Part shown: piece after piece, positions 1 through 64,000 of the stretch
How the letters are laid out: each line of letters starts with the position of its first letter
How positions within the stretch are numbered: the first letter of the stretch is position 1
Origin: a virus
Virus record (IMG/VR): IMGVR_UViG_3300044960_000113
Location: 96,001 to 160,000 of that record
Direction: 5' to 3' (one strand)
DNA length: 64,000 nucleotides
Notes under the pieces: model-generated
The model's input: the letters and a program-made list of their open reading frames with translations, nothing else
The model's database searches: none
Told to the model about the DNA's origin: nothing
Program-made: the position numbers and the translations under genes

Positions 1-906
1 ATCGATTAAACCTTTTTCATAAAGTCTATTGACAATATAATAATGTGTAAATGAAGCAAATCCTTCATTTAAAGTTTTTGTGCTGCCTTGAGGGTAAAAA
101 TATTGTGATATTTTTCTAACAATACGAATTATTTCTCGTTCCCATGGTTTTAAATTTGGTGCATTTTTTTCTATATAATATAGAATATTTTCTTGTGGTT
201 CAATTTCTTTAGGATCAATTTTTGAAGTTTTTGAATCATTTTTTTCAATACCATGAATAGTTTTATTTATTACATCGTCATAATATTGAATTTCTTTATC
301 ATATTTTATTTTTTCTTGCATTAGACGTTCTTCTTCATTTAATCTCTTTTTAGAACGTCTCACGTATGCATCAACACCATGATCACGTAATGAATGACAT
401 GCATCTAATAATTTTTCAACTTCAGAAATTCCATATTTTTCTTCACATGATGCTATATATTTTTTAGCAAATTCCATATAATCTATAATATATTCAGCAT
501 TAGTAAAAGTTTTAAACATATAATTATTTTTAAAAACAAAATTATGTCCAAATGCTGCATGAGCTATAACCAACATTTGCATAGTTGCATCATTTTCTTC
601 CATTAAATAATTAATACATGGGTTAGAATTTATAACCATCTCATATGCAAGCCCCATATTTCCCTTTTTATATTGATTCCAGTTTTTAACAAAATCTTTA
701 CCAAATGACCAATGATTATAATTGACGGGCAAACCTATAGATGAATATGCATCTAGCATCATTTCAGCAGAAACAATTTCTAGTTGATTTGGGTAATATG
801 TCAACTCCATTTCTTTTGTTGCTATTTTTTCGCATTCATCATAAATTTTTTTGATTAATGAAATATTCCAATCTTCACCAGATTTAAATAATAATTTTTT
901 TGGCAT
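1..906 (-). CDS. spoVR: SpoVR/YcgB-family protein (3' end runs off the window)
   Basis: Not in the ORF track. Manual translation from ATG at 906 gives MPKKLLFKSGEDWNISLIKKIYDECEKIATKEMELTYYPNQLEIVSAEMMLDAYSSIGLPVNYNHWSFGKDF, the SpoVR/YcgB N-terminal signature; lies directly downstream of yeaH and prkA. Confidence 0.9.
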   Translation of the reverse strand, partial: MPKKLLFKSGEDWNISLIKKIYDECEKIATKEMELTYYPNQLEIVSAEMMLDAYSSIGLPVNYNHWSFGKDFVKNWNQYKKGNMGLAYEMVINSNPCINYLMEENDATMQMLVIAHAAFGHNFVFKNNYMFKTFTNAEYIIDYMEFAKKYIASCEEKYGISEVEKLLDACHSLRDHGVDAYVRRSKKRLNEEERLMQEKIKYDKEIQYYDDVINKTIHGIEKNDSKTSKIDPKEIEPQENILYYIEKNAPNLKPWEREIIRIVRKISQYFYPQGSTKTLNEGFASFTHYYIVNRLYEKGLID

Positions 907-941
907 TTTTATAAAATTGTATGTAATTTAATTATATATAT

Positions 942-2249
942 TTAATTATTTATTTTTTTTTTAAAGAATTTTCTAAATACTTCATAAATTTGAGATTCAT
1001 CATCAATATATTCTGCATTAAAATTTTTTGTTGTATGTAATAAATTTTTATATGCATCCCAAAGAGGATGATTTCCTGCTATTATAGAAATGTATCTATT
1101 ATTTCTAATTTCTAGATATGAAAAATGTTGTATTTTTGGTAATAATTTATTTTTGATTATATGGATACATTCAGCATTATCTTCATGTATATTGTCTCCG
1201 TCAGATGTTTGACAAATATAAATATTTGTTTCTGCTGGGTTATATCGTTTTGATATAATATCATCTACTAATTTAAGTGCAGATGATACGATAGTTCCTC
1301 CACTTTCACGTGTTGTAAAAAATGTATGTTCATCAACTTCATGTGCAGTATCAGTATGACATATATAAACAATGTCTGGGTTTTCATATTTTCTATGCAC
1401 AAATACATAAAATAGAGTAAAGAATTTTCTAGAAATTGTTTTTTCTCTTTCACCCATAGAACCGGAATTGTCCATGATAAAAAATATTACAGCCTTTGAT
1501 TTTTTCTTTGGTTTATAATCATTAACACGAAAACGAAGATCTATTGTATCTAAGAAAGGGATAGATTTAATCTTCTTCGTATATCCCGTGATTTTCTTTT
1601 CTAATTCTGATATTTTTTTGAGATCATTTTCATCTAAATTATCTTTAGTTTTTATATCATCAATTTCATCTTGTGCTTTTTTAAGCAATTTTTTCCATTT
1701 ACTTTTCAATGCAATTCTTCTTAATTTAGATTGTGTTATTGATCTAATAATAGATAACCTATTAGGTGGACCAACATTAGTAAATCCAGCATGTGTTGGA
1801 ATTATTTCAACTATCTGTGTTTGTTGTTTATCTTCTATATTTGGTAACTCTAAATCTTCAAAAAAATAATTTAAAAATTCATCACGTGAAACATTAACAA
1901 TAAAATCATCTTCACTATTACCCTGTCCAGCAGAAGGACCATTACCTATTCCATTTTCTTTTCTATCTTTTAAAATATCAAATTCATCGCCACGGATATA
2001 TTTATAATTACCACTTAATATAACAGGTCCATGAAAAATTGATTTATCATATATAAATCTTGGTTCTTCTATCGTATTTTGAGATATAATTACATTATTA
2101 TTACTATCTAAATCACCAACTTTTTTGCCAATTATATCAATTGTTTTTTTATTAATAAATGACTTAATTCTTCTTAAAAATCTCTGTTTATTTCCAGAAG
2201 ATCTTTTTTTAGCAACATTTCGTCTATCAATAATTGTAAATGTTGACAT
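942..2249 (-). CDS. yeaH: YeaH/YhbH (DUF444) family vWA-domain protein
   Basis: N-terminal IIDRR..NKQRFLRR, vWA motif FFIMDNSGSM, ESGGTIVSSAL, YICQTSDGDN. Confidence 0.93.
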   Translation of the reverse strand: MSTFTIIDRRNVAKKRSSGNKQRFLRRIKSFINKKTIDIIGKKVGDLDSNNNVIISQNTIEEPRFIYDKSIFHGPVILSGNYKYIRGDEFDILKDRKENGIGNGPSAGQGNSEDDFIVNVSRDEFLNYFFEDLELPNIEDKQQTQIVEIIPTHAGFTNVGPPNRLSIIRSITQSKLRRIALKSKWKKLLKKAQDEIDDIKTKDNLDENDLKKISELEKKITGYTKKIKSIPFLDTIDLRFRVNDYKPKKKSKAVIFFIMDNSGSMGEREKTISRKFFTLFYVFVHRKYENPDIVYICHTDTAHEVDEHTFFTTRESGGTIVSSALKLVDDIISKRYNPAETNIYICQTSDGDNIHEDNAECIHIIKNKLLPKIQHFSYLEIRNNRYISIIAGNHPLWDAYKNLLHTTKNFNAEYIDDESQIYEVFRKFFKKKINN

Positions 2250-2256
2250 TTATTTC

Positions 2257-4221
2257 CTATGAAGTACTCTTTTTAATACGTTGATACCATTCAACAAGTA
2301 ATTTTATTTGTCTTTTTGTATATCCACGTGTCATCATACGTTTAACAAAATCATCATGTTTCTTTTGGTCTTCAGATGAACTTTTTGGACCAAAACTAAT
2401 AACTGGCATAATATCTTCAGTTGCCGAAAACATCTTTTGCTCAATTACAGTTTTTATTTTTTCAAAACTATTCCATCTTGGGAATTCACCTTTATTATTT
2501 GCTTTATGTCTTAACACAAAATTGACAATTTCATGTCTAAAATCTTTTGGATTTGAAATTTGTGCCGGTTTTTCAATTTTGTTTAATTCATCGTCTAATG
2601 CTTTGCGATCATACATTTCATGTGTTTCTGGGTGTCTAAAATCAGTATCTGATATCCATGCATCTGCATACATAACATATTTTTCAAATATGTTTTGACC
2701 ATAATCAGAATATGATTCTAAAAATGCAACACGTAATTCTTTTTCTAAATATTCTACATATTTTGGTATCAATAAACTTTTTATAAAATCTATATAAGTA
2801 TTTTGTATATCTTTTGGCAAATGTTCTTGTTCAATAGAATTTTCTAACACATAAAATAAATGAACAGGGTTTGCTGCAGTTTCTTCTGGATCCATATCAA
2901 ATGTTTTAGATAAAACCTTAAAAGCAAATCTTGTTGACATACCAGTCATACCTTCATTTACACCTACTTTTTCTTTTGCATCATCTTTGTATTCTTGTAA
3001 AGGTTTTGCTTTTGGATCAGTGTCCTTAATATTTTCACCATCATAAACTCTCATTTTTGACCAAATAGAAGAATTTTCTGGTTCAACAAGTCTAGTAAGA
3101 ACAGAAAATCTTGCTAAAATTTGTAATGTATCTGGTGCACATGGTGCTTTTTCTAATGCAGAATTATGAAGTAATTTTTCATAAATTTTTACTTCTTCAG
3201 TAACACGTAAACAATATGGTACTTTAATTATAAAGACTCTATCTAAAAATGCTTCATTTGTTTTATCATTTCTAAATTTTTGCCATTCTGATTCATTTGA
3301 ATGCGCAAAAATGATACCTTGGAAAGGAAGTCCAGAAATTGCCTCTGTTCCATTATAAGAATGAGATTGAGTTGCTTCTAAAAGTGGATTCAACGTTTTA
3401 ATATCAGCTTTAAACATTTCAGCAAAATTGACAACTCCACGATTACCACGACATAAACCACCAGAATAACTATATGCGTATGGATGATTAGATGGATAAT
3501 CTTCTAATTTTCTAATATCAATTTTTCCAACTAATGCTGAAATATCTTGATTATTTGGATCTCCTGGTTCAATTTTAGAAATACAAATTTGATGATCTTT
3601 GCTTGGATAAATTTTTTCTACTGTGAATTTTGATATATCACCACCGAATTCTTTTAACTTTTCATTTACCCATGGAGATGGACGAGTAATAATTACTCTA
3701 GATGGAATATTATATTCATTTTCTAGAAATTTTTTAGCTTCTTGATTATTAAATAAACTTAAAGGATCATCAAACACAGGCGATAGTTCATCTTCTGCAC
3801 GTAAAACATATACTGGTTGTGTTTCCATTAATTCTTCAATTCTATCAACAAGTGATGATTTACCTCCACCAACAGGTCCTAAGAAATAAAGAATTTGTTT
3901 ACTTTCTTCCAATCCTTGAGCATAATGTTTTAAGAACGATACTAAATTTTCTATGGTTTCTTCCATTCCATAAAAGTCTGAAAATGCAGGATAAATACGG
4001 ATTTTACGATTTAAAAAAATTCTTCCTAATCTTGGATCTTCAGATGTATCTATTATTTTTGGTTCGCCTATTGCTTTTAATAAACGTTCTGCTGGAGATG
4101 AATATACAGATGGATCTGATTTACATAAATTTAAATATTCTTCTAATGATAATATATTATTAGAAAACATATTATCAAATCGTTGTTTTGATATTTTTGT
4201 TAATGAATCAAACAAACTCAT
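2257..4221 (-). CDS. prkA: PrkA/YeaG AAA+ ATPase / serine kinase family
   Basis: Walker A LGPVGGGKSS, FYGMEETIE, YSYSGGLCRGNRG, FAEMFKA, HSNESEW, EAFLDR. Confidence 0.95.
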   Translation of the reverse strand: MSLFDSLTKISKQRFDNMFSNNILSLEEYLNLCKSDPSVYSSPAERLLKAIGEPKIIDTSEDPRLGRIFLNRKIRIYPAFSDFYGMEETIENLVSFLKHYAQGLEESKQILYFLGPVGGGKSSLVDRIEELMETQPVYVLRAEDELSPVFDDPLSLFNNQEAKKFLENEYNIPSRVIITRPSPWVNEKLKEFGGDISKFTVEKIYPSKDHQICISKIEPGDPNNQDISALVGKIDIRKLEDYPSNHPYAYSYSGGLCRGNRGVVNFAEMFKADIKTLNPLLEATQSHSYNGTEAISGLPFQGIIFAHSNESEWQKFRNDKTNEAFLDRVFIIKVPYCLRVTEEVKIYEKLLHNSALEKAPCAPDTLQILARFSVLTRLVEPENSSIWSKMRVYDGENIKDTDPKAKPLQEYKDDAKEKVGVNEGMTGMSTRFAFKVLSKTFDMDPEETAANPVHLFYVLENSIEQEHLPKDIQNTYIDFIKSLLIPKYVEYLEKELRVAFLESYSDYGQNIFEKYVMYADAWISDTDFRHPETHEMYDRKALDDELNKIEKPAQISNPKDFRHEIVNFVLRHKANNKGEFPRWNSFEKIKTVIEQKMFSATEDIMPVISFGPKSSSEDQKKHDDFVKRMMTRGYTKRQIKLLVEWYQRIKKSTS

Positions 4222-4264
4222 ATTATTCCTTTCACGATTATATTAATTCTATTTATTTAATTGT

Positions 4265-4792
4265 TTATCTTTTATAATATAAAAAACTATATGAATATTC
4301 ATTATTTTCATCTTGTGGAAAATTAGTAACTGACATTAAAGTCCATGATTCATCAATTTTTGGAAAATATGAATCACCCTCAATATTACAATGAACTTTT
4401 GTTATAAACATTTCATTAGTAAATGAATGGTTAATAGCTTGTTCATAAACCTTTTGACCGCCAATTATAAAAATTTTAATGTTTGGTTTATTTTTTATAA
4501 TATCGAACCCATAAAATAATGCATCATCATATGATTTCAAAAATAATATTGATTCATTATATTGTTTATTGTATTTGATTATATTAGATGTTAATACAAA
4601 ATTAATTCTATTTGATAATGGTTTTTCATTAAGTGATTCAAATGTTTTTGATCCCATAACAACAATATTGCCAGTTGTCATGTATTTAAAATTTCGTATA
4701 TCTGTCTTTTGGTGCCAGGGAATTTTATTATTTTTACCGATAACACCATTGTCAGAAACAGCGGCAATTATTGCTACGTTATTCTCTATCAT
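4265..4792 (-). CDS. folA: Dihydrofolate reductase
   Basis: AAVSDNGVIGKNNKIPW, VVMGSKTFES, PLSNRINFVLT, IIGGQKVY, EGDSYFP. Confidence 0.95.
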   Translation of the reverse strand: MIENNVAIIAAVSDNGVIGKNNKIPWHQKTDIRNFKYMTTGNIVVMGSKTFESLNEKPLSNRINFVLTSNIIKYNKQYNESILFLKSYDDALFYGFDIIKNKPNIKIFIIGGQKVYEQAINHSFTNEMFITKVHCNIEGDSYFPKIDESWTLMSVTNFPQDENNEYSYSFLYYKR

Positions 4793-5216
4793 TATATAAA
4801 TATCCTATTATTTTTCCATTTGTTTCAACAGTAAGTGTTTTATAATTAATAGTATGTGCTAATATTTCACCACTATTTTTTATTAATAATGATTGATATG
4901 CATGAACTTTCATGGCTTCTATTTTACCTTCAACAATAATATGATCAGCAGATACTTCTGTTACATTATTTTCGTATATATTAGTATCTACACTTTCTTG
5001 TAAATCATTTGTTTTTTTGGATATTATTCCATCTTTGCCTATATATATTGTAGAATTATTTCCTTTTTCACATCGTATTGATCCAAATACTTGACTGTTA
5101 ATAAAAACACTTTTACCAGCTTCAGCGGTGATATCACCATCAATAATAATTCCATCAATAATGGAATTAAATTGCGTATTTTTTGGTTTAATTTTGTTGA
5201 ACATCTTCAGGTTCAT
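4779..5216 (-). CDS. Bactofilin (polymer-forming cytoskeletal) family protein
   Basis: Beta-helical pattern IIDGDI..VFINSQVFGSI..IYIGKDG..IIVEGKI..LLIKNSGEI..INYKTLTVETNGKIIGYL. Confidence 0.7.
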   Translation of the reverse strand: MNLKMFNKIKPKNTQFNSIIDGIIIDGDITAEAGKSVFINSQVFGSIRCEKGNNSTIYIGKDGIISKKTNDLQESVDTNIYENNVTEVSADHIIVEGKIEAMKVHAYQSLLIKNSGEILAHTINYKTLTVETNGKIIGYLYNDRE

Positions 5217-5670
5217 ATATTGCTCCTGGATTTAATATAATAATAGGACTTTGTTTTGGTAATTCATTTATATTATAAATTCCATTTTCATTAGTATGAA
5301 TAACATCTTTAAAAAATAATTTTAAATCTTTAATTTTAATCCATTTTGGAAATTTTGTATTCTTGAATATACATGCTATTTCTTCAGATTTGGAACTGAT
5401 ATCTTTATCATCAAACACAAAAATAAGTAATTTATCATTAACTTGATGTTCGTGTTTTATGTGTTCATTATTTTTTATGATATTTATTTTTAAACGATTA
5501 AATAATATTGCTAAAAAAATACCAAGGAAGAAAAATGAAGAAAATGAGATTATAAAAGATACAACAATAGAATAAACTATCCCGTATCCTGACGATGAAA
5601 AATCAAGTGCTAATAAAAGCCAAACTATTAAAAATAAAATATCTAAAATTAATCCTAAAAACATAGACAT
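5188..5670 (-). CDS. Hypothetical membrane protein
   Basis: Two N-terminal hydrophobic segments. Confidence 0.6.
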   Translation of the reverse strand: MSMFLGLILDILFLIVWLLLALDFSSSGYGIVYSIVVSFIISFSSFFFLGIFLAILFNRLKINIIKNNEHIKHEHQVNDKLLIFVFDDKDISSKSEEIACIFKNTKFPKWIKIKDLKLFFKDVIHTNENGIYNINELPKQSPIIILNPGAIYEPEDVQQN

Positions 5671-5870
5671 AGTAACTCCTTTTATAGAAAGAATATTATC
5701 TCGTATATATTATAAGAAAATGCATTTCGATATAAAAATTATTGTATTTGTAATGCTTTAAATTTATTTAGACGATCAATTTTGGATAATTTTTTCATTT
5801 ATTTCTTTAGATTCTATTCTGTATCATTTTATTAATGCATTATTTGCATTAATTTTATTTTCTTTAAATT

Positions 5871-6125
5871 CTAATTCAAATAGTTTATTATATTTATATT
5901 ACGTTTAAACGTTTCTAATAAACCTTTTTCATTTTCATCCTTAATATAATAGATATACAAAGCTTGTTGTTGTTTTAATTGTTTTATATTTTCAGCATGT
6001 GCATAATGTTCAACAATTATTATAAATGTTCCAATAATTAAATTAATAAATGTTAAAAATATTCCTATTATTTTTATATATAAATGTTTAACACTTTCTT
6101 CAAAATTATCATCTCTATATTTCAT
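5871..6125 (-). CDS. Hypothetical membrane protein
   Basis: One hydrophobic segment, co-oriented ORF. Confidence 0.5.
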   Translation of the reverse strand: MKYRDDNFEESVKHLYIKIIGIFLTFINLIIGTFIIIVEHYAHAENIKQLKQQQALYIYYIKDENEKGLLETFKRNINIINYLN

Positions 6126-6190
6126 AAATCATTTTTCCACATTAAACATATATATATTAATTTTTATAATTATATTTTTGATATAATATT

Positions 6191-6760
6191 TTATTTATTC
6201 TGAACATTTTGTAAAGGTTTAAAATTCTTTGTGTTCATTTTTTCATGTATTTGTTCAAATGATACCGGATAATAATTCCAATTATCTACACCTACATCTA
6301 ATGATAATGAATTTTGATCGTCTTGTAATGTTCCATGACTATGACCATATAAATGATATGAACCAAAATGTGACTTATCCCAAACTCTCATAGCGTAATG
6401 ACATAAAACAATTTGTTGAATATCATTAGATTTTTTAATATTGACATAAACATTTTTTATATCACTTATACTTTCAAATCGACTTTTTAGAAGATTTGAT
6501 TTACGAATAATTTTATCATGATTGCCTAAAATTAAATGAATTTTTCCATTTAATTTTTTAAGAATGTTATACAATTTATCTTCTTGAGTAAATCCAACGT
6601 CACCTAAATGATAAATAGTATCTCGTTTTGTAACAATAGAATTCCAATTATCAATAAGAATTTGATCCATTTCTTGTGTAGATGTAAATGGTCTATTACA
6701 ATATTTAATAATATTAAAATGTGAGAAATGTGTATCTGAAGTAAAAAATATGTTCGTCAT
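6191..6760 (-). CDS. Calcineurin-like metallophosphoesterase
   Basis: FTSDTHF, YHLGDV, GNHD, LCHY, HLYGHSH motifs. Confidence 0.9.
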   Translation of the reverse strand: MTNIFFTSDTHFSHFNIIKYCNRPFTSTQEMDQILIDNWNSIVTKRDTIYHLGDVGFTQEDKLYNILKKLNGKIHLILGNHDKIIRKSNLLKSRFESISDIKNVYVNIKKSNDIQQIVLCHYAMRVWDKSHFGSYHLYGHSHGTLQDDQNSLSLDVGVDNWNYYPVSFEQIHEKMNTKNFKPLQNVQNK

Positions 6761-6813
6761 TTTTAAATGAAAATGGTCTGAGATTTAATTAAAACCTCAG
6801 ATCTAAATACCTC

Positions 6814-7392
6814 TCATTTATTCGCTAACATCCTTGAATGTTTTGGTAAAAATTGTTTTAAAAATTCCATTTGATCTGCTAATATTTTTCTATTTGCTAG
6901 AATCAAATGTTCTGCTCTATTTGGAACGTATGGAACATATAATAATTCCAAATTTGTTTGTTCAAGAGTTTTTGACCCTTTTCTGTGATTGCATGGTTTA
7001 CATGCGGTAACAACGTTAGTCCAAATATCTTTACCACCTAATGATTTTGGAATAATATGATCGCGTGTTAATTTTTCTGTCGGAAACATATTTCCACAGT
7101 ATGCACAAATGTTTTGGTCACGTCTAAATAATGTTTTATTTGAAAGAACAGGTGTTTTAGATAACCATTTTTCAGATTTAGCACGTGTACCTTTCACAGC
7201 AATAATGCTTGATGTTGTAATAGTAGATATTTTGCCAGTAATTCTACTTTTACCACCATAAAAAGTAAATGTAATTTCACCCATTTTCCAGGCAACAAGA
7301 TTCTTTGCTTCATATGTTACAGCATCTTGCCATGTAACCCATTTATTTGGGGTTCCATTAGAATCCAAAGATAAAATTAATGGTGTGCTCAT
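6814..7392 (-). CDS. HNH endonuclease
   Basis: RRDQNICAYCG..TRDHIIPKSLGG..WTNVVTACKPCNHRKG. Confidence 0.9.
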   Translation of the reverse strand: MSTPLILSLDSNGTPNKWVTWQDAVTYEAKNLVAWKMGEITFTFYGGKSRITGKISTITTSSIIAVKGTRAKSEKWLSKTPVLSNKTLFRRDQNICAYCGNMFPTEKLTRDHIIPKSLGGKDIWTNVVTACKPCNHRKGSKTLEQTNLELLYVPYVPNRAEHLILANRKILADQMEFLKQFLPKHSRMLANK

Positions 7393-7546
7393 TTATTTTT
7401 TCCTATTTTCTAAATATTAATTTATATATTTATTACTTATCCTAAATAGTTTTATTTGAATATACTATATTATATCATATTTTTAATGAAAAATAAATAA
7501 ATAAACAATAATATATTTTTCATAATTATATAGGAAAAATCTTAAA

Positions 7547-7942
7547 ATGAAAATTTATGGCGGTGAAATAGCAGAAGGTTCAAGTATTTTAAATTTAACA
7601 GTTGCAAATGGAACATCATTTCCATCTAATCCAAATGCTGCAGAATTATTTTATAGAACAGATGAAAATAAACTTTATGTCCATAATGGAACAACATGGG
7701 TTGAATTATCTACAACTGGTGCAGGAACATCATATAAACACATTCAATCTTCGGCAAGTACAACATGGACAATAGAGCATAACCTCAATACTATAGATAT
7801 TTTATTTAATATCTATGTAGATATAGGTGAAAATGTGTATAAGCCAATTATACCTAATGATTTCAGTTTTACTGATAATAATACTATTACATTAACGTTT
7901 TCAATTGCATGTTCAGGATATGCAATTATTAAAAAGATATAA
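7547..7942 (+). CDS. Hypothetical, probably virion structural protein
   Basis: Thr/Ser-rich beta modules (LFYRTDENKLYVHNGTTW; YKHIQSSASTTWTIEHNLN) reminiscent of tail/baseplate accessory proteins. Confidence 0.5.
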   Translation: MKIYGGEIAEGSSILNLTVANGTSFPSNPNAAELFYRTDENKLYVHNGTTWVELSTTGAGTSYKHIQSSASTTWTIEHNLNTIDILFNIYVDIGENVYKPIIPNDFSFTDNNTITLTFSIACSGYAIIKKI

Positions 7943-7944
7943 AA

Positions 7945-8373
7945 ATGATTTTATTAATGGGTGAATGCGGTTCTGGTAAAACCACTTTAGCAAATGAATT
8001 AGTGAAACATATTCAATATTCCTGTGTAATTGATTCGGATGTTATTAGGTCATCAATTTATAATTTTGGATATGATGATGATGGAAGACGAAAAAATATG
8101 AGGTTGTGTCTTCAACTCGGTCGATTATATGAAAATTTAGGAATTACACCAATTGTTGCACTTCAAGCACCTTTTAAAGATATACGAGACGAACTGTTAA
8201 CAAAAAACGATTTTAAAATTTTAGTCATAAATAATAATAATCAGAAAAAAATAGAAAATGAAAAAAGAAATGATTGGATTACACCAGTTAGTAATTGGTC
8301 AGATGCAGATTTAACAGTTTATTTTAATGAAGAAGATTGCATTAGCAAAATTTTATCACGTATTATTTGGTAA
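7945..8373 (+). CDS. Adenylylsulfate kinase (CysC)-like P-loop kinase
   Basis: GECGSGKTT, IDSDVIR, GYDDDGRRKNMR, IVALQAPFKDIR. Confidence 0.7.
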   Translation: MILLMGECGSGKTTLANELVKHIQYSCVIDSDVIRSSIYNFGYDDDGRRKNMRLCLQLGRLYENLGITPIVALQAPFKDIRDELLTKNDFKILVINNNNQKKIENEKRNDWITPVSNWSDADLTVYFNEEDCISKILSRIIW

Positions 8374-8650
8374 TATCCCACTTAATTTCTGGATAATCTT
8401 TTTCAGTAACCCATTCCTTTTTTAAACCAATTAAATATAAAAATTGGTTAAACATCATCTTGATTTTTGCCGCAATTCCTGTTTGTGTGAAAAAATACCA
8501 ATCAGTTTTAATATTTAACCAAAATAATTCTAATGGAGAATTACCAAGTCGTTCAAGTTCTTCAAAATCATCCAATGTTGGATGAATATCTAAATTGTCA
8601 TTGATGATTTGTTTTTTATCTGTATTCATAACATATCTGTAACAACTCAA
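8363..8650 (-). CDS. Hypothetical protein
   Basis: ORF track. Confidence 0.5.
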   Translation of the reverse strand: MSCYRYVMNTDKKQIINDNLDIHPTLDDFEELERLGNSPLELFWLNIKTDWYFFTQTGIAAKIKMMFNQFLYLIGLKKEWVTEKDYPEIKWDITK

Positions 8651-8716
8651 TAATCCATAATTATGAATATTATAACATAAATTCTATAATTTGTAAACAG
8701 TTATTTTAAATATAAA

Positions 8717-9271
8717 TTAAGCAGTTTTTTGTGCAGTTTCTGCTTTTTTTGCTGCTAATGTTGTTTTAAGCTTATTCATCTGCATTTGCAAATTATAAGA
8801 AATTTTCTTTAATTCATCGACAATTTTTTGTTTTTCCTTTTTAACGTTTTCATCTTTTGATGGTTTTTCAAGAAGTTCTAATTTTTTTAAATTATTAGTA
8901 TATAATGTCTTATATGATGCATGATTTTTAAAGAAATTTTTAAGATGTTTTTCAGCTTTATCAGTATTTGGATTTCCTTTTTCACCTAATGCGCTTAAAA
9001 AAATATAAAATTTACTATCATCACCTAAAACATCATGAGCTGCTCTTTCGTCACTATCAGATAAAGAATTTAATCCCGTAATTATTGATGCTAATTCCTC
9101 TTTATTTAATGGATTTTGGCCACTAAAAGGATTTTTATCATTTTCAACAGCATCATTAATTTTTACAATAATTGGTTGTAAGAATTTACCAATATCTTCA
9201 CATAATTTAATAGATTCAGTTAATGTTCTTATTTCTTTTATTTCTTCTAATTCATTCAATAATGAAAACAT
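8717..9271 (-). CDS. Hypothetical protein, late promoter, Glu-ending leader (MFSLLNELEE)
   Basis: ORF preceded by three overlapping TATAAATA boxes at 9304-9323. Confidence 0.6.
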   Translation of the reverse strand: MFSLLNELEEIKEIRTLTESIKLCEDIGKFLQPIIVKINDAVENDKNPFSGQNPLNKEELASIITGLNSLSDSDERAAHDVLGDDSKFYIFLSALGEKGNPNTDKAEKHLKNFFKNHASYKTLYTNNLKKLELLEKPSKDENVKKEKQKIVDELKKISYNLQMQMNKLKTTLAAKKAETAQKTA

Positions 9272-9318
9272 TTTAATCCTTTCTGATTTTAAAATTGTTT
9301 ATATATTTATATTTATAT

Positions 9319-11460
9319 TTATAAAATATGTTTGGTTTTATTATAATTGTCTTTAATGAATTCAACAAGTTCTTCCAAACGAATAGGTCTAGATACAAGG
9401 TAACCCTGATAATTGTGACATCCTATTTCTTTAAGTTTATCTAACTGTTCATATGTTTCTACTCCTTCAGCAGTAACAGAAATATTCATACGACCAGCTA
9501 AATCTTTTACCATAGTTATAATATTTTGTGACTTATCACTTATTAATATATTATCAACAAAAGATTTATCTATTTTCAAAATATCTATTTTAAATTTTGC
9601 TAGATAGTGTAAACTTGAATAACCTGTTCCAAAATCATCTAAAGCTATTTTTATTCCACTATTTTTAATTTTTTCAATATTATTAGATGCTGAATCAATA
9701 TTATTGATAAGCATTGATTCTGTTATTTCTATACATAGTTTTGTTGGGTCAATGTTTTCTTTTATTATTTTATTTTTTAATTTTGTAACAGTTTCTTCAT
9801 TTAAATCCTTTGCAGAAAAATTCATAGAAAAATATAAATTAGATATATCTACTTTATCTTGAATTAATTTTATATCTCTTATACATCTATCTATAACAAA
9901 ATTTGTTAATTTATGAATCATTCCAGCATCTTCAACAATATGAATAAATAAATTCGGTGTTATAATAGCATTATTTCTTCTATCTTCCCATCTTAATAAG
10001 GCCTCTACACCAACAATTTTATTAGTACTTATTGAAATAATAGGTTGATAAAATAAATGAAGTTCATCATACCCTAGAGCACGTCTAATACCATTTTCTA
10101 TCTTAACTCTATATTCAACTCTAGCATCTATTTCTTCTTTATAAAATTGAAAATTATTTCTACCAGATTCTTTAGCATAATACATTGCTGCATCTGCACA
10201 TTCTAATAATTCATTTATATTTGTTGAATCATCTGGATAAACGCTTATTCCTATAGATGCTGATATATTAATTTTTTTAGTTCCACCATTTAATTCTATA
10301 GGATTTTCTAAACTATTTAGAATTTTAATTGCTATACGCTCTACATATTTAATATCACATATATTATGTATTACTATAACAAACTCATCACCACCTAATC
10401 TAATAATAAGATCATTTTCTCTTACTGTTGATTTTAATATTTTAGCTACATTTTTTAATAAAATATCTCCAGTTGAATGACCATATGTATCATTGATTAA
10501 TTTAAATCTATCTAGATCTAAATAAAATAATGCTATTTTTTTATTATTAGATCTAGCTTCAGCAAATAGATCATTTATTTTTACATTTAATAATTCCCTA
10601 TTTCCTAGTCCTGTCAAAACATCATGATGTGCTAAAAAATTTATTTTTTCTTCTTTTATTTTTAATTCTGTTATATCTGAAAATTCACCAATATAACCAA
10701 TTATTTCATTATTATCATCTTTGACTGTTGATATTATAAGATGTTCTGGGTATATTTCACCAGTCTTTTTCTTATTCCATATTTCACCTTTCCACGTACC
10801 AGTATTTAAAATTGAATTCCACATATTTTTATAAAAATCTGGATTATGAATTCCTGATGATAATATATTAGGTTTTTTACCTAAAACTTCATCTATTGAA
10901 TATCCTGTTATATTACTAAACATCTGATTTACAAATGTTATTTTAATATCGTCATCACATATCATTATTCCATGAGAACTATATTTAAGTGCTGCCAATG
11001 CATAATTAATTTGTTTTTCTTGTTTAAATACTTTTTCCGATAAAAGTTTATAATTTGTTATGTTTTTGCCTGTTCCACGGTATCCATTAAAAATACCTAA
11101 ATCATCTATAATTGGAACACCATTTAATTCAAACCAATATGTTCTATTATATTTGTCTTTAAAAGAATATATAAATCCGTGAAACGGTAATCTTTTATTT
11201 ATTTTATCTTTATATTCATTTAACACATTTATATCTTCAAATCCAAAAGATTCTATTTCACATATTTTTTTGCCTAAAAAATCCTCTTTATCAAAACCAG
11301 TAATAAGAAAAAATTTATCAGATAGATAAGTAAAAACAAGATTTTCATCTTGTTCCCAATACCAATCACAAGAAATGTCTAATAATTCTTGATTTTTTAT
11401 ATATAATTTTAGTATTTCATCTTCAACTATTTTTGAAGATGTGCATATTTCTTCTGACAT
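9319..11460 (-). CDS. PAS-PAS-GGDEF-EAL diguanylate cyclase/phosphodiesterase
   Basis: PAS (DWYWEQDENL; PNILSSGIH..GEIWNKKKTG), HDVLTGLGNR, RENDLIIRLGGDEF (RxxD I-site plus GGDEF), VEALLRW, EITES, DDFGTGYSSL, EGVET, QGY. Confidence 0.96.
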   Translation of the reverse strand: MSEEICTSSKIVEDEILKLYIKNQELLDISCDWYWEQDENLVFTYLSDKFFLITGFDKEDFLGKKICEIESFGFEDINVLNEYKDKINKRLPFHGFIYSFKDKYNRTYWFELNGVPIIDDLGIFNGYRGTGKNITNYKLLSEKVFKQEKQINYALAALKYSSHGIMICDDDIKITFVNQMFSNITGYSIDEVLGKKPNILSSGIHNPDFYKNMWNSILNTGTWKGEIWNKKKTGEIYPEHLIISTVKDDNNEIIGYIGEFSDITELKIKEEKINFLAHHDVLTGLGNRELLNVKINDLFAEARSNNKKIALFYLDLDRFKLINDTYGHSTGDILLKNVAKILKSTVRENDLIIRLGGDEFVIVIHNICDIKYVERIAIKILNSLENPIELNGGTKKINISASIGISVYPDDSTNINELLECADAAMYYAKESGRNNFQFYKEEIDARVEYRVKIENGIRRALGYDELHLFYQPIISISTNKIVGVEALLRWEDRRNNAIITPNLFIHIVEDAGMIHKLTNFVIDRCIRDIKLIQDKVDISNLYFSMNFSAKDLNEETVTKLKNKIIKENIDPTKLCIEITESMLINNIDSASNNIEKIKNSGIKIALDDFGTGYSSLHYLAKFKIDILKIDKSFVDNILISDKSQNIITMVKDLAGRMNISVTAEGVETYEQLDKLKEIGCHNYQGYLVSRPIRLEELVEFIKDNYNKTKHIL

Positions 11461-11486
11461 GTTAATATTATGTTGTTATTAATATA

Positions 11487-11494
11487 TATTTATA
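11487..11494 (-). promoter_or_regulatory. T4-type late promoter TATAAATA upstream of the GGDEF-EAL gene
   Basis: Exact TATAAATA on the minus strand 27 nt before the ATG, just downstream of a terminator hairpin. Confidence 0.6.
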
Positions 11495-11501
11495 TAAAAT
11501 A

Positions 11502-11530
11502 ATGGGATAACTTTTTAAAAGTTATCCCAT
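11502..11530 (-). terminator. Intrinsic terminator-like hairpin
   Basis: ATGGGATAAC..GTTATCCCAT perfect 10-bp stem followed by T-rich tail. Confidence 0.65.
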
Positions 11531-11558
11531 CATAACAAATATATATAAAATATTAAAT

Positions 11559-11894
11559 TTACATATGTGTTGATAATGATAATCCACTTGTATGTTCAAG
11601 AAATGCATCTTGAAGTTGTTTCGAAATATCAGTATTTACACTACATATTGTGCTAATTTGAATAGAAATTGTTCCATCCATATTCGTAAACATAAATGGA
11701 ACCAACGTCAAACCAATTCTACCACTACCATCTCCACCAATTTCAATACGTCTTACTTTTTCGATTTTTATAAAATATTTTTCATCATCTTTAATATTGT
11801 TTAACATAGATGATAAATAGCGTAAATTATTGTCATCAATGCGACCAATGATTTCTTCTCCATTTACAAGCTTTAATGCTATAATATTATTCAT
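11559..11894 (-). CDS. Conserved T4-like phage small protein (Sm-like fold, tentative)
   Basis: LKLVNGEEIIG..LVPFMF..FLEHTSGL pattern recalled from large T4-like phages. Confidence 0.55.
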   Translation of the reverse strand: MNNIIALKLVNGEEIIGRIDDNNLRYLSSMLNNIKDDEKYFIKIEKVRRIEIGGDGSGRIGLTLVPFMFTNMDGTISIQISTICSVNTDISKQLQDAFLEHTSGLSLSTHM

Positions 11895-11920
11895 ATATTT
11901 TTCTCCATGTGTTATAAAAA

Positions 11921-12214
11921 TTATCTTTTCCTTTTTTTACTTCTTTCATTTGTGTCTTTTGAAATATCAAAAAAATCTATACTACGTTTGGAAACCCACT
12001 TAATAAATTTTTCTATTTCCGGGTGTTCTCTTAATCTTTCCCATGTATGATAATAATTTAACAATTCGCGTTCTGTAAATGTTGAATGAATTTTTTGGTG
12101 ACATATTTTATGGATTTTTTCAGCATCTTTACCCTTAAATGTTTTTGGGATCAAATGGTGTTGATCAATATTTATTTCACCCAACTCACGATGACATAAT
12201 GGACATTTATTCAT
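11921..12214 (-). CDS. Small HNH nuclease
   Basis: CPLC..HHLIPK..ICHQKIH. Confidence 0.8.
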   Translation of the reverse strand: MNKCPLCHRELGEINIDQHHLIPKTFKGKDAEKIHKICHQKIHSTFTERELLNYYHTWERLREHPEIEKFIKWVSKRSIDFFDISKDTNERSKKRKR

Positions 12215-12234
12215 TAATTTTTAAACATCTGATT

Positions 12235-12942
12235 TTAATTGAATTCAGTTCCACCTTTACGTGTTAAATAATCTTCACTAACACTCTTAAGAATAACTCT
12301 TCCTAATTGCGGGTGATTTCTTTCATTTTTAGGTTTAACAACAACACCTTCACGAATATGTTTAGCTTTTCCGGATACTGTTTCTTTTCCAACAGTATAT
12401 TTCATAACAGTATCTTTTGAATATGGGCCAACAAATAATATTGGAACCATTTCTAATTTTAATTTATCTTTCATTTCTGTTAATGTTTCAAAATCAGTAA
12501 ATTTAATATTTTGTCTATATCCCCTAGCAATATCAAAAATTCTAAATGAAATTTTTTCTCCATATGTCAAATCTTGGACTCCCGGACCATATATTTCACC
12601 CAATATATGAATAGGTTCTTCAAGTTCCACGTTTTTAAACGTGTTTAATACAATATCAATTATTCCCATACTTCTCAACGTTCTAATATAAATATTATCC
12701 TTGTTTTTTTCATTATTTTTAAAACACAAACCTTTACTTCCGAGACCTTTGCTATATACAAGGATACGGCCATCAATCATATCATCAGTTCCATCTTTTT
12801 CAGGAACAAAAGTAATACCACAAAACGAATTATGGACTAATATATTATTAGCAAAAAAATTATTAACATTATTAACTTCTATATCATAACGCATTGAAGT
12901 ATTTTCAATTTTTTTGATAGATTTAATTTTAACCGTTTTCAT
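12235..12942 (-). CDS. Split-intein C part (38 aa) fused to RNA ligase C-extein
   Basis: MKTVKIKSIKK..YDIEV..NFFANNILVHN|S; extein has ILGEIYGPGVQ, FDI, REGVVVKP, ILKSVSEDYL (RNA ligase motifs). Confidence 0.92.
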   Translation of the reverse strand: MKTVKIKSIKKIENTSMRYDIEVNNVNNFFANNILVHNSFCGITFVPEKDGTDDMIDGRILVYSKGLGSKGLCFKNNEKNKDNIYIRTLRSMGIIDIVLNTFKNVELEEPIHILGEIYGPGVQDLTYGEKISFRIFDIARGYRQNIKFTDFETLTEMKDKLKLEMVPILFVGPYSKDTVMKYTVGKETVSGKAKHIREGVVVKPKNERNHPQLGRVILKSVSEDYLTRKGGTEFN

Positions 12943-12950
12943 TTTATTTC

Positions 12951-13100
12951 CTATAATAAAAAATTAATAATTCTATTTTTAACATTATCAAAATTCTTTC
13001 TTATGTCATTTTCCCATAGTACTGAAACATTATATCCTTGTTGTTCTGCTAAATTAATTTTTATTTTATCTCTATTCCAAATGTCTTTAACTTTCGCATT
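12951..13100 (-). pseudogene. C-terminal remnant of a Vsr-like endonuclease gene between the split-intein halves
   Basis: Manual translation NAKVKDIWNRDKIKINLAEQQGYNVSVLWENDIRKNFDNVKNRIINFLL*; RD..K...A...GY.V..LWE.D resembles Vsr/DUF559-type C-termini; in frame just after the IntN stop. Confidence 0.65.
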
Positions 13101-13919
13101 TTAAGAATATAATAAAAATTCATCATTTTCTGTCAAGAATTTAACTTCTCTATAACAATTTAATTTAGGTAACCAAACTAAATGATTTTCTGTTAATTTA
13201 ATAATCTGTCCATCTTCAGTTTCAATTTCATACCATTGTTTATCATTTGGGAATATAGAATGTCCATTAATTTTTTCATAAACAACTTCATTAGTAGTTA
13301 TATCAAAAGCTTTTACGTGACAAAATATCTTTTTATCGCAAACCTGCCCAATTTTAATAGGACCAAATTCTAATGTATCAATTATTGTATCATAATCAGC
13401 ACAGCCATGAATTTTTTCTGTAACTACAACATCTTCACCATCTTCAAAAACATCTGGCCACGCTTTAATATTTTCAATGTCATAATTTACTGTCAAACGC
13501 GTACCTGCATTAAATACTTCTCCTGCCATATGAACAGGAATTGGCGGTTCATACTTAACAATGCCCAATTCCTCAGCAACATCAACTCCTTCTACATGTA
13601 AATCTGAATTATTCAATGCACTCACTGGAATAACAATACCAAGTGACAACTCACCCCTAAGCTTTATTGCTTTAACTCTATCACCTTTTGATCCAGCAAG
13701 CATTCCTTTATTTTCTTTTTCATTCCAAAATCCATATTTTTTCAAAATCCATTCTGGAACGATAGCAGCTTCTGGAATATATACAACAAGATCACCAGTT
13801 TTATATTGACCTTTTTTTACCACACAATGATAATCATCAACTTTAGCTAATTCTAAAGCATCAGCATTTGGATGTGGCAATATTTCTATTTTACGTACTT
13901 TAACAGAAAAAGTACTCAT
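13101..13919 (-). CDS. RNA ligase (DRB0094/Rnl2-like) N-extein fused to split-intein N part (100 aa)
   Basis: HPNADALE, VVYIPE, RVKAIKLRG, motif I TEKIHG|CADYDT.., intein block B KLTENH. Confidence 0.92.
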   Translation of the reverse strand: MSTFSVKVRKIEILPHPNADALELAKVDDYHCVVKKGQYKTGDLVVYIPEAAIVPEWILKKYGFWNEKENKGMLAGSKGDRVKAIKLRGELSLGIVIPVSALNNSDLHVEGVDVAEELGIVKYEPPIPVHMAGEVFNAGTRLTVNYDIENIKAWPDVFEDGEDVVVTEKIHGCADYDTIIDTLEFGPIKIGQVCDKKIFCHVKAFDITTNEVVYEKINGHSIFPNDKQWYEIETEDGQIIKLTENHLVWLPKLNCYREVKFLTENDEFLLYS

Positions 13920-13967
13920 ATATAACTACTCCTAATTATATATATGTTCAATATTTAATTTTAGAAG

Positions 13968-14207
13968 TTACTTCTTTTCATTCAATATTTGTGGCTGTTT
14001 TTCATTTGATTGTTCTTTATTATCTTTTTTTGAAGCTTCAATTTCATCATTTTTAAATTTAAAATAATGACCTATCACCATTATAGCTAAAGTAATATAT
14101 CCTAAAGCAACTAATGGTTGTGGTCTATTTGGATCATGTAACAACATTGCACTTGACATAACAAGTGCCGCAATAATAATAGACCAATCTTTTATTTTAA
14201 TGTTCAT
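13968..14207 (-). CDS. Hypothetical membrane protein
   Basis: Two hydrophobic segments. Confidence 0.55.
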   Translation of the reverse strand: MNIKIKDWSIIIAALVMSSAMLLHDPNRPQPLVALGYITLAIMVIGHYFKFKNDEIEASKKDNKEQSNEKQPQILNEKK

Positions 14208-14245
14208 ATATAGTTCCTATTGTGTAATATTATATATCATTTTTG

Positions 14246-14998
14246 TCAAATTGTAAATATATTTTTACTATCTATATTTTTATTGATTGCTATTAATCTA
14301 ATATCTTGTTTTTTATAGTTACGAGGCATACGTATATGCCAAATTGGTAATGAAGATTCTATATTCTCAGTATCATCATTCCAATATACTGCTGAAATCT
14401 TTTTAATATTATTAATATCAATTGCACAAATATTATATTTTTTATTTTTAATAAAATTTGTCCACAAATTTTTAGCATCTTTTGTTTGTTTATGGTCTGA
14501 TATAAGAATAAGATTATCATGATTTATTATAGCATCATAAAGTTTGGAACCTAATCCTTTACCTCTATATTCATTATGAATATATGACATAACAACTTGC
14601 CATATATCTAACTTTCGTTTCTTTTTTTCTATTATAACATAACCTTTAATAAAACTTGGGCATTTTAGAATATTTTTCTTTTCTTTTTCTATATTTTTTA
14701 ATTTATCATATTGTTGTTTTTCTTTTTTTGTTAATTCTTTAAAATGCCTTTTAATTTTTAAAATTCGAAGTTTATTTTTACCACCATAATATTCAAAATT
14801 AATTACGTCACGTTTTTCATTTTTGTTCCAAAGTAAATAAATTTTCTCATTTTTTGATTTATCTAGACGCGATAATGTTAGATTTCCTATTTTATATAAA
14901 TCTGTCAAATATATTTTTTTTTCAAACATGTGTTTTGCAATATATTGCACGGTTGGTCTGACATAATATTGTGTAATTTCTTTATCTAAAAGAATCAT
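14246..14998 (-). CDS. GNAT-fold acetyltransferase-like protein
   Basis: Motif A YRGKGLGSKLY; QTKDAKNLW. Confidence 0.6.
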   Translation of the reverse strand: MILLDKEITQYYVRPTVQYIAKHMFEKKIYLTDLYKIGNLTLSRLDKSKNEKIYLLWNKNEKRDVINFEYYGGKNKLRILKIKRHFKELTKKEKQQYDKLKNIEKEKKNILKCPSFIKGYVIIEKKKRKLDIWQVVMSYIHNEYRGKGLGSKLYDAIINHDNLILISDHKQTKDAKNLWTNFIKNKKYNICAIDINNIKKISAVYWNDDTENIESSLPIWHIRMPRNYKKQDIRLIAINKNIDSKNIFTI

Positions 14999-15285
14999 AA
15001 AAATTCACTCTTTATATTTTTAAGTATTTTTTTATCTATTATTGAAATATTTTTTATAAATACGTCTATTTTTTCTTTACCATGAATTTGACAAAGGTTT
15101 TTAATAATATCTTTAATGTCAGAATATACAACATCTTTAGTTGTTTTTTTAATAAAATATCTATTTTCTAAAATATATCGATGTAATCTAAATTCACAAT
15201 ATATCGAAGAAAATATGGAAGCAGCTTGAAACTCATCACTCATATAATCTACATCAAATATTATAGCGAATTCTTTTTCTTTCAT
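14995..15285 (-). CDS. Hypothetical protein
   Basis: ORF in operon. Confidence 0.5.
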   Translation of the reverse strand: MKEKEFAIIFDVDYMSDEFQAASIFSSIYCEFRLHRYILENRYFIKKTTKDVVYSDIKDIIKNLCQIHGKEKIDVFIKNISIIDKKILKNIKSEFL

Positions 15286-15524
15286 TTAATAAATGACATC
15301 ACAGTTCTAATAACATTAATTGCTTCTTCTAATAATTTCTTTCTTTCTATACTACTTGCTTCTTTTTCTATTTCATACATTGTTTCAATATTTTTTAAAA
15401 TATTTTCATATTCAACCTCTGTTAATTTTCCATTATCATAGTATTGTTTTGCCGATACAGCCATTTTTGTTATTTTTGAAACAAACTTATCATCAGATGA
15501 TAAAAATTTTGAAATATCTGTCAT
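15282..15524 (-). CDS. Hypothetical helical protein
   Basis: ORF in operon. Confidence 0.55.
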   Translation of the reverse strand: MTDISKFLSSDDKFVSKITKMAVSAKQYYDNGKLTEVEYENILKNIETMYEIEKEASSIERKKLLEEAINVIRTVMSFIK

Positions 15525-15529
15525 TTAAA

Positions 15530-15919
15530 TTATCTCCTTTTTGCAATAGCCTGTATTGTTCTATCAATAGAAGCTGTTAAAAATTCTCCTTGTAATTTAC
15601 AATATTCTAAATTAAATGATTTAGACAATTCAACATCTTTTTTAAACTTATCAACGCTATCTTTTAGCTTTATTATTATATTATATAATTCTTCATTATT
15701 ATTTTGATATTTCGAATATTTTTCTAAAAATCGTAAATTCAAATATAAACTATTTAAAGAGTATAATAAATTATTTTTATCAGAACATGAATTAGAAATA
15801 TCATCTGCTATAACAGAAAGTGTAATAACATGTTCATATTCTACTGGATCATAATTTATAGATATATGTGAACAACCAGATAAAAATGCTAATGATATGA
15901 TAAAAAATATTTTTTTCAT
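15530..15919 (-). CDS. Lipoprotein
   Basis: Signal peptide with lipobox FLSG|C. Confidence 0.7.
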   Translation of the reverse strand: MKKIFFIISLAFLSGCSHISINYDPVEYEHVITLSVIADDISNSCSDKNNLLYSLNSLYLNLRFLEKYSKYQNNNEELYNIIIKLKDSVDKFKKDVELSKSFNLEYCKLQGEFLTASIDRTIQAIAKRR

Positions 15920-16033
15920 TTTACTAATCCTATATATTAATCTTAAATATATTTATTATATTTAAAACAATAACCCTTAGAATTTATTAAATTCTAAGGG
16001 TTAAAAAAATTACACTATATTTATTTTTTAATT

Positions 16034-16498
16034 TTATTTAATAGCTATTTTTTTAATGTGTGATTCTTTTTCTGGCTTAACTAAAGTAATAGTTAAAACA
16101 CCATCATTAAATTCGCATTCTTCAATATCTACACCATCATGAACAGTAAACAATGTTTTAAATTGTCTTTGGCTAAATCCACGAAAAACATATTGTTTAT
16201 TTTCATCCTTTTGTTCTTTATTTTTTTGACCTCTAACGACTAAAACATTTTTATCCAACTCAACAGACAATTCATCTTTTTTAAATCCGGCAATAGCGAA
16301 TTCTAATTGCCATTTATTATCACCCAATTTAATATAGTTATATGGTGGATATGAAGGAACATTTACATGAAAATTATCATCAAACAACTTATCCATTATA
16401 GAAAAAACATCATCAAACCCAATCGTTCTTGGAAAGAGTGGACCAAATATATCAGTATGTTTTTGAGGTAATTGATCTTTTAAAACATTTAGAACCAT
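16034..16498 (-). CDS. Small heat-shock protein Hsp20 (IbpA-like)
   Basis: IGFD, YPPYN, AIAGFKKDEL, RGFSQRQF, DGVLTITL. Confidence 0.93.
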   Translation of the reverse strand: MVLNVLKDQLPQKHTDIFGPLFPRTIGFDDVFSIMDKLFDDNFHVNVPSYPPYNYIKLGDNKWQLEFAIAGFKKDELSVELDKNVLVVRGQKNKEQKDENKQYVFRGFSQRQFKTLFTVHDGVDIEECEFNDGVLTITLVKPEKESHIKKIAIK

Positions 16499-16578
16499 AG
16501 TTTTTCCTCCTTATTAATAAGCAAGTTAATAATATGAGAGATATATTCATAATGAACTATATCTCATAATTATTTATA

Positions 16579-16893
16579 TTAAATTTTATGATTTATTTTT
16601 AGATGTTCTAAAAATTCTGTGTATTTTGTATATTCACCAACATCATACATATCACATAATAATTTACACCCATATTTTATATTAGCTATAAAATTTATAT
16701 CTATAGTATAGAAAATTTTATTGTAAAACTGATATGATTTTATAATATCATCAATAGAAACTTTATTATCTTCTATCATTTTAAGAATTAAATCTGGTGC
16801 ATGTTTTTCAACAAATGCACGATTTATTAATGATAATAATTTATTCTTAAATTCAGAAAAATCAGAATTTAAATTATTTTTTTCGTCTGACAT
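16579..16893 (-). CDS. Hypothetical protein
   Basis: ORF track. Confidence 0.5.
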   Translation of the reverse strand: MSDEKNNLNSDFSEFKNKLLSLINRAFVEKHAPDLILKMIEDNKVSIDDIIKSYQFYNKIFYTIDINFIANIKYGCKLLCDMYDVGEYTKYTEFLEHLKINHKI

Positions 16894-16895
16894 TT

Positions 16896-17357
16896 TTAAA
16901 AATCAAAAGATGTTTGTTTATATGATTTACTAACAAAATTATCTAATATTTTAATTTCTTCGTTATTATTAGAATTTGAACTTTCATTAAATTCATCATC
17001 TAAATAGTTTTGATCTATAAAATAATTTTCCAAAAAATCTGGTGTATTAATATAAACATTATTTGTATACGTATATACATCATCTTTTTTAGATTTTTCA
17101 AAACTAATTATAATTTTTTCTATTAAATTTTTAATATTTCTCCATTGCTCAGCTGTTGGTACCTGATCAACTGAATTAATAACAAAAATTAAATCATCAT
17201 ATGCATTATTGTCAATAATTAAATCTGATAATAAATCTGATTCTTTTTCAATTATCGAATCTAAATATTCTATAATTTTTCTCCATTGACTAATGTTTGG
17301 CTGAACTTCATTAAATTTAATAAATCCATAAAGCATAATTATAAAAAATTTAATCAT
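16896..17357 (-). CDS. Hypothetical acidic protein
   Basis: ORF track; internal repeat (P)xxxQWRxI. Confidence 0.5.
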   Translation of the reverse strand: MIKFFIIMLYGFIKFNEVQPNISQWRKIIEYLDSIIEKESDLLSDLIIDNNAYDDLIFVINSVDQVPTAEQWRNIKNLIEKIIISFEKSKKDDVYTYTNNVYINTPDFLENYFIDQNYLDDEFNESSNSNNNEEIKILDNFVSKSYKQTSFDF

Positions 17358-17359
17358 TT

Positions 17360-17884
17360 TTATTTTTCTCCTACAATAGATAATAATTTTTCAATTGTGT
17401 CATTGGGATTTTTATAAAGAATTCCTATTGAATTACCTTTTTTTACCCAATCATCTATATTTGATTTTCTATCATCTATTAAAATATCACCAGATTTTGC
17501 ATGTTTCCATTTATCATGTGAATATGGACCCAAAACAACTTCAATATTACCAAAATGTTCTTTTACCCATTTTCTTTTATCGTCTTCAGCAAACGGCATA
17601 GTACTTTTTCGTGGTATAGCTGTTAAAATTTTTATATCATAGCCATATTTTTTAGCAATATCTTGAATTTCACCAAATAAATATTCAGCAGATTCCATTT
17701 CTTTTAACTTAGAATAAAAATGTGGATCTTTTTGAATAATTTCCCACATTTCATCGTCATTTTGTTCACTTGGATATTTACCAGTATATTGTTTAACAGC
17801 CTCATTAAAATTAGCAAGAACACCATCTAAATCTAGATATATAATAGGCTTTCTATTTTCTTTATATAATTCTTTTAATTTCAT
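17360..17884 (-). CDS. HAD-family 5'(3')-deoxyribonucleotidase with MKLKEL leader
   Basis: IYLDLDGVLANF, ILTA, KRKW, ILIDDRKSNI. Confidence 0.85.
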   Translation of the reverse strand: MKLKELYKENRKPIIYLDLDGVLANFNEAVKQYTGKYPSEQNDDEMWEIIQKDPHFYSKLKEMESAEYLFGEIQDIAKKYGYDIKILTAIPRKSTMPFAEDDKRKWVKEHFGNIEVVLGPYSHDKWKHAKSGDILIDDRKSNIDDWVKKGNSIGILYKNPNDTIEKLLSIVGEK

Positions 17885-17889
17885 AAAAT

Positions 17890-18363
17890 TTAAATTAATA
17901 TTTCCGTATCTTTTAATTTTTTAGGGGAATTTTTTGATTTTTCTTCTGTGTTATTTTCTGGTTTAACATAATCATGAGGTGGAATAATTTCAGGAAACTT
18001 GTCTGCGGCAACAAAATCAAAAAATACATCTATTAATTTACAACCAACAAATCTATTATCACATTCTTTCATGACTGATATTATTGCATCAGCTCTGCTA
18101 TTTTCACTCAATACTACCCAAAATCCATCTTCTCCAATCGCTATAGCTCCCCAACCAGGTCTACCACTTTTAAGTAATAATATACACTCTTTATTTGTTA
18201 TTTTTTTACATTCATTTAAAGCACTTTCAACTGCATCATTTACTGATTTGGCAGAATGTATTCTTCCTATTTTTTTATCTTCAACTTGAACAACAATAGC
18301 AGATGCAGAATAACATATAGAAGAAATCATAATAAGTAACAAAAATGTAATGATCTTTTCCAT
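17890..18363 (-). CDS. Secreted DUF4189-like protein
   Basis: Signal peptide; ALNEC..C..GWGAIA..S..A...EC..C repeats. Confidence 0.65.
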   Translation of the reverse strand: MEKIITFLLLIMISSICYSASAIVVQVEDKKIGRIHSAKSVNDAVESALNECKKITNKECILLLKSGRPGWGAIAIGEDGFWVVLSENSRADAIISVMKECDNRFVGCKLIDVFFDFVAADKFPEIIPPHDYVKPENNTEEKSKNSPKKLKDTEILI

Positions 18364-18562
18364 TTGTTTTTCTTCCTATTAATACATAGCTAAATTATAT
18401 ATTAAAATTATATTTTTATGTTATTATGTAAAATGTTAGTAATTAATAATAAATTTTTCTTATATATTAATATTTATTAAAATTCTTTCACAAAAATAAT
18501 ATAATGGGTGTATTCTTAGAATACACCCATATATTTTATAATTAAATTATATATTAATATAA

Positions 18563-18805
18563 TTAAAGTACAGCTGATGCTAGATAACCATGTGATTTCC
18601 AGTAGATTTTTGTTTTGCCGTTTTTTGTTTGTTCTACTGAACGAATGGTAACACGACTATCTCGTTCACGTTTTGTAGTTTTACCAAGACGTGTGACACG
18701 TGTGCCAGCTGGAATTGTTACCTTACGACCTTCTTTCAAAATTACCATATAATTACTCCTTTCGTTTATATTATAAACAAATTTACGCAATTTACTATAC
18801 AACAA
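18563..18805 (-). CDS. Hypothetical basic protein
   Basis: ORF track; true start probably the second Met. Confidence 0.55.
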   Translation of the reverse strand: MLYSKLRKFVYNINERSNYMVILKEGRKVTIPAGTRVTRLGKTTKRERDSRVTIRSVEQTKNGKTKIYWKSHGYLASAVL

Positions 18806-19036
18806 CTTTTACTATGTCAAAGTCAACATATAAAATACTAATGTTTGCGCACCATTAGTGTTAAAAATTGTTATTTTTTAATCAATGTGGGTTATTTTTT
18901 ATATCATCATCAATAAGTGACGATATAATTGATGTTATATTAGAATCACGATTGATTACATAATTTATTAAATCACATAAAAGAAAAACACAAACTGCAA
19001 TAAATGAAATTAGTAAAAAAATAAGAATACTAGCTA

Positions 19037-19234
19037 TCATTTAACTATTTCTCCATAAGATTCGGATATATTAAAATATCCAATAATATGACCACGAGAA
19101 TTTGTTGCATTATAAACATTTTCATCATATGGGTCAATTTTAATTATACCATTATATTTTTCTATGACAGTTTTTTTCCATTCACCTAAATTTGTGAAGT
19201 TATTTTTTATATTAAATAACTCATTAACGTTCAT
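19037..19234 (-). CDS. Hypothetical protein
   Basis: ORF track. Confidence 0.5.
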   Translation of the reverse strand: MNVNELFNIKNNFTNLGEWKKTVIEKYNGIIKIDPYDENVYNATNSRGHIIGYFNISESYGEIVK

Positions 19235-19323
19235 TTACTTTTCCTCTTTTATATACCTTTTCTATATTAAAAATATTATAACATATTTTTTATTTTTTTT
19301 AACAAAAAATATCCTATTTTTAT

Positions 19324-19758
19324 TTATAACATCCTTCCAAAAGTTATGTGAAATGGATAGTTACCAATAAATCCTAATTCTTTTCTTATTTCTTCTAATT
19401 TTTTAGATCTAACTGGTAATACCCAAAATTTCCAATGTTGCTCAACATTTACAGAATATTCAAAATCTATCTTTTGTCTATCATATTTTTTCCAAAATTT
19501 TCTAAATTCTGGTTTAACGGCTTTTCTACCATCTAAAATTGTAATATGTGGTTTCCATGCAGTTGGTTGTAGTCTTAAACCAAATCTTTTAAATACTAAA
19601 TATCTATAAAATGCTGCTAGACCATAATCAACTTCACAAATTAACCACCATTCTTCTTCTCGTCGTGTCTTTTTAATTTCTGGGCGTTTAGGATTATAAA
19701 TCATCATTCCTTTATATTTTACCCAAGTCATAACAATTCTCCTATATGGTGCCCCCAA
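19324..19758 (-). CDS. 2H phosphoesterase superfamily protein
   Basis: Two HxT motifs: KPHITI and PFHITF. Confidence 0.6.
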   Translation of the reverse strand: MGAPYRRIVMTWVKYKGMMIYNPKRPEIKKTRREEEWWLICEVDYGLAAFYRYLVFKRFGLRLQPTAWKPHITILDGRKAVKPEFRKFWKKYDRQKIDFEYSVNVEQHWKFWVLPVRSKKLEEIRKELGFIGNYPFHITFGRML

Positions 19759-19821
19759 CTAGAATTGCACTAGTAACTGCGGGTTACGAATCCGCTATTA
19801 TGCTAATTTAACTATAAGGGC
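19747..19821 (-). tRNA. tRNA-Thr(CGT), T-loop TGCAATT
   Basis: GCCCTTA/TGGGGGC acceptor, loop TTCGTAA, CCA end. Confidence 0.7.
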
Positions 19822-19914
19822 ATAATTTTAAAGTGAAATTATACAATATTTATAACTAAAAATAAATAGAAATGGGGTAACCAGGTTACCCCAATATTTT
19901 GATATAAGATCTTC

Positions 19915-21375
19915 TTAAACAGTAATAGCTTTATATCTATCACTATTAAGAACTTCTAACATCATTTCATATGCATCTAATATTTTTCCAGACATTAAAT
20001 TTTTGAAAATGCTTGGGCTACAACCCGAAACGTTTAAGAATCCACGATCATCCATACACATTGGAAATTGTTTGTTTCTTGATGCAACGTTCCAAAATAC
20101 TAGAAGTGGCATTTCATAACCTTTTTCATCCCATTCTTTTTTGATAACATTAAACAATGTATCGCTATTATTATAAGCACAAGCATCAAATTCCATATCT
20201 GAAATAACATAAATCTTTTTAATCATATCTTCAGATTTAATGTTGTTTTTAATTGCAACATTAAGAATAGTATCAAATACTTTCTTAATGTCGGTATTCA
20301 TATCCCATTTTGCACGAGATAAATTTTGGTATTTTTCATAAATATCACGACCCTTAACTTCCTGAAGTTGTGGATTCAATGAAAATGTTAAAAACTTATT
20401 ATGGAATGGTCCAGTGTTTCGTTCTGCTGTATAAATACCAAGAGAAATAGAAACATGCAATGGTAAACCTGACATTGAACCTGAAACGTCACACACACAA
20501 ATACTATTCTCGCCCTTAGCAATATAGTCAGGTTGATTGTTCCACATAGTGTCAAGAGTTTTACGCTCTGATTCAGTAATCATGATATTTGAACAATTAC
20601 GAACAATTTCATATGGGAATTGAGTCGATGCGTTAATTTTTGTTTCACCATTATTGACTTTATTTAAATATTCAATATAACGAACATTATCATGTCTAAT
20701 GAATGCTTTACGATATTTAAGATTTGCTTGTGATGGAACATGTTCATAAACAACTTTATCCCATTGATTAGATGATAAAGTACGTTCTAACACATCAATT
20801 TTTTTACGAAGTAATGAAAGACCACGACGATATGTTTTTGGTGAAATTCCAAAAGCTTCACGAGTTTTACGTGCAAGTTCTCTCGATTTTGGTGATGATG
20901 TGTTTTCTGATTTTAACCATTTAGCTAAAATAGATGGTTTATCACTTTCTAAATCTTTGATAAATTGTTCACGCATCAATTTTAATGCGTCACTTTCAAC
21001 ACTAGTACCAACTAACGCATATAAGTCATCCCATCTTCCATATTCTGGAATAAGATGAAGATTTCTACGAACTGTGTGTGGAGCAATATTAGCTAGATCG
21101 CGTAAAAACACTCTAAATGTTTCACGCTCACCTTGTCCACCACGAACATCGCGGAAATAAAATAAGGTTTTGACTGTTAGTAATGGATCTTCATTATAAG
21201 CATCTAAGAAAAGATCGTGTGCATTTTCAGCACCTCTTCCGGTTCTAAGTGCACCAGCTTGGCTAAATAAATCTAAAACTCGTGAATTTGTAGATTTATT
21301 TGAAATTGCACCATTTTCTGTGAATGCAGTTTTATTGAAATGATTTTCTAAAGCTTGAGCGATTGTGACTGTCAT
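19915..21375 (-). CDS. DUF2828-family (TROVE-like/vWA) protein
   Basis: FTENGA, RDVRGGQGER, EYGRWDDL, LAKWL, HVPS, VCDVSGSM, VISDMEFD, VFWNV; start placed at the ATG after GGAGG (track start 21387). Confidence 0.85.
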   Translation of the reverse strand: MTVTIAQALENHFNKTAFTENGAISNKSTNSRVLDLFSQAGALRTGRGAENAHDLFLDAYNEDPLLTVKTLFYFRDVRGGQGERETFRVFLRDLANIAPHTVRRNLHLIPEYGRWDDLYALVGTSVESDALKLMREQFIKDLESDKPSILAKWLKSENTSSPKSRELARKTREAFGISPKTYRRGLSLLRKKIDVLERTLSSNQWDKVVYEHVPSQANLKYRKAFIRHDNVRYIEYLNKVNNGETKINASTQFPYEIVRNCSNIMITESERKTLDTMWNNQPDYIAKGENSICVCDVSGSMSGLPLHVSISLGIYTAERNTGPFHNKFLTFSLNPQLQEVKGRDIYEKYQNLSRAKWDMNTDIKKVFDTILNVAIKNNIKSEDMIKKIYVISDMEFDACAYNNSDTLFNVIKKEWDEKGYEMPLLVFWNVASRNKQFPMCMDDRGFLNVSGCSPSIFKNLMSGKILDAYEMMLEVLNSDRYKAITV

Positions 21376-21385
21376 AATGACCTCC

Positions 21386-21493
21386 AAGACATATTGTTTA
21401 AATAAAAAATTTTGCTGTTAATGTCTTTTTTGAGAAGAATTAACTAGACACATTTTAAGGTTATCATCCTCAAATAGTTGCTGTTAGTGTCTA
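21386..21493 (-). ncRNA. Two tandem AGACA(C/T)-WWACAGCAA hairpin motifs
   Basis: 21386-21427 and 21445-21493: stem AGACAY/RTGTCT with conserved unpaired ACAGCAA; third copy at 22162-22267. Confidence 0.65.
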
Positions 21494-21502
21494 TATTTTT
21501 AT

Positions 21503-21531
21503 ATTATATATAAAGAAGTTTTTAAAGTAAA
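21503..21531 (-). promoter_or_regulatory. Sigma70-like early promoter
   Basis: TTTACT-17 nt-TATAAT. Confidence 0.7.
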
Positions 21532-21552
21532 AGGTTAAAATATCCTAAATGT

Positions 21553-21738
21553 TTATTCTTCTTCGTCTTTAATTTTGATAGATTTTTTCTTACTTTCCTG
21601 TTCAGCAACTGCCATACCAATAATTAGACGCTTAATTTCACCACGTCGATGTGGGTCAATAATATTATCAAAATAACATTTGTAATGACCTGGAAGACGA
21701 AAGTTTGGCCCGGTAATTTTTTTACGTGGTTCTGACAT
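21553..21738 (-). CDS. Hypothetical protein
   Basis: ORF with GGAG RBS. Confidence 0.55.
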   Translation of the reverse strand: MSEPRKKITGPNFRLPGHYKCYFDNIIDPHRRGEIKRLIIGMAVAEQESKKKSIKIKDEEE

Positions 21739-21978
21739 TAATTTTCTCCTGCTTATTAAAATTTTATGAAAATATTTTTAAATTTTAATTAATTTATTGA
21801 GAAAATTTTCTCTATAAAATCTATTTTGTAATTGTGAAAAGATATTTCTATTTTCTTTTGATAATAAGAGAAAACTAATATTGCGAAGACGATTAAATTC
21901 ATCTTTTAAAGCTAATTCATCCTCTTTAATGTTTTGTCGATTAATTAACATTATCTCTCAATATTTATAAAGTGAAAA

Positions 21979-22052
21979 TGGTTGCGATCGCCGGTTCTGC
22001 CCACGGCTCTCGTGGTTATGAGCCACGCGTGACACTAGTTCACTTCCTCGCA
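21979..22052 (-). tRNA. tRNA-Met(CAT), degenerate, T-loop GGCAGAA
   Basis: CGTGG CTCATAA CCACG arm; imperfect acceptor and T stems; CCA. Confidence 0.6.
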
Positions 22053-22056
22053 ATTT

Positions 22057-22151
22057 TGGTAGTCCCCCACGGTTACGATCCGTGCCGTTCCAGCCAATCT
22101 AGCCGGTCTCGCGAGTTTATAAGACTCGCCCGCTCACCAGAGCTGAGGACT
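22057..22151 (-). tRNA. tRNA-Ile(TAT) with long variable arm, T-loop ATCGTAA
   Basis: AGTCCTC/GGGGACT acceptor, GCGAGT CTTATAA ACTCGC, ~25-nt variable region, CCA. Confidence 0.75.
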
Positions 22152-22161
22152 ATCTTTTAAC

Positions 22162-22267
22162 AAGACACAAAACCGAAGGATCGGTTCCACTCCTCTCGTT
22201 ATAATCTACGATCGCCGAGATTGTCCAAACGGACACTCCATTATAAAAAATTTGCTGTATGTGTCTT
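22162..22267 (-). ncRNA. ACAGCAA-motif RNA with multi-branched (cloverleaf-like) insert
   Basis: AAGACACA/TGTGTCTT closing stem, ACAGCAA, three internal hairpins. Confidence 0.6.
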
Positions 22268-22281
22268 TTTATTATTTATTA

Positions 22282-22310
22282 ATTATATATCAAATTTTAA
22301 TAAAAGTAAA
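22282..22310 (-). promoter_or_regulatory. Sigma70-like early promoter
   Basis: TTTACT-17 nt-TATAAT. Confidence 0.7.
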
Positions 22311-22407
22311 CAAAAATATCCTAAAAATTAAATATTTTGTTATATGAATTTTTATTTAAAATTATATATTAAATTTTATCAAAAATAAACAAAAATATCC
22401 TAATTTT

Positions 22408-23253
22408 TTAATCTAATAAAAACGTAGATAAATTAACATTCGGGTTCCACCATTCCGGTAAAAATCTTTTTGCTGGAACACCATTATCTAAAGAATCAAA
22501 AAAATCATTTATATATTGTTTAAGTTCATCACTATTTATTATGAGTGATTCATGGTCAAAATTTTGTTTTTGAAATAATGCGTGTTTAATATTTTCATTT
22601 GGATTGAACATATCCCTTGCTAAAATTTCAAAATCATTTATTGATTGTTCAATATTATCTTCATAACTTAAATTTAAAATTGTTCTATCTTGAAGATGTA
22701 ATTTTAATATATCAAAAATAACAATTCGTTGTAAACACCCATTAACTAAAATTCTATCATCTGGTAAAAACATAAAATTTTTATTTTTATTATTATTATT
22801 TTCTTCTAAAGATAGCGACCATTTTTTAGTTTTAAATCCAACAAGATATGAAGCAACTGATTTAAATATATTTTTACGATTCAAAAAAATAAATTGGTTG
22901 TTTTCATTTTTTAATAAACGTTTTGCAAAATCTGGGCATCTCATAATAAAATCACCGAAAAATTTTAACATAAAAGGTCTTCCAGGTAAATTATTTAACA
23001 ATTTTTCTCTTCTTAAAAATTCTTTATATTTATCTTCATATGTTTTTAAAAGTTTATACATTTTACCATCATGGTGATTTATACATATTGGTATATGTGT
23101 TTTTTGATCTTCTATAACTTCAGTGCCTAAATTTAAAAATTCAAATAAACTTATATAATTTGGTAAATTTTGTTTAATTATTTGATATGTAACAGTTGAT
23201 CCTGATCTAGGATAACAAACTAAAATAATATTTTTATTTTTATCAAACTCCAT
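22408..23253 (-). CDS. Sulfotransferase-like protein
   Basis: 5'-PSB loop YPRSGST, FIFLNRKN..SVASY, LSYED. Confidence 0.65.
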   Translation of the reverse strand: MEFDKNKNIILVCYPRSGSTVTYQIIKQNLPNYISLFEFLNLGTEVIEDQKTHIPICINHHDGKMYKLLKTYEDKYKEFLRREKLLNNLPGRPFMLKFFGDFIMRCPDFAKRLLKNENNQFIFLNRKNIFKSVASYLVGFKTKKWSLSLEENNNNKNKNFMFLPDDRILVNGCLQRIVIFDILKLHLQDRTILNLSYEDNIEQSINDFEILARDMFNPNENIKHALFQKQNFDHESLIINSDELKQYINDFFDSLDNGVPAKRFLPEWWNPNVNLSTFLLD

Positions 23254-23262
23254 AATTATTTC

Positions 23263-23886
23263 CTATTGCCCCATAATTGGTATTTTATTTAATTTTTTAA
23301 ATGCCCATTTTCTTTCAGAACAAAACCAACATTTATCACAATAACCAACAGTTTGTTCTGTACAAGAATGTGTATATTCTAATAAATATTCTACATTTTC
23401 TCTATAATATATATCAATAATATGATATTTAAAAATATCAATAAATGGTCTAGATATTTTATTTGGCAAAATGTTTCCTTTAATTCTAATAGGTCCGGAA
23501 AAATTTGTATCAAGATTTTCTAATGGTATTGAATTACCAGCTAAAAAAATAAAATCAACTATATTAGATTTAATAATTTTTTCTATTGTTAATGGTACTA
23601 TTTTATAATGGGGTGTTGATTTATCAATATCAATAGCTTCATGTTTTAAATTATTTAATCCCATTTTATCTAATACTCTATTGCTATTGATGATATTGTC
23701 ACCAATAACTTTGTTTATTGTAAATACTGTTAATGGATAATTTGGGAAATATTTTGTTAAGAGATGAAGTAATATTGTACTATCAGTACCACCACTGTGT
23801 AAAATTCCAATAGATTTTATATTATTTGGAATCTCTAATGTTATAGTTCGTTCATCATTGATTGGTCCACACTTTAATTCTATCAT
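23263..23886 (-). CDS. QueC-like PP-loop ATPase
   Basis: LHSGGTDS, RPF, THSC..YCDKCWFCSERKWAF. Confidence 0.7.
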   Translation of the reverse strand: MIELKCGPINDERTITLEIPNNIKSIGILHSGGTDSTILLHLLTKYFPNYPLTVFTINKVIGDNIINSNRVLDKMGLNNLKHEAIDIDKSTPHYKIVPLTIEKIIKSNIVDFIFLAGNSIPLENLDTNFSGPIRIKGNILPNKISRPFIDIFKYHIIDIYYRENVEYLLEYTHSCTEQTVGYCDKCWFCSERKWAFKKLNKIPIMGQ

Positions 23887-23942
23887 TTTTATTTAAATAT
23901 TTAAAATTTTATTTATATTATATATAGAAAATACATTTTATT

Positions 23943-24015
23943 TGGAGCGGGAGAAGGGATTCGAACCCTCTTCATCAGCTTGGAAGGCTGAGTCCTCTCC
24001 CAGGAGAACTCCCGC
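23943..24015 (-). tRNA. tRNA-Gly(TCC)
   Basis: TCAGC CTTCCAA GCTGA, TTCGAAT, U73, CCA. Confidence 0.9.
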
Positions 24016-24024
24016 ATATATAGT

Positions 24025-24100
24025 TGGAGCGGCTAAGGAGATTCGAACTCCCGACATCTTGCTTGGCAAGCAAGTGCTCTACCAACTGAGCTATAGCCGC
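24025..24100 (-). tRNA. tRNA-Gly(GCC)
   Basis: Canonical cloverleaf, CTTGC TTGCCAA GCAAG. Confidence 0.95.
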
Positions 24101-24112
24101 ATATTTTATTTT

Positions 24113-24188
24113 TGGTGGATGTGACAGGACTCGAACCCGCTACCCCCTGCGTGCAAAGCAGGTGCTCTCCCAGCTGAGCTACACACCC
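24113..24188 (-). tRNA. tRNA-Ala(TGC)
   Basis: G3-U70, loop TTTGCAC. Confidence 0.95.
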
Positions 24189-24290
24189 ATAATACTTAAT
24201 TACTCCATTTGGATGTCGTAACGACATCCATAAAGTTGCTAAGAATTTTTAATTATTTGATATTATTTATAAAAAAATATAGTATAATTA

Positions 24291-24476
24291 TTATATCCAA
24301 TTTACTATATTTTTATAACTAGTTATAAATTTATCATTTAGTAAAGTTTTACATTCAATAAAATTATCATCTAACCAATTTTCAACATAGGCAAAAATAA
24401 TTTTATTATTAATTTCAACTTTTACTAATCCAGTTTTAAATGCATGTTCCATTAATTTAATGTCACCTTTTTCCAA
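24291..24476 (-). CDS. Hypothetical protein
   Basis: ORF track. Confidence 0.45.
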   Translation of the reverse strand: MEKGDIKLMEHAFKTGLVKVEINNKIIFAYVENWLDDNFIECKTLLNDKFITSYKNIVNWI

Positions 24477-24652
24477 ACGTCAAAAGCTTTATAAAATTCT
24501 TGATCATTATTAAATTCAATTTTAACAACATCATCATTATGTGTTAAATAATCGTTAATATTCCAAATATCCCAATCATAAATTCCTTCAGAATTAAGAA
24601 GGTTTTGAAATCTATTAAAATATTCCTTTTTAATAACAAGGCCATATGCCAT
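24452..24652 (-). CDS. Hypothetical protein
   Basis: ORF with RBS. Confidence 0.5.
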   Translation of the reverse strand: MAYGLVIKKEYFNRFQNLLNSEGIYDWDIWNINDYLTHNDDVVKIEFNNDQEFYKAFDVWKKVTLN

Positions 24653-24730
24653 TTTATTTATCTCCTTTTATTATTTCCAAATAATTTTTATTTGTTATTC
24701 ATCATATAATTTCTTTAGTTTATATTTATT

Positions 24731-25076
24731 TGGTGCCACCACCCGGAGTCGAACCGGGATGACCTAATTAGTCGACGGATTTTAAGCGGTTTTTTCCTAA
24801 CGTTTCCATTAGGCCCGGACTATCTCTTCACCTTTCATTTCTGTTAAGGTGATGGGCGTTCTAAGCTGGTTATTAAGAGGACTCAGAATCATTTTAAATA
24901 AGACTCTACCTCTCCAGTAGTCTCTACACCTTCAAATGATGTATCATTTGCTTGGCTCGCGATCGCCATTTTTAACAGGCTCTCCCGAATTAACCCATTG
25001 TTCACTTTGATATTTCTATCAAAGGCGGACTAGGTCGTTACCTTTCCGTTGCGTCTACCAATTCCGCCATGGTGGC
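24731..25076 (-). tRNA. tRNA-Leu(TAA) interrupted by a group I intron
   Basis: 5' exon 25045-25076 (GCCACCA..ACGGA) and 3' exon 24731-24786 (CTTAAAA TCCGT, V-arm, T-arm, CCA) join to a perfect type II tRNA-Leu. Confidence 0.9.
24787..25044 (-). ncRNA. Group I intron (258 nt, no ORF)
   Basis: P/Q/R/S core: AATTCGGGAGAGCC, GGCGATCGCGAGCCAAGC, GAAGGTGTAGAGACTA, GAAGAGATAGTCC; terminal G. Confidence 0.9.
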
Positions 25077-25161
25077 ATATGTATATATTATAAAAATTTT
25101 AAAGAACTATTAATTATAACTTTGTATTTATATTTTATTAAATATAATAATTAATTTCTTT

Positions 25162-25470
25162 CTAATGAATTACTTGTTGATTACTATATAACGTTAATAC
25201 TTCTTCCCAAAATTCTTTCATTTCGGGATTTTTTTCTATTGCTGTTAATAATAGAGGAATCCAATCTACAATTTCATCACTATATGAAATAATTAAATCT
25301 TTAATATGTGTTAAATCTGTCATCTCAAAAAGAATAATTTCTATCTGATCACCATTAATATCATTAATGAAACCTGTAACAATATCACTATCATCATTTT
25401 CAAATACAAGTTGTGCTGGTTTAATACCGTCTGGATCTTCTGCCTTAATTGTATATCGTTGTGTAATCAT
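25162..25470 (-). CDS. Hypothetical acidic protein
   Basis: ORF track. Confidence 0.55.
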   Translation of the reverse strand: MITQRYTIKAEDPDGIKPAQLVFENDDSDIVTGFINDINGDQIEIILFEMTDLTHIKDLIISYSDEIVDWIPLLLTAIEKNPEMKEFWEEVLTLYSNQQVIH

Positions 25471-25494
25471 AATTATTTTTTAAAAATAAAACAA

Positions 25495-25701
25495 TTAATT
25501 AAATTCTTTATTAATATAATAATGTAACAATTTATCTTTAATCATTTCTGGAATACAAGAATATCCTTCTTCTAAATAAAATCGCGGTGAATCACCCCAT
25601 GCTCTATTTCTCAAAAAATTGGCAAATGCTAATCTATGACCTTGATTTTCGACATCAAATTGAATTTCAGGACGTGTTTTAAGAATATAAACTCTTTTCA
25701 T
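25495..25701 (-). CDS. Hypothetical protein
   Basis: ORF track. Confidence 0.55.
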   Translation of the reverse strand: MKRVYILKTRPEIQFDVENQGHRLAFANFLRNRAWGDSPRFYLEEGYSCIPEMIKDKLLHYYINKEFN

Positions 25702-25890
25702 TATGCAGTCCTTTCATAACTAAAGAACGTTCAAAATATTTCTTTTCTTGTTGAATATAATCTTTTTCTATTTTTGTATCTTTATTATTAATTATTAGTA
25801 CACATCCACTTAATAATAATGAAAATAATAAAAATAAAAAAATATTTCGAATAAACATTTTATTTATCTAAATTTTAAATTAATGTTGAA

Positions 25891-25919
25891 ATTATATATC
25901 AAATATTAAAAAATGTAAA
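25891..25919 (-). promoter_or_regulatory. Sigma70-like early promoter
   Basis: TTTACA-17 nt-TATAAT. Confidence 0.65.
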
Positions 25920-25925
25920 TAAATC

Positions 25926-26741
25926 CTAGGAAATATTTAAAATTTCATTAGTATAACCAACTCTATACCATTTCATTTTATAATTTTTATTAATACTGTC
26001 TTTAGTATTATACATTATATCTCCAATATCAAGAAAAAGATTAGGATGTTTTGACCAAAAATTTTTAGAATAACCTTTATATGCTATTTTTAATAATCTA
26101 GCCGGTTTATCATTCATATCTCTATATAATTTTATCAACGCATCATAAATTTTATTAGGATAAAAATCTAAAAATTGTGTAGTTATTCTAGATTGAACAT
26201 CAATAATATTTCCATTAATTGTATTAAATGACATTGCACCATAATATGAACGATATACCTTTCTCTCAACAAAGTTTATTATTGATGGAAAGTTTTTTAT
26301 AGACAAGTTTGGCAATGTTTCCCACATCATAAATCTACCATCTTCATTTAAAGTTGCTTTTACACTTGCTGACCATAAAATTTCATTATTTAAAATTAGT
26401 GTATCTGTTCTAATATAATCTCCATTAAAATGAGAGAACCAAAAATATCCAGGTTTAAATTTTACATCATCTATAGATTTCCATATATCACAATCAAAAT
26501 AATCACAATCAATATTGTAAATAGGACGACTAAAAACAGGAAATGTTTGGGGAACAATTCCATGTGGAGCACATAAATATCCTAATGATTCACAAATATA
26601 AAGTCTGTTAAATAACCAATGTTGTTGTTGAAAATGATGATATACATCCAAATCATATAATGGAATTATAGTATTTGGTATTGATTTTTGATAATTTACA
26701 AACTTATTTAGTTCCCATTTACCAGGTGTTAAAAACGGCAT
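25926..26741 (-). CDS. ATP-grasp-like phage protein (tentative)
   Basis: HWLFNRL..LGYLCAPHG..PVFSRPIYN, FNTINGNIIDV pattern. Confidence 0.45.
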   Translation of the reverse strand: MPFLTPGKWELNKFVNYQKSIPNTIIPLYDLDVYHHFQQQHWLFNRLYICESLGYLCAPHGIVPQTFPVFSRPIYNIDCDYFDCDIWKSIDDVKFKPGYFWFSHFNGDYIRTDTLILNNEILWSASVKATLNEDGRFMMWETLPNLSIKNFPSIINFVERKVYRSYYGAMSFNTINGNIIDVQSRITTQFLDFYPNKIYDALIKLYRDMNDKPARLLKIAYKGYSKNFWSKHPNLFLDIGDIMYNTKDSINKNYKMKWYRVGYTNEILNIS

Positions 26742-26781
26742 GTTTATAAAATTTTAATATCATTATATTATAATGATATAT

Positions 26782-27978
26782 TTATAACATGCAATTTTTT
26801 AATAATATAAATCCATTCCTACCACCGAATCCAAATGAATTTTTGAGAGCATATCTAATCTGTTTTTCTTTAGGTTTATGCATTACGAAATCTAGGTTAG
26901 CGTCTAATGGGTCGTTTAAGTTCATCGTATGTGGGATTAATGAATGTTTCATAGCCATAATAGTATATATTAATTCAACAATGTTTGATGAATGAATACA
27001 ATGTCCTATATGTCCTTTATTACTACTTATTGATACACCTGGAAAATATTTTTCCATTAAACTAGCTTCTATATCATCACCAACTGGAGTAGATGTTGCA
27101 TGTGCATTTATATAATCTATTTGTCCATTAAAATTTTTCAAACATCTTTCTAAAGCAATTCTTGAACTTTTCATTTCTTTATCTGGTGCTGTTAAATTAT
27201 TTCCATCATTTTGAAAACCTAAACCAATAATTTCTGCATAAATTTTAGCATTTCTTTTTTCAGCATGTTCTAATGTTTCTATAATTAAACATGCATGTCC
27301 ATTAGCAATCATAAAACCATCTCTATTTTTATCAAATGGTCTAGATATTTCTTTTTTAGATAATGCACCTAAATTTTCAAACCATGTAATATCTAAATAG
27401 TTACAACCATTACTTGATGTTCCAACTATAGTACATTGAAGATTATTTTCACTCATTATCTTCAAAGCATAATCTATACTATAAAAACCCGTTGAACATG
27501 CAGCAGATAATGTTAAAGACTGACCTGTTAAATTATATCTAGTTTGTATACAATTTGAAATAAAATCTGAACTATAATTTAATGCTATGAAAGGATTTAA
27601 TCGCCCAAAGGTATTATTAATATAATCTAAATAATCTAATGCTATATTTCTTGTAGAAGAACTAAAAACAACTGGAACTTCTTTACCGTGAATATTTATG
27701 TTTGCATCTTTAATAGCATGTTCAACAACACCTAAAGCAATTTTAGAATTATTAGTTAATCTTCTTAACTCTTTTTCAGTATATCCATATTTTGTTAAAT
27801 CTGGAACTATTTGTTTTTCTAAAAAACAGAATTTTGTTTTTATGTTTTTATTTTTTAATGAGTCTATATTAGACGTGGATGTTAAGTTTTGATTATTTGT
27901 AATAATATTATTAAAACATTCACTGGGATCAGATCCTAATGAATCATGGATACCAATACCTGTTATTACAAATCTCAT
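26782..27978 (-). CDS. fabF: Beta-ketoacyl-ACP synthase (FabF/FabB-like)
   Basis: SAACSTG, SRPFDKNRDGF, YINAHATST..GD, KGHIGH, NSFGFGG. Confidence 0.9.
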   Translation of the reverse strand: MRFVITGIGIHDSLGSDPSECFNNIITNNQNLTSTSNIDSLKNKNIKTKFCFLEKQIVPDLTKYGYTEKELRRLTNNSKIALGVVEHAIKDANINIHGKEVPVVFSSSTRNIALDYLDYINNTFGRLNPFIALNYSSDFISNCIQTRYNLTGQSLTLSAACSTGFYSIDYALKIMSENNLQCTIVGTSSNGCNYLDITWFENLGALSKKEISRPFDKNRDGFMIANGHACLIIETLEHAEKRNAKIYAEIIGLGFQNDGNNLTAPDKEMKSSRIALERCLKNFNGQIDYINAHATSTPVGDDIEASLMEKYFPGVSISSNKGHIGHCIHSSNIVELIYTIMAMKHSLIPHTMNLNDPLDANLDFVMHKPKEKQIRYALKNSFGFGGRNGFILLKNCML

Positions 27979-27983
27979 TATTT

Positions 27984-28298
27984 TTAAACAGTTTCTGTCG
28001 TTACATAAGTAGTAATATTATGTTGTGCAGTATAAGTATCAATAGCATTTTGTAAATCATTAATTAATGTTTGATTTTGACTTAAAAATTCATTTCTATA
28101 TGACTCATCAGCCCAAATATAAGTAATAGTTGATGTTACATCATCAATGTGATTAGTTTCAACACCTATAAATTTATCTGGTGGTAATTGATTTAATAAA
28201 GAAATCAAATTATTATGTAAATTTGAAATTGTATCACTATTTATTAAACCTGGATCTGTTGGTGATTGTCTTATGATTGTTCTAGTAACTTTAAACAT
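27984..28298 (-). CDS. Hypothetical protein
   Basis: ORF with GGAG RBS. Confidence 0.55.
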   Translation of the reverse strand: MFKVTRTIIRQSPTDPGLINSDTISNLHNNLISLLNQLPPDKFIGVETNHIDDVTSTITYIWADESYRNEFLSQNQTLINDLQNAIDTYTAQHNITTYVTTETV

Positions 28299-28352
28299 AG
28301 TATTTCTCCTTTAAATAAAATAATGTAATAAAATATTTCTACTGTATATTTA

Positions 28353-28754
28353 TTATTTATAATTAAATGTTGACCATAAATCTTTATCTGTTTGTTTTGG
28401 TAATTCTTTTTTATTTGCTTTTGCTAATATCAATAATGCATTAAATACATCCTTAGGAAATCCATTTCTATTTCCTCTATCATCAATAATTAATTTATTA
28501 AAATATGAATCTAATTCAATACTACCCCACGTAAGTTCAATTTTTTCAAAAATACGAGGATATTTATCCTTAATTAAATCAGCGGCATTAAATACTTCTT
28601 CTAAATCATTAGGTGGTTTTTTAAATAATGTCACTGGTTCAATAGGTGTTTCATCAGATGGAATAATTTCTGGAAATTCAGAAGTTGGTATTACCTCATT
28701 ACCCCAAATAAACTCACCCTTTTTTTCAAATATCATATTATTATAGATCTCCAA
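28353..28754 (-). CDS. Hypothetical protein with a host-derived-looking domain
   Basis: YPRI..WGS..YF..L..DDRG.R.GFP motif I associate with betaproteobacterial hypotheticals. Confidence 0.55.
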   Translation of the reverse strand: MEIYNNMIFEKKGEFIWGNEVIPTSEFPEIIPSDETPIEPVTLFKKPPNDLEEVFNAADLIKDKYPRIFEKIELTWGSIELDSYFNKLIIDDRGNRNGFPKDVFNALLILAKANKKELPKQTDKDLWSTFNYK

Positions 28755-28767
28755 TTATATATTATTA

Positions 28768-28986
28768 TTGATTAACCGATAACCAGGATTCTGTCTAGGA
28801 GTATAATTTATCTATGCCACAACCCGATCTCATAGGATGGAACTTACCTCGATCTATTTGTGTTGCACACTCAATCTTTCGATTTATTAATGGTACAAAC
28901 GACTATTAGTCTCCCATTAGTTCCAAGTGTGTCCTGAGTTTCCTCAACGGGTTTTAAAAACCCACCGCTATACTCTAGTTAATCAA
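28768..28986 (-). ncRNA. rnpB: RNase P RNA, minimised (~219 nt)
   Basis: P1 TTGATTAACT/GGTTAATCAA; P2 GAGTATA/TATACTC; P4 GAGGAAACTCAGGA/AATCCTGGTTA; GTGCAAC; GGTAAGTTCCA; 3' TAGATAAATTATACTC CTAG ACAGAATCCTGGTTATCGG matches the bacterial consensus. Confidence 0.88.
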
Positions 28987-28994
28987 TTCATTTG

Positions 28995-29067
28995 CTCCTC
29001 GGCCTGGGTTCGAACCAGGGACACACGGATTAACAGTCCGTCGCTCTACCAGCTGAGCTACCGAGGA
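28995..29067 (-). tRNA. tRNA-Asn(GTT), no encoded CCA
   Basis: ACGGA CTGTTAA TCCGT, G73 followed by CAA. Confidence 0.92.
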
Positions 29068-29071
29068 TCTT

Positions 29072-29147
29072 TGGTGCTGCCTGTCGGACTTGAACTGACA
29101 ACCTACTGATTACAAATCAGTTGCTCTACCAATTGAGCTAAGGCAGC
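29072..29147 (-). tRNA. tRNA-Thr(TGT)
   Basis: Canonical cloverleaf, CCA. Confidence 0.95.
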
Positions 29148-29184
29148 ATTATATATTTATTAATCTTTATTCTTAACAGAGAAT

Positions 29185-29213
29185 ATTATATCATAGTTTT
29201 ATTAAAAAGTAAA
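29185..29213 (-). promoter_or_regulatory. Sigma70-like early promoter for tRNA-Thr/tRNA-Asn/RNase P RNA
   Basis: TTTACT-17 nt-TATAAT. Confidence 0.7.
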
Positions 29214-29222
29214 TACGTTTTA

Positions 29223-29438
29223 CTATGATAACACTTTAGATTTTGTGTAAATATCTTTGAAATCAAATCTAACTTTTTTATATGCTAAAAGATGTCCGTC
29301 TTCTGAAATTGGTAAATTATTATTTTCCATAAAATCCCATAATTCATTGACAGATGAAGAACTTGGATTTTGTATTAGCAACTCTAAAAATTTTACGTAT
29401 CGCGATACGTCAAAACCCATTTTTAATATTGATAACAT
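29223..29438 (-). pseudogene. Fragment of an rIIB-like gene
   Basis: FLELLIQNPS..VNELWDFM..LPISEDGHLLAYKKVR.DFKDIYT is the conserved rIIB core; only 71 aa. Confidence 0.7.
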
Positions 29439-29591
29439 TTTTTATTAAAGAACCGTGAATTTCTTTTCCTTTGTAAAAAATTTTATCATCTCTAATTATA
29501 TCCTCTAAATATAGGAAAAACAATGAAAATATTATATCATAAAATCAATAAAAAGTGTTAATTATTTTTTATAATATTAATCAATAATATT

Positions 29592-31310
29592 TTATCCACA
29601 TTTACTAGAACCACATTGCATACATTTATGACATCCTTCTTGATATACAACCTTTTCACTTCCACATTCTGTACATTTTGCACCTTCAACTATTTCACCA
29701 TCTTTAATAAATGATGCTAGAAATTTTTTAATCTGGAAAATAAAACTTCCAACATAAACATCTTTAATGCTATCAAGTGTTGCAACAATATTTTTGATTA
29801 ATACTCCATGTCTAAGATTTAAAGAAATCATTCTAGCAATTTTAGAAGCATTATCATTTGATTTAATTTTTTCTAACACTTTATCTATATGCTCTTGTTT
29901 AATATTTTTTCTTTTTGCTAATTCTGTCAATTTATCAATAGCATCTAATGTTATAACATTTTTTTCATGATGATTTGTATGAACAAATAATGCAAATGGT
30001 CTAGTGCGTGTTTCATTCCAAACAACAGTTAGATACCATTTTCTTCCTTCAGCACGTAAAGTTTTCATTGATGCTTCTGCAGTTTCTGGAAGAATTACAT
30101 CATCTAAAATAATTTCCTCATCATAACCATTTTTATCTGTTTCTTTTGAAGATAGTACAGCTGTCATTGTACCTGTTCTGTATGTTGTTACACCTTTAAC
30201 ATATCCAGATTTATAAACATCTAAATAAACATTTTTAAAATCATCAAATGGATATTCATGTGGAACATTGACAGTTTTTGACATAGCACTGTCAACCCAT
30301 CTTGCAAATCCAACTAAATCATTAACATGATCTTCAACAGTCAATCCATTCAATGCAGTAACAGCCCATGGTGCTTTTGGATTCCATTCATTTTTTTCTT
30401 TTAAATATCTAACACCATAATCAGAACACGTAACCTCTTTAGTCAATCCTCTATTTTTATCGATTTTATAAACTATACCATTATGTTTTCCTTTAAGAAT
30501 TTCTTCATCACCTTCTTTTGTGAATTTAAAAATTTTTGTTTCATGCCACTCACCATCGTACCATTTAGGTGTTTCTTCAATCATATCTTCTGGAATAGAT
30601 GGAACAATAACCGTTCTTATATATTCTGGCATAAATATTGGTTCTAATCCACTAGATACAACATTTGCTAATATAGAAGTATTTCCTGTTGGTTGTATCG
30701 ATAATAATGAACTATTCCTAATTCCAACAGTTTTTAATTTTTCCATATATGATTTTGATAGACCTAATGATTGAATAAATGGATTTTCAGAATGTTTTTG
30801 TGGGTCACATAATTTAAACATTCCTTTTTCTTCTGCTAAATCAATAGATGACATATATGCACTTCTAGCTATGGTAGACATAACCTTTTCACGCAATTCA
30901 TGTGATTTATCAGAACCAAATTTTATTTTCAACATAAATAATGATGATGCCCAACCAAGAATACCAATACCAATGCGACGCTTATTTTTCATTGAATATT
31001 CATATTCAGGAAGTGGTGCATTAGATAAAGTATTAACATTATCTAAGAAACGAACAAGATAACCTGTATATTTTGCTATTTTTTTATAATCAAAATCTGT
31101 ACAATCTTCATTAATAAATTGAGTTAAATTTAATGAAGATAAACAACAAATACCACCTGGAGCCAACATTTGTTCACCACAATTATGAACTAAAATTCCA
31201 TTTGCAAAAAAATTATGATTTTTGGTAGTAGTTAAATCAAAAACATCTTGATTTTCAGTTATTTTTATAGATTTAATTTTTAATTTGCGGAGGTTGTTGT
31301 TTGTTTCCAT
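29592..31310 (-). CDS. nrdJ: Split-intein C part (43 aa) plus C-half of class II (NrdJ-like) ribonucleotide reductase
   Basis: KIKSIK..VFDL..HNFFANGILVHN|CGEQ; CCLSSLNL, RRIGIG, SIQPTGNTS, SSGLEP, SAMSKTVN, KGVTTYR, C-terminal Cys cluster. Confidence 0.92.
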   Translation of the reverse strand: METNNNLRKLKIKSIKITENQDVFDLTTTKNHNFFANGILVHNCGEQMLAPGGICCLSSLNLTQFINEDCTDFDYKKIAKYTGYLVRFLDNVNTLSNAPLPEYEYSMKNKRRIGIGILGWASSLFMLKIKFGSDKSHELREKVMSTIARSAYMSSIDLAEEKGMFKLCDPQKHSENPFIQSLGLSKSYMEKLKTVGIRNSSLLSIQPTGNTSILANVVSSGLEPIFMPEYIRTVIVPSIPEDMIEETPKWYDGEWHETKIFKFTKEGDEEILKGKHNGIVYKIDKNRGLTKEVTCSDYGVRYLKEKNEWNPKAPWAVTALNGLTVEDHVNDLVGFARWVDSAMSKTVNVPHEYPFDDFKNVYLDVYKSGYVKGVTTYRTGTMTAVLSSKETDKNGYDEEIILDDVILPETAEASMKTLRAEGRKWYLTVVWNETRTRPFALFVHTNHHEKNVITLDAIDKLTELAKRKNIKQEHIDKVLEKIKSNDNASKIARMISLNLRHGVLIKNIVATLDSIKDVYVGSFIFQIKKFLASFIKDGEIVEGAKCTECGSEKVVYQEGCHKCMQCGSSKCG

Positions 31311-31425
31311 ATAGCTTTTTCCTTTTTGTAACTTTCACAATAATCATTAATGTTGTCAATTATAATAATTGGTATATCTTGTTCTTTTTTTAACATCTAT
31401 GGAAGTTATAAACCTATGTGACATT

Positions 31426-32763
31426 TTAAATACCTATTAAAATATCGTCTGTTGTTAAGTCAGATGCATTAACATACCCACGATTTTCAGTATAGACTTT
31501 ATGATCTGGTGTTAATTTAATGACTGTAGAATCTTCTAATTCTAATTCGATAACATTAGCATTATTACGTGTTTTGTCGACAAAAGTTATATCTTCAAAT
31601 TCTGTATTTTGTGTGTCAATATTCATTGTTAATACTTTGAAGCTTTCACCAGATTTAAACCTTTTGGCCAACTCAAAAAATGATATTTCACCCTTATCTG
31701 TCGTGACTAAAGTATCACCAGTTAAACATGGATTTGTCGAATAAATTGTTTCAGCATAATTTAATGGATTAAAATAATTTGCACGATCTAAAAATAAAAC
31801 ACCTGGCTCTGCGCGATTATATGTTGATTCCATAATTAAATTCCATAGCCAAGTTGCTGATACTGTTTGATACACTATTGTTGGATACCCAGCTGATTCC
31901 CATTGCTTAATGTCACCTTTCCATTCTTTTTTATATTTTGGATGACTTGTGTCTGGGAAACGTAAATTCCATTTATCAATTTCTTCTTTTTCTTTAATTA
32001 AAATTTGTTTATTTTCATCATCATCTGATAATGAATCAATTTGTTTTTGTAATTCTAATGCTTTTATAACCTTTGACATAAATTCATCTGAACAATTTAC
32101 TGACATATTAAATTTTGTCAATCTTCCTGATGATTGTTTTGCTGTAATAAATTCTATAATATCAGGGTGCCAAACATCTAATACTGCCATCATCGCGCCC
32201 TTTCTAATTTTACCTTTCGCTTTTACATGTGTTGATTTTTTACCTGAACCAGAAGTAATAATATCAGATGATTTATCAAATAATTCCATATATTTTACAG
32301 CACCTGGCGTTTCAACGCCAATCCCATAAATAAAAGCACCACGCGGTCTTATCCAACTAAAATTTTCTCCCCATCCACCCTCACTTTTGAGTGTTTGTGC
32401 TTGATCATTTAATGTTTTAATAATATTACTTAATGAGTCTATATCATTATTTGCTCTAGGTGCAACAAAGCAATTAATAAATGTTGTACCTTTCCATTCT
32501 GTCCCAGCATTTGCATAAATTCTACCACCAGCAGTAACTTTAAATTCACTAAGCATATCATAAAATTTTTCGGTCCACTCGATACGCTTTTCTTCAGTTT
32601 CTTCTGCTGATGCTATTGTTTTTGCGACTCTAAAAAGAGTATCATCTATTGTTTTATCATTATAATCTTTGTATGTTGTTTGCCATATTTCTTCTGAAAA
32701 TTGATCTTGAAATTTTGTTGAATATTTTTTTTGAAGTTTTTGTTTAAGTGTATTGAAATCCAT
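31426..32763 (-). CDS. nrdJ: N-half of class II (NrdJ-like) ribonucleotide reductase plus split-intein N part (100 aa)
   Basis: AGGRI, INCFV, GGWGENFS.IRP, RKGAMM, HPDI, FNMSV, EPGVLF, STNP|CLTGDT, block B KLTPDH. Confidence 0.92.
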   Translation of the reverse strand: MDFNTLKQKLQKKYSTKFQDQFSEEIWQTTYKDYNDKTIDDTLFRVAKTIASAEETEEKRIEWTEKFYDMLSEFKVTAGGRIYANAGTEWKGTTFINCFVAPRANNDIDSLSNIIKTLNDQAQTLKSEGGWGENFSWIRPRGAFIYGIGVETPGAVKYMELFDKSSDIITSGSGKKSTHVKAKGKIRKGAMMAVLDVWHPDIIEFITAKQSSGRLTKFNMSVNCSDEFMSKVIKALELQKQIDSLSDDDENKQILIKEKEEIDKWNLRFPDTSHPKYKKEWKGDIKQWESAGYPTIVYQTVSATWLWNLIMESTYNRAEPGVLFLDRANYFNPLNYAETIYSTNPCLTGDTLVTTDKGEISFFELAKRFKSGESFKVLTMNIDTQNTEFEDITFVDKTRNNANVIELELEDSTVIKLTPDHKVYTENRGYVNASDLTTDDILIGI

Positions 32764-32890
32764 CTTTTCTCCTATTTAATCTTTGTATGTTGTTTGCCAT
32801 ATTTCTTCTGAAAATTGATCTTGAAATTTTGTTGAATATTTTTTTTGAAGTTTTTGTTTAAGTGTATTGAAATCCATCTTTTCTCCTATT
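32663..32890. repeat. Perfect 114-bp tandem duplication of the nrdJ RBS and first 33 codons
   Basis: 32663-32776 is identical to 32777-32890. Confidence 0.95.
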
Positions 32891-32918
32891 ATTCATAATC
32901 ATGTGATTTCACAAAATT

Positions 32919-34160
32919 CTATAAAACCACTGGACACTTCAACGAAGCAGCCAATGTCGTACCGACCACTGGACTTATGACCTCTCTGTGTCTGTTCTCG
33001 ACTGATTCGGCCGAGTTTAATTCTCTTGCACCTCTTTTAATCCAATTGACAAGATCTCTAGAGGCTTCTTGTTCGATGTTCTTAGCAGCATTCAAGTCTC
33101 GATCATGCACTACACCACAGACGGGACATGTCCAACGACGGGCATCAAGCGATTTTTTACCATCATGATGACCACAAGTAGAACAAATTTGACTAGAAGC
33201 AAAGTAGCGATCAACCTTGGCAAATTCCTTGCCATACCAATTTGCTTTGTACTCAATTTTAGATACCAATGAAGACCAACTCGCATCCGCAATGTTCTTG
33301 TTTCGAGTCTTGTTCTTAGACTGCATCATACCTTGGATAGCTAGATCCTCAAGATAGATGTAGTCATAATTCTTGACAAGCCATTTAGAAAACTCATGTT
33401 GTAGGTGTTCTCGCTGATTAGAAATTTTCAAATATATGCGATTGACCTTCAACTGTTGCTGCTTGCGGCGATTGCTACCTTTTTGCTTCCGACTCAAATG
33501 CTGTTGTGCTCTTTTTAGTTTAGATTGGCTTTCTCTAAACCACCTTGGATTTGCTAGTTTGTGACCGTCACTGAGAACAGCCAAATCTTTCAACCCAAGA
33601 TCAATACCTACAGCACGATAGGTATTTGGTAAAGGTTCTGGTTTTGCTTCTTCCACCAGAACGCTTACAAAATACTGGTTTGCTTTGTTTTTCGAAACTG
33701 TTACTGATTTGGGCGCTCCACGGAACTTTCGATCAACAACCATTTTCATTGGTGTCATTTTTGTGAGCTTGATTGTTCCAGCATTTAAATCAAACGCCTT
33801 CATTCCACCCAATGATGCCGCGGGAATTTTGAATGAATCTCGTGATTTACCTTTACGTTTGAACTTCATTCGCCCAAGTTTAACTGCTCGTTTCTTGTTG
33901 AAGAATTGCTTTTTGGTTTCATCAAAGTCCATTCGCTTTTGCTGAAGTGCATAGCTGATGGCTTCGTTCAACCAAGGATATCTGGGATCATCTTTCAAGG
34001 TCTTTTCTGTGACCGTTTGGTTTGGTCCATCTTTAGACCAAGAATTGAAGTTAGCTACCAGTTGATTCCAGACAAAACGAACTGCACCAAAGTTCTGCAA
34101 CAAGAACTGCTCTTGTTCTTTGGTTGGATATAACCGATACTTGTATGCCATAAGAATCAT
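32919..34160 (-). mobile_element. tnpB: TnpB (IS200/IS605 family, no TnpA) RNA-guided nuclease
   Basis: AYKYRLYPT HTH, GIDLG, YLEDL, CSTC/CPVC zinc finger, DRDLNAAKNI; visibly higher GC than flanks. Confidence 0.95.
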
Positions 34161-34251
34161 TTTGCTCTGTATAAATAAAATTGTATGGGACAGCCCAGTT
34201 CACCTGTAGCTGAGGTTGGAGTTCCGCCTAAGAACTTCCTAACCATATATT

Positions 34252-34259
34252 TATTTATA
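34252..34259 (-). promoter_or_regulatory. Late promoter TATAAATA upstream of tnpB
   Basis: Exact motif followed by a structured leader. Confidence 0.55.
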
Positions 34260-34351
34260 CAAATAAGATCTTTGATCATCGCTTCTATATAATTTTTATA
34301 GGAATTTTATGGTTGTTGATTGAAATGTGAATTTAAATACAATATATCCTT

Positions 34352-35365
34352 TTATGATTTAAGAAAATCTATTATCTTTTTTGATACTTCATCAAATTGT
34401 TGTTTAACCTTTTGTGCTTTTTCTTTTCCGTATTCTGATGTAACTTTATCAAATTTTGTTGCTGTTATTGCTTTATCCATTTTCTTTCTATATATTGATG
34501 CAACTTTTTCTAAAAAATCATTTTCATCTGAAATATTTCTAAGTTGACCTTTATTATATGCATCATTTAACGTAAATGATTTTGCTAATCCTTTTATTCC
34601 TCTCGCAATATCTTCTATTTTAACATTCTCAAGATTAAAACCAGAATATTTTTTTAAATCATTATGAATTTTTGCATTTTTACCAACAATATTAATTAAT
34701 ATATCTATTAAAAATTCTTTAGGATTAATACTAATAGTTTTTAAATCTGCTTTTTGTGTTCTGAAAGGAACAACTATTCCATCTTTTGTTTTTTGTTGTA
34801 CTCCATAACCCTGAATTGATAAATTAAGAATTTCTGCTAATGATGATAATAAATTTCCATATAATGCACCTTTAACACCATGTTCAGGTTTATATCTAGC
34901 TTTTGCCCAATCTTTTGTATGTGTAAAAGTAAAGATTAAATCAACTTGAACATAATTATCACCATCTTTAATCATGATAAATTGTCCAGCTGTTTTTGAT
35001 TCTGGAACTGGGACAATATATGGTAAATTTGATTTTTCAACAAAATTTAAAATATTGTCATAATTTATTTTTACATTTTTATAATCTGATTTTGATTCAT
35101 CTTTTGGTATACTAATTAAACAATCAATATCACCATATTCTTTTTCAGGATCATCTTTATCATAATATGATACTGAACCAACAGGACCAATAAATTCTAT
35201 TTCATTGAAACCTTCTTTTTTTGCATACTTATTATATTTATCAAAAAATTTTTCAGTTAAATGTAATACTTTACGAACTAATGGTGGAGTCAATTTTGTA
35301 TTTTGATTGAGTGTTGTGCCCCAACCACCTTCTAATAAAGATAAAAAAGATTTAATAATTTTCAT
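34352..35365 (-). CDS. Pol-beta-type nucleotidyltransferase-like protein with Glu-ending leader
   Basis: GPVGSVS..YGDIDCL, YVQVDLIF; N-terminus MKIIKSFLSLLEGG. Confidence 0.55.
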   Translation of the reverse strand: MKIIKSFLSLLEGGWGTTLNQNTKLTPPLVRKVLHLTEKFFDKYNKYAKKEGFNEIEFIGPVGSVSYYDKDDPEKEYGDIDCLISIPKDESKSDYKNVKINYDNILNFVEKSNLPYIVPVPESKTAGQFIMIKDGDNYVQVDLIFTFTHTKDWAKARYKPEHGVKGALYGNLLSSLAEILNLSIQGYGVQQKTKDGIVVPFRTQKADLKTISINPKEFLIDILINIVGKNAKIHNDLKKYSGFNLENVKIEDIARGIKGLAKSFTLNDAYNKGQLRNISDENDFLEKVASIYRKKMDKAITATKFDKVTSEYGKEKAQKVKQQFDEVSKKIIDFLKS

Positions 35366-35623
35366 TTATTCAAATTTTTTTCTCAAAATATCTTTTGTTT
35401 TTTCTAATATTGATCTTCTTTCTGTACTTAAATTTTTACCAGCTCTATTAATATAGAAATTCAATGCACTCATGGCAGATTTTAAGTCTTTGTGTGAACT
35501 TTTTAACCAAGATGCTATATCTTCAGCTGAACCATTAGCAAATAAATTTTCGGGAGGATGCTTTTTTGTTTCTACATCACCAGACCACATTTTCTCAGAT
35601 AATAATTCTTTTATTAATTTCAT
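35366..35623 (-). CDS. DUF3175-like protein with MKLIKEL leader
   Basis: SAMSALNFYINRAGKNL..R..LE..K..LR. Confidence 0.75.
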   Translation of the reverse strand: MKLIKELLSEKMWSGDVETKKHPPENLFANGSAEDIASWLKSSHKDLKSAMSALNFYINRAGKNLSTERRSILEKTKDILRKKFE

Positions 35624-35879
35624 GATAATTTCTCCATAAATTTATAAAAATACTCTTAATTATTTATTAAATTAATTAATTTTTTTATACATTAAAATTT
35701 AATTACTATTTTAATTAGTATCAACAACAAGAATCAAACCTTGATATTAGAATCTCATTAGGAACAAGATTTCGTTCATTCGGTATCGTAAGTAGTATTT
35801 GGTTGGTTGGAATACATGTTTAATAATATATAATTATAATAATATACAAATTATTTAATACATATTATTTAAAATTTTT

Positions 35880-35969
35880 TGGGGTGTATGGCCGGACTCG
35901 AACCGGCTATATCCTTTAGGAACTGTGTTTCACAGACACAGGGCGCGACCACTTTGCTCTTCATACACC
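35880..35969 (-). tRNA. tRNA-His(GTG) with G-1:C73 and an extra variable hairpin
   Basis: GGTGTATG/CATACACC, TGTGT CTGTGAA ACACA, TCCT-AA-AGGA in variable region. Confidence 0.85.
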
Positions 35970-36030
35970 ATAGAAACTCTAGTTTTCTCTAGAGTTAAAA
36001 ATTTACTTTTTATATCAGATTTTAATAACT

Positions 36031-36105
36031 TGGCTAGGGCCCCCAGATTCGAACTGAGACTATCACTGTCAAAGAGTGAGGTGCTGCCAATTACACCAGA
36101 CCCCA
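36031..36105 (-). tRNA. tRNA-Gln(TTG)
   Basis: TCACT CTTTGAC AGTGA, G73, CCA. Confidence 0.92.
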
Positions 36106-36174
36106 ATTGTCAAAACACATTTTTCTTTTCAAAGATGATAAAAGTTTAAAATTTTTAATTGTTGTTAGTGTCTT

Positions 36175-36248
36175 TGGTTGTTCCTGAAGGTAACGCTCCT
36201 TCGTCTCACGATTATCAGTCGTGCGCTCTACTTTTGAGCTAAGGAACA
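36175..36248 (-). tRNA. tRNA-Ile(GAT), T-loop AGCGTTA
   Basis: CACGA CTGATAA TCGTG. Confidence 0.88.
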
Positions 36249-36306
36249 ATAAATTTTGATGGGGCTGCAGAGTACTGCCCCTGTCCTCCATCATTTTTTG
36301 TATTTT

Positions 36307-36381
36307 TGGTCGGCCCACCCAGATTCGAACTGAGAAAGATTGATTAAAAGTCAATTATGATACCAATTTCATCATGGGCCG
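36307..36381 (-). tRNA. tRNA-Lys(TTT)
   Basis: ATTGA CTTTTAA TCAAT. Confidence 0.9.
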
Positions 36382-36414
36382 AATGCTTTCCATTTTCAAT
36401 TGTAACATTATGAT

Positions 36415-36504
36415 TGGCTGTCCAGGCAGGGATCGAACCTGCGTAAGTATCTCTACTCTCTCCGCTTAACAGGCGGGGCCGTTACCAACTCCGGTCACTG
36501 GACA
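36415..36504 (-). tRNA. tRNA-Asn(GTT) with long variable arm
   Basis: CCCGC CTGTTAA GCGGA, variable GAGAGTAGAGATACTTAC, G73, CCA. Confidence 0.85.
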
Positions 36505-36627
36505 TCTATTTTTAATCTTTTGATCTGCATCTCGTGCAGCTTCTCCAGATTTCCGCCTATTTAAATCCATTTTTAATCTGGTGGATTTTGGCTCTCGTTA
36601 CCATTTTTACCAGTATTATAAAACAAC

Positions 36628-36657
36628 TTAGGGTCTAAACTTTCGTTTTGACCCTAA
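36628..36657 (-). terminator. Terminator-like hairpin after leader peptide
   Basis: TTAGGGTC..GACCCTAA followed by GTTGTTTT. Confidence 0.6.
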
Positions 36658-36690
36658 ATATATTTTTTGTGTTTAAGAGAATAATATTAT

Positions 36691-36795
36691 TTAGGGCCAT
36701 TCCCTATTTTGTTTATGATCAATAGTGCGAATAGTGACCTGTGCAGTTTTAATCTGCACTGTCTGTTTTCTATTTGTATTAATCATAAAAGCCAT
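36691..36795 (-). CDS. Putative 34-aa leader peptide MAFMINTNRKQTVQIKTAQVTIRTIDHKQNREWP
   Basis: GGAG RBS, manual translation, followed by hairpin and tRNA array. Confidence 0.55.
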   Translation of the reverse strand: MAFMINTNRKQTVQIKTAQVTIRTIDHKQNREWP

Positions 36796-36996
36796 TTTAT
36801 ATTACTCCATTTAAACATAAATCTATTTATTGATATTTCAAAAATTTTTAATAAAAACCCTAAAATAAGGTTTTTATTAAAAGTGATTATAATATTGATT
36901 TTCCCACAACAAGGTCTTTATCACACCTATCCTTTAGTCATTCATTATCATCACGACCATAAGTCAAACTGCAATTGAGTATGAACTGTATTTTTA

Positions 36997-37116
36997 AACT
37001 CTGCCCCCGAAGCTGTAAAGTTATAGTCGCTCCGATTTCTGCTCCCACAGCGGCCGATTTGTTGAATTGAGTACTGGGAGATACTCAATTTTTTGTCGGC
37101 CCTTAGCGACAGAGTT
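36997..37116 (-). ncRNA. Candidate structured ncRNA (~120 nt)
   Basis: AACTCTGTC/GGCAGAGTT closing stem, GGCCGA/TCGGCC, TTGAGTA/TACTCAA, GCTGTGGG/TTTACAGC; own promoter. Confidence 0.55.
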
Positions 37117-37136
37117 TTTATTTAAAATATGTAGAT

Positions 37137-37165
37137 ATTATATCTAATATCAAACAAAAAGTAAA
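37137..37165 (-). promoter_or_regulatory. Sigma70-like early promoter
   Basis: TTTACT-17 nt-TATAAT. Confidence 0.7.
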
Positions 37166-37277
37166 CAGTTATTTTGATAAATATTTTTATTAATTAATAA
37201 ATAGATTTTATATATTTAAAATTACTATATAAGAATAATATTCTAGGAGTCTCTGAGATCATCCTAGTGTCTCTGGA

Positions 37278-37622
37278 TTATATACTTTTTCTAATTTTAA
37301 CCCAATCTATTTTGTTAAATTTTCGCATATCACATTCCCCAGCAATTTTTAACATTTTAGAAAGAGTATATTTTTCATTATCAAAAAGACAATATGTCTC
37401 TACCGTATTAATATGAATAGGATTAATAATAATTTTACCTTCTGAAAATTTTGCTATTTGTTTAGAAGTTTCTATTAAAGAAACATATCCACCTTTCATT
37501 AATCTTAATGCAATTACAACAAATTCTCCCCTTTCATTATCATCTGAAAAATCAAATGAAAAATTAATTGTGTGTAAATTATTATCTTTAGTTTTACATT
37601 CAATAATCAAGTAAGCTTTCAT
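37278..37622 (-). CDS. Hypothetical protein
   Basis: ORF track. Confidence 0.5.
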   Translation of the reverse strand: MKAYLIIECKTKDNNLHTINFSFDFSDDNERGEFVVIALRLMKGGYVSLIETSKQIAKFSEGKIIINPIHINTVETYCLFDNEKYTLSKMLKIAGECDMRKFNKIDWVKIRKSI

Positions 37623-37695
37623 AATTTATATAAAAAATAGACAATATAAATTATCAAAAAGAAATAGACATAAACTATTAAAATTTAAAAATAAT

Positions 37696-38583
37696 TTATG
37701 TCCATAAATATCGACGTATTTTAATTAAACGTTCTAACATTTCATCATCTTCTTTAATATAAGATTCTTCTATTTCAATCATTTTATCTTGACATTTTTT
37801 CCATTCTTCATCTATTTTTTCATCATTATCTTCTATCATATCAATGATACTATTTTTTCCATTTTTGTATTTTGAATTATAATACTCAGTATATCCAGAT
37901 TCATCCATTGGATCTTTTCTCATTGGTCGAATAAATTTCCACCAAACATAAAGATCAAGAATTTCTAATGCAGCTTCAGCCTGATGTGTTGGTTTCATAT
38001 ATTCAGGATTATTTTTTCTTTTTTCATCTACTACATCTTTTCCTTCTTTTTCTTCCAACCAAGTATAACCAAACCAATTATCATCTTTTAATAATTTTGT
38101 TTCCCATAAAAGATAATCGACGCCTAATTGTTGACTTCTAATAGGAATAAATTTATGTATAAAATATGGTAAATATTTGACATACCATGGTTTTTTAGAA
38201 TTATCACACCACATATTTAAACTAGCTTTTTCAATTTCAACAAAATCTACTAAAAGTTCAAACATTCCATGTAACATTTTTTCTTCTGTTTCATGCCATG
38301 AACCTTTTGATAAACGAGTATTAATTATATGAGATGGTGAAATAAAACGTAAGTTAAACCAATATGCAAAATTATCTAATTTATCTTTTGGCCAATAGAC
38401 TATATCTTGAAGTAAATCTAAACCATCTTCAGATAACCAATATAAAAATTTATTTTTTTCTTTAGCTTTTTTATGATATTCTTTCCAACCTTTTGCGTCT
38501 GCTGCTAAAGGTTTAGGATCAATACCTCCCAATTTTTTTAACCAATTAGAAAATTTAGAACAACTCCAATATGAAACTCTCAT
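37696..38583 (-). CDS. Conserved hypothetical phage protein (Trp-rich)
   Basis: Long ORF, YWSCSKF..LIKIRRYLWT. Confidence 0.65.
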   Translation of the reverse strand: MRVSYWSCSKFSNWLKKLGGIDPKPLAADAKGWKEYHKKAKEKNKFLYWLSEDGLDLLQDIVYWPKDKLDNFAYWFNLRFISPSHIINTRLSKGSWHETEEKMLHGMFELLVDFVEIEKASLNMWCDNSKKPWYVKYLPYFIHKFIPIRSQQLGVDYLLWETKLLKDDNWFGYTWLEEKEGKDVVDEKRKNNPEYMKPTHQAEAALEILDLYVWWKFIRPMRKDPMDESGYTEYYNSKYKNGKNSIIDMIEDNDEKIDEEWKKCQDKMIEIEESYIKEDDEMLERLIKIRRYLWT

Positions 38584-38652
38584 AATTTTGTCTCCTATTA
38601 TAATAGGTAATAAATATATACTTTGAATAATTAAAATTATATAATTATCGTT

Positions 38653-38940
38653 TTATTCATGTAATTGAATATTTTTTCCTGATTTTAAAATATTAAAATT
38701 ATCAATTATTACACCAAATACATATGCCATAGTAACAGTTAATGAAATACTAAAAGCCCATGTTAATGCAGATGTATGTAATGAATTTGTTGGTTCTCCA
38801 TTTATTATTAACCATGTTATAAGTGACCAACAATATAAAAGTGTAACAACAATAATATTTTTTCTAATTGTTTTTGTTGGTAGTTGATTTTGATTTTGTA
38901 TTTGTTCTGACATTTTAATTCCTTCTCCTAAATAATTCAC
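38653..38940 (-). CDS. Small two-TM membrane protein
   Basis: Two hydrophobic helices. Confidence 0.6.
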   Translation of the reverse strand: MNYLGEGIKMSEQIQNQNQLPTKTIRKNIIVVTLLYCWSLITWLIINGEPTNSLHTSALTWAFSISLTVTMAYVFGVIIDNFNILKSGKNIQLHE

Positions 38941-38959
38941 ATAATTTTACTTTCGGGGG

Positions 38960-39044
38960 CGGAAGGTGTGGGACTCGAACCCACGAGACCATTGCTGGTC
39001 CACTGCTTTCCAGGCAGTTCTCATAGCCGCTAGAGGAACCTTCC
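38960..39044 (-). tRNA. tRNA-Ser(GGA), 3' end GCCC
   Basis: ACTGC CTGGAAA GCAGT, V-arm; near-identical to 40032-40119. Confidence 0.88.
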
Positions 39045-39366
39045 ATTTTACAAAATAAAGGAGATGTCTAACCTCTCAAACCAACCCAGTATTAATATTA
39101 TATATCATTCTATAGCATTATTTATATACTAAATTTAAAAAATAAAAAGCGAACTACAAGTTCGCTTTTTATCTCAACCATACTTTTTATCGTATAGTTT
39201 TAACGCATTTATTCTAGCTAAAAACAATCTTATCTTAATAATATCATCTAATTCTTCTCTATGTTTAACTAATCGTATAGATTTAGATTGTAACAAAACA
39301 TCAAAATCTATATCTATATCATTTAATTCTTGATTGTTTGTACCAGTTAATAAAAAAATAATTCTA

Positions 39367-39621
39367 TTATTTAGCTGGCTTAGCTTCGACTTTTGCTTTA
39401 CTTTTAGTGTTAGTTTTTTTACTAGCAGATTTTTTAACAGCTTTCTTTACTGGCTCAGCTTTTGCTGGTGTAGGTGCGACAGCTGTAGAAGCAGCAGGAA
39501 CAGCAGGAGCAGTCTTAGGTGCATCAGCTGCTAAAACTGAAGAAATACCAAATGTGATGACTAAAGCTGAAACTAGAAGTGAATTTTTCATATTAGATCT
39601 CCTTATATTAATTAGATACAA
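39367..39621 (-). CDS. Secreted Ala/Pro/Lys-rich low-complexity protein
   Basis: Signal peptide (MKNSLL..VLA) and PAK-rich tail. Confidence 0.7.
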   Translation of the reverse strand: MYLINIRRSNMKNSLLVSALVITFGISSVLAADAPKTAPAVPAASTAVAPTPAKAEPVKKAVKKSASKKTNTKSKAKVEAKPAK

Positions 39622-39691
39622 ACGGAATTATCTGTATCTATATAATTAATACTCCTAGGAGAGAAAAGTTACATATATTTAGGAAATATTT

Positions 39692-39776
39692 TGGTGCGTA
39701 GGGAGGGAGTCGAACCCTCAATCCTTTCGGCGCTGGCTTCTAAGACCAGAGTGTATTCCAGTTCCACCACCTACGC
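39692..39776 (-). tRNA. tRNA-Leu(TAG)
   Basis: CTGGT CTTAGAA GCCAG, V-arm. Confidence 0.95.
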
Positions 39777-39781
39777 ATTAA

Positions 39782-39864
39782 TGGTGCCCTCAACAGGATT
39801 CGAACCTGTAAAAGCTCTGGGTTTGAGCCAGTCGTCTGTGCCAATTTAACTAAGCCATGAGGGC
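39782..39864 (-). tRNA. tRNA-Leu(CAA) with short variable loop and enlarged D region
   Basis: CTGG CTCAAAC CCAG, variable region only ~6 nt. Confidence 0.8.
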
Positions 39865-39874
39865 AATTTTTGTT

Positions 39875-39948
39875 TGGAAACGAGGGCGGGAATCGAACCC
39901 ACCTCTTGGGTTTTGCAGACCCAGGCACAACCACTATACCACCTCGTC
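39875..39948 (-). tRNA. tRNA-Cys(GCA)
   Basis: TGGGT CTGCAAA ACCCA, U73. Confidence 0.92.
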
Positions 39949-39953
39949 AATTT

Positions 39954-40029
39954 TGGTGCTCCAGGAAAGAATCGAACTTTCTTTTCATCTTTACCAAAGA
40001 TGTGTATTACACCAATATACTACAGGAGC
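39954..40029 (-). tRNA. tRNA-Thr(GGT)
   Basis: CATCT TTGGTAA AGATG. Confidence 0.92.
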
Positions 40030-40031
40030 AA

Positions 40032-40119
40032 TGGCGGAAGGTGTGGGACTCGAACCCACGAGACCATTGCTGGTCTACTGCTTTCGAGGCAGTTCTCATA
40101 GCCGCTAGAGGAACCTTCC
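40032..40119 (-). tRNA. tRNA-Ser(CGA)
   Basis: ACTGC CTCGAAA GCAGT, V-arm, GCCA. Confidence 0.92.
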
Positions 40120-40182
40120 ATATTTTTATTATTAATTCTTACTCTATCTTCTTATGGCCCAGAATATAATGTTAAATTTTTT

Positions 40183-40278
40183 TGGCGGAGATGGTAGGAT
40201 TCGAACCTACGTGTCCTTTTTTTGGAGGACCCATTGTTTTCAAGACAAGTACCTTAAGCCAGACTCAGTCACATCTCC
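40183..40278 (-). tRNA. tRNA-Ser(TGA)
   Basis: Loop CTTGAAA, long V-arm, GCCA. Confidence 0.92.
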
Positions 40279-40283
40279 ATTTT

Positions 40284-40385
40284 GTTCTTGCCGGATACTC
40301 ATCCGAGTAGGAGCAATGGTCCGGCGCCAAAGGCAAGATTTACTACGTGCTTGCACACTCCACCTAGCATTTCGGCTAGGCAACT
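40284..40385 (-). ncRNA. Candidate structured ncRNA between tRNA-Ser genes
   Basis: CCTAGC/GCTAGG, TCTTGCC/GGCAAGA, CCGGA/TCCGG, TACTC/GAGTA stems. Confidence 0.5.
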
Positions 40386-40397
40386 TCTTTTACATAA

Positions 40398-40485
40398 TGG
40401 CGGAAGTTAGAGGATTCGAACCTCTGTGACCTTTCGGTCGATCTGTTTAGCAAACAGTCCCAATAGGCCTCTCTGGCAAACTTCC
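40398..40485 (-). tRNA. tRNA-Ser(GCT)
   Basis: Loop TTGCTAA, V-arm. Confidence 0.93.
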
Positions 40486-40512
40486 AAAATTTTAATATAA
40501 TATCTTTTTTAA

Positions 40513-40590
40513 TGGTCGGTGTGGCAGGATTCGAACCTGCGGTTTCCTGCTCCCAAAGCAGGCGACTTAACCGAGCTAGCCTACACACCG
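40513..40590 (-). tRNA. tRNA-Pro(TGG)
   Basis: CCTGC TTTGGGA GCAGG. Confidence 0.95.
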
Positions 40591-40612
40591 AAAAAATTTA
40601 AAAATTTTAATT

Positions 40613-41290
40613 TTAAACTAAATTATTTTTAATATCTTCTAATGATCTAATTAGATTCTTAACATAGACACCTAAAGAATCCATTGACATATATAAATCA
40701 TTAACAAGTTTTTTAGATTCTGGTGTTATTGTTTTATCTTTTTTCATTTTATCTACACGATATGATAAAACCATATTTGATGTATCTGGACTTTCAGAAT
40801 CTAATTTTGATTTAACAATGTCATATTTTTTTCGTATTTCATCTATTTGATTTAAAAATCCTTCATCGTATTTTTTATATTTCTTATACCAATAAGTTAT
40901 TAATCCATGAGGATCATGATTTTCAGCTGATTCTAAAATACGATTTAATATATCAATAGTATTGTCAATTCTAAAATCTTTTCTATCTACTTTTGGAAGA
41001 TATTTAGAAAGCATTTCTTTAATAAAATCTTCAAGATGTTTTTCTAATTCTGTTTCTAATTCGTTTTTATTTGAATATTTGCTAAATCCTTTATTTTTTA
41101 AATATCCAGGTATCACTCCATCATTATAATATTTGTAGTACTGATAAAAAACTCTATCTTTTCTTTCTTTATCTGTTTTTGATAAAATATTTTTATCATA
41201 CATCCATGCCATTAATTTATCAATTTTTGATAATTTATTATTCCATGCTCTACCTGGTTTTGAAGCTTCAAATAATTCAGATACTTTCAT
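40613..41290 (-). CDS. Hypothetical protein with MKVSELFE leader
   Basis: TATAAATA at 41327-41334, GGAG RBS. Confidence 0.65.
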   Translation of the reverse strand: MKVSELFEASKPGRAWNNKLSKIDKLMAWMYDKNILSKTDKERKDRVFYQYYKYYNDGVIPGYLKNKGFSKYSNKNELETELEKHLEDFIKEMLSKYLPKVDRKDFRIDNTIDILNRILESAENHDPHGLITYWYKKYKKYDEGFLNQIDEIRKKYDIVKSKLDSESPDTSNMVLSYRVDKMKKDKTITPESKKLVNDLYMSMDSLGVYVKNLIRSLEDIKNNLV

Positions 41291-41360
41291 TCTATATCTC
41301 CATTACTAGAACAATTAATATGTTAATATTTATAAGTATTTATAGAATTATAACATATTT

Positions 41361-41448
41361 TGGTGCAGCAGGTAGGATTTGCACCTACTCAGCACTAAGG
41401 CGCCGAATTTACAGTCCGGTGAGGCTCTCTAAACTCCCCCGCTGCTGC
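41361..41448 (-). tRNA. tRNA-Tyr(GTA), T-loop TGCAAAT
   Basis: CCGGA CTGTAAA TTCGG, V-arm. Confidence 0.88.
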
Positions 41449-41454
41449 ATTAAC

Positions 41455-41529
41455 TGGTAACCAAGAAGAATTTCGAAATCTCGACCTTTTGCATGTCATG
41501 CAAACGCTCTTCCTCTGAGCTACTTGGTT
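41455..41529 (-). tRNA. tRNA-Val(GAC)
   Basis: TTTGC ATGACAT GCAAA. Confidence 0.85.
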
Positions 41530-41549
41530 ATTTTTTACATATAATATTT

Positions 41550-41633
41550 TGGTGGGGTATCTAGGTAACGATCCTAGCTGGCCGAAGCATAAGTTTTACA
41601 GACTCCAGTGTCTCCTTAACACTCTAATACCCC
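41550..41633 (-). tRNA. tRNA-Tyr(GTA), T-loop ATCGTTA
   Basis: Loop CTGTAAA, V-arm, CCA. Confidence 0.85.
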
Positions 41634-41644
41634 ATATAATCATT

Positions 41645-41719
41645 TGGTGCCTCGTGAAGGTTACGCTCCTTCTACCCTTCGCTTGTAAGGCGAATGCTCT
41701 ACTATTGAGCTAACGAGGC
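41645..41719 (-). tRNA. tRNA-Val(TAC), T-loop AGCGTAA
   Basis: TTCGC CTTACAA GCGAA. Confidence 0.88.
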
Positions 41720-41732
41720 ATTTAAAAGAGTA

Positions 41733-41840
41733 TTAATCGACACATGGGTTTAAGGACTTCATAGATATGTCCTCTCAATTTGATTATACAAGTTGTCCAT
41801 ACTTGTAAATTGAGATTACGTTAACGCTTTGGTCGATCAA
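41733..41840 (-). ncRNA. Candidate multi-branched ncRNA in tRNA array
   Basis: TTGATCGAC/GTCGATTAA closing stem; CTCAATTT-ACAAGT/ACTTGT-AAATTGAG arm; AGGAC/GTCCT arm. Confidence 0.5.
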
Positions 41841-41874
41841 GCAGGCGGACACACCAATTTGTTCCCTAATACTC

Positions 41875-41953
41875 TGGTGCAAGGTCCAGGAATCGAACCT
41901 GGTTTTACTGCTCTTCAGGCAGTCGCTGAAATCACCAGACTAGCTCACCTTGC
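41875..41953 (-). tRNA. tRNA-Phe(GAA)
   Basis: ACTGC CTGAAGA GCAGT. Confidence 0.9.
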
Positions 41954-42074
41954 ATATTTCAACTACCTCGTATCAATTGCACAGCACTATTATTACATTA
42001 TTATTGTCTACCAGTGGCCACAGATTAGTGTAATCATTCCCTAGTTCGTCAACTAGGCGAGATTATTTAATAAT

Positions 42075-42154
42075 TGGTGGACCTCCAGGGATTTGAACCC
42101 TGCTGAATATCCGCATTGCAAGTGCGGCGAACACCCCAAGCATTCCCGAAGCCC
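42075..42154 (-). tRNA. tRNA-Ala(TGC), second copy
   Basis: G3-U70, CCGCA CTTGCAA TGCGG. Confidence 0.88.
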
Positions 42155-42164
42155 ATTATGTTTT

Positions 42165-42238
42165 TGGCGGGCTGCCAAGGAATCGAACCCTGATCTGATG
42201 TTTTGGAGACATCCATTCTACCACTGAACTAGCAACCC
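42165..42238 (-). tRNA. tRNA-Trp(CCA)
   Basis: GATGT CTCCAAA ACATC, G73. Confidence 0.93.
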
Positions 42239-42245
42239 GTTTTTA

Positions 42246-42355
42246 TGTGTTGACTGTCTCAACACTGACGAATTTTACTCCCTTTCGGTTTCATCCTCGC
42301 CGCCGCCCGTTTAGTTCTTTTTTAACGTGCTGAACAACACCCTCGTTGCGTATAT
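42246..42355 (-). ncRNA. Candidate structured ncRNA
   Basis: GGCGAG/TTCGTC stem enclosing GATGAA-CC-GAAA-GG-GAGTA; terminal GTGTTG/CAACAC hairpin. Confidence 0.45.
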
Positions 42356-42372
42356 ATGCACGTATTACTTAT

Positions 42373-42447
42373 TGGTCGTCACTATAGGTACTGCCCCTAT
42401 CTAGTCTTCGTTATGAGCGAAGTGCATAACTTCTCTGCCAAGTGACG
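42373..42447 (-). tRNA. tRNA-Met(CAT), T-loop GGCAGTA
   Basis: CTTCG CTCATAA CGAAG, CGTCACT/AGTGACG. Confidence 0.85.
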
Positions 42448-42564
42448 TTAATCTATAACTACTCTTTTAGTTCTTTTAAAAGAACCTTTTCCTTTTTTAG
42501 ATTTAAAAACACGCATTTTATATTTTGGTGTTCTTAAATCTTTTGATACTATACTTTTCTTCAT
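42448..42564 (-). CDS. arfA: ArfA-like alternative ribosome-rescue factor (38 aa)
   Basis: Not in ORF track. AAGGAG RBS; MKKSIVSKDLRTPKYKMRVFKSKKGKGSFKRTKRVVID carries the ArfA L..P....RV.K.KKGKGS..R motif. Confidence 0.8.
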   Translation of the reverse strand: MKKSIVSKDLRTPKYKMRVFKSKKGKGSFKRTKRVVID

Positions 42565-42585
42565 TTTTAATATCTCCTTAAAATC

Positions 42586-42616
42586 AAACCGGGCTCCTTT
42601 TTATGGAGCCCGGTTT
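42586..42616 (-). terminator. Strong hairpin between leader peptide and arfA
   Basis: AAACCGGGCTCC/GGAGCCCGGTTT 12-bp stem. Confidence 0.75.
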
Positions 42617-42643
42617 TTAAATTTCATGAGATATTTATCTCTT

Positions 42644-42739
42644 TTAACCGAGCTCCTTTAGTCGCATAGGCGCATATGAACTAAAGCTCACTAGAAGCAT
42701 TGTACATAATGATGGTAACCAATAAGTTGCTTGTTTCAT
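42644..42739 (-). CDS. Putative 31-aa leader peptide MKQATYWLPSLCTMLLVSFSSYAPMRLKELG
   Basis: AAGGA RBS, manual translation, upstream tandem promoters, downstream hairpin. Confidence 0.55.
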   Translation of the reverse strand: MKQATYWLPSLCTMLLVSFSSYAPMRLKELG

Positions 42740-42779
42740 TTACTTTAAAATTCCTTTTAATTAAATTGTATCTATGTTA

Positions 42780-42907
42780 TATTTATAATAATATCACGTT
42801 TTTTCAAAAAAGTAAACTATTTTTTCCTAAATTTTTTAAAAAATTAAGCTGTATTTACATCATATTTATAATAATATCATGTTTTTCAAAAAAGTAAACT
42901 ATTTTTT
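42780..42907 (-). repeat. ~46-bp direct repeat carrying tandem promoters
   Basis: 42780-42825 and 42863-42907: TTTACT-17-TATTAT overlapping TATAAATA. Confidence 0.75.
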
Positions 42908-42952
42908 AAATCGCCTATTCAAAAATAATTAATAATTTCTCTTTAATTAATG

Positions 42953-43592
42953 TTATTTCCAAATAAATTCTCCACCAATATTAATAAATGAATGATCTGA
43001 TTCTGATTTAAATTTGATATTTTTACAATAAAAACTACCACCTACTTCTCTTGGTGCACCTTGTAATGATGTTAATTGATTATCTGAACAATCAAAATTA
43101 CCACCAACTTTTTTTGGTCCACCTTGTAATAATTTTATAACCACCAATTTCTCTTGGTCCACCTTGTAATGATTTTAATTGATTATTATGACAATCAAAA
43201 TAACCACCAATTTCTCTTGGTCCACCTTGTAATGATTTTAATTGATTATTATGACAATCAAAACTACCACCAACTTCTCTTGGTCCACCTTGTAATGATG
43301 TTAATTTATTACCATAACAATCAAAACTACCACCTACTTCTCTTGGAGCACCTTTTAATGATGTTAATTTATTACGTTGACAATAAAAATTACCATCTAC
43401 TTCACCAAATTGGACTGGTATATGTGTTAAATTTCTATTAGAAATATTAACATCTCCATTAACATCAACTATACCATTATCATGAATTATATAATTTTTA
43501 ATGTTCATCTTTTTTAACCAATCCTTTATTTCTTGTTTATTGGTTAATACTTTATGTTCTTCTTCTTTTAAAAATAGTTCTTGTAATTTCAT
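42953..43592 (-). pseudogene. 22-aa leucine-rich-repeat protein with MKLQEL leader, frameshifted within a repeat
   Basis: LTSLQGGPREVGGSFDCxxNQ units (66 bp) continue across ORFs 43098-43592 and 42953-43162; truncated unit near 43130. Confidence 0.8.
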
Positions 43593-43645
43593 TTCCAGAT
43601 AAAATTAGATTAATAATTTTTGTTCAAATAATTCGAGTAATTTCA

Positions 43646-44059
43646 TTATTCTAAAATCTTATCTAATCTATCAAAAAAGTTTTCAGTTTTAGAATGTAAA
43701 TTATTTGGTAAATCTATTAATTTAAAACTTTTAACTTTACTAGTTTCTTTTGATGTTTTAACATTTTGTGGATCATTTATCTTTGCAGCATAATATATAG
43801 AATTATCAATAATAGCTATTTCTTTAAGATTTGATGGTGATATTACATAACCTGTTTCTTCTTTTAATTCTCTAATAGCAGCATCAATAGGTGATTCACC
43901 ATCATCAACACTACCACCAAAAAAATTCCATTGATTTGGATTATTAACAGATGGAGATCTTTTACCTAATATAATTTTATCTTTAGTGTAAAGAATTACC
44001 CAAACCGATTTAATATTTTTTTTCTCTAAAATAAATTGTTTAAATGTTTTTTTAAACAT
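43646..44059 (-). CDS. Nudix hydrolase with MFKKTFKQFILE leader
   Basis: Nudix box GGSVDDGESPIDAAIRELKEETG. Confidence 0.9.
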   Translation of the reverse strand: MFKKTFKQFILEKKNIKSVWVILYTKDKIILGKRSPSVNNPNQWNFFGGSVDDGESPIDAAIRELKEETGYVISPSNLKEIAIIDNSIYYAAKINDPQNVKTSKETSKVKSFKLIDLPNNLHSKTENFFDRLDKILE

Positions 44060-44060
44060 G

Positions 44061-44552
44061 TTACTTATTTAATTTTTTTTCAAATTTATTAATTACTTCT
44101 TTAAGAGCATTTTCCCACAATGACACCATTGTTTTTAATGGATTTCCTGCAACAATTTTTGGTTTTGGTGATTTAAGTCTATATGGTACTATTTTACCAG
44201 TAAAATAATTTGGGTTTGACTGTTGTCTAATTTGACCATTTCCATAAATTTTATAAACATAGTTATCATTAGTATCTTTACCATTAGAATATTTAATATT
44301 CTGTTTAAATGATAAAGTACCATTTTGCAATTCCCTATCAGTTGAATTAAATTCTAATCCTAACTCTAATGCATCTTTCCAAGTTTGCGTTTTCTTTAAT
44401 TTATCAAGAGCTTCATTAAAAAATGATAAATCGCCCTGTTCGATACCAAGTCTATTTAACCAGTCAGTAACAGCACCACGTACAATTCCTAATTCTTTTT
44501 TATAACTTGGTAAATAATAACTTTTAGATTCAAATATTTCAGATACTTTCAT
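44061..44552 (-). CDS. Hypothetical protein with MKVSEIFE leader
   Basis: ORF, GGAGG RBS. Confidence 0.6.
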   Translation of the reverse strand: MKVSEIFESKSYYLPSYKKELGIVRGAVTDWLNRLGIEQGDLSFFNEALDKLKKTQTWKDALELGLEFNSTDRELQNGTLSFKQNIKYSNGKDTNDNYVYKIYGNGQIRQQSNPNYFTGKIVPYRLKSPKPKIVAGNPLKTMVSLWENALKEVINKFEKKLNK

Positions 44553-44571
44553 TTTTATTACCCTCCAATGT

Positions 44572-44988
44572 TTATTTTTCTTTTTTATACCCAGAACTAC
44601 TTAACCAATTCTCAACTTCATCTAAACTCATATCGTTGAATGTTTTAATTGTTTCAAATTTACCACTTTTTGGAGATTGAAATGAACGTCTTAAGGTATA
44701 ATAATAAGGTCCATCTTGCCATAAAATAAATTTATCTATACCTTTTGAATATTTGCTTATCCAATGATTAAGTTTTTCGAATATTTTCATTCCAGGTCTA
44801 ATATGAACAATTTTAAGATCAATTGGTGACTTACCATATTTTTTCTTTTCTTTTTGTAATGCTACATTTGCTTCATATTTAGAATTAAATTTTCCTTTAT
44901 AACCAATCTTTTTAAAAGAACTATCTGGCATTATTGTATATTGTATTGTTAATTGTTCATTTAAATTTAAAAGTTCACTTACCTTCAT
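44572..44988 (-). CDS. Hypothetical protein with MKVSELL leader
   Basis: TATAAATA at 45028-45035. Confidence 0.6.
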   Translation of the reverse strand: MKVSELLNLNEQLTIQYTIMPDSSFKKIGYKGKFNSKYEANVALQKEKKKYGKSPIDLKIVHIRPGMKIFEKLNHWISKYSKGIDKFILWQDGPYYYTLRRSFQSPKSGKFETIKTFNDMSLDEVENWLSSSGYKKEK

Positions 44989-45084
44989 AATGGAATTCCT
45001 TATATTTTACATAATAATTAATTAATATATTTATAATATATTTTTAATTTTTTTAAACAAAATTAAATAAAATTGAAATAAAGA

Positions 45085-45163
45085 TGGTCCGGAAGATAGG
45101 ATTTGAACCTACATGATTCCATTACTCTTTCTACAGTTTCGAAGACTGAGGAGATACTTCCGG
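45085..45163 (-). tRNA. D-armless tRNA-Arg(TCG) with expanded variable region
   Basis: CCGGAAG/CTTCCGG; 7-nt connector TATCTCC; CAGT CTTCGAA ACTG; 20-nt variable region; T-arm; CCA. Confidence 0.75.
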
Positions 45164-45166
45164 AAT

Positions 45167-45246
45167 TGGCCTCGATGACAGGATTCGAACCTGCATGTTT
45201 CCAATTAACCTTTCAACTGGTTCGTAGCCAGAGGGTATACATCGAG
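45167..45246 (-). tRNA. D-armless tRNA-Arg(ACG) with expanded variable region
   Basis: CTCGATG/CATCGAG; connector TATACCC; CTGG CTACGAA CCAG; 21-nt variable region; CCA. Confidence 0.75.
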
Positions 45247-45247
45247 A

Positions 45248-45323
45248 TGGCACCACCAAAGGGTCATGCTCCCATCCTTATAGATTGACAGTCTATTATG
45301 CTCATTATTAACACTATGGTGGT
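45248..45323 (-). tRNA. tRNA-Asp(GTC), T-loop AGCATGA
   Basis: ATAGA CTGTCAA TCTAT, G73. Confidence 0.8.
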
Positions 45324-45328
45324 TCAGA

Positions 45329-45403
45329 TGGCGGTCTATCCGGGACTCGAACCCGGTTCAATGGCGTGACAAGCCACCATAATAACCCATATACGAATAG
45401 ACC
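45329..45403 (-). tRNA. tRNA-Asp(GTC)
   Basis: GTGGC TTGTCAC GCCAT, G73. Confidence 0.92.
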
Positions 45404-45415
45404 TAATAAAAAATT

Positions 45416-45492
45416 TGGTGCGGGTACCCAGATTCGAACTGGGACTTAAACGTTGGCAACGTTTCGTGCTAACCATTAAACACTATACACGC
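45416..45492 (-). tRNA. tRNA-Gly(GCC) with A73
   Basis: AAACG TTGCCAA CGTTT; T4.C69 mismatch. Confidence 0.85.
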
Positions 45493-45501
45493 ATAACATA
45501 T

Positions 45502-45576
45502 TGGTAGACCGTAGGAGATTCGAACTCCTCTTCCCAGATTGAAGGTCTGGTCGCCTGCGCCAGCTGCTCACGGTCC
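45502..45576 (-). tRNA. tRNA-Glu(TTC)
   Basis: CCAGA CCTTCAA TCTGG (C33). Confidence 0.85.
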
Positions 45577-45583
45577 ATATTTT

Positions 45584-45654
45584 TGGTATCCCGTACCAGT
45601 TCTGCCCCCGGTCCCTTTTGAGGCCCAATGGCGTCACTAGCTGCCTCATGGGAT
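45584..45654 (-). pseudogene. tRNA pseudogene (Glu-like), 3' strand of anticodon stem missing
   Basis: Acceptor ATCCCAT/ACGGGAT, D-arm and GGCAGAA T-loop present; TTGGG has no partner. Confidence 0.55.
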
Positions 45655-45687
45655 ATTTCTCTAAATTGTAAAAGAACTTAACACATT

Positions 45688-45762
45688 TGGTGCGGGGTAG
45701 GAGAATCGAACTCCTTATTTCTGGTTGGAAGCCAGACGTGTAACCAATGACACTTACCACGC
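45688..45762 (-). tRNA. tRNA-Gly(TCC) with A73
   Basis: TCTGG CTTCCAA CCAGA; T4.C69 mismatch. Confidence 0.85.
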
Positions 45763-45774
45763 ATATAAAACAAT

Positions 45775-45801
45775 TTAGGGCTTCTTTTAAAAAAGCCCTA
45801 A
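45775..45801 (-). terminator. Terminator-like hairpin after leader peptide
   Basis: TTAGGGCTT..GAAGCCCTAA then ATTGTTTT. Confidence 0.65.
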
Positions 45802-45834
45802 GTTTAGATAAAAAATCTTAACTTAGAGCTCACA

Positions 45835-45924
45835 TTAAATATCCTCCCCGCGTTCATCGCGATCAACACGACCTGTTCCGGTAACCCGAATAGTCATGAT
45901 TGAGATTGAAGTAATGTTAAACAT
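45835..45924 (-). CDS. Putative 29-aa leader peptide MFNITSISIMTIRVTGTGRVDRDERGEDI
   Basis: AGGAG RBS, manual translation, promoter upstream, hairpin and tRNA array downstream. Confidence 0.55.
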   Translation of the reverse strand: MFNITSISIMTIRVTGTGRVDRDERGEDI

Positions 45925-45961
45925 TTATTGCTTGCTCCTATTAAAAATTTACTATATTGGT

Positions 45962-45990
45962 ATTATATATAGATTTTTCTAAAAAGTAAA
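45962..45990 (-). promoter_or_regulatory. Sigma70-like early promoter
   Basis: TTTACT-17 nt-TATAAT. Confidence 0.7.
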
Positions 45991-46034
45991 CAGTTATTTC
46001 CTATATTTAAATATTAAAAATATTTATAATAATT

Positions 46035-46155
46035 TCATGTTCGTTTATTTTTAGCTAATCTTTCCCATTCGCGTTTTTGATAATAAATAGCTTCATTTTT
46101 TGTTAAACCATTTACTATTGAACGTCTATCAAAATAATAATTCTGATATTTTCAT
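46035..46155 (-). pseudogene. Frameshifted small gene with MKISELL leader
   Basis: ATG AAA ATA TCA GAA TTA TTA TTT TGA; a shifted frame continues DRRSIVNG..KNKRT*. Confidence 0.45.
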
Positions 46156-46171
46156 AATTTATATTTCTTTA

Positions 46172-46678
46172 TTAAACCTCTTCTAATAACCAGAATGATA
46201 ATTTTTCTGCACCACTTCCGCGTGACCAAAATCCATTATAAAGATAAAACCATGGACCCTCTTCTTTATCGTTTAAATCACGAACATATAAATAGGAATG
46301 ATAACCATATTTATTTTTTGATTGAATATCTTCTAACTCTTTTAACGATTTTGCATTTTTATTTTTTAATAATTCTCTAACAGAATCAAATTTTATACCA
46401 CCTTCACCATATTTTTCATCATCATCTGTTAAACCTAAAATTTCATAAACTTCAGCACCTTGATTATACGCATTATATGTTGCTAAAACAATCATTCCCT
46501 TTTTTAATTCTGAATGTTGTAAAGAACGTACAACTTTATATTCTTTATCATCAACAATAACATTTTCTTTTTTCGATGTTACTTCACGTACTTTTTGAAT
46601 AGTTTTTTTAGATTTTGATGCATGACTTGACAATTCATCAATATTATATACTTCTTTTAAAAGTTCTTTAAGTTTCAT
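46172..46678 (-). CDS. Hypothetical protein with MKLKELLKE leader
   Basis: ORF, GGAG RBS. Confidence 0.6.
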   Translation of the reverse strand: MKLKELLKEVYNIDELSSHASKSKKTIQKVREVTSKKENVIVDDKEYKVVRSLQHSELKKGMIVLATYNAYNQGAEVYEILGLTDDDEKYGEGGIKFDSVRELLKNKNAKSLKELEDIQSKNKYGYHSYLYVRDLNDKEEGPWFYLYNGFWSRGSGAEKLSFWLLEEV

Positions 46679-46691
46679 TATTTAATCTCCT

Positions 46692-46964
46692 TTATTTTTC
46701 TGTACGTTCATTAATCCAATCTCTAATTTCTTTTTCTGACATTTTACTAAAATATTTAGTATAAAATTCTTCTGGTGTACTATCTCTAGCCTTTTTGACT
46801 GAATATGGCATTTCATCTTCTAAATAAAGATATAATTTTTCTTCAGCAGATTCACTTGGTTCAGTCCCATTTGTTAGATAATCAAAAATCTCTTTAGCTT
46901 CAGCTTTTGTAAATAGCTTAGTTAAATAAGATTCATTAATAAACTGTTTAAATGTTTTTTTCAT
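46692..46964 (-). CDS. Hypothetical protein with MKKTFKQFINE leader
   Basis: ORF; YL..EMPY.V.KAR..PE motif. Confidence 0.6.
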   Translation of the reverse strand: MKKTFKQFINESYLTKLFTKAEAKEIFDYLTNGTEPSESAEEKLYLYLEDEMPYSVKKARDSTPEEFYTKYFSKMSEKEIRDWINERTEK

Positions 46965-47028
46965 TTTGTTTTACCCTACGTATTAATAAAATATTTAATT
47001 TTATTTATTAAAAATGTAAAAAATATTA

Positions 47029-47211
47029 TTAAATATACATATTTTCATCAAAATCATTTAAAATTTGATAAATTTTATCATATACATAATCAATATTATT
47101 ATTGTTAATAATACCTTTATTTATTAAATCATCAACTAAATCTAAAAGATTAAGCTCAAGAAAATTTATTAATGTTTCTGTTGGTTTTTGATGAAAAATT
47201 TCAAATAACAT
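47029..47211 (-). CDS. Hypothetical protein
   Basis: ORF track. Confidence 0.45.
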
Positions 47212-48277
47212 ATTTATTTTCCAATATAGTTAACTGTTTATTAAATACAACTTTAGCTTTTTCTGAATTTGGAACATTCTTAAGAAGCTTTTCATAATTG
47301 ATATTTTTTAAAAGTATAATCGATTGTTCAATATCTATCATAGCATCTCTAAAAGAAGATGTTATAGCGCAGGCAATCATTAAATATTTAAAAGTTAATG
47401 ATTGCCTTAAAGCACCTATATTTTTAAGAATATCAATTTTTTCTTTTGATAAAAGTCTATCAAAAACAATAATAAAATCATGATATTTTTGATAAAGTTC
47501 TATTGTTTCTTTAACAGAAGATGGAAATTTTATAATCGTTTCTAGTTTATTGATATCACAGTTTCTAAAAAGAACAGTACAAAGTGATTCAATAGGTGCA
47601 TCTGTTAACATCGCTTTATCTAGTAATTTTTTATCAGTGTCTAATAATTCAAATCCAAAAAGTCGATTAAGAGCACCACATTGGTCAAGAATTTCAAGTC
47701 CCCAAATCATATCATTTTCAAGAAGTAGTTTTTCTAATTCTTTCCAAACTCTTTCAGGTGTTAGATGATCAAGTTCACCCATTGTCACCATACGTGACAT
47801 TAGAGACATAGTATCAGGATCTACACTGAATCCATAACGAGCAGCAAATCGTGCAACTCTAAGTACACGTAAAGGATCTTCAGCAAATGCTGCTGATACA
47901 TGTCTAAGAATACCATCTTTTAGATCTTTTTGACCACCAAATGGGTCAATAATCTCACCGGTATTAGGACAGATAGCCATAGCATTGATCGTAAGATCAC
48001 GCCTAGATAGGTCTTCTTCAAGTGACACATTTTCAGTTGACCAAGAAAATCCATTATAACCTATCCCATTTTTTCGCTCTCGCCTAGCTAGAGCATATTC
48101 TTCTTTAGTTTCAGGGTGAAGATAAACTGGAAAGTCAGTATCAACACGAGTATAACCTTGGGATTCAAGAGTTAAAATATCTTGTTCAGTAGCACCAACA
48201 ATAACCCAATCGCGATCTTTGGAATCAAAACCTAGAAGTTTATCTCTAACGGCTCCACCAACAGAATAAATTTTCAT
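47201..48277 (-). CDS. cca: CCA-adding tRNA nucleotidyltransferase (class II)
   Basis: [59 protein letters not shown]. Confidence 0.95.
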
Positions 48278-48279
48278 TT

Positions 48280-48744
48280 TTAATGATAACGTCTATTTAA
48301 CATAACAGCATATAAACATAATTCATTTTTCTGATTGTATAAACTATTTAACCATGTTAATTGTGAAAAAGTTTTTCTTATTCCCAATTTTTGCAATTTA
48401 AACGTTCCATAAACAACATCACCAACAAATACGGGTTTTAAAAATTTAGCATCTTCAATTGCACAATTTATTTGTGCAGAAAATGGTGGTAATTCAAGCG
48501 TTTCTTTATAAAGATGTGTTAATAAAGCAATTCCTAATAATCCATGCATAACTGGTTTTGATCCAAATGGAGATTCTTTTTCACATCTTTCTGGATCAAT
48601 ATGTATCCATTGAGTATCATATACAGCAAATGCAAAATCGTTTACAAATTTCTGTGTTATTAGAAATTGTTCACTTTTTCCTATTTCTTTACCTACATAA
48701 TTTTTTAATTCTTCATAATCTTTAAATAATATTTTAGTTTTCAA
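48280..48744 (-). CDS. MaoC-like (hot-dog) dehydratase
   Basis: [34 protein letters not shown]. Confidence 0.88.
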
Positions 48745-48861
48745 ATTATGCTACCTCATTTTTTAATTTTATTTATTCATTAATAATATTAATGTTATAT
48801 CATACTTTTAGTTCATTAATAAACATTTTTATATCAACATGATTATTCAGATATTTTCTCC

Positions 48862-49419
48862 TTAGTGATTATTTATCATTAATGCATTCCCACGTTTTAT
48901 CATATCATCAAATATTCCGCCGTGTTCCATAATAGTTTCAAATTCACCATTATTATCACTATAATTTAAAACGTAAATATCACAATCTGAATTATGTTTT
49001 AAAAATATATCATAAATTTTACTATTAAATTCATCTCTATCCTTTTCAAATTTATCTAAAATATTTTTAAATTCCTCAACTGGCAATTTGTATAAATCAT
49101 CTGTAATTGTTGGAGGTGAGCCAACATCTTTAAAAAGAATGTTATTTTTATAATACAATCCATTTAAAGATTCTTTAATCATTTTTTCGTTATTTTTATC
49201 TTTTTCGGCCAACTTTAAATCATCTAAAACTCTTATAGCTACATCAATAGCATTTACGCTATTTTCAGAATAATAATTAAATTTTAAATTATTATGATCC
49301 TTAACATCTGGCCACAACATAAAAATAACATTTTCTACATTTAATTCCATGTTTTTAGGAACAGCAACTATAAAACTAGAACTAGAACTATTACTAACAA
49401 AACCCATTCTAATCTTCAT
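48862..49419 (-). CDS. Hypothetical protein, KIRxGFVSNSSSSSF family
   Basis: N-terminus MKIRMGFVSNSSSSSFIV. Confidence 0.75.
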   Translation of the reverse strand: MKIRMGFVSNSSSSSFIVAVPKNMELNVENVIFMLWPDVKDHNNLKFNYYSENSVNAIDVAIRVLDDLKLAEKDKNNEKMIKESLNGLYYKNNILFKDVGSPPTITDDLYKLPVEEFKNILDKFEKDRDEFNSKIYDIFLKHNSDCDIYVLNYSDNNGEFETIMEHGGIFDDMIKRGNALMINNH

Positions 49420-49469
49420 TAGACATCTCTCCTATTTTAACAATGTTTGTTAAATATTCTATCATTAGA

Positions 49470-49940
49470 TTAATGATTATCATTGTCATTATGTATAAAT
49501 GACTTATCATTAAATAAAAATGATTTTAGATGTTCATTACTATCAAACATTTCTGTATTCATATCTTCAGTTGCATTTGATTGATGATCTATATAACTAT
49601 ATATAAGGCCTGATTGTTCATCATCATGAATACTAATTTTCCAAATAATACCTTTAGCACCTGTATATTCTTTAAGTACATTTTCTAACATCTGTACTCT
49701 TTGATCACTAAGTTCTCCTGAATACAATGCTTGTAAATATGAAAATATTACTTTACTTCCAACATCATTATATATTTTCTCTTGCCAACCAAATTCTGTT
49801 TCACCAAAGTCATCATCGACGACAATATGATCTCCATCCCATTTAAAAATTTTTGGATTAAAATTGTCTATTTTATCAGAATTGATAACAATAAAACTTG
49901 ATGATGAACTATTGCTCACAAATCCTGCTCTGATTTTCAT
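49470..49940 (-). CDS. Hypothetical protein, KIRxGFVSNSSSSSF family
   Basis: N-terminus MKIRAGFVSNSSSSSFIV; YIDHQS. Confidence 0.75.
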   Translation of the reverse strand: MKIRAGFVSNSSSSSFIVINSDKIDNFNPKIFKWDGDHIVVDDDFGETEFGWQEKIYNDVGSKVIFSYLQALYSGELSDQRVQMLENVLKEYTGAKGIIWKISIHDDEQSGLIYSYIDHQSNATEDMNTEMFDSNEHLKSFLFNDKSFIHNDNDNH

Positions 49941-50093
49941 TTTTAATTTCTCCTTATTAATATTCTAGTACAATATCATATATTAAGTATATTTTTCATG
50001 CTTGTTATCATTTTTCTTCTTCAATATGCCAATCTTTCAGGAAGATTCGTTCGTATACTTTCATTGTGTATCCTCTCTGTTTGTGGCTCCGTG

Positions 50094-51248
50094 TCATTTA
50101 GCTCTAAATTCAATTCTTTGTTCGGCTTTAATTTCTCTAATTTGATGATATGTTGTATTAGATGCATTACCGATATCAGAATTATACAAATCATAAACTG
50201 GACACAAACGACAATCGTTGCAAATATGTGAATTGTCTTGTTTGATTAATTTATCCCTAAATTTACGTGTCTCATTTGCCATCCAAACATCTTTGACAAA
50301 ATCTTCTGCTTCAAGTACGTTAATACCTTCCCAACCTGGTTGATCTTCAGTAAATGAACAATGCCAATACACTCCATCTACGTTAATATAGCTTGAGAAC
50401 AATCCACTTTCACATGACTCAACCATTTGGACATACTTATCAAAATTCTTATCATACTTCATTGCTTGTAGAAAAATTGGAGCAGAACATGAATCGAAAC
50501 CAATCTGTACTCCCATATCTAATGCATGATCAATTAAACCTTTATATTTTGCAACGTCTTTAACAATGTTCATTCCATTACGTTTACCTTTTGGTTTAAG
50601 AGTTAGGAACATTACTGCTTTTAGATGATTTTTAAGTCGTTCATCATTAGCAGCATCTTCAATTAGGTGATGACATTTTTCTAATGTTTCTTCAGCAACA
50701 ACTTGGTGAATATTACATTGAACAATACCTGCTTCATTCAGTTTAGCAATTGCGTTATAACAAACATCCTTATCATGATATAAACTAACAGCAATTCCAC
50801 CACAATATTTAGCAAGGATAGAAACCCATTCATCTGTCAAACCATAACCATTAATAGTAATATTTGGAATAATTCCATTTTCTCTACAATATTCAAACAT
50901 CTTAACAAGATCAGGACAACTATCCATATCACCAATACCAAATGCAATTTGCGTCAATGTCTTTGGCATTTTATCTAAAATAGATTTAAATGTTTCAAAA
51001 GACATGTACTCACCCTTTGGGGTATTTGATTTATAACAATGTTTACATGGACCTTGATCTGTACCAGAGCAGACCGTGGATACTTCTAGATCTAGGATTT
51101 CCGGACCAAATGGAGACCATTTTGGATCATCATCAAACGTTTTACCCCAACGTGCAAAATAACCTGACACTTTATTAAATCTAAAGTTATAATCGTCAGA
51201 GATAAGACTCTTAATGGTATCATTCTCAAAAATTTTAGCAGTTTTCAT
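50094..51248 (-). CDS. Radical SAM protein with C-terminal Cys cluster
   Basis: Cx7Cx2C (CSGTDQGPCKHC), CESGLFSSYI..YWHCSF, CNDCRLCP. Confidence 0.88.
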   Translation of the reverse strand: MKTAKIFENDTIKSLISDDYNFRFNKVSGYFARWGKTFDDDPKWSPFGPEILDLEVSTVCSGTDQGPCKHCYKSNTPKGEYMSFETFKSILDKMPKTLTQIAFGIGDMDSCPDLVKMFEYCRENGIIPNITINGYGLTDEWVSILAKYCGGIAVSLYHDKDVCYNAIAKLNEAGIVQCNIHQVVAEETLEKCHHLIEDAANDERLKNHLKAVMFLTLKPKGKRNGMNIVKDVAKYKGLIDHALDMGVQIGFDSCSAPIFLQAMKYDKNFDKYVQMVESCESGLFSSYINVDGVYWHCSFTEDQPGWEGINVLEAEDFVKDVWMANETRKFRDKLIKQDNSHICNDCRLCPVYDLYNSDIGNASNTTYHQIREIKAEQRIEFRAK

Positions 51249-51250
51249 TT

Positions 51251-51583
51251 TTATTTTGATTTTATCATTACTTTATCAATAGAAGCTTTAATAGCAGAAT
51301 CAATAACAGCATCGACTGCTACACGTTCAGATTCATCAAAAAGTTTTTGATCTATAAATTTTGATTCAGATGGGTCATCTCCATCAATAAATTCATAACC
51401 TTTACGTATAACTAAACGAACACGTTTTTTTCCAGATAATGGCATTTTCTCATGTCGTACTTGTAATCGATTTCTCAACCAAGCATATCGTAATGCATGT
51501 TGTTTATACAAATTCAATAATTGCCATAATTCTTCTAATTCTTGAATATATTGCGATTCAGTTCTAAAATCCATTTTTCTCAA
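51251..51583 (-). CDS. Hypothetical protein
   Basis: Contains A.RYAWLR motif. Confidence 0.55.
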   Translation of the reverse strand: MRKMDFRTESQYIQELEELWQLLNLYKQHALRYAWLRNRLQVRHEKMPLSGKKRVRLVIRKGYEFIDGDDPSESKFIDQKLFDESERVAVDAVIDSAIKASIDKVMIKSK

Positions 51584-51836
51584 TCCTATTAACTCTTTCT
51601 AAAAATGTGTCTTCACCTGTGTCACCAGAATAAAGCCACTCCACTTCTTTCATTAGAGAAGAAATACGTCTTGCATCTTTTAAAATTTCATTCAGTTTAT
51701 TGATAACTTCATCTGAATAATCATAATACGTTTCACCCCATTCATTTGCTGTTTTTCTATTTTCTATTTTCAATTCCAACTCATCAGCAAATCTAGACAC
51801 ATACATATATGCATAATCAAATACACCACCACTCAT
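51564..51836 (-). CDS. Conserved hypothetical phage protein
   Basis: MSGGVFDY..EWLYSGDTGED.F. Confidence 0.65.
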   Translation of the reverse strand: MSGGVFDYAYMYVSRFADELELKIENRKTANEWGETYYDYSDEVINKLNEILKDARRISSLMKEVEWLYSGDTGEDTFLERVNRIEKNGF

Positions 51837-51857
51837 AATATATCTCCTTCAATAATT

Positions 51858-52100
51858 TTAATTTTCTTTAATAACTTTTTCAATTTTATTTAAAATACGT
51901 GATTTAATTCTATAACTAATCATATCTGAAACAATATCTAATATAGTTCCTATTTTCTGAAAATCATTAAAGTTTTCTAACTTAAAACTAAATTCTTGAC
52001 TATTTACTACAAACGTAGCAATACCAGATAAATCATTTGGATCTGAAGATCCTTTCCATGATTCTTTAACTAATTCTCTATTAATAGGTATATGTTTCAT
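51858..52100 (-). CDS. Hypothetical protein
   Basis: ORF track. Confidence 0.5.
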   Translation of the reverse strand: MKHIPINRELVKESWKGSSDPNDLSGIATFVVNSQEFSFKLENFNDFQKIGTILDIVSDMISYRIKSRILNKIEKVIKEN

Positions 52101-52102
52101 AA

Positions 52103-52270
52103 TTATACAAACTCCAACAAATCAAAAATATAATCTGGTTCTAAACCAAATTCTTCATAAAGAAGCTCTTCTGGATCAGACATATCTTTTGTTGCATCTT
52201 TGATCCACTGAATGACTTCCTGCTCTGTCATATCTTCACGTTTCATTAATACTCGTACCATATTATTCAT
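52103..52270 (-). CDS. Small acidic hypothetical protein (55 aa)
   Basis: Not in track; GGAGG RBS; MNNMVRVLMKREDMTEQE..EEFGLEPDYIFDLL. Confidence 0.65.
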   Translation of the reverse strand: MNNMVRVLMKREDMTEQEVIQWIKDATKDMSDPEELLYEEFGLEPDYIFDLLEFV

Positions 52271-52362
52271 TATTTCCTCCATTCGTAAACTTCACACATT
52301 CCATATTCACCTTCAAATTATCTCCAATGTAGATTATTTCCCATTATATCTTCCTTTGTGTT

Positions 52363-52437
52363 TGGTGGGCCCTCTCGGATTTGAACCGACATATTTCGAA
52401 TTATGAGTTCGGTATTTTATCATTAAATTGCAAACCC
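52363..52437 (-). tRNA. tRNA(CAT) (Ile2 or Met) whose 5' half is supplied by the end of the endonuclease ORF
   Basis: GGGTTTG..ATTT/AAAT D-arm, CGAA CTCATAA TTCG, T-arm, AGGGCCC A CCA. Confidence 0.65.
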
Positions 52438-53069
52438 GCATATGTTCCATTTCGTATTTCGGCGATTTCTTTTTTCTTAATAACTATTAATTTTCTTGGA
52501 AATTGTTGCCATTTTGCTCTATCTCTGTCTGTTTCGTATCCTTTAACCTCAATAAATACATCCAATTGTGGTAAATAAAAATCTGGATAGTACTGTCTAA
52601 TTCCATTCCATTCATATTCAAATGAATTAAAACACCTTTCTATAATTATAGATTTATTTAAGCAATATTCATAAAACTCAAGTTCCCATTTTCCAATAAA
52701 TTTTAAACCATATTTTGTTATTTGTTTTGCTCTTCCTCTATTAGAAGATGTGTATGATTCTGGATTATTTTTAACAGCCAACTTCATTGCCCTAGAATGT
52801 TGTTCTCTAAGAGCTTTTGTCCATATTCTATTTTTTCCACTTTTACCCATCTTTGCTCTTGATTCATCACTAATGAAAACAGGAATTCCAGTTTCTTTAG
52901 CTTTTGTGAATTGATTAGAACCATGTCCTTTTCTAGAATGCATACTTTCATACCATTTATCACTTGGTCTTGGTACTTGTCTATTAGGATTATTTTTACA
53001 ACGTCTCTCATGATTTTTTAGTGAATTAGAATTCTTACATTCTTTATAACAAAAATTACATAATAGCAT
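52401..53069 (-). CDS. Putative homing endonuclease (Zn finger plus PD-(D/E)xK)
   Basis: CNFC..HERRC zinc finger; YYPDFYLP..FIEVKG; TATAAATA at 53094-53101 and GGAGG RBS. Confidence 0.8.
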   Translation of the reverse strand: MLLCNFCYKECKNSNSLKNHERRCKNNPNRQVPRPSDKWYESMHSRKGHGSNQFTKAKETGIPVFISDESRAKMGKSGKNRIWTKALREQHSRAMKLAVKNNPESYTSSNRGRAKQITKYGLKFIGKWELEFYEYCLNKSIIIERCFNSFEYEWNGIRQYYPDFYLPQLDVFIEVKGYETDRDRAKWQQFPRKLIVIKKKEIAEIRNGTYAGLQFNDKIPNS

Positions 53070-53110
53070 AATATCTACCCTCCTTTTATATGCTATTTAT
53101 AATTATATAG

Positions 53111-53144
53111 GAGTCCGCCGCTCTCACCGCTGAGCTAAAGACCC
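53111..53144 (-). pseudogene. Orphan 5' half of tRNA(CAT)
   Basis: GGGTCTT TA GCTC AGCGGTGA GAGC G GCGGA CTC; pairs with the acceptor strand at 52367-52373. Confidence 0.8.
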
Positions 53145-53150
53145 ATTTAT

Positions 53151-53339
53151 TTATCGTTTAGTAATATTTAAATATGCATTAATTGGAAATAGAATCATTA
53201 TCAATATTATAACCCCAATTGTATACCAATCTGCTTTATAAAGTTCGTTGCACCCCATCAATTGGCACCAATTTGTGTTAAATATAAAGCCTAGAATGAA
53301 ACAAAAAATACACGATACATAAAAATATAAAAATCTCAT
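53151..53339 (-). CDS. Hypothetical membrane protein
   Basis: Two hydrophobic segments. Confidence 0.5.
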   Translation of the reverse strand: MRFLYFYVSCIFCFILGFIFNTNWCQLMGCNELYKADWYTIGVIILIMILFPINAYLNITKR

Positions 53340-53356
53340 TTTATAATTACCTATTA

Positions 53357-53542
53357 TTAATGTTTTATTATATCATAAATATCAAATAATATTTTAGTTA
53401 ATGCCTTATCAGAAAATTGTCGTTTTAAAGAATGAAATCCAGTATGTTGCATACATCTTTCAGATAGCTCGTTCTTAAACAACATATAGCAATGTCCACC
53501 ATCTGGATTTTTCTTATGATTACAAGTTTTGCAAGTATTCAT
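53357..53542 (-). CDS. Small Cys-rich hypothetical protein
   Basis: CKTC..GGHCYM..C. Confidence 0.5.
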   Translation of the reverse strand: MNTCKTCNHKKNPDGGHCYMLFKNELSERCMQHTGFHSLKRQFSDKALTKILFDIYDIIKH

Positions 53543-53628
53543 ATTACTGTGTCAGTTTAAAGAATTTGAATAGCTAATAGTTGTAATGGTGTTCACCGTT
53601 TATCCAATTTATTCTAAATCATCTATAA

Positions 53629-53940
53629 TTAATATTTTACCTTTTTAAAAATTTGAATTCTTTGTTTAAGTTCTTTAATCGATTCTCTTATTGGAGTATG
53701 TGCACCTTCATCATATTTAGGATTGCAATTATAAATTACATGTGAACAATTACGATCTCTCATTATAATTTCTTTTGCTTCATTATCAATCTCTAATTGC
53801 TGATGAACATTAATTATTTCGCCATCCAAAGCAGCAACATATTGTTCATCTATAAGAATAGGATTAATTTTAGTTTCGACAAATTTTTTAACTGCTTGCC
53901 AACGCTTTTCGTATTTCTTACTGAGATCAATAGATGACAT
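53629..53940 (-). CDS. Hypothetical protein
   Basis: ORF with RBS. Confidence 0.5.
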   Translation of the reverse strand: MSSIDLSKKYEKRWQAVKKFVETKINPILIDEQYVAALDGEIINVHQQLEIDNEAKEIIMRDRNCSHVIYNCNPKYDEGAHTPIRESIKELKQRIQIFKKVKY

Positions 53941-53954
53941 TTTAATTCTCCAAT

Positions 53955-54173
53955 TTATCTATTATACCAAACTATATGAAAGATATTTTCAGATTTACAT
54001 TTTTGTAAACATTCTTTCCAGTTTGATGGTAAAACTTTTCCAAACTTTTTATCATTTTTAATAAATTCTCCATAACCATCATCATCTGTAATGGCTCCAC
54101 ACATAATTAAATTATGGAAATCTTCTATTGTATAGATTTCATCTTCGTATTCATATTCGTATTCGTTTATCAT
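53955..54173 (-). CDS. Conserved hypothetical phage protein
   Basis: ITDDDGYG..IVWYNR. Confidence 0.6.
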   Translation of the reverse strand: MINEYEYEYEDEIYTIEDFHNLIMCGAITDDDGYGEFIKNDKKFGKVLPSNWKECLQKCKSENIFHIVWYNR

Positions 54174-54197
54174 AATTTTATATTCCGTTTCAATTAT

Positions 54198-54274
54198 TGG
54201 CCTGCCCAGAGGGATTCGAACCCCCGACCAATAGCTTAGAAGGCTATTGCTCTTCCGGACTGAGCTATGGGCAG
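54198..54274 (-). tRNA. tRNA-Arg(TCT)
   Basis: ATAGC CTTCTAA GCTAT. Confidence 0.95.
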
Positions 54275-54431
54275 AATATTATTAAACACTTTTGCTATAA
54301 CAGCAATTAAGTTTTTTAATTGCTGTCATCATTTTTTTCCTTAAAAAGATCATTAATTAATAAAGAAATTGTTGGTGCAACCATAAAACCAATAATCAAA
54401 ATTGTAATTACATCAACATTTTCTAACATTT

Positions 54432-54971
54432 TTATTCAATTACAACTTCACCATTAGGATAAAATACAACAATTACACGTTGACCAGGTGCAAATGGAAT
54501 AGTTGAACTAGCAATCACCTCTGTTTGCCCAGTCGAATCACGAACATATACATTATACATTTGAACCATTCGTTGAGAACAAACTTGACGTTGTGTATAT
54601 TGCATTGATGGAGGTACATACTGATATTGAGGATGATTATTGCTACTAATAGTATCACCAATTACTGATCCGGCGATCGCGCCCGCACCAGTTGCAGCAG
54701 CTTTTCCGGAACCTTTACCAAATCTGCTACCAACTAGTGCACCAATAACACCTCCAGTAATTGCACCGGTATATGAATGTTCTTGTTGATATTGGTTATA
54801 GCCATATTGTGGTTGTTGAATTGGAACATTTTCAACCCAACATTGATTGACCTGTCTTACAAAACTTGGTGTTGTCTGAATAACATCACCTGAAATTCTA
54901 CGGGTATATGTTTGTGCTAGTGTTGTGGAAACAAACAAAATCATCAATGTGATAAATGTGAAAATTTTCAT
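54432..54971 (-). CDS. Glycine-zipper 2TM envelope protein (YcfJ-like)
   Basis: Signal peptide; GAITGGVIGALVGSRFGKGSGKAAATGAGAIAGSVIG. Confidence 0.85.
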   Translation of the reverse strand: MKIFTFITLMILFVSTTLAQTYTRRISGDVIQTTPSFVRQVNQCWVENVPIQQPQYGYNQYQQEHSYTGAITGGVIGALVGSRFGKGSGKAAATGAGAIAGSVIGDTISSNNHPQYQYVPPSMQYTQRQVCSQRMVQMYNVYVRDSTGQTEVIASSTIPFAPGQRVIVVFYPNGEVVIE

Positions 54972-55018
54972 TTTATATACTCCTTTACGTGTTAAAATAA
55001 TTCACTTAAATTTATTTA

Positions 55019-55216
55019 TTAAATCAATCCATTCATCTTATTCCACATTTCTGCATATTCACGAGCATGAGTAAATGCGTAATCATCAGATTGTGGATCA
55101 AAACGCATAATCAAATTATTGCCTACAAACACGTTAGGTCCAATTGCTTCTGCTTTAGGGCGATCTTCTCCACAATAATATTCTCCTTCTGGACAATCAT
55201 CGACCAGGTCTCGCAT
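55019..55216 (-). CDS. Hypothetical protein
   Basis: ORF with GGAG RBS. Confidence 0.5.
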   Translation of the reverse strand: MRDLVDDCPEGEYYCGEDRPKAEAIGPNVFVGNNLIMRFDPQSDDYAFTHAREYAEMWNKMNGLI

Positions 55217-55360
55217 AATTAATATCTCCTTTCATCATTGATTTATATGAATATATAATATCACATTTTTAGTAAAAAGTAAATATATAAAAATATGTAT
55301 ATAAATCAATAAATTATATTTATATACATTTGATCTTTATAATTATAAAGTTATTTTATA

Positions 55361-56167
55361 TTAAATATTAATCAATTTATTAATATCAAATCCTCGTGTT
55401 ATTGGATCTGTTTCATATCCTTCATATCCACGTGGGTTACAAACAACATGAGTATTACCAATAGTATATTCACATGACATATGTGTATGACCGTGAATGA
55501 TAATATCTGGCTCATGTTTAAGAATTTCTTCTGTCATTTCAGAAGAAAAGAACATATTAAGTTTATTTTCCTTGTATATTGGATGAATTGATTTATTTGA
55601 CACACCATGATGGACAACAACGACGGTTTTCTTTCCATCTTTTTTAAATTTATCAACTTCAGACCAAATAAAATTTTTGGCTAATTCATGATCATTCCAT
55701 GTATCTTCAGCTAAAAATTTACGCTCAAAAGCAAAATTACCATTTCTAATAACACGTGCATCTGTCATTGTTTGTTGCCATAAAATATGGGCAGATGGAT
55801 TCTTTTTATCACAATCAGTCCATAATGTTGCACCAATGAAAGCAACATTATCAATAACAATTGATGATTTTTCTAAAATAGAAACGTTATAAATGTTATA
55901 ATGATTCCATGCATTTCTAAATTTTTCTTCTGTTAATTGAAATGCACCATAATAATGTTCATGGTTACCAAAAATCATAACAACGTGTTTAAATTGATTT
56001 GCACAGCGCGAAATAAATGGTAAAAATCTTTCATGAAGATGATTATCTTTATGAACAATACCAGTATCTCCAGCCAAAACTAGAATTGTATTTTTGTCTT
56101 CTTGAGAATTTGGAATAATAAAATCACCAAATTCTAAATGAATATCTGATAATGGTTTAATTAACAT
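55361..56167 (-). CDS. Calcineurin-like metallophosphoesterase
   Basis: SDIHLEF, LAGD, GNHE, GATLWTD, VVVHH, IHGHTH, NPRGY. Confidence 0.92.
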   Translation of the reverse strand: MLIKPLSDIHLEFGDFIIPNSQEDKNTILVLAGDTGIVHKDNHLHERFLPFISRCANQFKHVVMIFGNHEHYYGAFQLTEEKFRNAWNHYNIYNVSILEKSSIVIDNVAFIGATLWTDCDKKNPSAHILWQQTMTDARVIRNGNFAFERKFLAEDTWNDHELAKNFIWSEVDKFKKDGKKTVVVVHHGVSNKSIHPIYKENKLNMFFSSEMTEEILKHEPDIIIHGHTHMSCEYTIGNTHVVCNPRGYEGYETDPITRGFDINKLINI

Positions 56168-56372
56168 GTTTTTCCATCAAGCTACAATATTCGTCAATAA
56201 TCTTTTTAGATTCGGTCAAAGAAACGTTAAAGGTTTTGTAATGTTTCAAAACAGCTTCAACTTTAAGACCAGCGTGAACAAGATCCTGCCAAGTATAGTC
56301 ACTTTTCAAAAGTTCATCCTTAGCAGTATTATAAGCATGTTTAACAGCCTTAAACGTTTCGATATTCATCAT
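56157..56372 (-). CDS. Hypothetical protein
   Basis: ORF track. Confidence 0.5.
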   Translation of the reverse strand: MMNIETFKAVKHAYNTAKDELLKSDYTWQDLVHAGLKVEAVLKHYKTFNVSLTESKKIIDEYCSLMEKHVN

Positions 56373-56481
56373 CGCCTATGGTATATGGGTTAATATTGAC
56401 ATTATAACACAAAAATAAAGAAAAGTATATAAAATATTTATTTAATATTATTAATTTTTTTAATAAAGATAGTTAAAATAA

Positions 56482-56760
56482 AATGCAAGCTGATTTGATG
56501 ACAAGGACAGCTTGCGAAACCTCGTGGTGATTACGCTGCTAGGCGCATCTCTCCAAAATATTCATCATTTGCTGCATTTATTTTAGTTTTGTCTTCTCAA
56601 TAACGGCTTTAGACATTGCCGAGCGCCTTTTATTAGTACTAATCGTTACCACGTCGAAACCATATACCACCCCATATTAAAATTTTAATCTATTGGTGGA
56701 GTGGGCGGGAATCGAACCCGCGTCCGCAATAACTTTCCCTTATAAAAGGTTTACGCTGTT
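56482..56760 (-). ncRNA. ssrA: Two-piece (circularly permuted) tmRNA
   Basis: Acceptor piece ..GACGCGGGTTCGATTCCCGCCCACTCCACCA (ends 56694) precedes coding piece GGGGTGG..TTCGAC (starts 56673); G3-U70; tag ANDEYFGEMRLAA* at 56531-56572. Outer ends approximate. Confidence 0.93.
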
Positions 56761-56814
56761 TTACTACATTTACACAAACGCCAATTTGTGTTCTTTATTT
56801 GTTATATTTATATT

Positions 56815-56843
56815 ATTATAATACAAAAAAATCAAAATGTAAA
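56815..56843 (-). promoter_or_regulatory. Sigma70-like promoter of tmRNA
   Basis: TTTACA-17 nt-TATAAT. Confidence 0.7.
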
Positions 56844-56990
56844 TATTAAAATTCTGCTACTGGTTTAAAACCATTTCTTCTAACGCTTTTTCTAGTTGAG
56901 AACTAGACATGTTCATTATAACTTTTTTAATATTATTTTCTACATCATTAACAAATTCTTTTAATAACATAATTAAATCCTCTTTAAAAA

Positions 56991-57677
56991 TTAATCGTCT
57001 GATGACCATTCATATGTAGTAAATTTTTTGTTTACCCAATCAATATTTACTGCAGTACCTGTTGAGTGTCCCCAACTATCTGGTTTAGAAGATTTAATAA
57101 ATCCCGACAAATTAACCATTTTCTCAAAATCATTTTCATCTGGAACATTTTCAAACTTATTATCAATAAACCATTGTCTTAATTCTTTTGTTTTTTTATC
57201 ATGTATTAATTGTGCTAAATTATCTTTAATTGCTTTTTTAGCTGCAGGTGGTAAACGTTTTTCTAAATCTATTGCTATTTTTTTAAAATAATCATCATAA
57301 AATTTAGTTTGTGCATCTTTAATTTCTTTAGCATATTTTTGCATATCTTCTGATTTTGATAAATCTTCGTCGTAAAACCATTCTGCATTTTTTCCAGATG
57401 GTGATTTTCCTTTTATCATCCATACCATCTTACGAACATTACCATCTTTAACATATGATTTTGTTAAGCCTTTTGGTAAAATTTGCCATTTATCGGGTGA
57501 CACATTTATAATTGCATAACCTAAATTAGTTTTTACTTTAATAGCACGTTGTGGTGTTACTTTTGCGTAATTAACAATATCCATTAAATCTATTTTTGGA
57601 TAACTTTTATGCGTTGCCCATATTTGATCTTCATATGAAGATAATTGATATTCTGGAAAATTCCATATTCTAGACAT
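56991..57677 (-). CDS. Hypothetical protein
   Basis: Long ORF. Confidence 0.6.
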   Translation of the reverse strand: MSRIWNFPEYQLSSYEDQIWATHKSYPKIDLMDIVNYAKVTPQRAIKVKTNLGYAIINVSPDKWQILPKGLTKSYVKDGNVRKMVWMIKGKSPSGKNAEWFYDEDLSKSEDMQKYAKEIKDAQTKFYDDYFKKIAIDLEKRLPPAAKKAIKDNLAQLIHDKKTKELRQWFIDNKFENVPDENDFEKMVNLSGFIKSSKPDSWGHSTGTAVNIDWVNKKFTTYEWSSDD

Positions 57678-57734
57678 ATATTATTTCCTTTTTTATTAAG
57701 TAACTTATATTAATTTCTAAAATTTTACTATTAT

Positions 57735-58163
57735 TTATAATAAATTTTTGATATTTTGATAAAATTTTTCATTATAATAATAAATCCACAAATCTATGTC
57801 ATTGCTAACATAATCCCAATGTCGTCCACTTGCGAAAGAAATAATATTAATAATTTCATCTAATTGTTTTATTTCATCACCAATTTTATCATAATTATAA
57901 TATTCTCTTGAATCAGTTTCAATTGGAATATTAATTAAATTCATTGTTAAACTTAATACAAAAATTTTATAGGCAACATTTTGTATTGCTTGAATATATC
58001 CTTTTTCTGATAATTTTTCAACAACACCAAGTTCGATGGCTCTATTTGAAACTTTTTTAAATTCTTTAGGATTATCCTTTATTCTTTCAATAATTTTACA
58101 AACAATTTTATTTTCTTCATCAAATGGGTTTATGTCAAATTCTTCAAAAATATTATTATTCAT
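57735..58163 (-). CDS. Hypothetical protein
   Basis: ORF track. Confidence 0.5.
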   Translation of the reverse strand: MNNNIFEEFDINPFDEENKIVCKIIERIKDNPKEFKKVSNRAIELGVVEKLSEKGYIQAIQNVAYKIFVLSLTMNLINIPIETDSREYYNYDKIGDEIKQLDEIINIISFASGRHWDYVSNDIDLWIYYYNEKFYQNIKNLL

Positions 58164-58175
58164 AAAATTTATTAT

Positions 58176-58991
58176 TTAATCTAAACGTAGTGTTAAACAT
58201 TTAGCACTTCCACCAGCCTTCATAAATTCAGACAATGAAGTTTCTACTATATTATAACCTATATCTGACATTTTTTGTTTAAAATATTTAGAACAACCTG
58301 AATTAACTATAATATTATTATTCACTTCAACAGCGTTACATACGAAATTATAAGCGTCTTCATCATTAACGCAAATTGCTTTATCTCCAAAAATTAAATC
58401 AATAATATAATTAGAATAATCATCAAAAGCTTTATCATAATATACCACATGACCAGATTGTAGTGGGCAAAAACATGTATCTAAATGATAAAAATTATCT
58501 TTAATTAATCTTAATTGTCTAACTGTTATTTCATCACCATAAAATTCTTCTACATATTTTTTTGCATTAATAGATGAACGAAAACCAAAACCTAACCATG
58601 CTATAGGTCTAAACGGATCTAGTAAACAATCTCCAGCACCTTCAAATTTTATGTTTTCTGGAATTTCATAAATTGAATATCCAACGTCATTTATCATCTT
58701 CTTTATATGTGGAATTTCTCTAGTTCGTTCTTCAAAGAAGAAATTAGATAATAAACATTTTTTATTTTTAACTATACCATAATTTGCGGTAAAAACAATA
58801 TCTGGTATAACATTATCATATATGTTAAAATAATATATTTCTGCGCCAGAATTTTCTAATTTAGAACGAAGAGTGATAAATTCATTATATGCTTTTTCTG
58901 TATCAACATTATGTTGTTGATTATGCATCCATGGATTAATATCATAATTCACCTGATATGAATTATTCCAACACATTAAAAAATTAATCAT
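58176..58991 (-). CDS. Amidinotransferase / DDAH-like (pentein) enzyme
   Basis: PDIVFTANYG, FEGAGD, FYHLDTCF, GGSAKCLTL. Confidence 0.9.
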   Translation of the reverse strand: MINFLMCWNNSYQVNYDINPWMHNQQHNVDTEKAYNEFITLRSKLENSGAEIYYFNIYDNVIPDIVFTANYGIVKNKKCLLSNFFFEERTREIPHIKKMINDVGYSIYEIPENIKFEGAGDCLLDPFRPIAWLGFGFRSSINAKKYVEEFYGDEITVRQLRLIKDNFYHLDTCFCPLQSGHVVYYDKAFDDYSNYIIDLIFGDKAICVNDEDAYNFVCNAVEVNNNIIVNSGCSKYFKQKMSDIGYNIVETSLSEFMKAGGSAKCLTLRLD

Positions 58992-59072
58992 TTTTAATAC
59001 CCAATCTAAATTTAAATCCTCTATATATTCTTCATAAAATTTTAACTTTGTTTTTATTTGCTTTTATTTGTT

Positions 59073-59294
59073 TTATTCTCTTGAATTATTACACATGTTT
59101 TTATATTTATCTAATTGAATTTCTAATTTTCTAATTTTCTTATTAGCATTTATTAAATCATTATATCTTTCATCATATTCAACTATTAAGCGTGACAATT
59201 CATTATTATTAGCAATTAATTCTTGTCTTTCTTCATTGAGAAGATAAACAAAAATAGTCATAATGATAGAATAAAGTAATAATATGTATTTCAC
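59073..59294 (-). CDS. Small membrane-anchored coiled-coil protein
   Basis: N-terminal TM plus coiled coil. Confidence 0.5.
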   Translation of the reverse strand: MKYILLLYSIIMTIFVYLLNEERQELIANNNELSRLIVEYDERYNDLINANKKIRKLEIQLDKYKNMCNNSRE

Positions 59295-59309
59295 GTATTT
59301 TTATATATA

Positions 59310-60737
59310 TTATTTTCTGTAATAAATGTCTTTAAAACGAATAATATCATCTTCACCAAGATATTCACCCATTTGAATTTCAATTATAATAAGATCAGAC
59401 GAACCTGAGTTACTAAGACAATGAATTTCACCTATAGGAACAAATATAGATTCATTTTTATTTAAAAAAAATTCTTTATCACCTTTAATTATTTTAGCAG
59501 TGCCCTGTACAACAACCCAATGTTCACTACGATAATTATGTTTTTGCAAACTTAATGATTCACCAGGTTTAATAATAAGTTGTTTTACTTTATAATTATT
59601 ATTTTCTAATAAAATAGAATATGTACCCCACGGTCTATGTATAGTTCTATGAAATTTATAAGTTTCATGTCCTCTTGATTTAAGTTCATTATAAATTTTT
59701 TTGACGTTTTGCGATTTACTTTTAGATGTAATTAATAATGCATCTTGTGTATCTACAACTATAAGATTTTCAATACCAATAGCTGCTATTAGTTTATTTT
59801 CACTGTTAAAATAACAGTTTTCAACATTATCTAATATAACTTCTCCAACAATTTGATTACCATTTACATCACGGTCAACTAAACTACTAAATTCTGCCCA
59901 AGAACCTACGTCTTGCCAACCAATATCGCATTTAATGACAGTTGCTTTTTGTGTTTTTTCCAAAATAGCGTAATCAATAGAATTTTCTGGAACTTTATTA
60001 AAATTTTCACTATCGAGTTCGCAAAATGTAAAATTTTCATCCTGAATAATTTTTGAATTTATCAAACATTCATTTACTGTTTCTAATATTATAGGACAAT
60101 ATTTATTCATCTCTTCAAACATAATAGATGCTTTAAAACACAGCATTCCGGAATTCCATAAAAAATTATCGTTTTTTATAAAAGATGTTGCTGTAAGAAT
60201 ATCTGGTTTTTCTATAAAACGTATTACTTTATTATTTTCTTCATTTACTTCAATATAACCATATTCAGTTTTTGGACTATCTGGTTTAATTCCAAATAAT
60301 ACTAAATTATCTTATTCTGCTAATGTAATTGCGCGTTTGATTGCATCAATATGATTTATTTTATTTTGAATTAAATGATCAGAATTTAAAATAATTAAAA
60401 TTGAATTTTCATTTTCTTTAATTAAATATAACGTTGCTGCAGCTATTGCTGCTGCTGTGCCACGACCAAATGGCTCTAATATAAATGATAGTGGTATTTT
60501 ATTATAGTTAATATTTTTATATTCATCCTTTATTTTAAATAATAATTCTCTATTAGTAATAGTAAATATTTTAGAAATATTAGGAATTATTGATGCATTA
60601 AAAAATGCTTTTTGTAATAAACTTTGACCATCATTTAATTTAATAAACGGTTTTGGGTACATTTCACGTGAAATTGGCCATAATCTAGAACCAACACCAC
60701 CACATAATATAATTGGAATTAAAGGATAATTTTGCAT
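59310..60737 (-). pseudogene. manC: Mannose-1-P guanylyltransferase/phosphomannose isomerase interrupted by one in-frame TAA
   Basis: ILCGGVGSRLWP.SR..PKPF; after TAA (60312-60314) the frame continues LFGIKPD..EYGYI..FIEKPD..WNSGM; GWQDVGSW; cupin RPWG, LSLQKH..RSEHW. Confidence 0.88.
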
Positions 60738-60893
60738 ACTTTATATTTAAAAACATGTGACTATTTTTTATTTAATATAAAAAATATTTTTAAAATTGAT
60801 TCAATCTAAAATGAATTTTGGAATATTTATATATAAAAATAATTTTTATTTAAAACACGCAAAAACGTTTATAAATAATTTTATTCATAAATA

Positions 60894-61976
60894 ATGTTTT
60901 TGATTAAAATGATAGATATTTTATTTATTTCTAAGTATAGAGAATCAAAATCAAAATGGGAAGATCCAAGAACTATTAATCCTAAAAATAAATTATTATC
61001 TTCTGGATTATTTAATAGTTTAAACTTTTTAAAAAATGCATTAATAGATGTTGGGATAACATGTGCTTATGAGCATGTTATTGATAGTAATTATATATAC
61101 AAAGAAATAAACAAATATAAACCTAAAGTTGTTATAATAGAAGCATTATGGGCAATGCCAGCCAAATTTGTAGAATTATCAAAGATATATCCAAATATTA
61201 AGTGGGTATTAAGATTACATAGTGATTTACCGTTTATTGCAAATGAGGGAATTTTTACACAATGGTTTTTTCAATATTTAAATATTAAAAATATGTTTAT
61301 AAGTTGTAATAGTCAAAGAATGTTTTCATCATTAAAGCATTTTGTGACAAAAGATAAATTATTATATCTTCCTAATTATTATCCACTGGATGAATATAAT
61401 GAAAAACCAAAAATTAGAAATTTAGATGATAGAAATATTTTAAACATTGGGTGCTTTGGAGCAATTAGAAATCTTAAAAATCAACTTTTTCAAGCATTTG
61501 CTGCAATTGAAATTGCTGATAAATTAGGAAAAACATTAAATTTTCATATTAATGCTACAAGAATAGAGGGTAAATCAGAATCTGTAATTAAAAATATTAA
61601 AAATTTATTTGAGCATAATAAAAGACATAATTTAATTTCACATTATTGGATGGATCATTCAACATTTTTAGATATTATTTCAAATTTAGATATTTCACTA
61701 CAAATTAGTTTAACTGAAACATTTAATATTATTGCAGCAGATAGTGTTAACAGAAACGTTCCAACAATAGTATCAAACGAAATTTATTGGGCAGATAATA
61801 AATTTAAAGTAGAACCAACCAACTATGACGATTTATTAAATAAAATGTTTTTTATATTTGATAATAAAGATAATGATATGATTTATCTAGATAATAAACG
61901 CGCATTAAAACAATATTGTGATAATGTAATACCTACCTGGAAATTAGAACTTAATAAAATTTATAGTACATTATAA
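60894..61976 (+). CDS. GT-B fold glycosyltransferase-like protein
   Basis: IGCFGAIRNLKN, SLTETFNIIAAD (E-x7-D), VPTIVS. Confidence 0.65.
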   Translation: MFLIKMIDILFISKYRESKSKWEDPRTINPKNKLLSSGLFNSLNFLKNALIDVGITCAYEHVIDSNYIYKEINKYKPKVVIIEALWAMPAKFVELSKIYPNIKWVLRLHSDLPFIANEGIFTQWFFQYLNIKNMFISCNSQRMFSSLKHFVTKDKLLYLPNYYPLDEYNEKPKIRNLDDRNILNIGCFGAIRNLKNQLFQAFAAIEIADKLGKTLNFHINATRIEGKSESVIKNIKNLFEHNKRHNLISHYWMDHSTFLDIISNLDISLQISLTETFNIIAADSVNRNVPTIVSNEIYWADNKFKVEPTNYDDLLNKMFFIFDNKDNDMIYLDNKRALKQYCDNVIPTWKLELNKIYSTL

Positions 61977-62053
61977 TATAGAAATATAAGAATTTAATAT
62001 AATATATTATTTAAAAATTTATTTCCTATACCACTACACATAATTCAACAAAT

Positions 62054-62278
62054 TTATAATATTTTTTTCTCTTTAATTAACGTCTCAAAAATATAAAACA
62101 TTTGGTCAAATTTAAGATCATATAAACCTTTTATTCCTAAAAGTATATTTACTATTTCATCGTTTGATAAATTTTTATCACTAATTCCTTCAATTAATGA
62201 ATTTATATCTGACGTAATGTTCCAACATTCCATAATTTTTTGTTCTAATTCAAATCTATCAGTCATATTAACCTCCAT
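62054..62278 (-). CDS. Conserved hypothetical phage protein
   Basis: DRFELEQKIM.CW..L.GI..LY..KF. Confidence 0.6.
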   Translation of the reverse strand: MEVNMTDRFELEQKIMECWNITSDINSLIEGISDKNLSNDEIVNILLGIKGLYDLKFDQMFYIFETLIKEKKIL

Positions 62279-62762
62279 TTATGTTTTTAATAATAAAACG
62301 AACTTCCATAATACATTTTCCTAATAAGTTCTGACCACGCCATCGATCTGGATTAGTAGCATCTATATTATTTTCACCAATACCAATTCCCCAAATTTTA
62401 TCATATGGACTAGCTTCAACTAAAATTTTGTCTCCAGTTGCCAAAAGTTTTTCTTTTAATTTTTCATTTTGATTAAATTTATTGATATTGCCTTGAATGA
62501 CTACAGCTTCTTTAATTTTATCCCAATATGATGAATCAAAATTTTTGATTTTTCTACCTATTGCTTTAGCCTCTTTAGATGTTTTAGCTTTTAAAATTTT
62601 TTCTGCAGATTTTAAATCTTCAAATGTTGTTGCTTTTCTGTGAATCATGAAATGCTCTGCTGTTGGAAACGTTATTCCATTTACAATAAATTTAGATGGA
62701 TACCATTGCGATAACCAATCTTTTTCACCAAAAAAGAAAATAAATTTATCTGTCTCTCTCAT
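62268..62762 (-). CDS. NADAR (YbiA-like) N-glycosidase
   Basis: LSQWY, TAEHF, LVEASPYDKIWGIG, GQNLLGK. Confidence 0.92.
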   Translation of the reverse strand: MRETDKFIFFFGEKDWLSQWYPSKFIVNGITFPTAEHFMIHRKATTFEDLKSAEKILKAKTSKEAKAIGRKIKNFDSSYWDKIKEAVVIQGNINKFNQNEKLKEKLLATGDKILVEASPYDKIWGIGIGENNIDATNPDRWRGQNLLGKCIMEVRFIIKNINGG

Positions 62763-62763
62763 A

Positions 62764-63321
62764 TCATATCTCTATTTTTTGATACCACGATGGTATCAAT
62801 CCATGTTTCCATTTAGCAATATGTTGTTTAGTAGAATTAAAATATAGTTGATATGATTTTTCGCAATAATCAATTTCAGATTTATCTAATTTATATTCAA
62901 TTGGCATTGCTCTAAATGGACTTGTAAATAAATTTTTTGGTATTGAAAATGGAACATTTTTTAAATATGGAATCAATCTAGAACATGAATGAATTTTATT
63001 ATATCTTTTAGAATATTCATCTAATAAATTTATCCACAATGTATAAAGCCACATATAATTAGAATCTGATTGTCTAACCCATTTTGCCGATGGATGATTA
63101 ATATGTGTTGCTTTATATAAATTTGATTCCATATCAACATCTATTAATTTAAAATATTTTTGTTTCCTATTTTTTTGATCACGTATTTCTAATACACCAT
63201 CTAAAACTCTATGTGCTGTTGATAATAATTGTGCATATTCTATAATCATTTTAATACAGTGTTTATCACAATGTTGTTGTGCACATATTTTTGGATCTTT
63301 ATTAAAAAAGAAAATATTCAT
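62764..63321 (-). CDS. Pyrimidine-dimer DNA glycosylase (DenV-like) family
   Basis: MNIF..DP..AQQHCDKH..KM..EYAQLL, YKATHINHPSAKW. Confidence 0.75.
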   Translation of the reverse strand: MNIFFFNKDPKICAQQHCDKHCIKMIIEYAQLLSTAHRVLDGVLEIRDQKNRKQKYFKLIDVDMESNLYKATHINHPSAKWVRQSDSNYMWLYTLWINLLDEYSKRYNKIHSCSRLIPYLKNVPFSIPKNLFTSPFRAMPIEYKLDKSEIDYCEKSYQLYFNSTKQHIAKWKHGLIPSWYQKIEI

Positions 63322-63401
63322 TTTAAATATTTTATGTTTATAATTTCCTAATTGATATATTCTTTACAAAATGAATAATTATAACATAAAACCTTTTAAA
63401 T

Positions 63402-64000
63402 TTATTTTATTTCATAACGATCATATACTGGATTATGTTGTTGATTAACACGAATGAATGTTGTGCGTTTAGGAAGCTCTTTAATCGATTTACTTCCTGT
63501 ATAAGTACATGCGCTACGTAATCCACCCAAAAAATCTAGAACAGTGTTTTTAACTTCACCTTTATATGGAAGCAATACTTTTTTTCCTTCACTTGATCGA
63601 TAATTGTTAACACCACCATAATATTTTTCCATTGCAGTAGATGAACTCATACCATAAAAATAGACACCTTTAATATTTCCATCTTTATCATATACCAAAT
63701 TTTCTTCTCCTGCTTCTTTATGCCCAGCTAACATACTACCTAACATAACAAAATCGGCACCACCACCAAATGCTTTTGCAATATCTCCAGGAACTACACA
63801 ACCACCATCACTAATAATATGTCCACCTAAACCATGTGCGGCATCAGCACATTCAATAACAGCTGATAATTGTGGATATCCAACACCCGTCTTAATACGA
63901 GTGGTACACACCGACCCTCCACCTATGCCTACCTTAATTAAATCTGCACCTTCTAGGATAAGTGCCTCGGTCATCTCAGGTGTTACCACATTTCCAGCAA
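63402..64000 (-). CDS. guaC: GMP reductase (5' part outside the window)
   Basis: [51 protein letters not shown]. Confidence 0.93.

Follow-up and report, generated by a model that had tools for sequence, protein, structure and literature searches.

An uncultured T4-related jumbo phage carries an accessory gene for a soluble protein in which two PAS domains precede a GGDEF and an EAL domain, and this enzyme (P0001) probably acts on the c-di-GMP of the host, most likely as a phosphodiesterase, a reading to which we give a probability of about 0.55. The gene, defined by translation of its ORF and by Pfam matches, encodes 713 amino acids and occupies positions 9319–11460 of a 64,000-nucleotide window (positions 96,001 to 160,000 of the IMG/VR record IMGVR_UViG_3300044960_000113) and, like the domains, hairpin, upstream motif and downstream ORF described below, it lies on the minus strand. 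It is a real and well-preserved example of an under-described kind of phage gene.

The initial annotation listed intact GGDEF, RxxD I-site, EAL and DDFGTGYSS motifs together with two PAS sensors, the motifs were read in the translation, and all of these elements are conserved in diverged homologues. The EAL domain (positions 9385–10089, residues 458–692) was matched by Pfam with an E-value of 8.9e-66 and 222 bits against a cut-off of 31.3, and the GGDEF domain (10153–10632, residues 277–436) with 3.2e-47 and 160.7 bits against 23.8, a separate search with PF00990 giving 164.7 bits. The PAS_9, PAS and PAS_3 families each matched two stretches, corresponding to PAS2 (10675–10971, residues about 164–262) and PAS1 (11062–11364, residues about 33–133). 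In a structure model of the protein, with a mean pLDDT of 84.8, helical linkers join the domains. The I-site R347-E-N-D350 is followed, after five residues, by G356-G-D-E-F360, an arrangement kept in the homologues P0002 and P0003, and the GGDEF contacts D315, D317, K320, N323, D332, R354, K430 and R434 are all present; their roles in binding metal, guanine and phosphate are those we assume from PleD and WspR. For the EAL domain we take the residues of an active enzyme to be those of RocR and TBD1265 (ExLxR, N, ExxE, DDFGTGYSS, KxD, EGVE and QGY). The EAL motif lies at 486–488 and loop 6, DDFGTGYSS, at 608–616, and E486, L488, R490, N547, E578, E581, D608, D609, K629, E665, E668 and Q685 are invariant in both of the alignments described below. 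By sequence, then, the two catalytic sites and the feedback I-site are competent. The Hypr variant of the GGDEF domain was rejected: its signature is Ser in place of Asp at the residue that contacts guanine and corresponds to D344 of PleD, and P0001 has Asp332 there (in GHSTGD), which is invariant in all homologues. The Hypr family, which makes cGAMP, has been described in PMC6456294.

Close homologues are P0002, P0003 and P0121–P0124. Conservation was assessed in a phage-lineage alignment of three homologues, P0002 and P0003 among them, and in a second alignment of 18 diverse homologues. Two homologues have diverged to 81% and 70% identity without a change at any of the 39 positions for catalysis, metal, substrate and the I-site. 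These positions are invariant in the phage-lineage alignment while 35% of its columns vary (chance probability about 4e-8), as is the whole of loop 6, and with the exception of R434 the 18-sequence alignment shows no variation at them either. The homologue with 70% identity stands in NCBI under a Woesearchaeota MAG; where phage contigs are mis-binned in this way, c-di-GMP genes may be wrongly attributed to archaea.

The gene is part of a variable island flanked by an RNA ligase gene and an HNH gene, and three related loci retain both of these neighbours without the enzyme. Among 12 related records a GGDEF domain was found in one, as a stand-alone gene, and an EAL domain in none. The gene is therefore accessory and, being absent from most related phages, dispensable for the lineage. 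This absence, and a location among mobile elements (HNH, split intein), would suit a captured bacterial gene without a role in infection, or a protein that merely binds c-di-GMP or GTP. Such a passenger is improbable given that none of the 39 functional residues has changed over 30% divergence, that the base composition matches that of the phage and that the stem of the clade is about 1.2 substitutions per site long; taken together, these three observations argue for long residence under selection.

The immediate neighbourhood, with an RNA ligase carrying intein pieces, the HNH gene and a phosphoesterase, belongs to the replication, RNA-repair and tRNA part of a 184-kb phage fragment with 25–28% GC, along which the GC content is uniform (23–34%). 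The phage encodes DnaB, PolB, topoisomerase II and helicases, together with 32 tRNA genes and one tmRNA. A Pfam search for Gp23 had no match in this phage or in the control genomes, and so carries no weight. That the composition of the gene resembles that of the phage had been proposed earlier and is borne out by GC content (23.9% against 27.6 ± 3.7% for phage genes of at least 250 amino acids), by GC3 (8.8% against 12.0 ± 4.5% for the same set) and by codon usage, where the gene falls at the 31st percentile of distance. These results bear on whether host DNA had been mis-joined into a phage contig, the circumstance that was to overturn the initial annotation. Many nominally viral GGDEF-EAL records do resemble host flanks or contamination, with matches at contig ends, for example, and contigs labelled 'Acinetobacter phage MD-2021a' hold many GGDEF-EAL genes. 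Here, however, phage genes lie on both sides within 1–3 kb, the gene agrees with the phage in GC3 and codon usage, the share of FYMINK residues in the protein is 42% (26% in cellular homologues), and the identical protein occurs on two contigs, the listed sources of which are JGI/IMG and Logan. A joining artefact is highly improbable and the evidence supports a phage-borne gene rather than a chimera. No deposited phage matched the 11 kb around the gene in a megablast search.

The origin of the gene was less tractable. The best cellular homologues are only about 43% identical, and the phylogeny that had been suggested as a route to the donor lineage pinned down no donor. A FastTree analysis placed the clade beside two viral-contig genes with an SH-like support of 95, whereas the same grouping received an SH-aLRT of only 12 under a site-mixture model in IQ-TREE (64 rows), and for this reason an earlier designation of the clade as a phage-resident lineage was given up. 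Related genes recur among uncultured giant phages, and at least 331 viral contigs in IMG/VR carry them, some on verified jumbo phages; the PHROG family phrog_11823 matches P0001 at 1.9e-150. Scans of viral contigs with P0001, its alignment and its downstream neighbour detected no relative, and one metagenome scan yielded relatives of at most 45% identity. Several GGDEF-EAL ORFs on IMG/VR contigs (the 706-residue ORF of L135, and those of G018/L124 and G022/L134) share the architecture of P0001, and that of L135 has an intact I-site, GGDEF, EAL and loop 6 and adjoins homologues of the HNH and LRR genes of the present phage; G018, G021 and G022 share its T4-type polymerase. The L135, G018 and G022 ORFs are, however, only 31–40% identical to P0001 and occupy other genomic positions and, with an SH-aLRT of 12 in the better tree, common descent of these genes within phages is unsupported.

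Of the two sensors, PAS2 has its closest sequence relatives among the FAD-binding PAS domains of MmoS and NifL (3ewk, 4.4e-18; 2gj3, 2.5e-14), and the nifL model matches residues 164–274 with an E-value of 1.4e-27. The score of 96 bits lies below the equivalog cut-off of 242, and P0001 is therefore not NifL itself. PAS2 is best regarded as a PAS domain of the NifL/MmoS FAD type, with predicted flavin binding and a predicted response to redox state. PAS1 has a weak LOV-like fold without the flavin motif, the R and Q of GxNCRFLQ being absent. A LOV-type blue-light photoreceptor was considered for both domains and discarded: PAS2 carries GKKPNILSSG at the place of the GxNCRFLQ motif with its photoactive Cys, and Cys67 of PAS1, although aligned with the LOV Cys, is not conserved, P0002 and P0003 having Trp there.

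The direction in which the enzyme would shift c-di-GMP levels is best approached through its characterised relatives. Among solved structures, the best matches are MorA (4rnh), RmcA (PA0575, 5m3c) and RbdA (5xgb) of Pseudomonas aeruginosa, to which residues 275–698 align with E-values from 1.8e-88 (4rnh) to 1e-61, and DosP. The three Pseudomonas proteins are likewise PAS-linked tandem GGDEF-EAL enzymes with both motifs intact, and with an I-site too in the case of RbdA and RmcA (PMC10874727). They differ from P0001 in being chromosomally encoded and membrane-anchored or larger, whereas P0001 is soluble, phage-encoded and about 40% identical at best, with a different sensor set of one weak and one flavin-type PAS domain. 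Both domains are intact in RmcA and RbdA, which act as phosphodiesterases activated in a GTP-dependent manner; MorA is bifunctional in vitro and a phosphodiesterase in vivo (PMC10874727). The best curated models, DibA, PRK10060, DosP, Tlr1612 and GepA, all describe phosphodiesterases, PRK10060 being annotated only as a cyclic di-GMP phosphodiesterase. P0001 shares the domain order of the NCBIfam models DibA, PRK10060 and DosP over residues 146–708, but its scores (514, 351 and 333) are far under the respective equivalog cut-offs (980, 782 and 857), which places it outside these families. Since the nearest characterised relatives are net phosphodiesterases, a lowering of c-di-GMP is favoured.

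Net synthesis of c-di-GMP by P0001 is also possible. As a net diguanylate cyclase the enzyme would raise c-di-GMP, leading either to a sessile, matrix-producing cell or to the shutting off of flagella or pili that serve as receptors, and hence to superinfection exclusion, with the EAL domain as a brake or switch. GGDEF motif, RxxD I-site, substrate and metal residues are all intact, the GGDEF domain is the most conserved (in the three phage-lineage homologues 72.9% of its positions are invariant, compared with 64.2% in EAL), and net synthesis prevails in vivo for tandem enzymes of the MucR type (PMC10874727). Moreover, stand-alone GGDEF genes occur in the one related phage record mentioned above and in the cultured lytic jumbo Bacillus phages G (gp350/351) and SP-15 (SP15_150, annotated as 'diguanylate cyclase' and located among glycosyltransferase genes). 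The Bacillus phage genes resemble P0001 in carrying a c-di-GMP-type domain and differ in lacking PAS and EAL domains; among deposited phage records, none matches the tandem protein over 80% or more of its length. Against net synthesis stand the phosphodiesterase character of the nearest tandem enzymes and curated models and the finding that the intact GGDEF domains of RbdA and RmcA serve as GTP sensors without synthesis in vitro (PMC10874727). We consider net cyclase activity rather unlikely, although the intact and strongly conserved GGDEF domain with its I-site fits a working cyclase as well. The earlier proposal that the phage rewires the c-di-GMP signalling of its host is partly supported: the gene is phage-borne with both domains intact, and a fall in c-di-GMP is the favoured direction.

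The phage encodes a PrkA homologue 61–65% identical to gammaproteobacterial YeaG, for which reason the host probably uses c-di-GMP, and its tmRNA is nearest to a betaproteobacterial model. Whether the enzyme is linked to the PrkA-YeaH-SpoVR genes was also considered, but the idea is no more than a side observation: they lie close together in two phages and 109 kb apart in a third, and they are absent from three others. Neither a PilZ domain nor a c-di-GMP riboswitch was found in the 184 kb, and the targets must therefore be those of the host; a second GGDEF or EAL domain was likewise not found in the fragment. CheckV completeness of the phage genome is 52% and, with about half of the genome in hand, receptors or partner enzymes may be encoded elsewhere.

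It had also been suggested that the enzyme degrades cyclic-nucleotide signals, which, as an anti-defence function, could apply only to c-di-GMP-based CBASS and found no support here. In that event, the EAL domain would destroy c-di-GMP passed from a CBASS-type CD-NTase to STING-like effectors, in a host without ordinary c-di-GMP signalling. The EAL site is intact, and c-di-GMP is a phage-defence signal in some lineages according to PMC13725321, which cites Morehouse et al. 2020. A plain EAL domain would be enough for this purpose, yet two PAS domains, an intact GGDEF domain and the I-site are conserved, and a working cyclase would set off the very defence in question. The hints from PrkA and tmRNA point to Pseudomonadota, which use c-di-GMP widely, a PADLOC search found no families and no defence or anti-defence family lies near the gene. 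We regard counter-defence as having little probability.

The gene is preceded by a hairpin with a U-tract (11499–11533; 16 pairs) that resembles an intrinsic terminator and would end the upstream transcription unit. Its folding energy is -25.8 kcal/mol (z -6.07), and none of 200 shuffled sequences folds as well. No terminator was found downstream of the gene as far as position 8300, and the earlier description of the gene as insulated is therefore true of one side only. Just after the hairpin, 26 nt before the ATG, lies TATAAATA (11487–11494), a candidate promoter element of the -35-independent, T4-late type; a sigma-70 scan found no -35 hexamer paired with this copy, and no Shine-Dalgarno-like sequence was seen before the ATG. 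The motif occurs 36 times in the window against 29.2 ± 5.1 expected, a count reached by 10 of 100 shuffles. It precedes 22 genes, compared with 24 for the commonest AT-rich 8-mer; in 17 of these 22 the nearest site is 23–46 nt from the start. It precedes none of the identified replication genes, though few copies would be expected there, and it also lies close to tRNA and tmRNA genes. In DNA of 26% GC, where it is no commoner than chance, TATAAATA alone is no evidence of late expression; the motif named in the initial annotation is thus in place and the label of late gene draws no support from it. Downstream, an ORF of 184 amino acids belonging to no known family (P0125, 8717–9271) is preceded by three overlapping copies of TATAAATA (9304–9323) and, as no terminator separates the two genes, it may be co-transcribed with the enzyme gene. 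An Atlas search with P0125 returned only generic helical-bundle look-alikes.

More tentatively, and with a probability well below that of the phosphodiesterase reading, these elements may be combined into a redox-gated bifunctional c-di-GMP switch, expressed from a T4-type late promoter on a joint transcript with the downstream helical protein and producing a late flip between sessility and dispersal, or a receptor shut-off. It would amount to an autonomous viral signalling node common to many uncultured giant phages.

In most bacteria c-di-GMP decides between a motile and a biofilm life, and the phage probably uses the enzyme to reset motility and biofilm signalling in the infected cell. In the favoured phosphodiesterase reading, the gene, with its own candidate start signal directly after the terminator, would yield a soluble and probably dimeric enzyme, in which an N-terminal helix, PAS1, a helical linker, the flavin-type PAS2 and a signalling helix lead to the GGDEF domain, a further helix and the EAL domain. 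During infection it would act on the host c-di-GMP pool, most probably by hydrolysis, with the PAS sensors, through redox or flavin input, and GTP at the GGDEF site controlling its EAL activity, by analogy with the nearest characterised relatives; some cyclase activity may be retained for switching. With less c-di-GMP the infected cell would make less matrix and be less sessile, and from this the phage might gain a host that is metabolically active, the release of its progeny out of a biofilm or mat, or altered surface receptors that depend on c-di-GMP. At least one phage receptor, that of phage N4, is gated by c-di-GMP (PMC8669472).

No paper on GGDEF or EAL enzymes encoded by phages turned up in a literature search. 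In the papers found, the effects of phages on the c-di-GMP pathway were those of small peptides, the YIPs of PB1-like Pseudomonas phages, which likewise alter host c-di-GMP and which bind the host cyclase YfiN (PMC8085984), whereas here the phage brings the enzyme itself. If the present reading is correct, a jumbo phage of virulent type carries a sensor-linked enzyme with which viruses would set the level of the messenger directly and couple it to a signal, for instance redox state or GTP. With related genes on hundreds of viral contigs, this may be a general theme in the takeover of biofilm communities by phages.

The gene under study lies on the minus strand of the window (11460 to 9319), within an IMG/VR virus record of 184,280 bp (window: bases 96001-160000; CheckV completeness 52%), and its translation yields a protein of 713 amino acids in which Pfam recognises two PAS stretches, a GGDEF domain (residues 277-436, 3.2e-47) and an EAL domain (residues 458-692, E 8.9e-66). 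The two PAS domains and the motifs described as intact in the initial annotation were all borne out: GGDEF (356-360), an allosteric I-site, REND, five residues before it (347-350), EAL (486-488) and DDFGTGYSS (608-616). Modelling with AlphaFold2 from 18 homologues (mean pLDDT 84.8, pTM 0.48) predicts an N-terminal helix, PAS1 (33-133), a long helix, PAS2 (164-262), a signalling helix, the GGDEF domain, a helix and the EAL barrel; given the pTM value, the inter-domain packing is unreliable. PAS2 has its nearest kin among PAS domains that bind FAD, those of MmoS and NifL, and on sequence comparison a LOV photoreceptor identity was rejected for both PAS domains.

The enzyme gene is a phage gene and not host DNA. 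The contig encodes a DnaB-type helicase, a family-B polymerase, both topoisomerase II subunits and helicases, together with 32 tRNA genes and a tmRNA, and at most 1-3 kb from the enzyme gene lie an intein-interrupted RNA ligase, an HNH endonuclease and a phrog_547 phosphoesterase. GC content ranges from 23 to 34% along the entire contig and the gene falls within the phage range for both GC (23.9%) and GC3 (8.8%), while most phage genes lie further than it does from the phage's mean codon usage, confirming the match in base composition proposed earlier. FYMINK residues constitute 42% of the enzyme versus 26% in cellular homologues, and the gene has therefore drifted long with the phage. Moreover, an identical protein is recorded from two contigs (listed sources JGI/IMG and Logan) and this, with the phage neighbours and composition, argues against a chimera with host DNA and makes an artefact extremely improbable.

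The gene is also accessory. The RNA ligase is common to twelve viral records, at 43-57% identity, one of which carries a GGDEF domain, as a stand-alone frame of 240 amino acids, and none an EAL domain. At three related viral loci, RNA ligase and then HNH genes occur at a spacing of 1.4-6.3 kb without a GGDEF-EAL gene; in the studied phage the interval is 4.8 kb and contains the enzyme gene. Since this order is kept without the gene, and the gene is absent from most relatives, it sits in a variable island among mobile elements. The RNA ligase itself is split between two ORFs (12235-13919, minus strand; Pfam PF01079 and PF14890), with a Hint-like piece ending the N part and an intein-splicing piece opening the C part, and in relatives from the 12 viral records the halves are contiguous or overlapping. 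An upstream ORF of 111 amino acids (11559-11894, minus strand) has no match in Pfam, PHROG or PADLOC; its N-terminus, ALKLVNGEEIIGRI, looks Sm/Hfq-like by eye. The downstream 184-amino-acid ORF (8717-9271, minus strand) matched no family and bears only a generic helical-bundle resemblance.

The upstream ORF is terminated by a strong 16-pair hairpin with a U-tract (11533-11499, on the minus, coding strand; dG -25.8 kcal/mol, z -6.07); a fold this stable was reached by 0 of 200 shuffles. The earlier description of the enzyme gene as insulated by a terminator holds upstream but not downstream, where no terminator occurs as far as 8300, and the 184-amino-acid ORF may therefore be co-transcribed with the enzyme. 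The T4-late-type motif TATAAATA is indeed present (11494-11487, minus strand), after the hairpin and 26 nt before the ATG, with no -35 partner in a sigma-70 scan, and this geometry fits a candidate T4-type late promoter. However, the motif is weak promoter evidence because its 36 copies in the window are not above chance (29.2 +/- 5.1 expected), because it precedes 22 genes, against as many as 24 for other AT-rich 8-mers, and because copies also lie shortly upstream of a tRNA and the tmRNA. Counted in favour of a promoter role are the location of most copies (28 of 36) on the coding strand, a distance of 23-46 nt from the start codon for 17 of the 22 nearest copies, and the lack of copies before identified replication genes, although less than one was expected there by chance. 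Three overlapping copies, in a TATAAA hexamer repeat (9304-9323, minus strand), begin at the enzyme stop codon and precede the 184-amino-acid ORF. No Shine-Dalgarno-like core occurs upstream of the enzyme ATG.

Highest in identity to the enzyme are P0002, at 81%, and the P0003 cluster, at 70%; beyond these, identity is 43% or less, to bacteria of several phyla. A three-way alignment of the enzyme with P0002 and P0003 has 35% variable columns, yet each of the 39 listed residues, 19 of the GGDEF domain and I-site and 20 of the EAL domain, is invariant (chance ~4e-8), nearly all of them also in 18 diverse homologues; conservation is greatest in GGDEF, where 72.9% of columns do not vary, and the N-terminus is the same in homologues. 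A passenger gene, or a protein that merely binds its ligand, appears improbable beside such invariance. A member of the 70% cluster, NCBI MEM4260923.1 (710 amino acids), is filed under a Candidatus Woesearchaeota MAG; its source is probably a low-GC phage contig mis-binned with a low-GC archaeon, which is relevant to surveys of archaeal c-di-GMP genes. The phylogeny names no donor lineage: FastTree, with 182 GGDEF-EAL cores, placed the enzyme clade beside two viral-contig genes, a grouping unsupported by IQ-TREE (LG+C20, 64 rows; SH-aLRT 12), where the clade stem measures about 1.2 substitutions per site.

Enzymes of this kind are already known but under-described, given a PHROGs family with the same architecture (phrog_11823, 1.9e-150), related genes on at least 331 IMG/VR contigs, some of them on jumbo phages sharing the polymerase type of the studied phage (G018, 115 kb; G021, 543 kb; G022, 328 kb with terminal repeats), and a literature search that found no paper on phage-encoded examples. 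The nearest published case is that of the YIP peptides, which act on host YfiN (PMC8085984). An 80-kb viral fragment of 43% GC, L135, encodes a 706-amino-acid PAS-GGDEF-EAL protein with all motifs intact (4629-6749, plus strand), between homologues of the HNH gene (directly upstream) and the LRR-array proteins (downstream) of the studied phage. In deposited phage records, coverage of the enzyme stays below 80%, and the long matches look, from annotations, like host flanks or contamination. Stand-alone GGDEF genes occur in G and SP-15, both cultured jumbo phages of Bacillus, and a partial GGDEF-EAL in a 1.7-kb fragment of cyanophage AS-1. The SP-15 'diguanylate cyclase' (KT624200.1, 133541-134092) lies among consecutive sugar-nucleotide and glycosyltransferase genes, which suggests a glycan or DNA-modification link rather than signalling sensors.

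Host hints come from a PrkA/YeaG-YeaH(-SpoVR) stress module (window 1-4221, minus strand) and the tmRNA (56499-56808, minus strand). The PrkA/YeaG homologue shares 61-65% identity with YeaG, and when one genome per species was scanned the best 80 PrkA loci were all from Gammaproteobacteria or otherwise unclassified Pseudomonadota. The tmRNA, with tag peptide AANDEYFGEMRLAA, has the permuted form in two pieces (RF04321, 92.7 bits); it is nearest the betaproteobacterial model, with a beta_tmRNA score of 62 bits, under the gathering score. Together they point to a host in the Pseudomonadota, where c-di-GMP is widely used. These hints weaken a use of the enzyme against STING-CBASS, an idea raised by the discussion in PMC13725321, and we consider this role a slim prospect. 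The module also occurs at L124 3400-6480, 1.9 kb from the GGDEF-EAL gene of the T4-like fragment G018 (5 kb in the studied phage), and at G021:C1:454756-456645, 109 kb from a PAS-GGDEF gene.

Among solved structures the enzyme best matches MorA (4rnh, 1.8e-88), PA0575/RmcA (5m3c), RbdA (5xgb) and DosP, and among curated models DibA, PRK10060, DosP, Tlr1612 and GepA, these last five all scoring far below equivalog cut-offs. Both domains are intact in RmcA and RbdA, yet these act as phosphodiesterases, activated by GTP through the GGDEF site; MorA is a phosphodiesterase in vivo and bifunctional in vitro, and MucR acts in vivo chiefly as a cyclase (PMC10874727). Net synthesis of c-di-GMP, as for MucR, is unlikely here, and our analysis favours, at a probability of about 0.55, an enzyme that would be gated by redox or flavin input and by GTP and would lower host c-di-GMP. 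The 184 kb carry no PilZ domain, second GGDEF or EAL domain, or c-di-GMP riboswitch, and any effect would therefore operate through host receptors. Although no surprise in itself, the enzyme is well preserved and would make a promising subject for biochemistry. For the infected host, a reduced c-di-GMP level could result in dispersal, less matrix and receptor changes, as suggested by the established role of c-di-GMP and the phage N4 receptor case (PMC8669472).

Follow-up and report, generated by a model that had tools for sequence, protein, structure and literature searches.

How might a phage obtain an RNA ligase from a gene that is broken at its active-site motif? The question is raised by two adjacent genes in the window, by which we mean the whole 64,000-nucleotide stretch of viral DNA analysed here (positions 96,001 to 160,000 of IMG/VR record IMGVR_UViG_3300044960_000113). 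A preliminary description, made from the letters and their open reading frames, had read the pair as an RNA ligase fractured by a naturally split intein. Here we ask whether both identifications hold, how the break arose and what the two gene products would do.

Two genes encoding one Rnl5-type ligase

The record that carries the split ligase is a 184,280-bp metagenomic contig estimated to be 52% complete; the window is AT-rich (22–36% GC) and holds 32 tRNA genes and a tmRNA gene. Both ligase genes lie on the minus strand. The N-precursor gene (13101–13919, −; 272 aa), which has an AGGAG ribosome-binding site upstream, encodes the ligase N-extein (aa 1–172; 13404–13919, −), made up of an OB-like N module and the first part of the nucleotidyltransferase domain and closed by motif I, K169-I-H-G172 (13404–13415, −). 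It is followed by IntN (aa 173–272, 100 aa; 13104–13403, −), with Cys1 and block B T243-E-N-H246. The C-precursor gene (12235–12942, −; 235 aa), whose ATG has an AGGA ribosome-binding site 6 nt ahead of it (12949–12952, −), encodes IntC (aa 1–38; 12829–12942, −), with block F D20 and block G H37-N38, and then the C-extein (aa 39–235; 12238–12828, −), which opens with the +1 Ser and holds motifs Ia, III, IIIa, IV and V. Each half is a gene of its own, equipped with a start, a stop and a ribosome-binding site and free of frameshifts; the two open reading frames are 158 bp apart and all three frames of the gap contain stops. The preliminary description had the N gene run through TEKIHG into a Cys and a 100-aa IntN, and the next gene open with a 38-aa IntC ending in VHN before a Ser. 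Both readings proved exact: with a slash at each intein boundary, the sequences are VVVTEKIHG/CADYDT, with the stop 100 residues after the Cys (counting the Cys), and NNILVHN/SFCGITF. No terminator-like site was found between the two genes. A sigma-70 promoter scan returned 29 sites against 17 expected, which is uninformative in DNA of 26–28% GC, and one match from that scan, TTGACA-16-TATTAT at 13136–13109, is left without interpretation. Elsewhere in the window, positions 9319–11460 (−) encode a 713-aa PAS-GGDEF-EAL protein.

To identify the host enzyme we compared both halves with protein family models. The N-half matched positions 7–171 of the 341-position NCBIfam equivalog TIGR02306 (RNA_lig_DRB0094; 169.1 bits, cut-off 151.15, E 1e-49) and the C-half matched positions 180–341 (107.4 bits, E 7e-31), so that the halves abut in the ligase model, a few positions apart. 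PF21189 (PHA02142 OB module) covered aa 7–99 of the N-half (E 9e-18), PF09414 matched the C-half (E 5e-16), and a PHROGs search gave the same domain picture for both halves. The best solved structure was the Naegleria gruberi Rnl5 ligase NgrRnl (5COT and related entries, E 7e-18). The protein ends where the TIGR02306 model ends and, like DraRnl of D. radiodurans and NgrRnl, combines an OB-like N module with a nucleotidyltransferase domain and has no C-terminal domain (PMC1807946, PMC4408790, PMC7261155); unlike these enzymes, it is encoded in two pieces. By its sequence, the split gene product is an Rnl5-type (DraRnl/NgrRnl-like) RNA ligase. As the intein_Nterm and intein_Cterm models also scored above their cut-offs (see below), the earlier claim of an RNA ligase broken by a split intein stands, and the profile matches confirm the two-gene split-intein arrangement far beyond chance.

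The alignment with NgrRnl places the break precisely. The VTVKLDGS segment of NgrRnl aligns with VTEKIHGC of the window, K169 standing opposite Lys170, which in NgrRnl is the adenylylated nucleophile of motif I, with Asp172 binding the catalytic metal (PMC7261155). The intein therefore sits three residues past the catalytic lysine, right behind the motif I glycine, in keeping with the earlier placement of the break at active-site motif I. Its +1 nucleophile is at the same time the native residue that follows this glycine (Ser in NgrRnl). Motif I of the window reads KxHG, as against KxDG in NgrRnl, with His in place of Asp172, and intact phage homologues share this His. The 35 aligned split alleles all keep K169, H171 and G172. 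In the alignment of 16 true C-halves, S64-K65-G66, E116, F136-D137, E198-G199 and K219 are invariant, and by analogy with NgrRnl (PMC7261155) we read them as motifs Ia (SKG), III (E116), IIIa (F136-D137), IV (E198-G) and V (K219). The catalytic Lys/Glu/Glu/Lys set (K169, E116, E198 and K219) is thus present in the window, every member being invariant in the 35 N-halves or the 16 C-halves.

The split gene is the sole TIGR02306 ligase in the 184,280-bp record, and a search of the record for RtcB found none. Outside the window, the record has two more RNA-ligase-like genes of the PF09414 type, at G000:C1:168237–168755 (open frame 421 aa) and 8472–8846 (787 aa). The phage therefore has several ligase paralogues, so that its RNA ligation overall need not depend on the ligase splice and selection on the split copy could be relaxed.

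Intein halves and the predicted splice product

IntN matched TIGR01445 (intein_Nterm; 28.0 bits, cut-off 24.5) from residue 173 onwards, as well as DnaE inteins in the PDB (E 3e-6), and IntC matched TIGR01443 (intein_Cterm; 20.0 bits, cut-off 15.6) and PF14890. Across 35 N-halves that are 41–72% identical to the query, C173 (intein residue 1) and the block B TxxH residues T243 and H246 are invariant; the 16 true IntC alleles all have D20 in block F as well as H37 and N38, and the +1 residue is Ser or Thr throughout (Ser39 after H37-N38 in the window). Every catalytic residue of both intein and ligase is present in the window allele, which is fully canonical. By Cys1, TxxH, His-Asn, a +1 nucleophile and precise in-frame insertion, the pair can be assigned from its sequence to the class 1 (HINT) inteins. 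In these features (Cys1, TxxH and HN), and in being split at the endonuclease insertion point, it resembles the NrdJ-1 and DnaE (Npu/Ssp) split inteins (8UBS, 4LX3, 1ZD7), and its IntC shares a YDI...HNFFAN.ILVH pattern with that of NrdJ-1 (8UBS), a match of little weight by itself (E 0.14). Unlike the NrdJ-1 and DnaE inteins, it has another host and insertion site and Ser at +1, and its sequence identity to them is low.

Structure modelling predicted that IntN and IntC associate. The modelled complex scored 0.72, against 0.00 for the best control, and its runs had at least 91% of contacts in common with a partner pLDDT of at least 70; of 80 solved complexes 58 attained this mark, as against 2 of 110 mismatched pairs. 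Because split-intein complexes have already been solved, the good result may stem from resemblance to those structures and so not be independent evidence. The net charges of the two peptides are −8 (IntN) and +3 (IntC).

The following course of events would account for these features. The two precursors (31 kDa and 27 kDa) would be translated separately, and the acidic IntN and basic IntC would come together as a HINT fold. Class 1 splicing would then begin with an N-S acyl shift at Cys173; the +1 Ser would attack, Asn38 would cyclise and an O-N shift would follow, so that Gly172 is joined to Ser in a 369-residue ligase (~42 kDa) that reads TEKIHG-SFCGITF at the junction and yields the junction tryptic peptide IHGSFCGITFVPEK. 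Only the spliced protein would have a contiguous nucleotidyltransferase active site. The preliminary description had predicted that splicing restores KIHG-SFCG, and this sequence agrees with that of an uninterrupted homologue: the joined exteins read KIHG-SFCGIT, letter for letter as in the intact protein P0014 (KIHGSFCGIT). We infer both the splicing and the ligase activity of the pair from sequence, which points to a real, probably functional trans-splicing pair. By analogy with its family, the spliced ligase would be likely to seal 3′-OH/5′-PO4 nicks in RNA-containing duplexes during infection.

Another gene in the window is fractured as well. A ribonucleotide reductase of class II (NrdJ-type, TSCPD-bearing) is encoded on the minus strand as an N-half (31426–32763) and a C-half (29592–31310), split by an NrdJ-1-like intein with the boundaries STNP/CLTGDTLV and FFANGILVHN/CGEQ. 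The 115-bp gap between these halves contains no endonuclease open reading frame. The reductase IntC is strikingly similar to that of the ligase, which raises the question of cross-reactivity between the two.

An endonuclease fossil and the spread of the split among relatives

Immediately behind the IntN stop and in frame with it, 49 open codons without a start codon fill most of the gap (12954–13100, −). When a profile built from six inter-half endonucleases of related loci was run against 1584 six-frame stop-to-stop pieces of the window, the gap piece was the sole match (E 3e-11; next best 0.21). Pairwise blastp against the relatives' endonucleases gave 2e-8 (locus L014) and 2e-7, and comparison with PF04480 gave E 0.007. 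These significant matches identify the gap piece as a remnant of the Vsr-like (EDxHD-type) homing endonuclease, which related phages still have in intact form between their two ligase halves. Only the final W..D...GY.V..WE.D block is retained; the catalytic E/D/H block of the relatives (IIEV.GD.WH) is absent from these last 49 residues, so no nuclease can be made there. The fossil marks the locus as a fractured gene of the kind described by Dassa et al. in 2009 in which the endonuclease has decayed. With the endonuclease lost the element can no longer home, and the ligase is nonetheless still in two genes.

Six distinct IMG/VR loci (L014, L015/16, L018/19, L021/23, L078 and L080/81) have a same-strand open reading frame between the ligase halves, of 267–331 aa in five of them (L014, L015, L021, L078 and L080) and 99 aa in L018. 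These proteins comprise a zinc finger, DUF7487 and a C-terminal DUF559/MTES_1575/Vsr-type nuclease, and match PHROG 3339 'homing endonuclease'. In the PDB they matched best the catalytic domain of I-Bth0305I (3R3P, E 0.002) and then Vsr (E 0.03), and they share IIEV.GD.WH and GY.VL..WE.D blocks with I-Bth0305I/Vsr-like EDxHD endonucleases (PMC3239194), a likeness for which the PDB E-values are weak (0.002–0.04). One family thus displays a series of endonuclease decay, from 267–331 aa through 99 aa to a 49-codon fossil. A further small frame, of 97 aa (11921–12214, −), follows the ligase C-half downstream at a distance of 20 bp, and its CxxC ... HH ... CHxxIH spacing is reminiscent of a small HNH/zinc-finger nuclease; when it was examined as a possible HNH endonuclease, it had no significant match in Pfam or PHROGs.

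We then asked how widely the split occurs. Database protein searches with the ligase halves as queries retrieved 373 proteins. Many N-half relatives are 264–326 aa long and cover 96–100% of the N-half, C-half relatives include partners of 228–258 aa, and for several such pairs the lengths of the longest contigs agree, which suggests shared contigs. The closest relatives, P0002 and P0122, are 70% and 58% identical, and the nearest relatives with DNA available have ~50% protein identity. A blastn search of the locus against a phage collection gave no match, and a scan of viral contigs with the single N-half returned intein-free homologues only, an alignment-based scan being needed to reveal split loci. 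Among the 373 proteins, at least 63 are N-half alleles split at the same motif I site; the arrangement is not rare. IntN is 98–105 residues long in 60 of the 63, and the two-gene form is retained across alleles down to 41% identity.

The preliminary description had proposed a search for uninterrupted homologues and had named degenerate intein halves among homologues as grounds for refutation. We found 269 intein-free homologues, P0014 with the predicted junction among them, and at their position corresponding to +1 the residue is Thr in 233 and Ser in 29. The block B TxxH is kept in 60 of the 63 split alleles, the catalytic residues being invariant in the aligned alleles; the other three have Asp in place of the His. 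These three (P0236, P0238 and P0243), to which the window's allele does not belong, read TGED and are either decaying or splicing without the usual histidine, so that not every member of the family need splice canonically.

Other relatives vary the theme. In P0297 (491 aa) the identical motif I site is occupied by a mini-intein that is contiguous, in P0241 (762 aa) a LAGLIDADG-containing intein interrupts the ligase at another site (LGEVFG/C...HN/SGIQDL), and in P0321 a split N-half is preceded by a fused HNH domain. One intein-free ligase shares 81% identity with the N-extein of the window. On a FastTree phylogeny of 171 N-exteins, intein presence and absence required at least 29 changes (shuffled mean 51), at least 10 of them forced by well-supported branches; as the tree is quick and unrooted, gains and losses are inseparable in these counts. 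The distribution fits repeated homing and loss of the ligase intein.

Origin, competing readings and significance

The layout of fractured phage genes with split inteins, cited as known in the preliminary description, was indeed described in 2009 by Dassa, London, Stoddard, Schueler-Furman & Pietrokovski (gp41-1 to gp41-8, NrdJ-1, NrdA, IMPDH-1, DnaE, DNA ligase and terminase; PMC2677866), who reported eight host types and one gp41 locus without an endonuclease. The ligase locus shares with these genes an IntN of ~100 aa, an IntC of ~35–40 aa and complementary charges. It differs in that its host, an Rnl5 RNA ligase, falls outside their eight types, and in that its endonuclease is a 49-codon fossil, in contrast to the fractured genes with a free-standing endonuclease. 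What they list as a fractured 'DNA ligase' resembles that of Felix O1 (PMC2677866); we considered and rejected it as an Rnl5 family member, the Felix O1 protein being PF01068/PF14743 and the Felix O1 genome having no TIGR02306 match. Where surveys report inteins in RNA ligases, the enzymes are of the RtcB type only, and a jumbo-phage review names Rnl1, Rnl2 and RtcB, none with an intein. Our literature search found no published report of inteins in ATP-dependent or Rnl5 RNA ligases, in line with the preliminary description, which knew of none in this family, and the Rnl5 ligase seems to be a new host for a split-intein arrangement that is itself already known.

The best explanation of the locus, and in our view a likely one, is that an Rnl5 ligase gene was invaded at motif I and fractured, that the endonuclease has since been deleted and that the halves trans-splice. 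A mobile cassette, consisting of an intein and a free-standing Vsr-like homing endonuclease, would have entered the gene at motif I and produced the fractured form; later deletion would have reduced the endonuclease to its 49-codon fossil, leaving the ligase in two genes and the element immobile. The decayed endonuclease would also suit a dead relic, in which splicing has ceased and the ligase, on its way to loss, survives as a pseudogene in two pieces whose function is covered by paralogues; the two other PF09414 genes and the alleles elsewhere that lack the block B His point the same way. Against such a relic stand two open reading frames free of frameshifts and stops, two intact ribosome-binding sites, the retention of all catalytic residues of intein and ligase, and the persistence of the two-gene form down to 41% identity, and we regard it as unlikely.

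Were the intein halves a mere dimerisation module, the ligase would work as a heterodimer without splicing. The tight association predicted for IntN and IntC would allow this; however, a 138-residue HINT domain would then be stuck three residues from the adenylylated lysine, and there would be no reason for Cys1, the Asn and the +1 nucleophile to stay invariant, which makes non-covalent complementation very improbable. An assembly or sequencing artefact that broke a contiguous intein has in its favour that the record is a metagenomic contig, 52% complete, but it is scarcely credible given a 158-bp gap with stops in all three frames, a fossil gene, a ribosome-binding site and an ATG, and the recurrence of the same architecture in many independent assemblies.

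A bolder proposal goes further. The Rnl5 motif-I inteins may make up a large family, undescribed so far and naturally diversified, with two or more sequence clades and Ser or Thr at +1; in this phage the endonuclease-free split may have been kept because trans-splicing is useful, as a post-translational gate that controls when the ligase becomes active. We consider this decidedly unlikely; if it were true, the ligase pair would have to stay orthogonal to the NrdJ split intein of the same phage despite their strikingly alike IntC peptides.

The dozens of natural split-intein pairs with Ser or Thr at +1 could be screened as protein-engineering tools. The locus adds an RNA-repair enzyme to the phage genes that need reassembly at the protein level, and for phage biology it would represent the ordinary footprint of a selfish element and not a new mechanism.

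Follow-up and report, generated by a model that had tools for sequence, protein, structure and literature searches.

A strongly reduced, bacterial-type RNase P RNA among the tRNA genes of large phages

Can the RNA subunit of RNase P, which to our knowledge has so far been seen as a gene of cells and organelles, be encoded by a phage, and how much of it would be retained? This question is raised by a locus of 219 nt (28768-28986, minus strand) in a 64,000-nt stretch of DNA, termed the window in the following, which covers positions 96,001 to 160,000 of the IMG/VR virus record IMGVR_UViG_3300044960_000113 (184,280 bases, ~52% complete according to CheckV). An earlier note on this DNA had read the locus as a strongly minimised RNase P RNA of ~219 nt, encoded by a phage within a tRNA operon and suited to tRNAs with altered T-loops.

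Rfam models were applied to the window both at gathering thresholds and in E-value mode, and an RNase P match surfaces in the latter mode only. At gathering thresholds, the scan of the whole window returned 26 tRNA matches and a permuted tmRNA, and RNase P was absent. In E-value mode, a search of 601 nt with RF00010 (bacterial class A RNase P) matched 28764-28986 with 64.3 bits and an E-value of 2.6e-19, spanning model positions 1-367. Across the 184-kb record, the E-value of this match is 1.9e-20 and the ribozyme locus is the sole match. The clan search of Rfam, which gives the best clan match only, likewise led to RF00010. Thus, the covariance-model search that the earlier note had proposed does detect the RNA, albeit under the RF00010 gathering score of 100 bits, because most of the specificity domain (S-domain; ~140 positions) and P18 (24 positions) are gone. 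No RNase P match reached 100 bits in this record or in the related records searched. Model R1, a covariance model trained on 36 phage copies other than the window sequence, recognized the window RNA over its full length with 108.1 bits (E 1.6e-28, model positions 1-195), and gave no second match anywhere in the window. The G+C content is 38% in the ribozyme gene and 27-28% in its surroundings (24-32% across the region). The stability of the single-sequence fold does not exceed that of shuffled sequences (z = -1.39).

Each helix of the window RNA was checked base by base. The RNA runs from the 5′ strand to the 3′ strand of P1 and contains the following elements, given in 5′ to 3′ order of their first strand (all minus strand):

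28978-28986 with 28768-28776, minus strand: P1, 9 bp, 5′ strand UUGAUUAAC with GUUAAUCAA
28969-28975 with 28799-28805, minus strand: P2, 7 bp, GAGUAUA with UAUACUC
28946-28966, minus strand: P3, 9-bp hairpin (three of the pairs are G-U) with a loop of 3 nt
28933-28945, minus strand: CR-I and P4 5′ strand, GAGGAAACUCAGG, bulged U kept
28925-28931 with 28866-28872, minus strand: P5 (with P7-like extension), 7 bp, CACACUU with GAGUGUG
28919-28924 with 28839-28844, minus strand: P6 pseudoknot, 6 bp, GGAACU with AGUUCC in the P17 loop
28889-28918, minus strand: reduced specificity module, 5-bp stem AAUGG/CCAUU, GAGA, 4-bp hairpin, GUUUGUA
28873-28884, minus strand: extra hairpin, 4 bp, GAAA tetraloop
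28818-28865, minus strand: block J5/15-P15-P16-P17-L15, with CAA, CAC/GUG (3 bp), GAUC/GAUC (4 bp) and AGG/CCU (3 bp)
28822-28824, minus strand: GGU of the L15 3′ strand CGGGUU (RF00010 alignment and base check)
28806-28813, minus strand: CR-IV (J15/2, equivalent to J18/2), AGAUAAAU, P18 gone just upstream
28780-28794, minus strand: CR-V and P4 3′ strand, ACAGAAUCCUGGUUA (RF00010 alignment and base check)

The motifs named in the earlier note are indeed found on the minus strand where it had placed them and follow one another as in bacterial RNase P RNA; the length is right, and P1 (9 bp), P2 (7 bp) and both strands of P4 were confirmed. P4 consists of 7 bp between 28933-28945 and 28780-28794 and retains its bulged U. 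The universal RNase P core (CR-I, CR-IV, CR-V and the bulged-U P4) is present as a whole, and the catalytic domain is complete (P1-P5, the bulged U of P4, CR-I/IV/V, the J5/15 adenines, P15-P17, the GGU of L15 and P6). P15, P16, P17 and the L15 GGU are thus not missing, as had been supposed, and only the absence of P18 stood up from that claim: in the RF00010 alignment, 24 model positions face 0 nt of the window RNA at the P18 site. Two further motifs had been assigned to the S-domain. One of them, GUGCAAC, is actually the P5 3′ strand plus J5/15, and the other, GGUAAGUUCCA, is the P17 loop that bears the P6 3′ strand (AGUUCC pairing with GGAACU at 28919-28924).

The RNA is nevertheless strongly minimised, as originally noted, since RF00010 spans positions 1-367 while skipping ~140 S-domain positions, in place of which the window RNA has 54 nt. 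These form a short stem, a conserved internal loop, a hairpin and the extra GAAA hairpin. A full specificity domain (P7-P14 with CR-II and CR-III) plus P18 is not found; P8/P9, P13/P14 and P18 are gone. The absence of P13/P14 had been seen correctly, while the assignment of the inner helices was wrong. The alignments to RF00010 and RF00373 both skip the S-module and thus do not align it to a known S-domain. By position, the module may be homologous to P10/11-P12. Its loop strands resemble the E. coli arrangement P11 - J11/12 - P12 ... GUAAACUC - P11 in position and composition; they may correspond to CR-II and CR-III and may still form a platform like that of the T-loops. At the site of the GAAA hairpin, a comparably long insertion occurs in one other copy only (L016) among 37 aligned ones, and L006, L035 and L059 have 2-4 extra nt there. 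Based on its sequence and the helices that it can form, we conclude that the window locus is a real, strongly reduced bacterial-type RNase P RNA.

Relatives were searched with a pattern consisting of the two P4 strands at reduced spacing, in which two variable P4 positions were left free. This free pattern recovered 17 distinct sequences that are true relatives, all from IMG/VR contigs (15-416 kb), and a family-specific form of it gave 34 further matches in metagenome contigs. The family comprises 45 distinct sequences including the window copy, 37 of them below ~93% identity. Its members span ~190-260 nt; they come from contigs of viruses or metagenomes and share the strand of their tRNA arrays. 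Two candidates (L007, L011) were discarded as all other RNase P features are missing. The free pattern was also run on 185,579 species genomes and matched 21 times; 20 of these matches are due to chance, having no other RNase P motif and mostly lying, as judged by eye, inside apparent coding sequence. The only true member is situated on a 3-kb contig with six tRNAs, which was binned into a Nitrosotalea MAG. A swapped-pair P4 (AAC-U-CAGG with CCUGGUU) is present in 15 of the 17 copies obtained with the pattern that leaves those positions free. P3 ranges from a 3-bp stem up to a stem enclosing an HNH endonuclease ORF, and large insertions in P3 are the reason why automated P1 finding gave no result in L004, L005 and L020. 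The window RNA fits this family with respect to its AAUGG-GAGA-hairpin-GUUUGUA-CCAUU module and its same-strand tRNA array. Using blastn, no relatives of the window RNA, of L017 or of the RNA of Stenotrophomonas phage DLP6 were found in 50,697 GenBank phage records. This is a false negative, since RF00010 detects the copy in DLP6 (KU682439.2, 105774-106022, 54.7 bits, E 3.3e-17), and model R1 places it at the same position with 56.1 bits. The DLP6 copy fills an unannotated gap directly before a tRNA-Arg and its P4 is a further compensated variant. The published huge phage LR756502.1 (642 kb), which has one gene in common with the window neighborhood, gave no RF00010 match at an E-value of 0.01 or better.

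The 37-sequence alignment was used to examine base pairing across the family. RNAalifold predicted P4, P5, the S-stem, P15, P16 and P17 from it, and both-sided changes occur in 19 of 27 pairs. Standard pairs fill 96.5% of the cells, compared to 77.7% in shuffled alignments and 29-43% when the strands are slid by 1-3 columns. Likewise, 185 cells are changed on both sides (44.7 shuffled, 22-42 slid by 1-3 columns), and the covariation score amounts to 0.534 (0.163 shuffled, 0.058-0.089 slid by 1-3 columns). None of 500 shuffles equaled any of the observed pairing or covariation values. Both-sided changes affect three of four pairs in P5, four of five pairs in the S-module stem covary, and so does every pair of P15, P16 and P17. 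The P6 pseudoknot, GGAACU/AGUUCC in the window, covaries as well: relatives have CUGCUU/GAGCAG, CAGCUU/GAGCUG, UCGCUU/GAGCGA, CCGCUU/AAGCGG, UUGUUU/GAACAA or AGAAGAAA/UUUCUUCU. P1 pairs much better between cognate than between non-cognate flanks of the 37 relatives (mean -16.0 vs. -9.2 kcal/mol, p 3e-14), and cognate pairing is also better for P2 (p 8e-6). Regarding the primary sequence, L15 has GG followed by U in 37 of 37 relatives, CR-IV, CR-V and J2/4 are strictly conserved in the family, and the strands of the S-module internal loop (G-R-A-G-R and Y-U-N-N-N-A-C) are conserved in the 37 relatives. These data show that selection maintains the complete catalytic domain together with the CCA-binding loop, and that the reader of the tRNA elbow is down to one conserved internal loop. 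A total loss of elbow reading is not supported, as this module sits where the T-loop reader normally is.

The genomic setting of the window copy corresponds to the tRNA operon described initially, as the RNA lies on the same strand directly behind two tRNA genes, with a promoter-like site upstream:

28994-29147, minus strand: tRNA-Thr(UGU) with CCA, 4-nt spacer, tRNA-Asn(GUU) without CCA
29185-29213, minus strand: promoter-like TTTACT-17-TATAAT with upstream TG, ~35 nt before tRNA-Thr, consensus match only

The ribozyme starts 8 nt past the end of tRNA-Asn. A search of 27900-29700 for terminator-like sites gave none. The promoter-like site upstream of tRNA-Thr is weak evidence for a putative transcription start, given that such sites are no commoner in this part of the window than in shuffled sequence (15 found, 13.8 expected). 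In this layout, with tRNAs upstream and an ORF downstream, the ORF follows the ribozyme directly; its ATG lies at 28736, its ribosome-binding site reads GGAG, and it yielded no Pfam or PHROG matches. The window contains 32 tRNA genes and the permuted tmRNA, all of them on the minus strand, as well as a tRNA nucleotidyltransferase gene (47201-48277). Public sequencing runs containing this DNA are hot-spring and microbial-mat metagenomes, which are a possible source; no RNA runs were among them.

A close association with tRNA genes is a property of the whole family. A same-strand tRNA adjoins the ribozyme in 37 of 45 members, and all 390 tRNAs in the family loci (390/390) share the ribozyme strand. 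In 28 members, the start of a tRNA lies no more than 100 nt beyond GGUUA, in most cases at 15-24 nt, i.e., immediately behind the P1 3′ strand. If RNase P cut this tRNA at its 5′ end, it would thereby set the 3′ end of the ribozyme itself, and the position beside tRNAs suggests that the ribozyme may help to excise itself from the transcript. A second link concerns the tRNA 3′ end. Bacterial RNase P has CGGGU in L15 where CCA is encoded; the L15 of the window RNA likewise reads CGGGU, and CCA is encoded in 30 of the 32 window tRNAs. Across the family, 63 of 95 tRNAs at CGGGU loci have an encoded CCA compared to 9 of 171 at RAGGU loci, counts that are uncorrected for relatedness and in which L044 and L046 were reassigned by hand. 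Exceptions are L073 (0/13), L008 (1/8) and L035 (1/6). These numbers are suggestive of a co-adaptation of L15 and encoded CCA. On the other hand, the view that the ribozyme exists for aberrant T-loops receives little support: clearly aberrant T-loops, with positions 54/58 swapped, were found in just four of the 32 window tRNAs (Val-UAC, Tyr, Ile-GAU, Ile-UAU), and two more have UGCAA.

The carriers of the RNA, with related records named here after the ribozyme locus that they contain, were searched for phage hallmark genes and for a gene of the protein subunit RnpA (PF00825):

Record with the window: 184 kb, ~52% complete, reduced RNA present, RnpA not found
Record L008: 329 kb, DTR-complete, reduced RNA present, Terminase_6N not found, RnpA not found
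Record L016: 293 kb, 91% complete, reduced RNA present, Terminase_6N found, RnpA not found
Record L014: 171 kb, 70% complete, reduced RNA present, Terminase_6N found, RnpA not found
DLP6 (KU682439.2): 168 kb, cultured, complete, reduced RNA present, RnpA not found

RnpA was also not found in records L002 (416 kb) and L005 (169 kb). On these two records RF00010 falls short of an E-value of 0.001, and the copies there come from the pattern scan. Overall, no RnpA gene was found in the record with the window, in five related records or in DLP6. As the record with the window is ~52% complete, its missing half may contain an rnpA-like gene.

Is this DNA a phage at all, and is the RNA more than a remnant? 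The designation as phage-encoded agrees with the viral class given by IMG/VR and with PHROG matches of the record. A mis-binned, AT-rich reduced cellular or organellar genome might nonetheless carry a shrunken RNase P RNA, as organelles do, and the window has some host-like genes, namely a PrkA kinase, a PAS-GGDEF-EAL protein and, as judged by eye, a KAS-like ORF, in addition to the tmRNA. Moreover, searches of the 184-kb record, which represents about half a genome, gave neither a terminase nor a capsid family of the T4 type (no Gp23 capsid, no Terminase_6C, and a partial Terminase_6N match of 15.8 bits only). However, the same RNA family occurs in the DTR-complete viral genome of 329 kb, in terminase-bearing records and in cultured DLP6, whereas the pattern found one true member only in the 185,579 species genomes, on its 3-kb contig with six tRNAs. 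Since, in addition, rRNA families were absent from the Rfam scan of the window, we consider a cellular origin very improbable. We think just as little of a relic, i.e., an rnpB captured from a host that is now in decay and would have no present function. Heavy truncation and a sub-threshold Rfam score might be expected of such a relic, but 45 distinct copies are built alike, each helix that was tested shows compensatory changes, and all universal core motifs are intact. The covariation data contradict decay.

Three further readings accept a functional phage RNA and differ in what it does and with which protein. It could be a non-catalytic decoy that soaks up host RnpA or pre-tRNAs, thereby disturbing host tRNA maturation or regulating the tRNA supply of the phage. 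This would make sense of an RNA which retains the elements expected to bind RnpA, has lost most of its substrate-reading half, and acts in a host that already owns RNase P. Yet a decoy does not need the nucleotides for chemistry and docking (the P4 bulged U, the CR-I and J5/15 adenines, the L15 GGU and P6), which are conserved in at least 37 divergent copies, nor should its L15 sequence follow the CCA encoding of the phage tRNAs; we regard this reading as improbable. Somewhat less improbable, but still unlikely, is an autonomous phage RNase P without host RnpA, being either protein-free in vivo or associated with an unrecognized phage protein. No carrier searched has an RnpA gene, complete genomes included, and the variation of P3 from 3 bp to an ORF-enclosing stem seems loose for a protein-contact region. 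Against autonomy speaks the strict conservation of CR-IV, CR-V and J2/4, which we take to be the binding sites of bacterial RnpA as in the T. maritima holoenzyme structure. Further, no conserved protein gene lies beside the RNA, its neighbors being tRNAs, and bacterial RNase P RNAs without protein are active in unphysiological salt only. In vitro, the catalytic domain alone cleaves pre-tRNA with or without RnpA, although less well (PMC4919922), which fits autonomy and likewise the reading preferred below. The third possibility, to which we give a modest chance, is a hybrid holoenzyme with host RnpA and altered specificity. Anchored by CCA and L15 and having no more than a rudimentary reader of the elbow, it would favor the tight tRNA arrays of the phage, including odd tRNAs and the 3′ end of the ribozyme itself, and would draw RnpA off the host ribozyme. 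If true, such a hybrid would be a means of host takeover that targets an RNA-processing enzyme, and would offer a natural, minimal model system of bacterial-type RNase P.

The reading which we prefer, and which appears probable from the evidence in the sequences, is a working, streamlined phage RNase P RNA that would be co-transcribed with tRNAs and, together with host RnpA, would mature the pre-tRNAs of the phage. According to this model, the RNA would be transcribed together with tRNA-Thr and tRNA-Asn and released by the ordinary tRNA end-processing enzymes. It would then bind host RnpA, a partner that we infer because the carrier phages were found to encode none. The ribozyme would cut the 5′ leaders and spacers of the polycistronic phage pre-tRNAs, and probably also pre-tmRNA. 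RNase P works as a ruler: the 3′ end of the tRNA is paired to L15, while its elbow is contacted by the stacking of two interdigitated T-loops of the S-domain (PMC4919913). In the phage enzyme, the substrate would be anchored mainly by pairing between CCA and GGU, with a reading of the tRNA elbow that is simplified at most. Polycistronic tRNA transcripts need RNase P for their separation (PMC7049720). The benefit for the phage might be that it controls an RNase P capacity of its own during the simultaneous expression of 30 or more tRNA genes. Hosts such as Stenotrophomonas should have an RNase P of their own. With the host enzyme at hand, the selective benefit of a phage copy is not explained by necessity.

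How does this RNA relate to known forms? Within Rfam it is matched best, and along the whole model, by the bacterial type A (RF00010; E. coli M1 RNA/rnpB, T. maritima P RNA), with which it has in common the order of P1-P5, P15-P17 and P6, the regions CR-I/IV/V, the P4 bulged U and the L15 GGU. It differs from this type in being without P8/P9, P13/P14 and P18, in the reduction of ~140 S-domain positions to 54 nt, in two swapped P4 base pairs, and in being virus-encoded with no rnpA found in the carriers searched (the record with the window being about half complete). Bacterial RNase P RNAs typically have 340-420 nt (PMC4919922). For some family members such as L002, the archaeal model RF00373 is the best one, while the window copy is matched best by RF00010; the RF00373 scores of the relatives (L002 61.3 bits, L004 32.1 bits) are below the gathering score of 84 bits. 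Archaeal type A RNAs also lack P13/P14 and P18 and keep P15-P17 and P6 (PMC4919922), but in contrast to the phage RNA they have retained P7-P12, including P8/P9, and depend on four or five proteins. Similar in size is type P/T of Pyrobaculum with ~200 nt, in which the catalytic domain is kept and nearly the whole specificity domain is gone (Lai et al. 2010, cited in PMC4919922). That RNA is cellular and of archaeal descent, whereas the phage RNA is bacterial-like, with the L15 GGU, P6 and a conserved stem-loop-hairpin module. We found no mention of an RNase P RNA encoded by a phage in the open-access papers, bioRxiv preprints and RNase P reviews searched. The family represents a new structural variant of RNase P RNA and, judging by the literature searched, the first viral one.

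Huge phages have genes which support translation, such as tRNA arrays, tmRNA and a CCA-adding enzyme, and the phage ribozyme is found in the same neighborhood and follows the same apparent logic. A ribozyme subunit of tRNA processing is an addition to this set that did not appear in the reviews and literature searched. With a conserved viral form, RNase P RNA would join the translation-support genes of large phages. The family provides dozens of natural versions of ~190-260 nt, tested by evolution, and reveals what the enzyme can do without if its substrates are the phage’s own tRNA array. The copy in cultured phage DLP6 (host Stenotrophomonas maltophilia D1571) makes the question testable at the bench.

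A member of the reduced RNase P RNA family is also carried by a cultured phage, Stenotrophomonas phage vB_SmaS-DLP_6 (168 kb), in which it is unannotated. This 249 nt copy (KU682439.2, 105774-106022, corresponding to L079:1501-1749) is located immediately ahead of tRNA-Arg. Its P4 helix is compensated in a different manner, and two additional hairpins occupy the site of P18. No gene for the bacterial RNase P protein RnpA (PF00825) was found in the DLP6 genome.

Further variation of the family concerns P3, which carries an insertion of approx. 130 nt in each of the related loci L005 and L071. The following insertion was detected in another relative, L004:

L004:10961-11900, minus strand: P3-loop insertion in the RNase P RNA gene, with an open frame and a closing stem

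Here, the 5' strands of P1, P2 and P3 are placed approx. 740 nt upstream, and the insertion is closed by a 9-bp stem (UGUUCAACA pairing with UGUUGAACA). The same stem is retained in L020, enclosing a remnant of approx. 40 nt. The P3 loop of the L004 gene houses an open frame of 188 codons, in which an HNH-type motif was recognized by eye; the frame reads through CR-I, the conserved region at the P4 5' strand, and its stop lies within GCUUAA.

Besides the RNase P RNA, the window contains the following genes:

56440-56786, minus strand: permuted (two-piece) tmRNA gene (RF04321, 92.7 bits)
29592-32763, minus strand: ribonucleotide-reductase-like gene in two ORFs (translations, by eye)
32919-34160, minus strand: TnpB (OrfB)-like ORF, 413 aa (by eye)
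942-4221 and 9319-11460, minus strand: host-like signalling genes within a phage record

ARAGORN gives AANDEYFGEMRLAA as the tag peptide of the tmRNA. At L002:426-1037 (minus strand), in a 416-kb relative, an Rfam match to a group I intron (91 bits) extends over the end of a match to tmRNA (80 bits). The two ribonucleotide-reductase-like ORFs are separated by 115 nt; by eye, an intein-like N-terminal motif (CLTGDTLV...) closes the first, and an intein-like C-terminal motif (...ILVHNC) opens the second. The gene could be interrupted by an intein, possibly a split or disrupted one. The 413-aa ORF looks like a TnpB of the IS200/IS605 type with a C-terminal CxxC...CxxC zinc ribbon, judged by eye. 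The signalling genes include a PrkA kinase (PF08298 and PF06798), adjoined by an ORF matching a PHROG family labelled sporulation protein, and a PAS-GGDEF-EAL protein.

Several tRNAs of the window are unusually long (88-96 nt), and four have a T-loop in which the usual U54-A58 pair is reversed to A54 and U58:

41645-41719, minus strand: tRNA Val-UAC, T-loop AGCGUAA
41550-41633, minus strand: tRNA Tyr-GUA, T-loop AUCGUUA
36175-36248, minus strand: tRNA Ile-GAU, T-loop AGCGUUA
22057-22151, minus strand: tRNA Ile-UAU, T-loop AUCGUAA

Although 30 of the 32 tRNAs already encode CCA, the window also encodes an enzyme of the type that adds it:

47201-48277, minus strand: CCA-adding tRNA nucleotidyltransferase (PF01743 and PF12627; phrog_2244)

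L15 is the loop whose GGU motif pairs with the tRNA 3' CCA. Across family loci L002-L076, and with exceptions at L073, L008 and L035, the sequence of its 3' strand tracks the tRNA 3' ends in a comparison that ignores relatedness: CCA is encoded in 63 of 95 tRNAs at CGGGU loci, and in 9 of 171 at RAGGU loci.

Follow-up and report, generated by a model that had tools for sequence, protein, structure and literature searches.

Three tRNA-gene blocks of an uncultured giant phage lie behind putative ribosome-mediated transcription attenuators

Enterobacterial amino-acid operons are governed by leader-peptide attenuators, among them ilvL (ilvGMEDA) and thrL and also trpL, hisL and leuL. The pheM leader attenuator of Escherichia coli pheST acts on a gene of the translation apparatus and reports the supply of charged tRNA, and T-box riboswitches (RF00230) work without an ORF, by direct binding of uncharged tRNA. 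E. coli arfA is controlled by tmRNA and RNase III via non-stop mRNA and protein tagging. For the questions of why phages carry tRNA genes and when these are expressed, the proposals include a role in codon bias, in host shut-off and in evading defences that cleave tRNA. In the uORF attenuator of mycobacterial whiB7, stalling on the uORF leads to antitermination, general translation stress is answered as well, and the uORF's coding sequence sets which amino-acid shortage is sensed (PMC10274678).

We analysed a window of 64,000 nucleotides from an uncultured giant phage, in which three large tRNA-gene blocks each lie behind a unit of leader ORF and terminator, with the ORFs, hairpins and tRNAs of all three units on the minus strand throughout. 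An original prediction had described a promoter, a ribosome-binding site, an ORF of 29-34 codons, a hairpin and then a tRNA array at three loci, and had suggested that stalled ribosomes open the arrays. The ORFs (34, 31 and 29 codons) proved to be where it had placed them, the hairpins do follow the stop codons, beginning 31, 27 and 33 nt after them in units 1, 2 and 3, and the ribosome-binding site is likewise present at all three loci; the promoter is present in units 2 and 3 but weak in unit 1. That the tRNA array comes next after the hairpin holds for units 1 and 3, whereas in unit 2 an ArfA-like gene and a tRNA-like element come first. Our main reading, to which we assign a probability of roughly 0.7, is that the three units are leader-peptide, ribosome-mediated transcription attenuators, each with a leader written largely in the amino acids of its own array.

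Like the ilvL and thrL type, the units place a short leader ORF rich in the codons to be sensed and an intrinsic terminator before the regulated genes, and have an antiterminator built in part from a strand of the terminator, its formation depending, here in models, on ribosome position. Unlike that type, they are phage-encoded, would control tRNA genes and arfA rather than biosynthetic enzymes, and match no Rfam leader family; their leaders name from five to ten or more types of amino acid, in contrast to runs of one to three. Like pheM they would apply leader-peptide attenuation to the translation apparatus, although pheM senses one amino acid, controls a synthetase rather than tRNA genes, and is chromosomal. 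The T-box shares with them a choice between terminator and antiterminator, set by tRNA status, before translation-related genes, but in the phage units an SD-led ORF ends on the antiterminator strand or at most 5 nt before it. As in the whiB7 attenuator, uORF stalling is proposed to cause antitermination and the coding sequence to set what is sensed; the whiB7 element differs in controlling a transcription factor, in being enriched for Ala only, in having no link to tRNA genes and in not being phage-borne. The phage arfA resembles its E. coli counterpart in that the rescue factor would be made only when normal translation or rescue fails, but its ORF ends in a stop codon and lies downstream of a candidate transcription attenuator. 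What is new relative to textbook attenuators is the target, tRNA arrays together with arfA, and a leader written largely in the amino acids of its own array. Our literature search found no published description of control of this kind for tRNA genes.

The features of unit 1 are as follows.

37137-37166, minus strand: consensus phage promoter from a motif scan, the nearest to unit 1, 340 nt upstream
36814-36841, minus strand: weak sigma-70-like promoter match (9/12), directly before leader 1
36691-36795, minus strand: leader ORF 1, 34 codons; SD core GGAG at 36805-36808, spacing 9
36688-36698, minus strand: segment 2, near-copy of the terminator 3' arm, overlapping the final two codons and the stop
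36612-36660, minus strand: terminator, -17.0 kcal/mol; 5' arm 36650-36660, 3' arm 36625-36635
35880-36504, minus strand: array 1, Asn(gtt), Lys(ttt), Ile(gat), Gln(ttg), His(gtg)

The promoter at 37137-37166 drives a structured RNA of ~130 nt (36990-37117; fold z = -3.1) and possibly leader 1 as well. The terminator has a GAAA-capped inner stem in its loop and a U-rich tail (36612-36624), and 120 nt separate the hairpin from tRNA-Asn.

Unit 2 has the following features.

42871-42899 and 42788-42817, minus strand: two tandem consensus promoters upstream of leader 2
42644-42739, minus strand: leader ORF 2, 31 codons; SD core AGGA at 42752-42755, spacing 12
42646-42656, minus strand: segment 2, near-copy of the terminator 3' arm, spanning the final four codons
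42574-42616, minus strand: terminator, -22.5 kcal/mol; 12-bp stem (42586-42616) with 8 G-C pairs
42448-42564, minus strand: ArfA-like ribosome-rescue factor, 38 codons, first gene past the terminator
42375-42447, minus strand: cloverleaf resembling a tRNA, its anticodon loop containing CAU and its T loop non-canonical
within 39692-42238, minus strand: proximal array 2, Trp, Ala, Phe, Val, Tyr, Val, Tyr
40613-41290, minus strand: ORF of 225 codons inside array 2, between proximal and distal tRNAs
within 39692-42238, minus strand: distal array 2, Pro, Ser, Ser, Ser, Thr, Cys, a weak tRNA-like element, Leu
39139-39175, minus strand: next minus-strand terminator after array 2

The U tail of this terminator is short (four U) and runs into the arfA SD. 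The ArfA-like ORF scores 26.8 bits against Pfam PF03889 (cut-off 25.5), carries the conserved basic KGKGS-type motif of ArfA, and aligns through residues 4-32 with residues 13-41 of E. coli ArfA, for which ribosome complexes have been solved (E = 0.005). Unit 2 would govern this rescue gene in addition to its tRNAs. The cloverleaf behind that gene was called by neither ARAGORN nor the Rfam tRNA model.

The features of unit 3 are these.

45962-45991, minus strand: consensus promoter
45835-45924, minus strand: leader ORF 3, 29 codons; SD core GGAG at 45935-45938, spacing 10
45820-45831, minus strand: segment 2, near-copy of the terminator 3' arm, beginning 3-5 nt past the stop
45763-45804, minus strand: terminator, -14.7 kcal/mol; 12-bp stem (45775-45801)
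45088-45762, minus strand: array 3, Gly(tcc), Glu(ttc), Gly(gcc), Asp(gtc) and the three Rfam-only elements below
45251-45323, minus strand: Rfam-only element, GUC loop, 36.7 bits
45170-45247, minus strand: Rfam-only element, ACG loop, below the Rfam threshold
45088-45163, minus strand: Rfam-only element, UCG loop, 33.1 bits

Here the hairpin ends 12 nt, and the U-rich tail 1 nt, from tRNA-Gly. In units 1 and 3 no consensus promoter was found past the hairpin and ahead of the first tRNA, so these arrays must be transcribed through the hairpin.

An SD core precedes all three leader starts, compared with ~3% of random ATGs in this genome, which suggests that the leaders are translated. The terminator hairpins range from -14.7 to -22.5 kcal/mol and have U-rich tails, although the tails are imperfect, and transcription is predicted to end at them. 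Segment 2, in the region of the leader stop, nearly duplicates the terminator 3' arm and is therefore able to pair with the 5' arm, and in all three units the resulting antiterminator is mutually exclusive with the terminator (about -15.8 to -21.1 kcal/mol). Segment 2 pairs with 36650-36660 in unit 1 (about -14.4 to -15.8 kcal/mol), with 42605-42616 in unit 2 (-21.1 kcal/mol) and with 45795-45804 in unit 3 (-18.4 kcal/mol); in unit 2 it differs from the 3' arm by a single C-to-T change that retains a G-U pair. Judged against 2000 dinucleotide shuffles, pairing of the 5' arm with the 70 nt upstream gave p = 0.0015, <0.0005 and <0.0005 for units 1, 2 and 3. Among 43 T-tailed hairpins genome-wide, a competitor of -10.9 kcal/mol or stronger was seen only at units 1 and 3 and at one ordinary terminator, and the unit 2 competitor scored -20.2 in this comparison.

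We modelled the effect of a translating ribosome by masking 30 nt for the ribosome in partition-function folds of the nascent RNA. In these models, which are equilibrium and not kinetic calculations, the probability of the antiterminator was 0.89-1.0 without a ribosome and 0.9-1.0 wherever the A site lay up to codon 28, 24 and 27 in units 1, 2 and 3, and dropped to 0-0.26 with the ribosome on the last codons or the stop. The position of the ribosome on the leader would thereby decide which structure forms. A clear trp-type 1:2 hairpin was not found, units 1 and 2 having no more than short candidate 1:2 pairings; as a convincing 1:2 hairpin is lacking, the ribosome-free default in the model is read-through and not super-attenuation as in the ilvL and thrL type.

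The proposed sequence of events begins with a transcript started at a phage promoter and a ribosome loading onto the leader, and turns on segment 2, at or just past the leader stop, being able to pair with the terminator 5' arm. A ribosome keeping up with RNA polymerase would reach the last codons and mask segment 2, so that the terminator would form and no tRNAs would be made. Were the ribosome delayed by slow leader codons, or absent, segment 2 would take the 5' arm and transcription would read through into the array. Each array would be self-limiting and switched on under tRNA shortage or translation stress, and the phage probably makes its array tRNAs mainly while ribosomes decode slowly. 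We favour, at somewhat better than even odds, the further step that large phages control tRNA supply with codon resolution, each leader sampling the codons of its array so that a shortage opens exactly that array. Shortage arising from host codon bias, starvation or attack by a host anticodon nuclease would slow the leading ribosome; unit 2 would release the rescue factor too; and accumulating phage tRNAs would speed leader decoding until the array shut itself off. If true, the phage gauges the decoding of specific codons and supplies the corresponding tRNAs and a rescue factor in reply, and leader-peptide attenuation extends from amino-acid and synthetase genes to tRNA genes. There would also be a sequence rule for spotting such switches in metagenomic phages and a possible source of compact, programmable codon-specific sensors, and reporters and defined translation systems would allow a direct test of the tRNA-supply hypothesis.

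That the units respond to tRNA supply is suggested by the composition of the leaders. Residues matching the unit's own array number 15/33 (p = 0.063), 22/30 (p = 0.0017) and 12/28 (p = 0.010), or 1.2e-4 when combined by Fisher's method, with array sets and ORF choices fixed after inspection, whereas all six cross-comparisons with the other arrays are depleted (p > 0.79 at the codon level). The leaders are accordingly enriched for sensed amino acids in a modified, multivalent sense. In leader 1, Ile, Asn, Lys and Gln codons are abundant and His occurs once, but five Thr codons have no partner tRNA in array 1 and the match is weak at the amino-acid level. Array 2 has tRNAs for 20 of the 21 residues at positions 4-24 of leader 2; the match of this leader depends on the distal half of the array, past the 225-codon ORF, since the first seven tRNAs alone account for 7/30 residues, near expectation. 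The second half of leader 3 (residues 13-28) is Gly, Asp, Glu or Arg at 12/16 positions while the first half is unmatched, and without the Rfam-only tRNA-like elements, one of whose two Arg-type members is sub-threshold, the match falls to p = 0.14. Synonymous codon choice is atypical for the genome and in part fits the downstream anticodons: Arg in leader 3 is CGN in 4/4 cases, against 59% AGA genome-wide (p = 0.016), which suits the array 3 elements with ACG- and UCG-type loops, and 4/6 Leu codons in leader 2 are CTN, the sole Leu tRNA of array 2 being (tag). The TIR tripeptide of two leaders and the W-P-stop ending of one, which the original prediction had singled out, are both present, but probably are not the signals. 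Arrays 1 and 3 have no Thr tRNA and array 3 no Ile tRNA, which speaks against Ile/Thr richness and TIR; the W-P-stop codons spell the antiterminator strand, and a ribosome held at the stop would favour termination rather than switch the array on.

The same architecture was found in four other uncultured large phages of 360, 135, 497 and 146 kb. The 360-kb relative has two units and a CCA enzyme 52% identical, the CCA enzyme of the 135-kb relative is 48% identical, and the 497- and 146-kb phages are more distant; a search for close relatives at 90% identity found none. Leaders differ between phages and track different arrays with different amino-acid sets. Six extra leader/array pairs from these phages gave a Fisher value of 5.6e-13, and across nine pairs from five phages the observed match was reached in 0 of 200,000 permutations. 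Related phages retain the architecture and not the peptide sequence. The central idea of the original prediction, stall-dependent attenuation, gains from the antiterminator, the modelled ribosome dependence, the leader/array match and these four phages.

Three other explanations were weighed. The units could be real attenuators that sense general translation speed or stress, the composition match being secondary or coincidental. The modelled switch depends only on a ribosome reaching the leader end, a rescue factor for stalled ribosomes, as encoded first behind unit 2, would fit a general signal of stress, and the weak match of leader 1 and the unmatched first half of leader 3 point the same way, as do known uORF attenuators, such as that before whiB7, which answer many types of stalling (PMC10274678). 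We nevertheless consider this unlikely, given that the match is direction-specific in the window, recurs with different amino-acid sets in the other phages, and extends to rare synonymous codons that fit the downstream anticodons.

Phage genomes commonly contain small ORFs with SD cores and terminators, two of the three leader ORFs had already been called as proteins by gene callers, and the leader 2 peptide is hydrophobic, resembling a small membrane protein in that respect; the units might be ordinary small genes with their own terminators, the tRNAs arising by leaky read-through and the pairings non-regulatory. This is very improbable: the 3' arm near-copy sits at the stop codon in all three units (p <= 0.0015 each) and is absent from most ordinary terminators of this genome, no further consensus promoter separates hairpin and first tRNA in arrays 1 and 3, and the peptides are without relatives, each cluster being a singleton, with architecture but not peptide kept in related phages. 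Scarcely any weight falls on a translation-independent RNA element, serving precursor processing or stability or operated as a switch by a protein or tRNA, with incidental ORFs. Several arrays do have a hairpin directly before the first tRNA, an Ala-Gly-Gly array is preceded by one without a U tail, and units 1 and 3 and a related phage have a short motif in common in their hairpin tails. Against it, the ORFs carry SD cores and end on segment 2 or at most 5 nt before it in the window, and on or after it in the four units of other phages that were inspected closely; the make-up of the leaders follows that of the arrays; and neither the T-box (RF00230) nor Rfam amino-acid operon leader families matched at E <= 1 across 35000-47500 or at E <= 5 in sub-regions 36495-37145 and 42225-42460. 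Outside the attenuator-like units, the six small tRNA sets and the tmRNA are without a leader unit, and four have a consensus promoter directly upstream.

The three small open reading frames that the original prediction had read as leader peptides ahead of tRNA arrays were located exactly where it had placed them. These leaders, together with the translation-related genes discussed below, are as follows:

36691-36795, minus strand: leader ORF of unit 1, preceding array 1
42644-42739, minus strand: leader ORF of unit 2, preceding array 2
45835-45924, minus strand: leader ORF of unit 3, preceding array 3
42448-42564, minus strand: ArfA-like rescue factor, behind unit 2
56440-56786, minus strand: tmRNA
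47201-48277, minus strand: CCA-adding enzyme

All three leaders carry a Shine-Dalgarno core 9-12 nt from the start codon, compared with about 3% of random ATGs in the genome, and the predicted hairpin, with its U-rich tail, follows 27-33 nt downstream in each unit. The promoter expected for every unit was found as a consensus match only in units 2 and 3, where it lies 30-45 nt upstream of the leader ORF; unit 1 has a weak match near its ORF and a consensus promoter 340 nt upstream, which first drives a structured RNA. The latter (about 130 nt, 36990-37117, minus strand) directly follows the consensus promoter and precedes a weak hairpin at 36853-36875; it is closed by a long-range stem, has a fold z-score of -3.1, and gave no match to an Rfam family.

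The RNA at the leader end (segment 2) is, in each of the three units, a near-copy of the terminator 3' arm and is therefore able to pair with the terminator 5' arm, forming an antiterminator. In unit 1, segment 2 overlaps the final two codons as well as the stop; it lies over the last four codons in unit 2, and begins 3-5 nt past the stop in unit 3; in units 2 and 3 it departs from the true 3' arm by one internal mismatch, C-to-T, with a G-U pair preserved. The antiterminators of units 1, 2 and 3 have energies of -15.8, -21.1 and -18.4 kcal/mol, and the corresponding terminators -17.0, -22.5 and -14.7; the pairing is significant when the 70 nt upstream are shuffled 2000 times with dinucleotides preserved (p = 0.0015, < 0.0005 and < 0.0005). 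Among 43 other T-rich-tailed hairpins genome-wide, a single ordinary terminator comes close to having a comparable competitor. Genome position 71145, which lies beyond the window, was considered as a fourth unit and rejected as an ordinary terminator behind a protein gene. No Rfam leader, T-box or other family matched the units or spacers.

The dependence of these structures on translation was modelled by folding the nascent RNA as far as the terminator loop while a 30-nt ribosome footprint was stepped codon by codon. In this folding model the probability of the antiterminator was 0.9-1.0 without a ribosome, or with one at any position up to codon 28, 24 or 27 (units 1, 2 and 3), and 0-0.26 once the A site reached the last codons or the stop. 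The modelled default is thus read-through, and termination would occur only if the ribosome keeps pace with the polymerase to the leader end. Direct occlusion of the terminator, as in pyrBI, was ruled out, given a distance of 27-33 nt from stop codon to hairpin, and no convincing 1:2 hairpin, the trp-type structure that gives termination when the leader is untranslated, was found in the units.

A promoter consensus of T4-early type is repeated through the genome upstream of protein genes. Since no such promoter can be placed between hairpin and first tRNA of units 1 and 3 (12 nt apart in unit 3), arrays 1 and 3 must be transcribed through the hairpin. The same consensus stands directly before tRNA-Thr(cgt), tRNA-Ile(tat), a Thr-Asn pair and the tmRNA; no leader units were found before the six small tRNA sets or the tmRNA, and four of these have consensus promoters immediately upstream, at 19867, 22311, 29214 and 56844. 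Tandem duplicates of the consensus about 80 nt apart occur before unit 2 (42788-42899, minus strand) and before tRNA-Ile(tat) (22282-22390, minus strand). Separately, a hairpin of 8 bp that lacks a U tail (24205-24230, minus strand), about 25 nt before an Ala-Gly-Gly tRNA array, may be a processing or stability element.

Leader composition was then set against the downstream arrays. Leader 2 has 22 of its 30 residues in the set of array 2 (Trp, Ala, Phe, Val, Tyr, Val, Tyr, Pro, Ser, Ser, Ser, Thr, Cys, Leu; p = 0.0017, with the array sets defined after looking at the data), including 20 of 21 across residues 4-24, and its peptide is also plainly hydrophobic. For array 1 (Asn, Lys, Ile, Gln, His) the match is 15 of 33 residues (p = 0.063; codon level p = 0.023). 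Array 3 comprises Gly, Glu, Gly and Asp, together with elements detected by Rfam only, whose loops are GUC, ACG and UCG; 12 of the 28 residues of leader 3 fall in Gly/Glu/Asp/Arg (p = 0.010), or 8 of 28 when the Rfam-only elements are left aside (p = 0.14). Every cross-comparison of a leader with a non-cognate array showed depletion. Synonymous codon choice partly fits the arrays: all four Arg codons of leader 3 are CGN, against a genome preference for AGA (p = 0.016), and four of the six Leu codons of leader 2 are CTN, the sole Leu tRNA of array 2 being Leu(tag). Two peptide features to which the original prediction had given weight were not borne out as signals. The TIR motif shared by leaders 1 and 3 was rejected, since scattered DNA similarity between these units may explain it by common descent, and the codons of the terminal W-P-stop encode segment 2.

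Searches for close relatives for covariation, by megablast and tblastn against cultured phages, gave tRNA-level matches only, or nothing. Scans of viral contigs with two neighbouring proteins found no matches, and a third such query returned two distant, non-syntenic loci with tRNAs directly behind protein genes; in a protein-cluster look-up, ten proteins were all singletons or missing from the collection. A scan of viral contigs for the terminator-tail motif was non-specific and was set aside, its single tRNA-adjacent match having no unit. The promoter-motif scan was non-specific in itself, and its large contigs yielded the relatives compared here, of which one is a complete phage of 360 kb and the other a 135-kb fragment, with 49 and 40 tRNAs and with CCA enzymes 52% and 48% identical to that of this phage. 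Two arrays of the 360-kb phage are headed by a Shine-Dalgarno-led ORF, antiterminator and terminator, with a terminator tail motif resembling units 1 and 3, and the fragment has one such unit. In one leader of the 360-kb phage, 32 of 46 residues are amino acids served by its array (Met, Pro, Glu, Asp, Phe, Gln, His, Trp, Arg, Cys; p = 5e-7); the second leader is Ser-rich, and its array begins with two Ser tRNAs. The same arrangement occurs in two phages that are more distant, of 497 and 146 kb. One of their leaders is enriched for Cys, Asp, Phe, Tyr, Glu, Thr and Ser and precedes exactly those seven tRNAs (p = 2.5e-4), and another matches its Ala, Thr, Pro, Val, Leu, Arg and Lys tRNAs (p = 1.2e-4). 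For the nine leader/array pairs together the Fisher p is 1e-15, none of 200,000 random leader-to-array reassignments reached the observed diagonal, and the best-scoring leader was the cognate for seven of the nine arrays. Conservation in the relatives holds for the architecture and the leader/array match; the peptide sequences themselves are not conserved. Small tRNA sets in the related phages have plain promoters, as here.

The units are best explained as kinetic, ribosome-operated attenuators that measure the speed of leader decoding, each reporting mainly on the tRNAs that its array supplies because of the codon content of the leader. Array expression would then be self-limiting, and induced when tRNAs run short or ribosomes stall. 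The first gene 3' of the unit 2 hairpin encodes the 38-codon ArfA-like factor, followed by a CAU-loop cloverleaf and tRNA-Trp, and the position of arfA behind unit 2 fits such control. The main rival is that the units are general translation-stress sensors. The readings of the leaders as ordinary small genes, and of the hairpins as elements independent of translation, fit poorly. Attenuators of this kind would work like the multivalent ilv and thr leaders, the pheM-pheST attenuator and the whiB7 uORF (PMC10274678), from which the phage units differ in target, in leader breadth, in lacking the 1:2 hairpin and in their phage origin. Full-text literature searches, in a library without most subscription journals, turned up no account of tRNA genes, phage or cellular, under leader-peptide attenuation.

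The window covers bases 96001-160000 of an IMG/VR virus record of 184 kb and 27% G+C. The record's estimated completeness of about one half implies a phage genome of around 350 kb; its 32 called tRNAs and one tmRNA all lie within the window on the minus strand. Five further tRNA-like elements were missed by ARAGORN at its default threshold (45251-45323, 45170-45247, 45088-45163, 39785-39855 and 42375-42447, all minus strand), two of them combining a very short D region with a long variable region, and one having a non-canonical T loop along with a CAU anticodon loop. Both related phages have a tRNA whose CTA anticodon reads UAG and which ARAGORN labels Pyl (L129 G001 reverse complement 1478-1551; L135 G003 reverse complement 1233-1309). 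A suppressor-type tRNA with a TTA anticodon, reading UAA, in the 497-kb phage (L258, G002:C1:403100-414200, position 8833-8906) hints at stop-codon reassignment or suppression.

Neighbouring genes include those for the CCA-adding enzyme, a NUDIX hydrolase, an intein-bearing ribonucleotide reductase, a TnpB-like protein, PrkA and a GGDEF-EAL protein. The ArfA-like factor, tmRNA and CCA-adding enzyme, all on the minus strand inside 15 kb, are a translation-repair kit beside the tRNAs. Small inter-array proteins at 40613-41290, 43098-43592, 44061-44552, 44572-44988, 46172-46678 and 35366-35623 (all minus strand) share a similar N-terminal motif of MK-V/L-x-E-L type and matched no Pfam family, except for weak LRR-like matches in one. 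The large subunit of the ribonucleotide reductase (29592-32763, minus strand) is read as a pair of ORFs, at whose junction intein-type matches lie, and the TnpB-like (OrfB_IS605) gene (32919-34160, minus strand) adjoins it. The PrkA-type kinase and the PAS-GGDEF-EAL protein (2257-4221 and 9319-11460, both minus strand) are signalling genes unusual for a virus.
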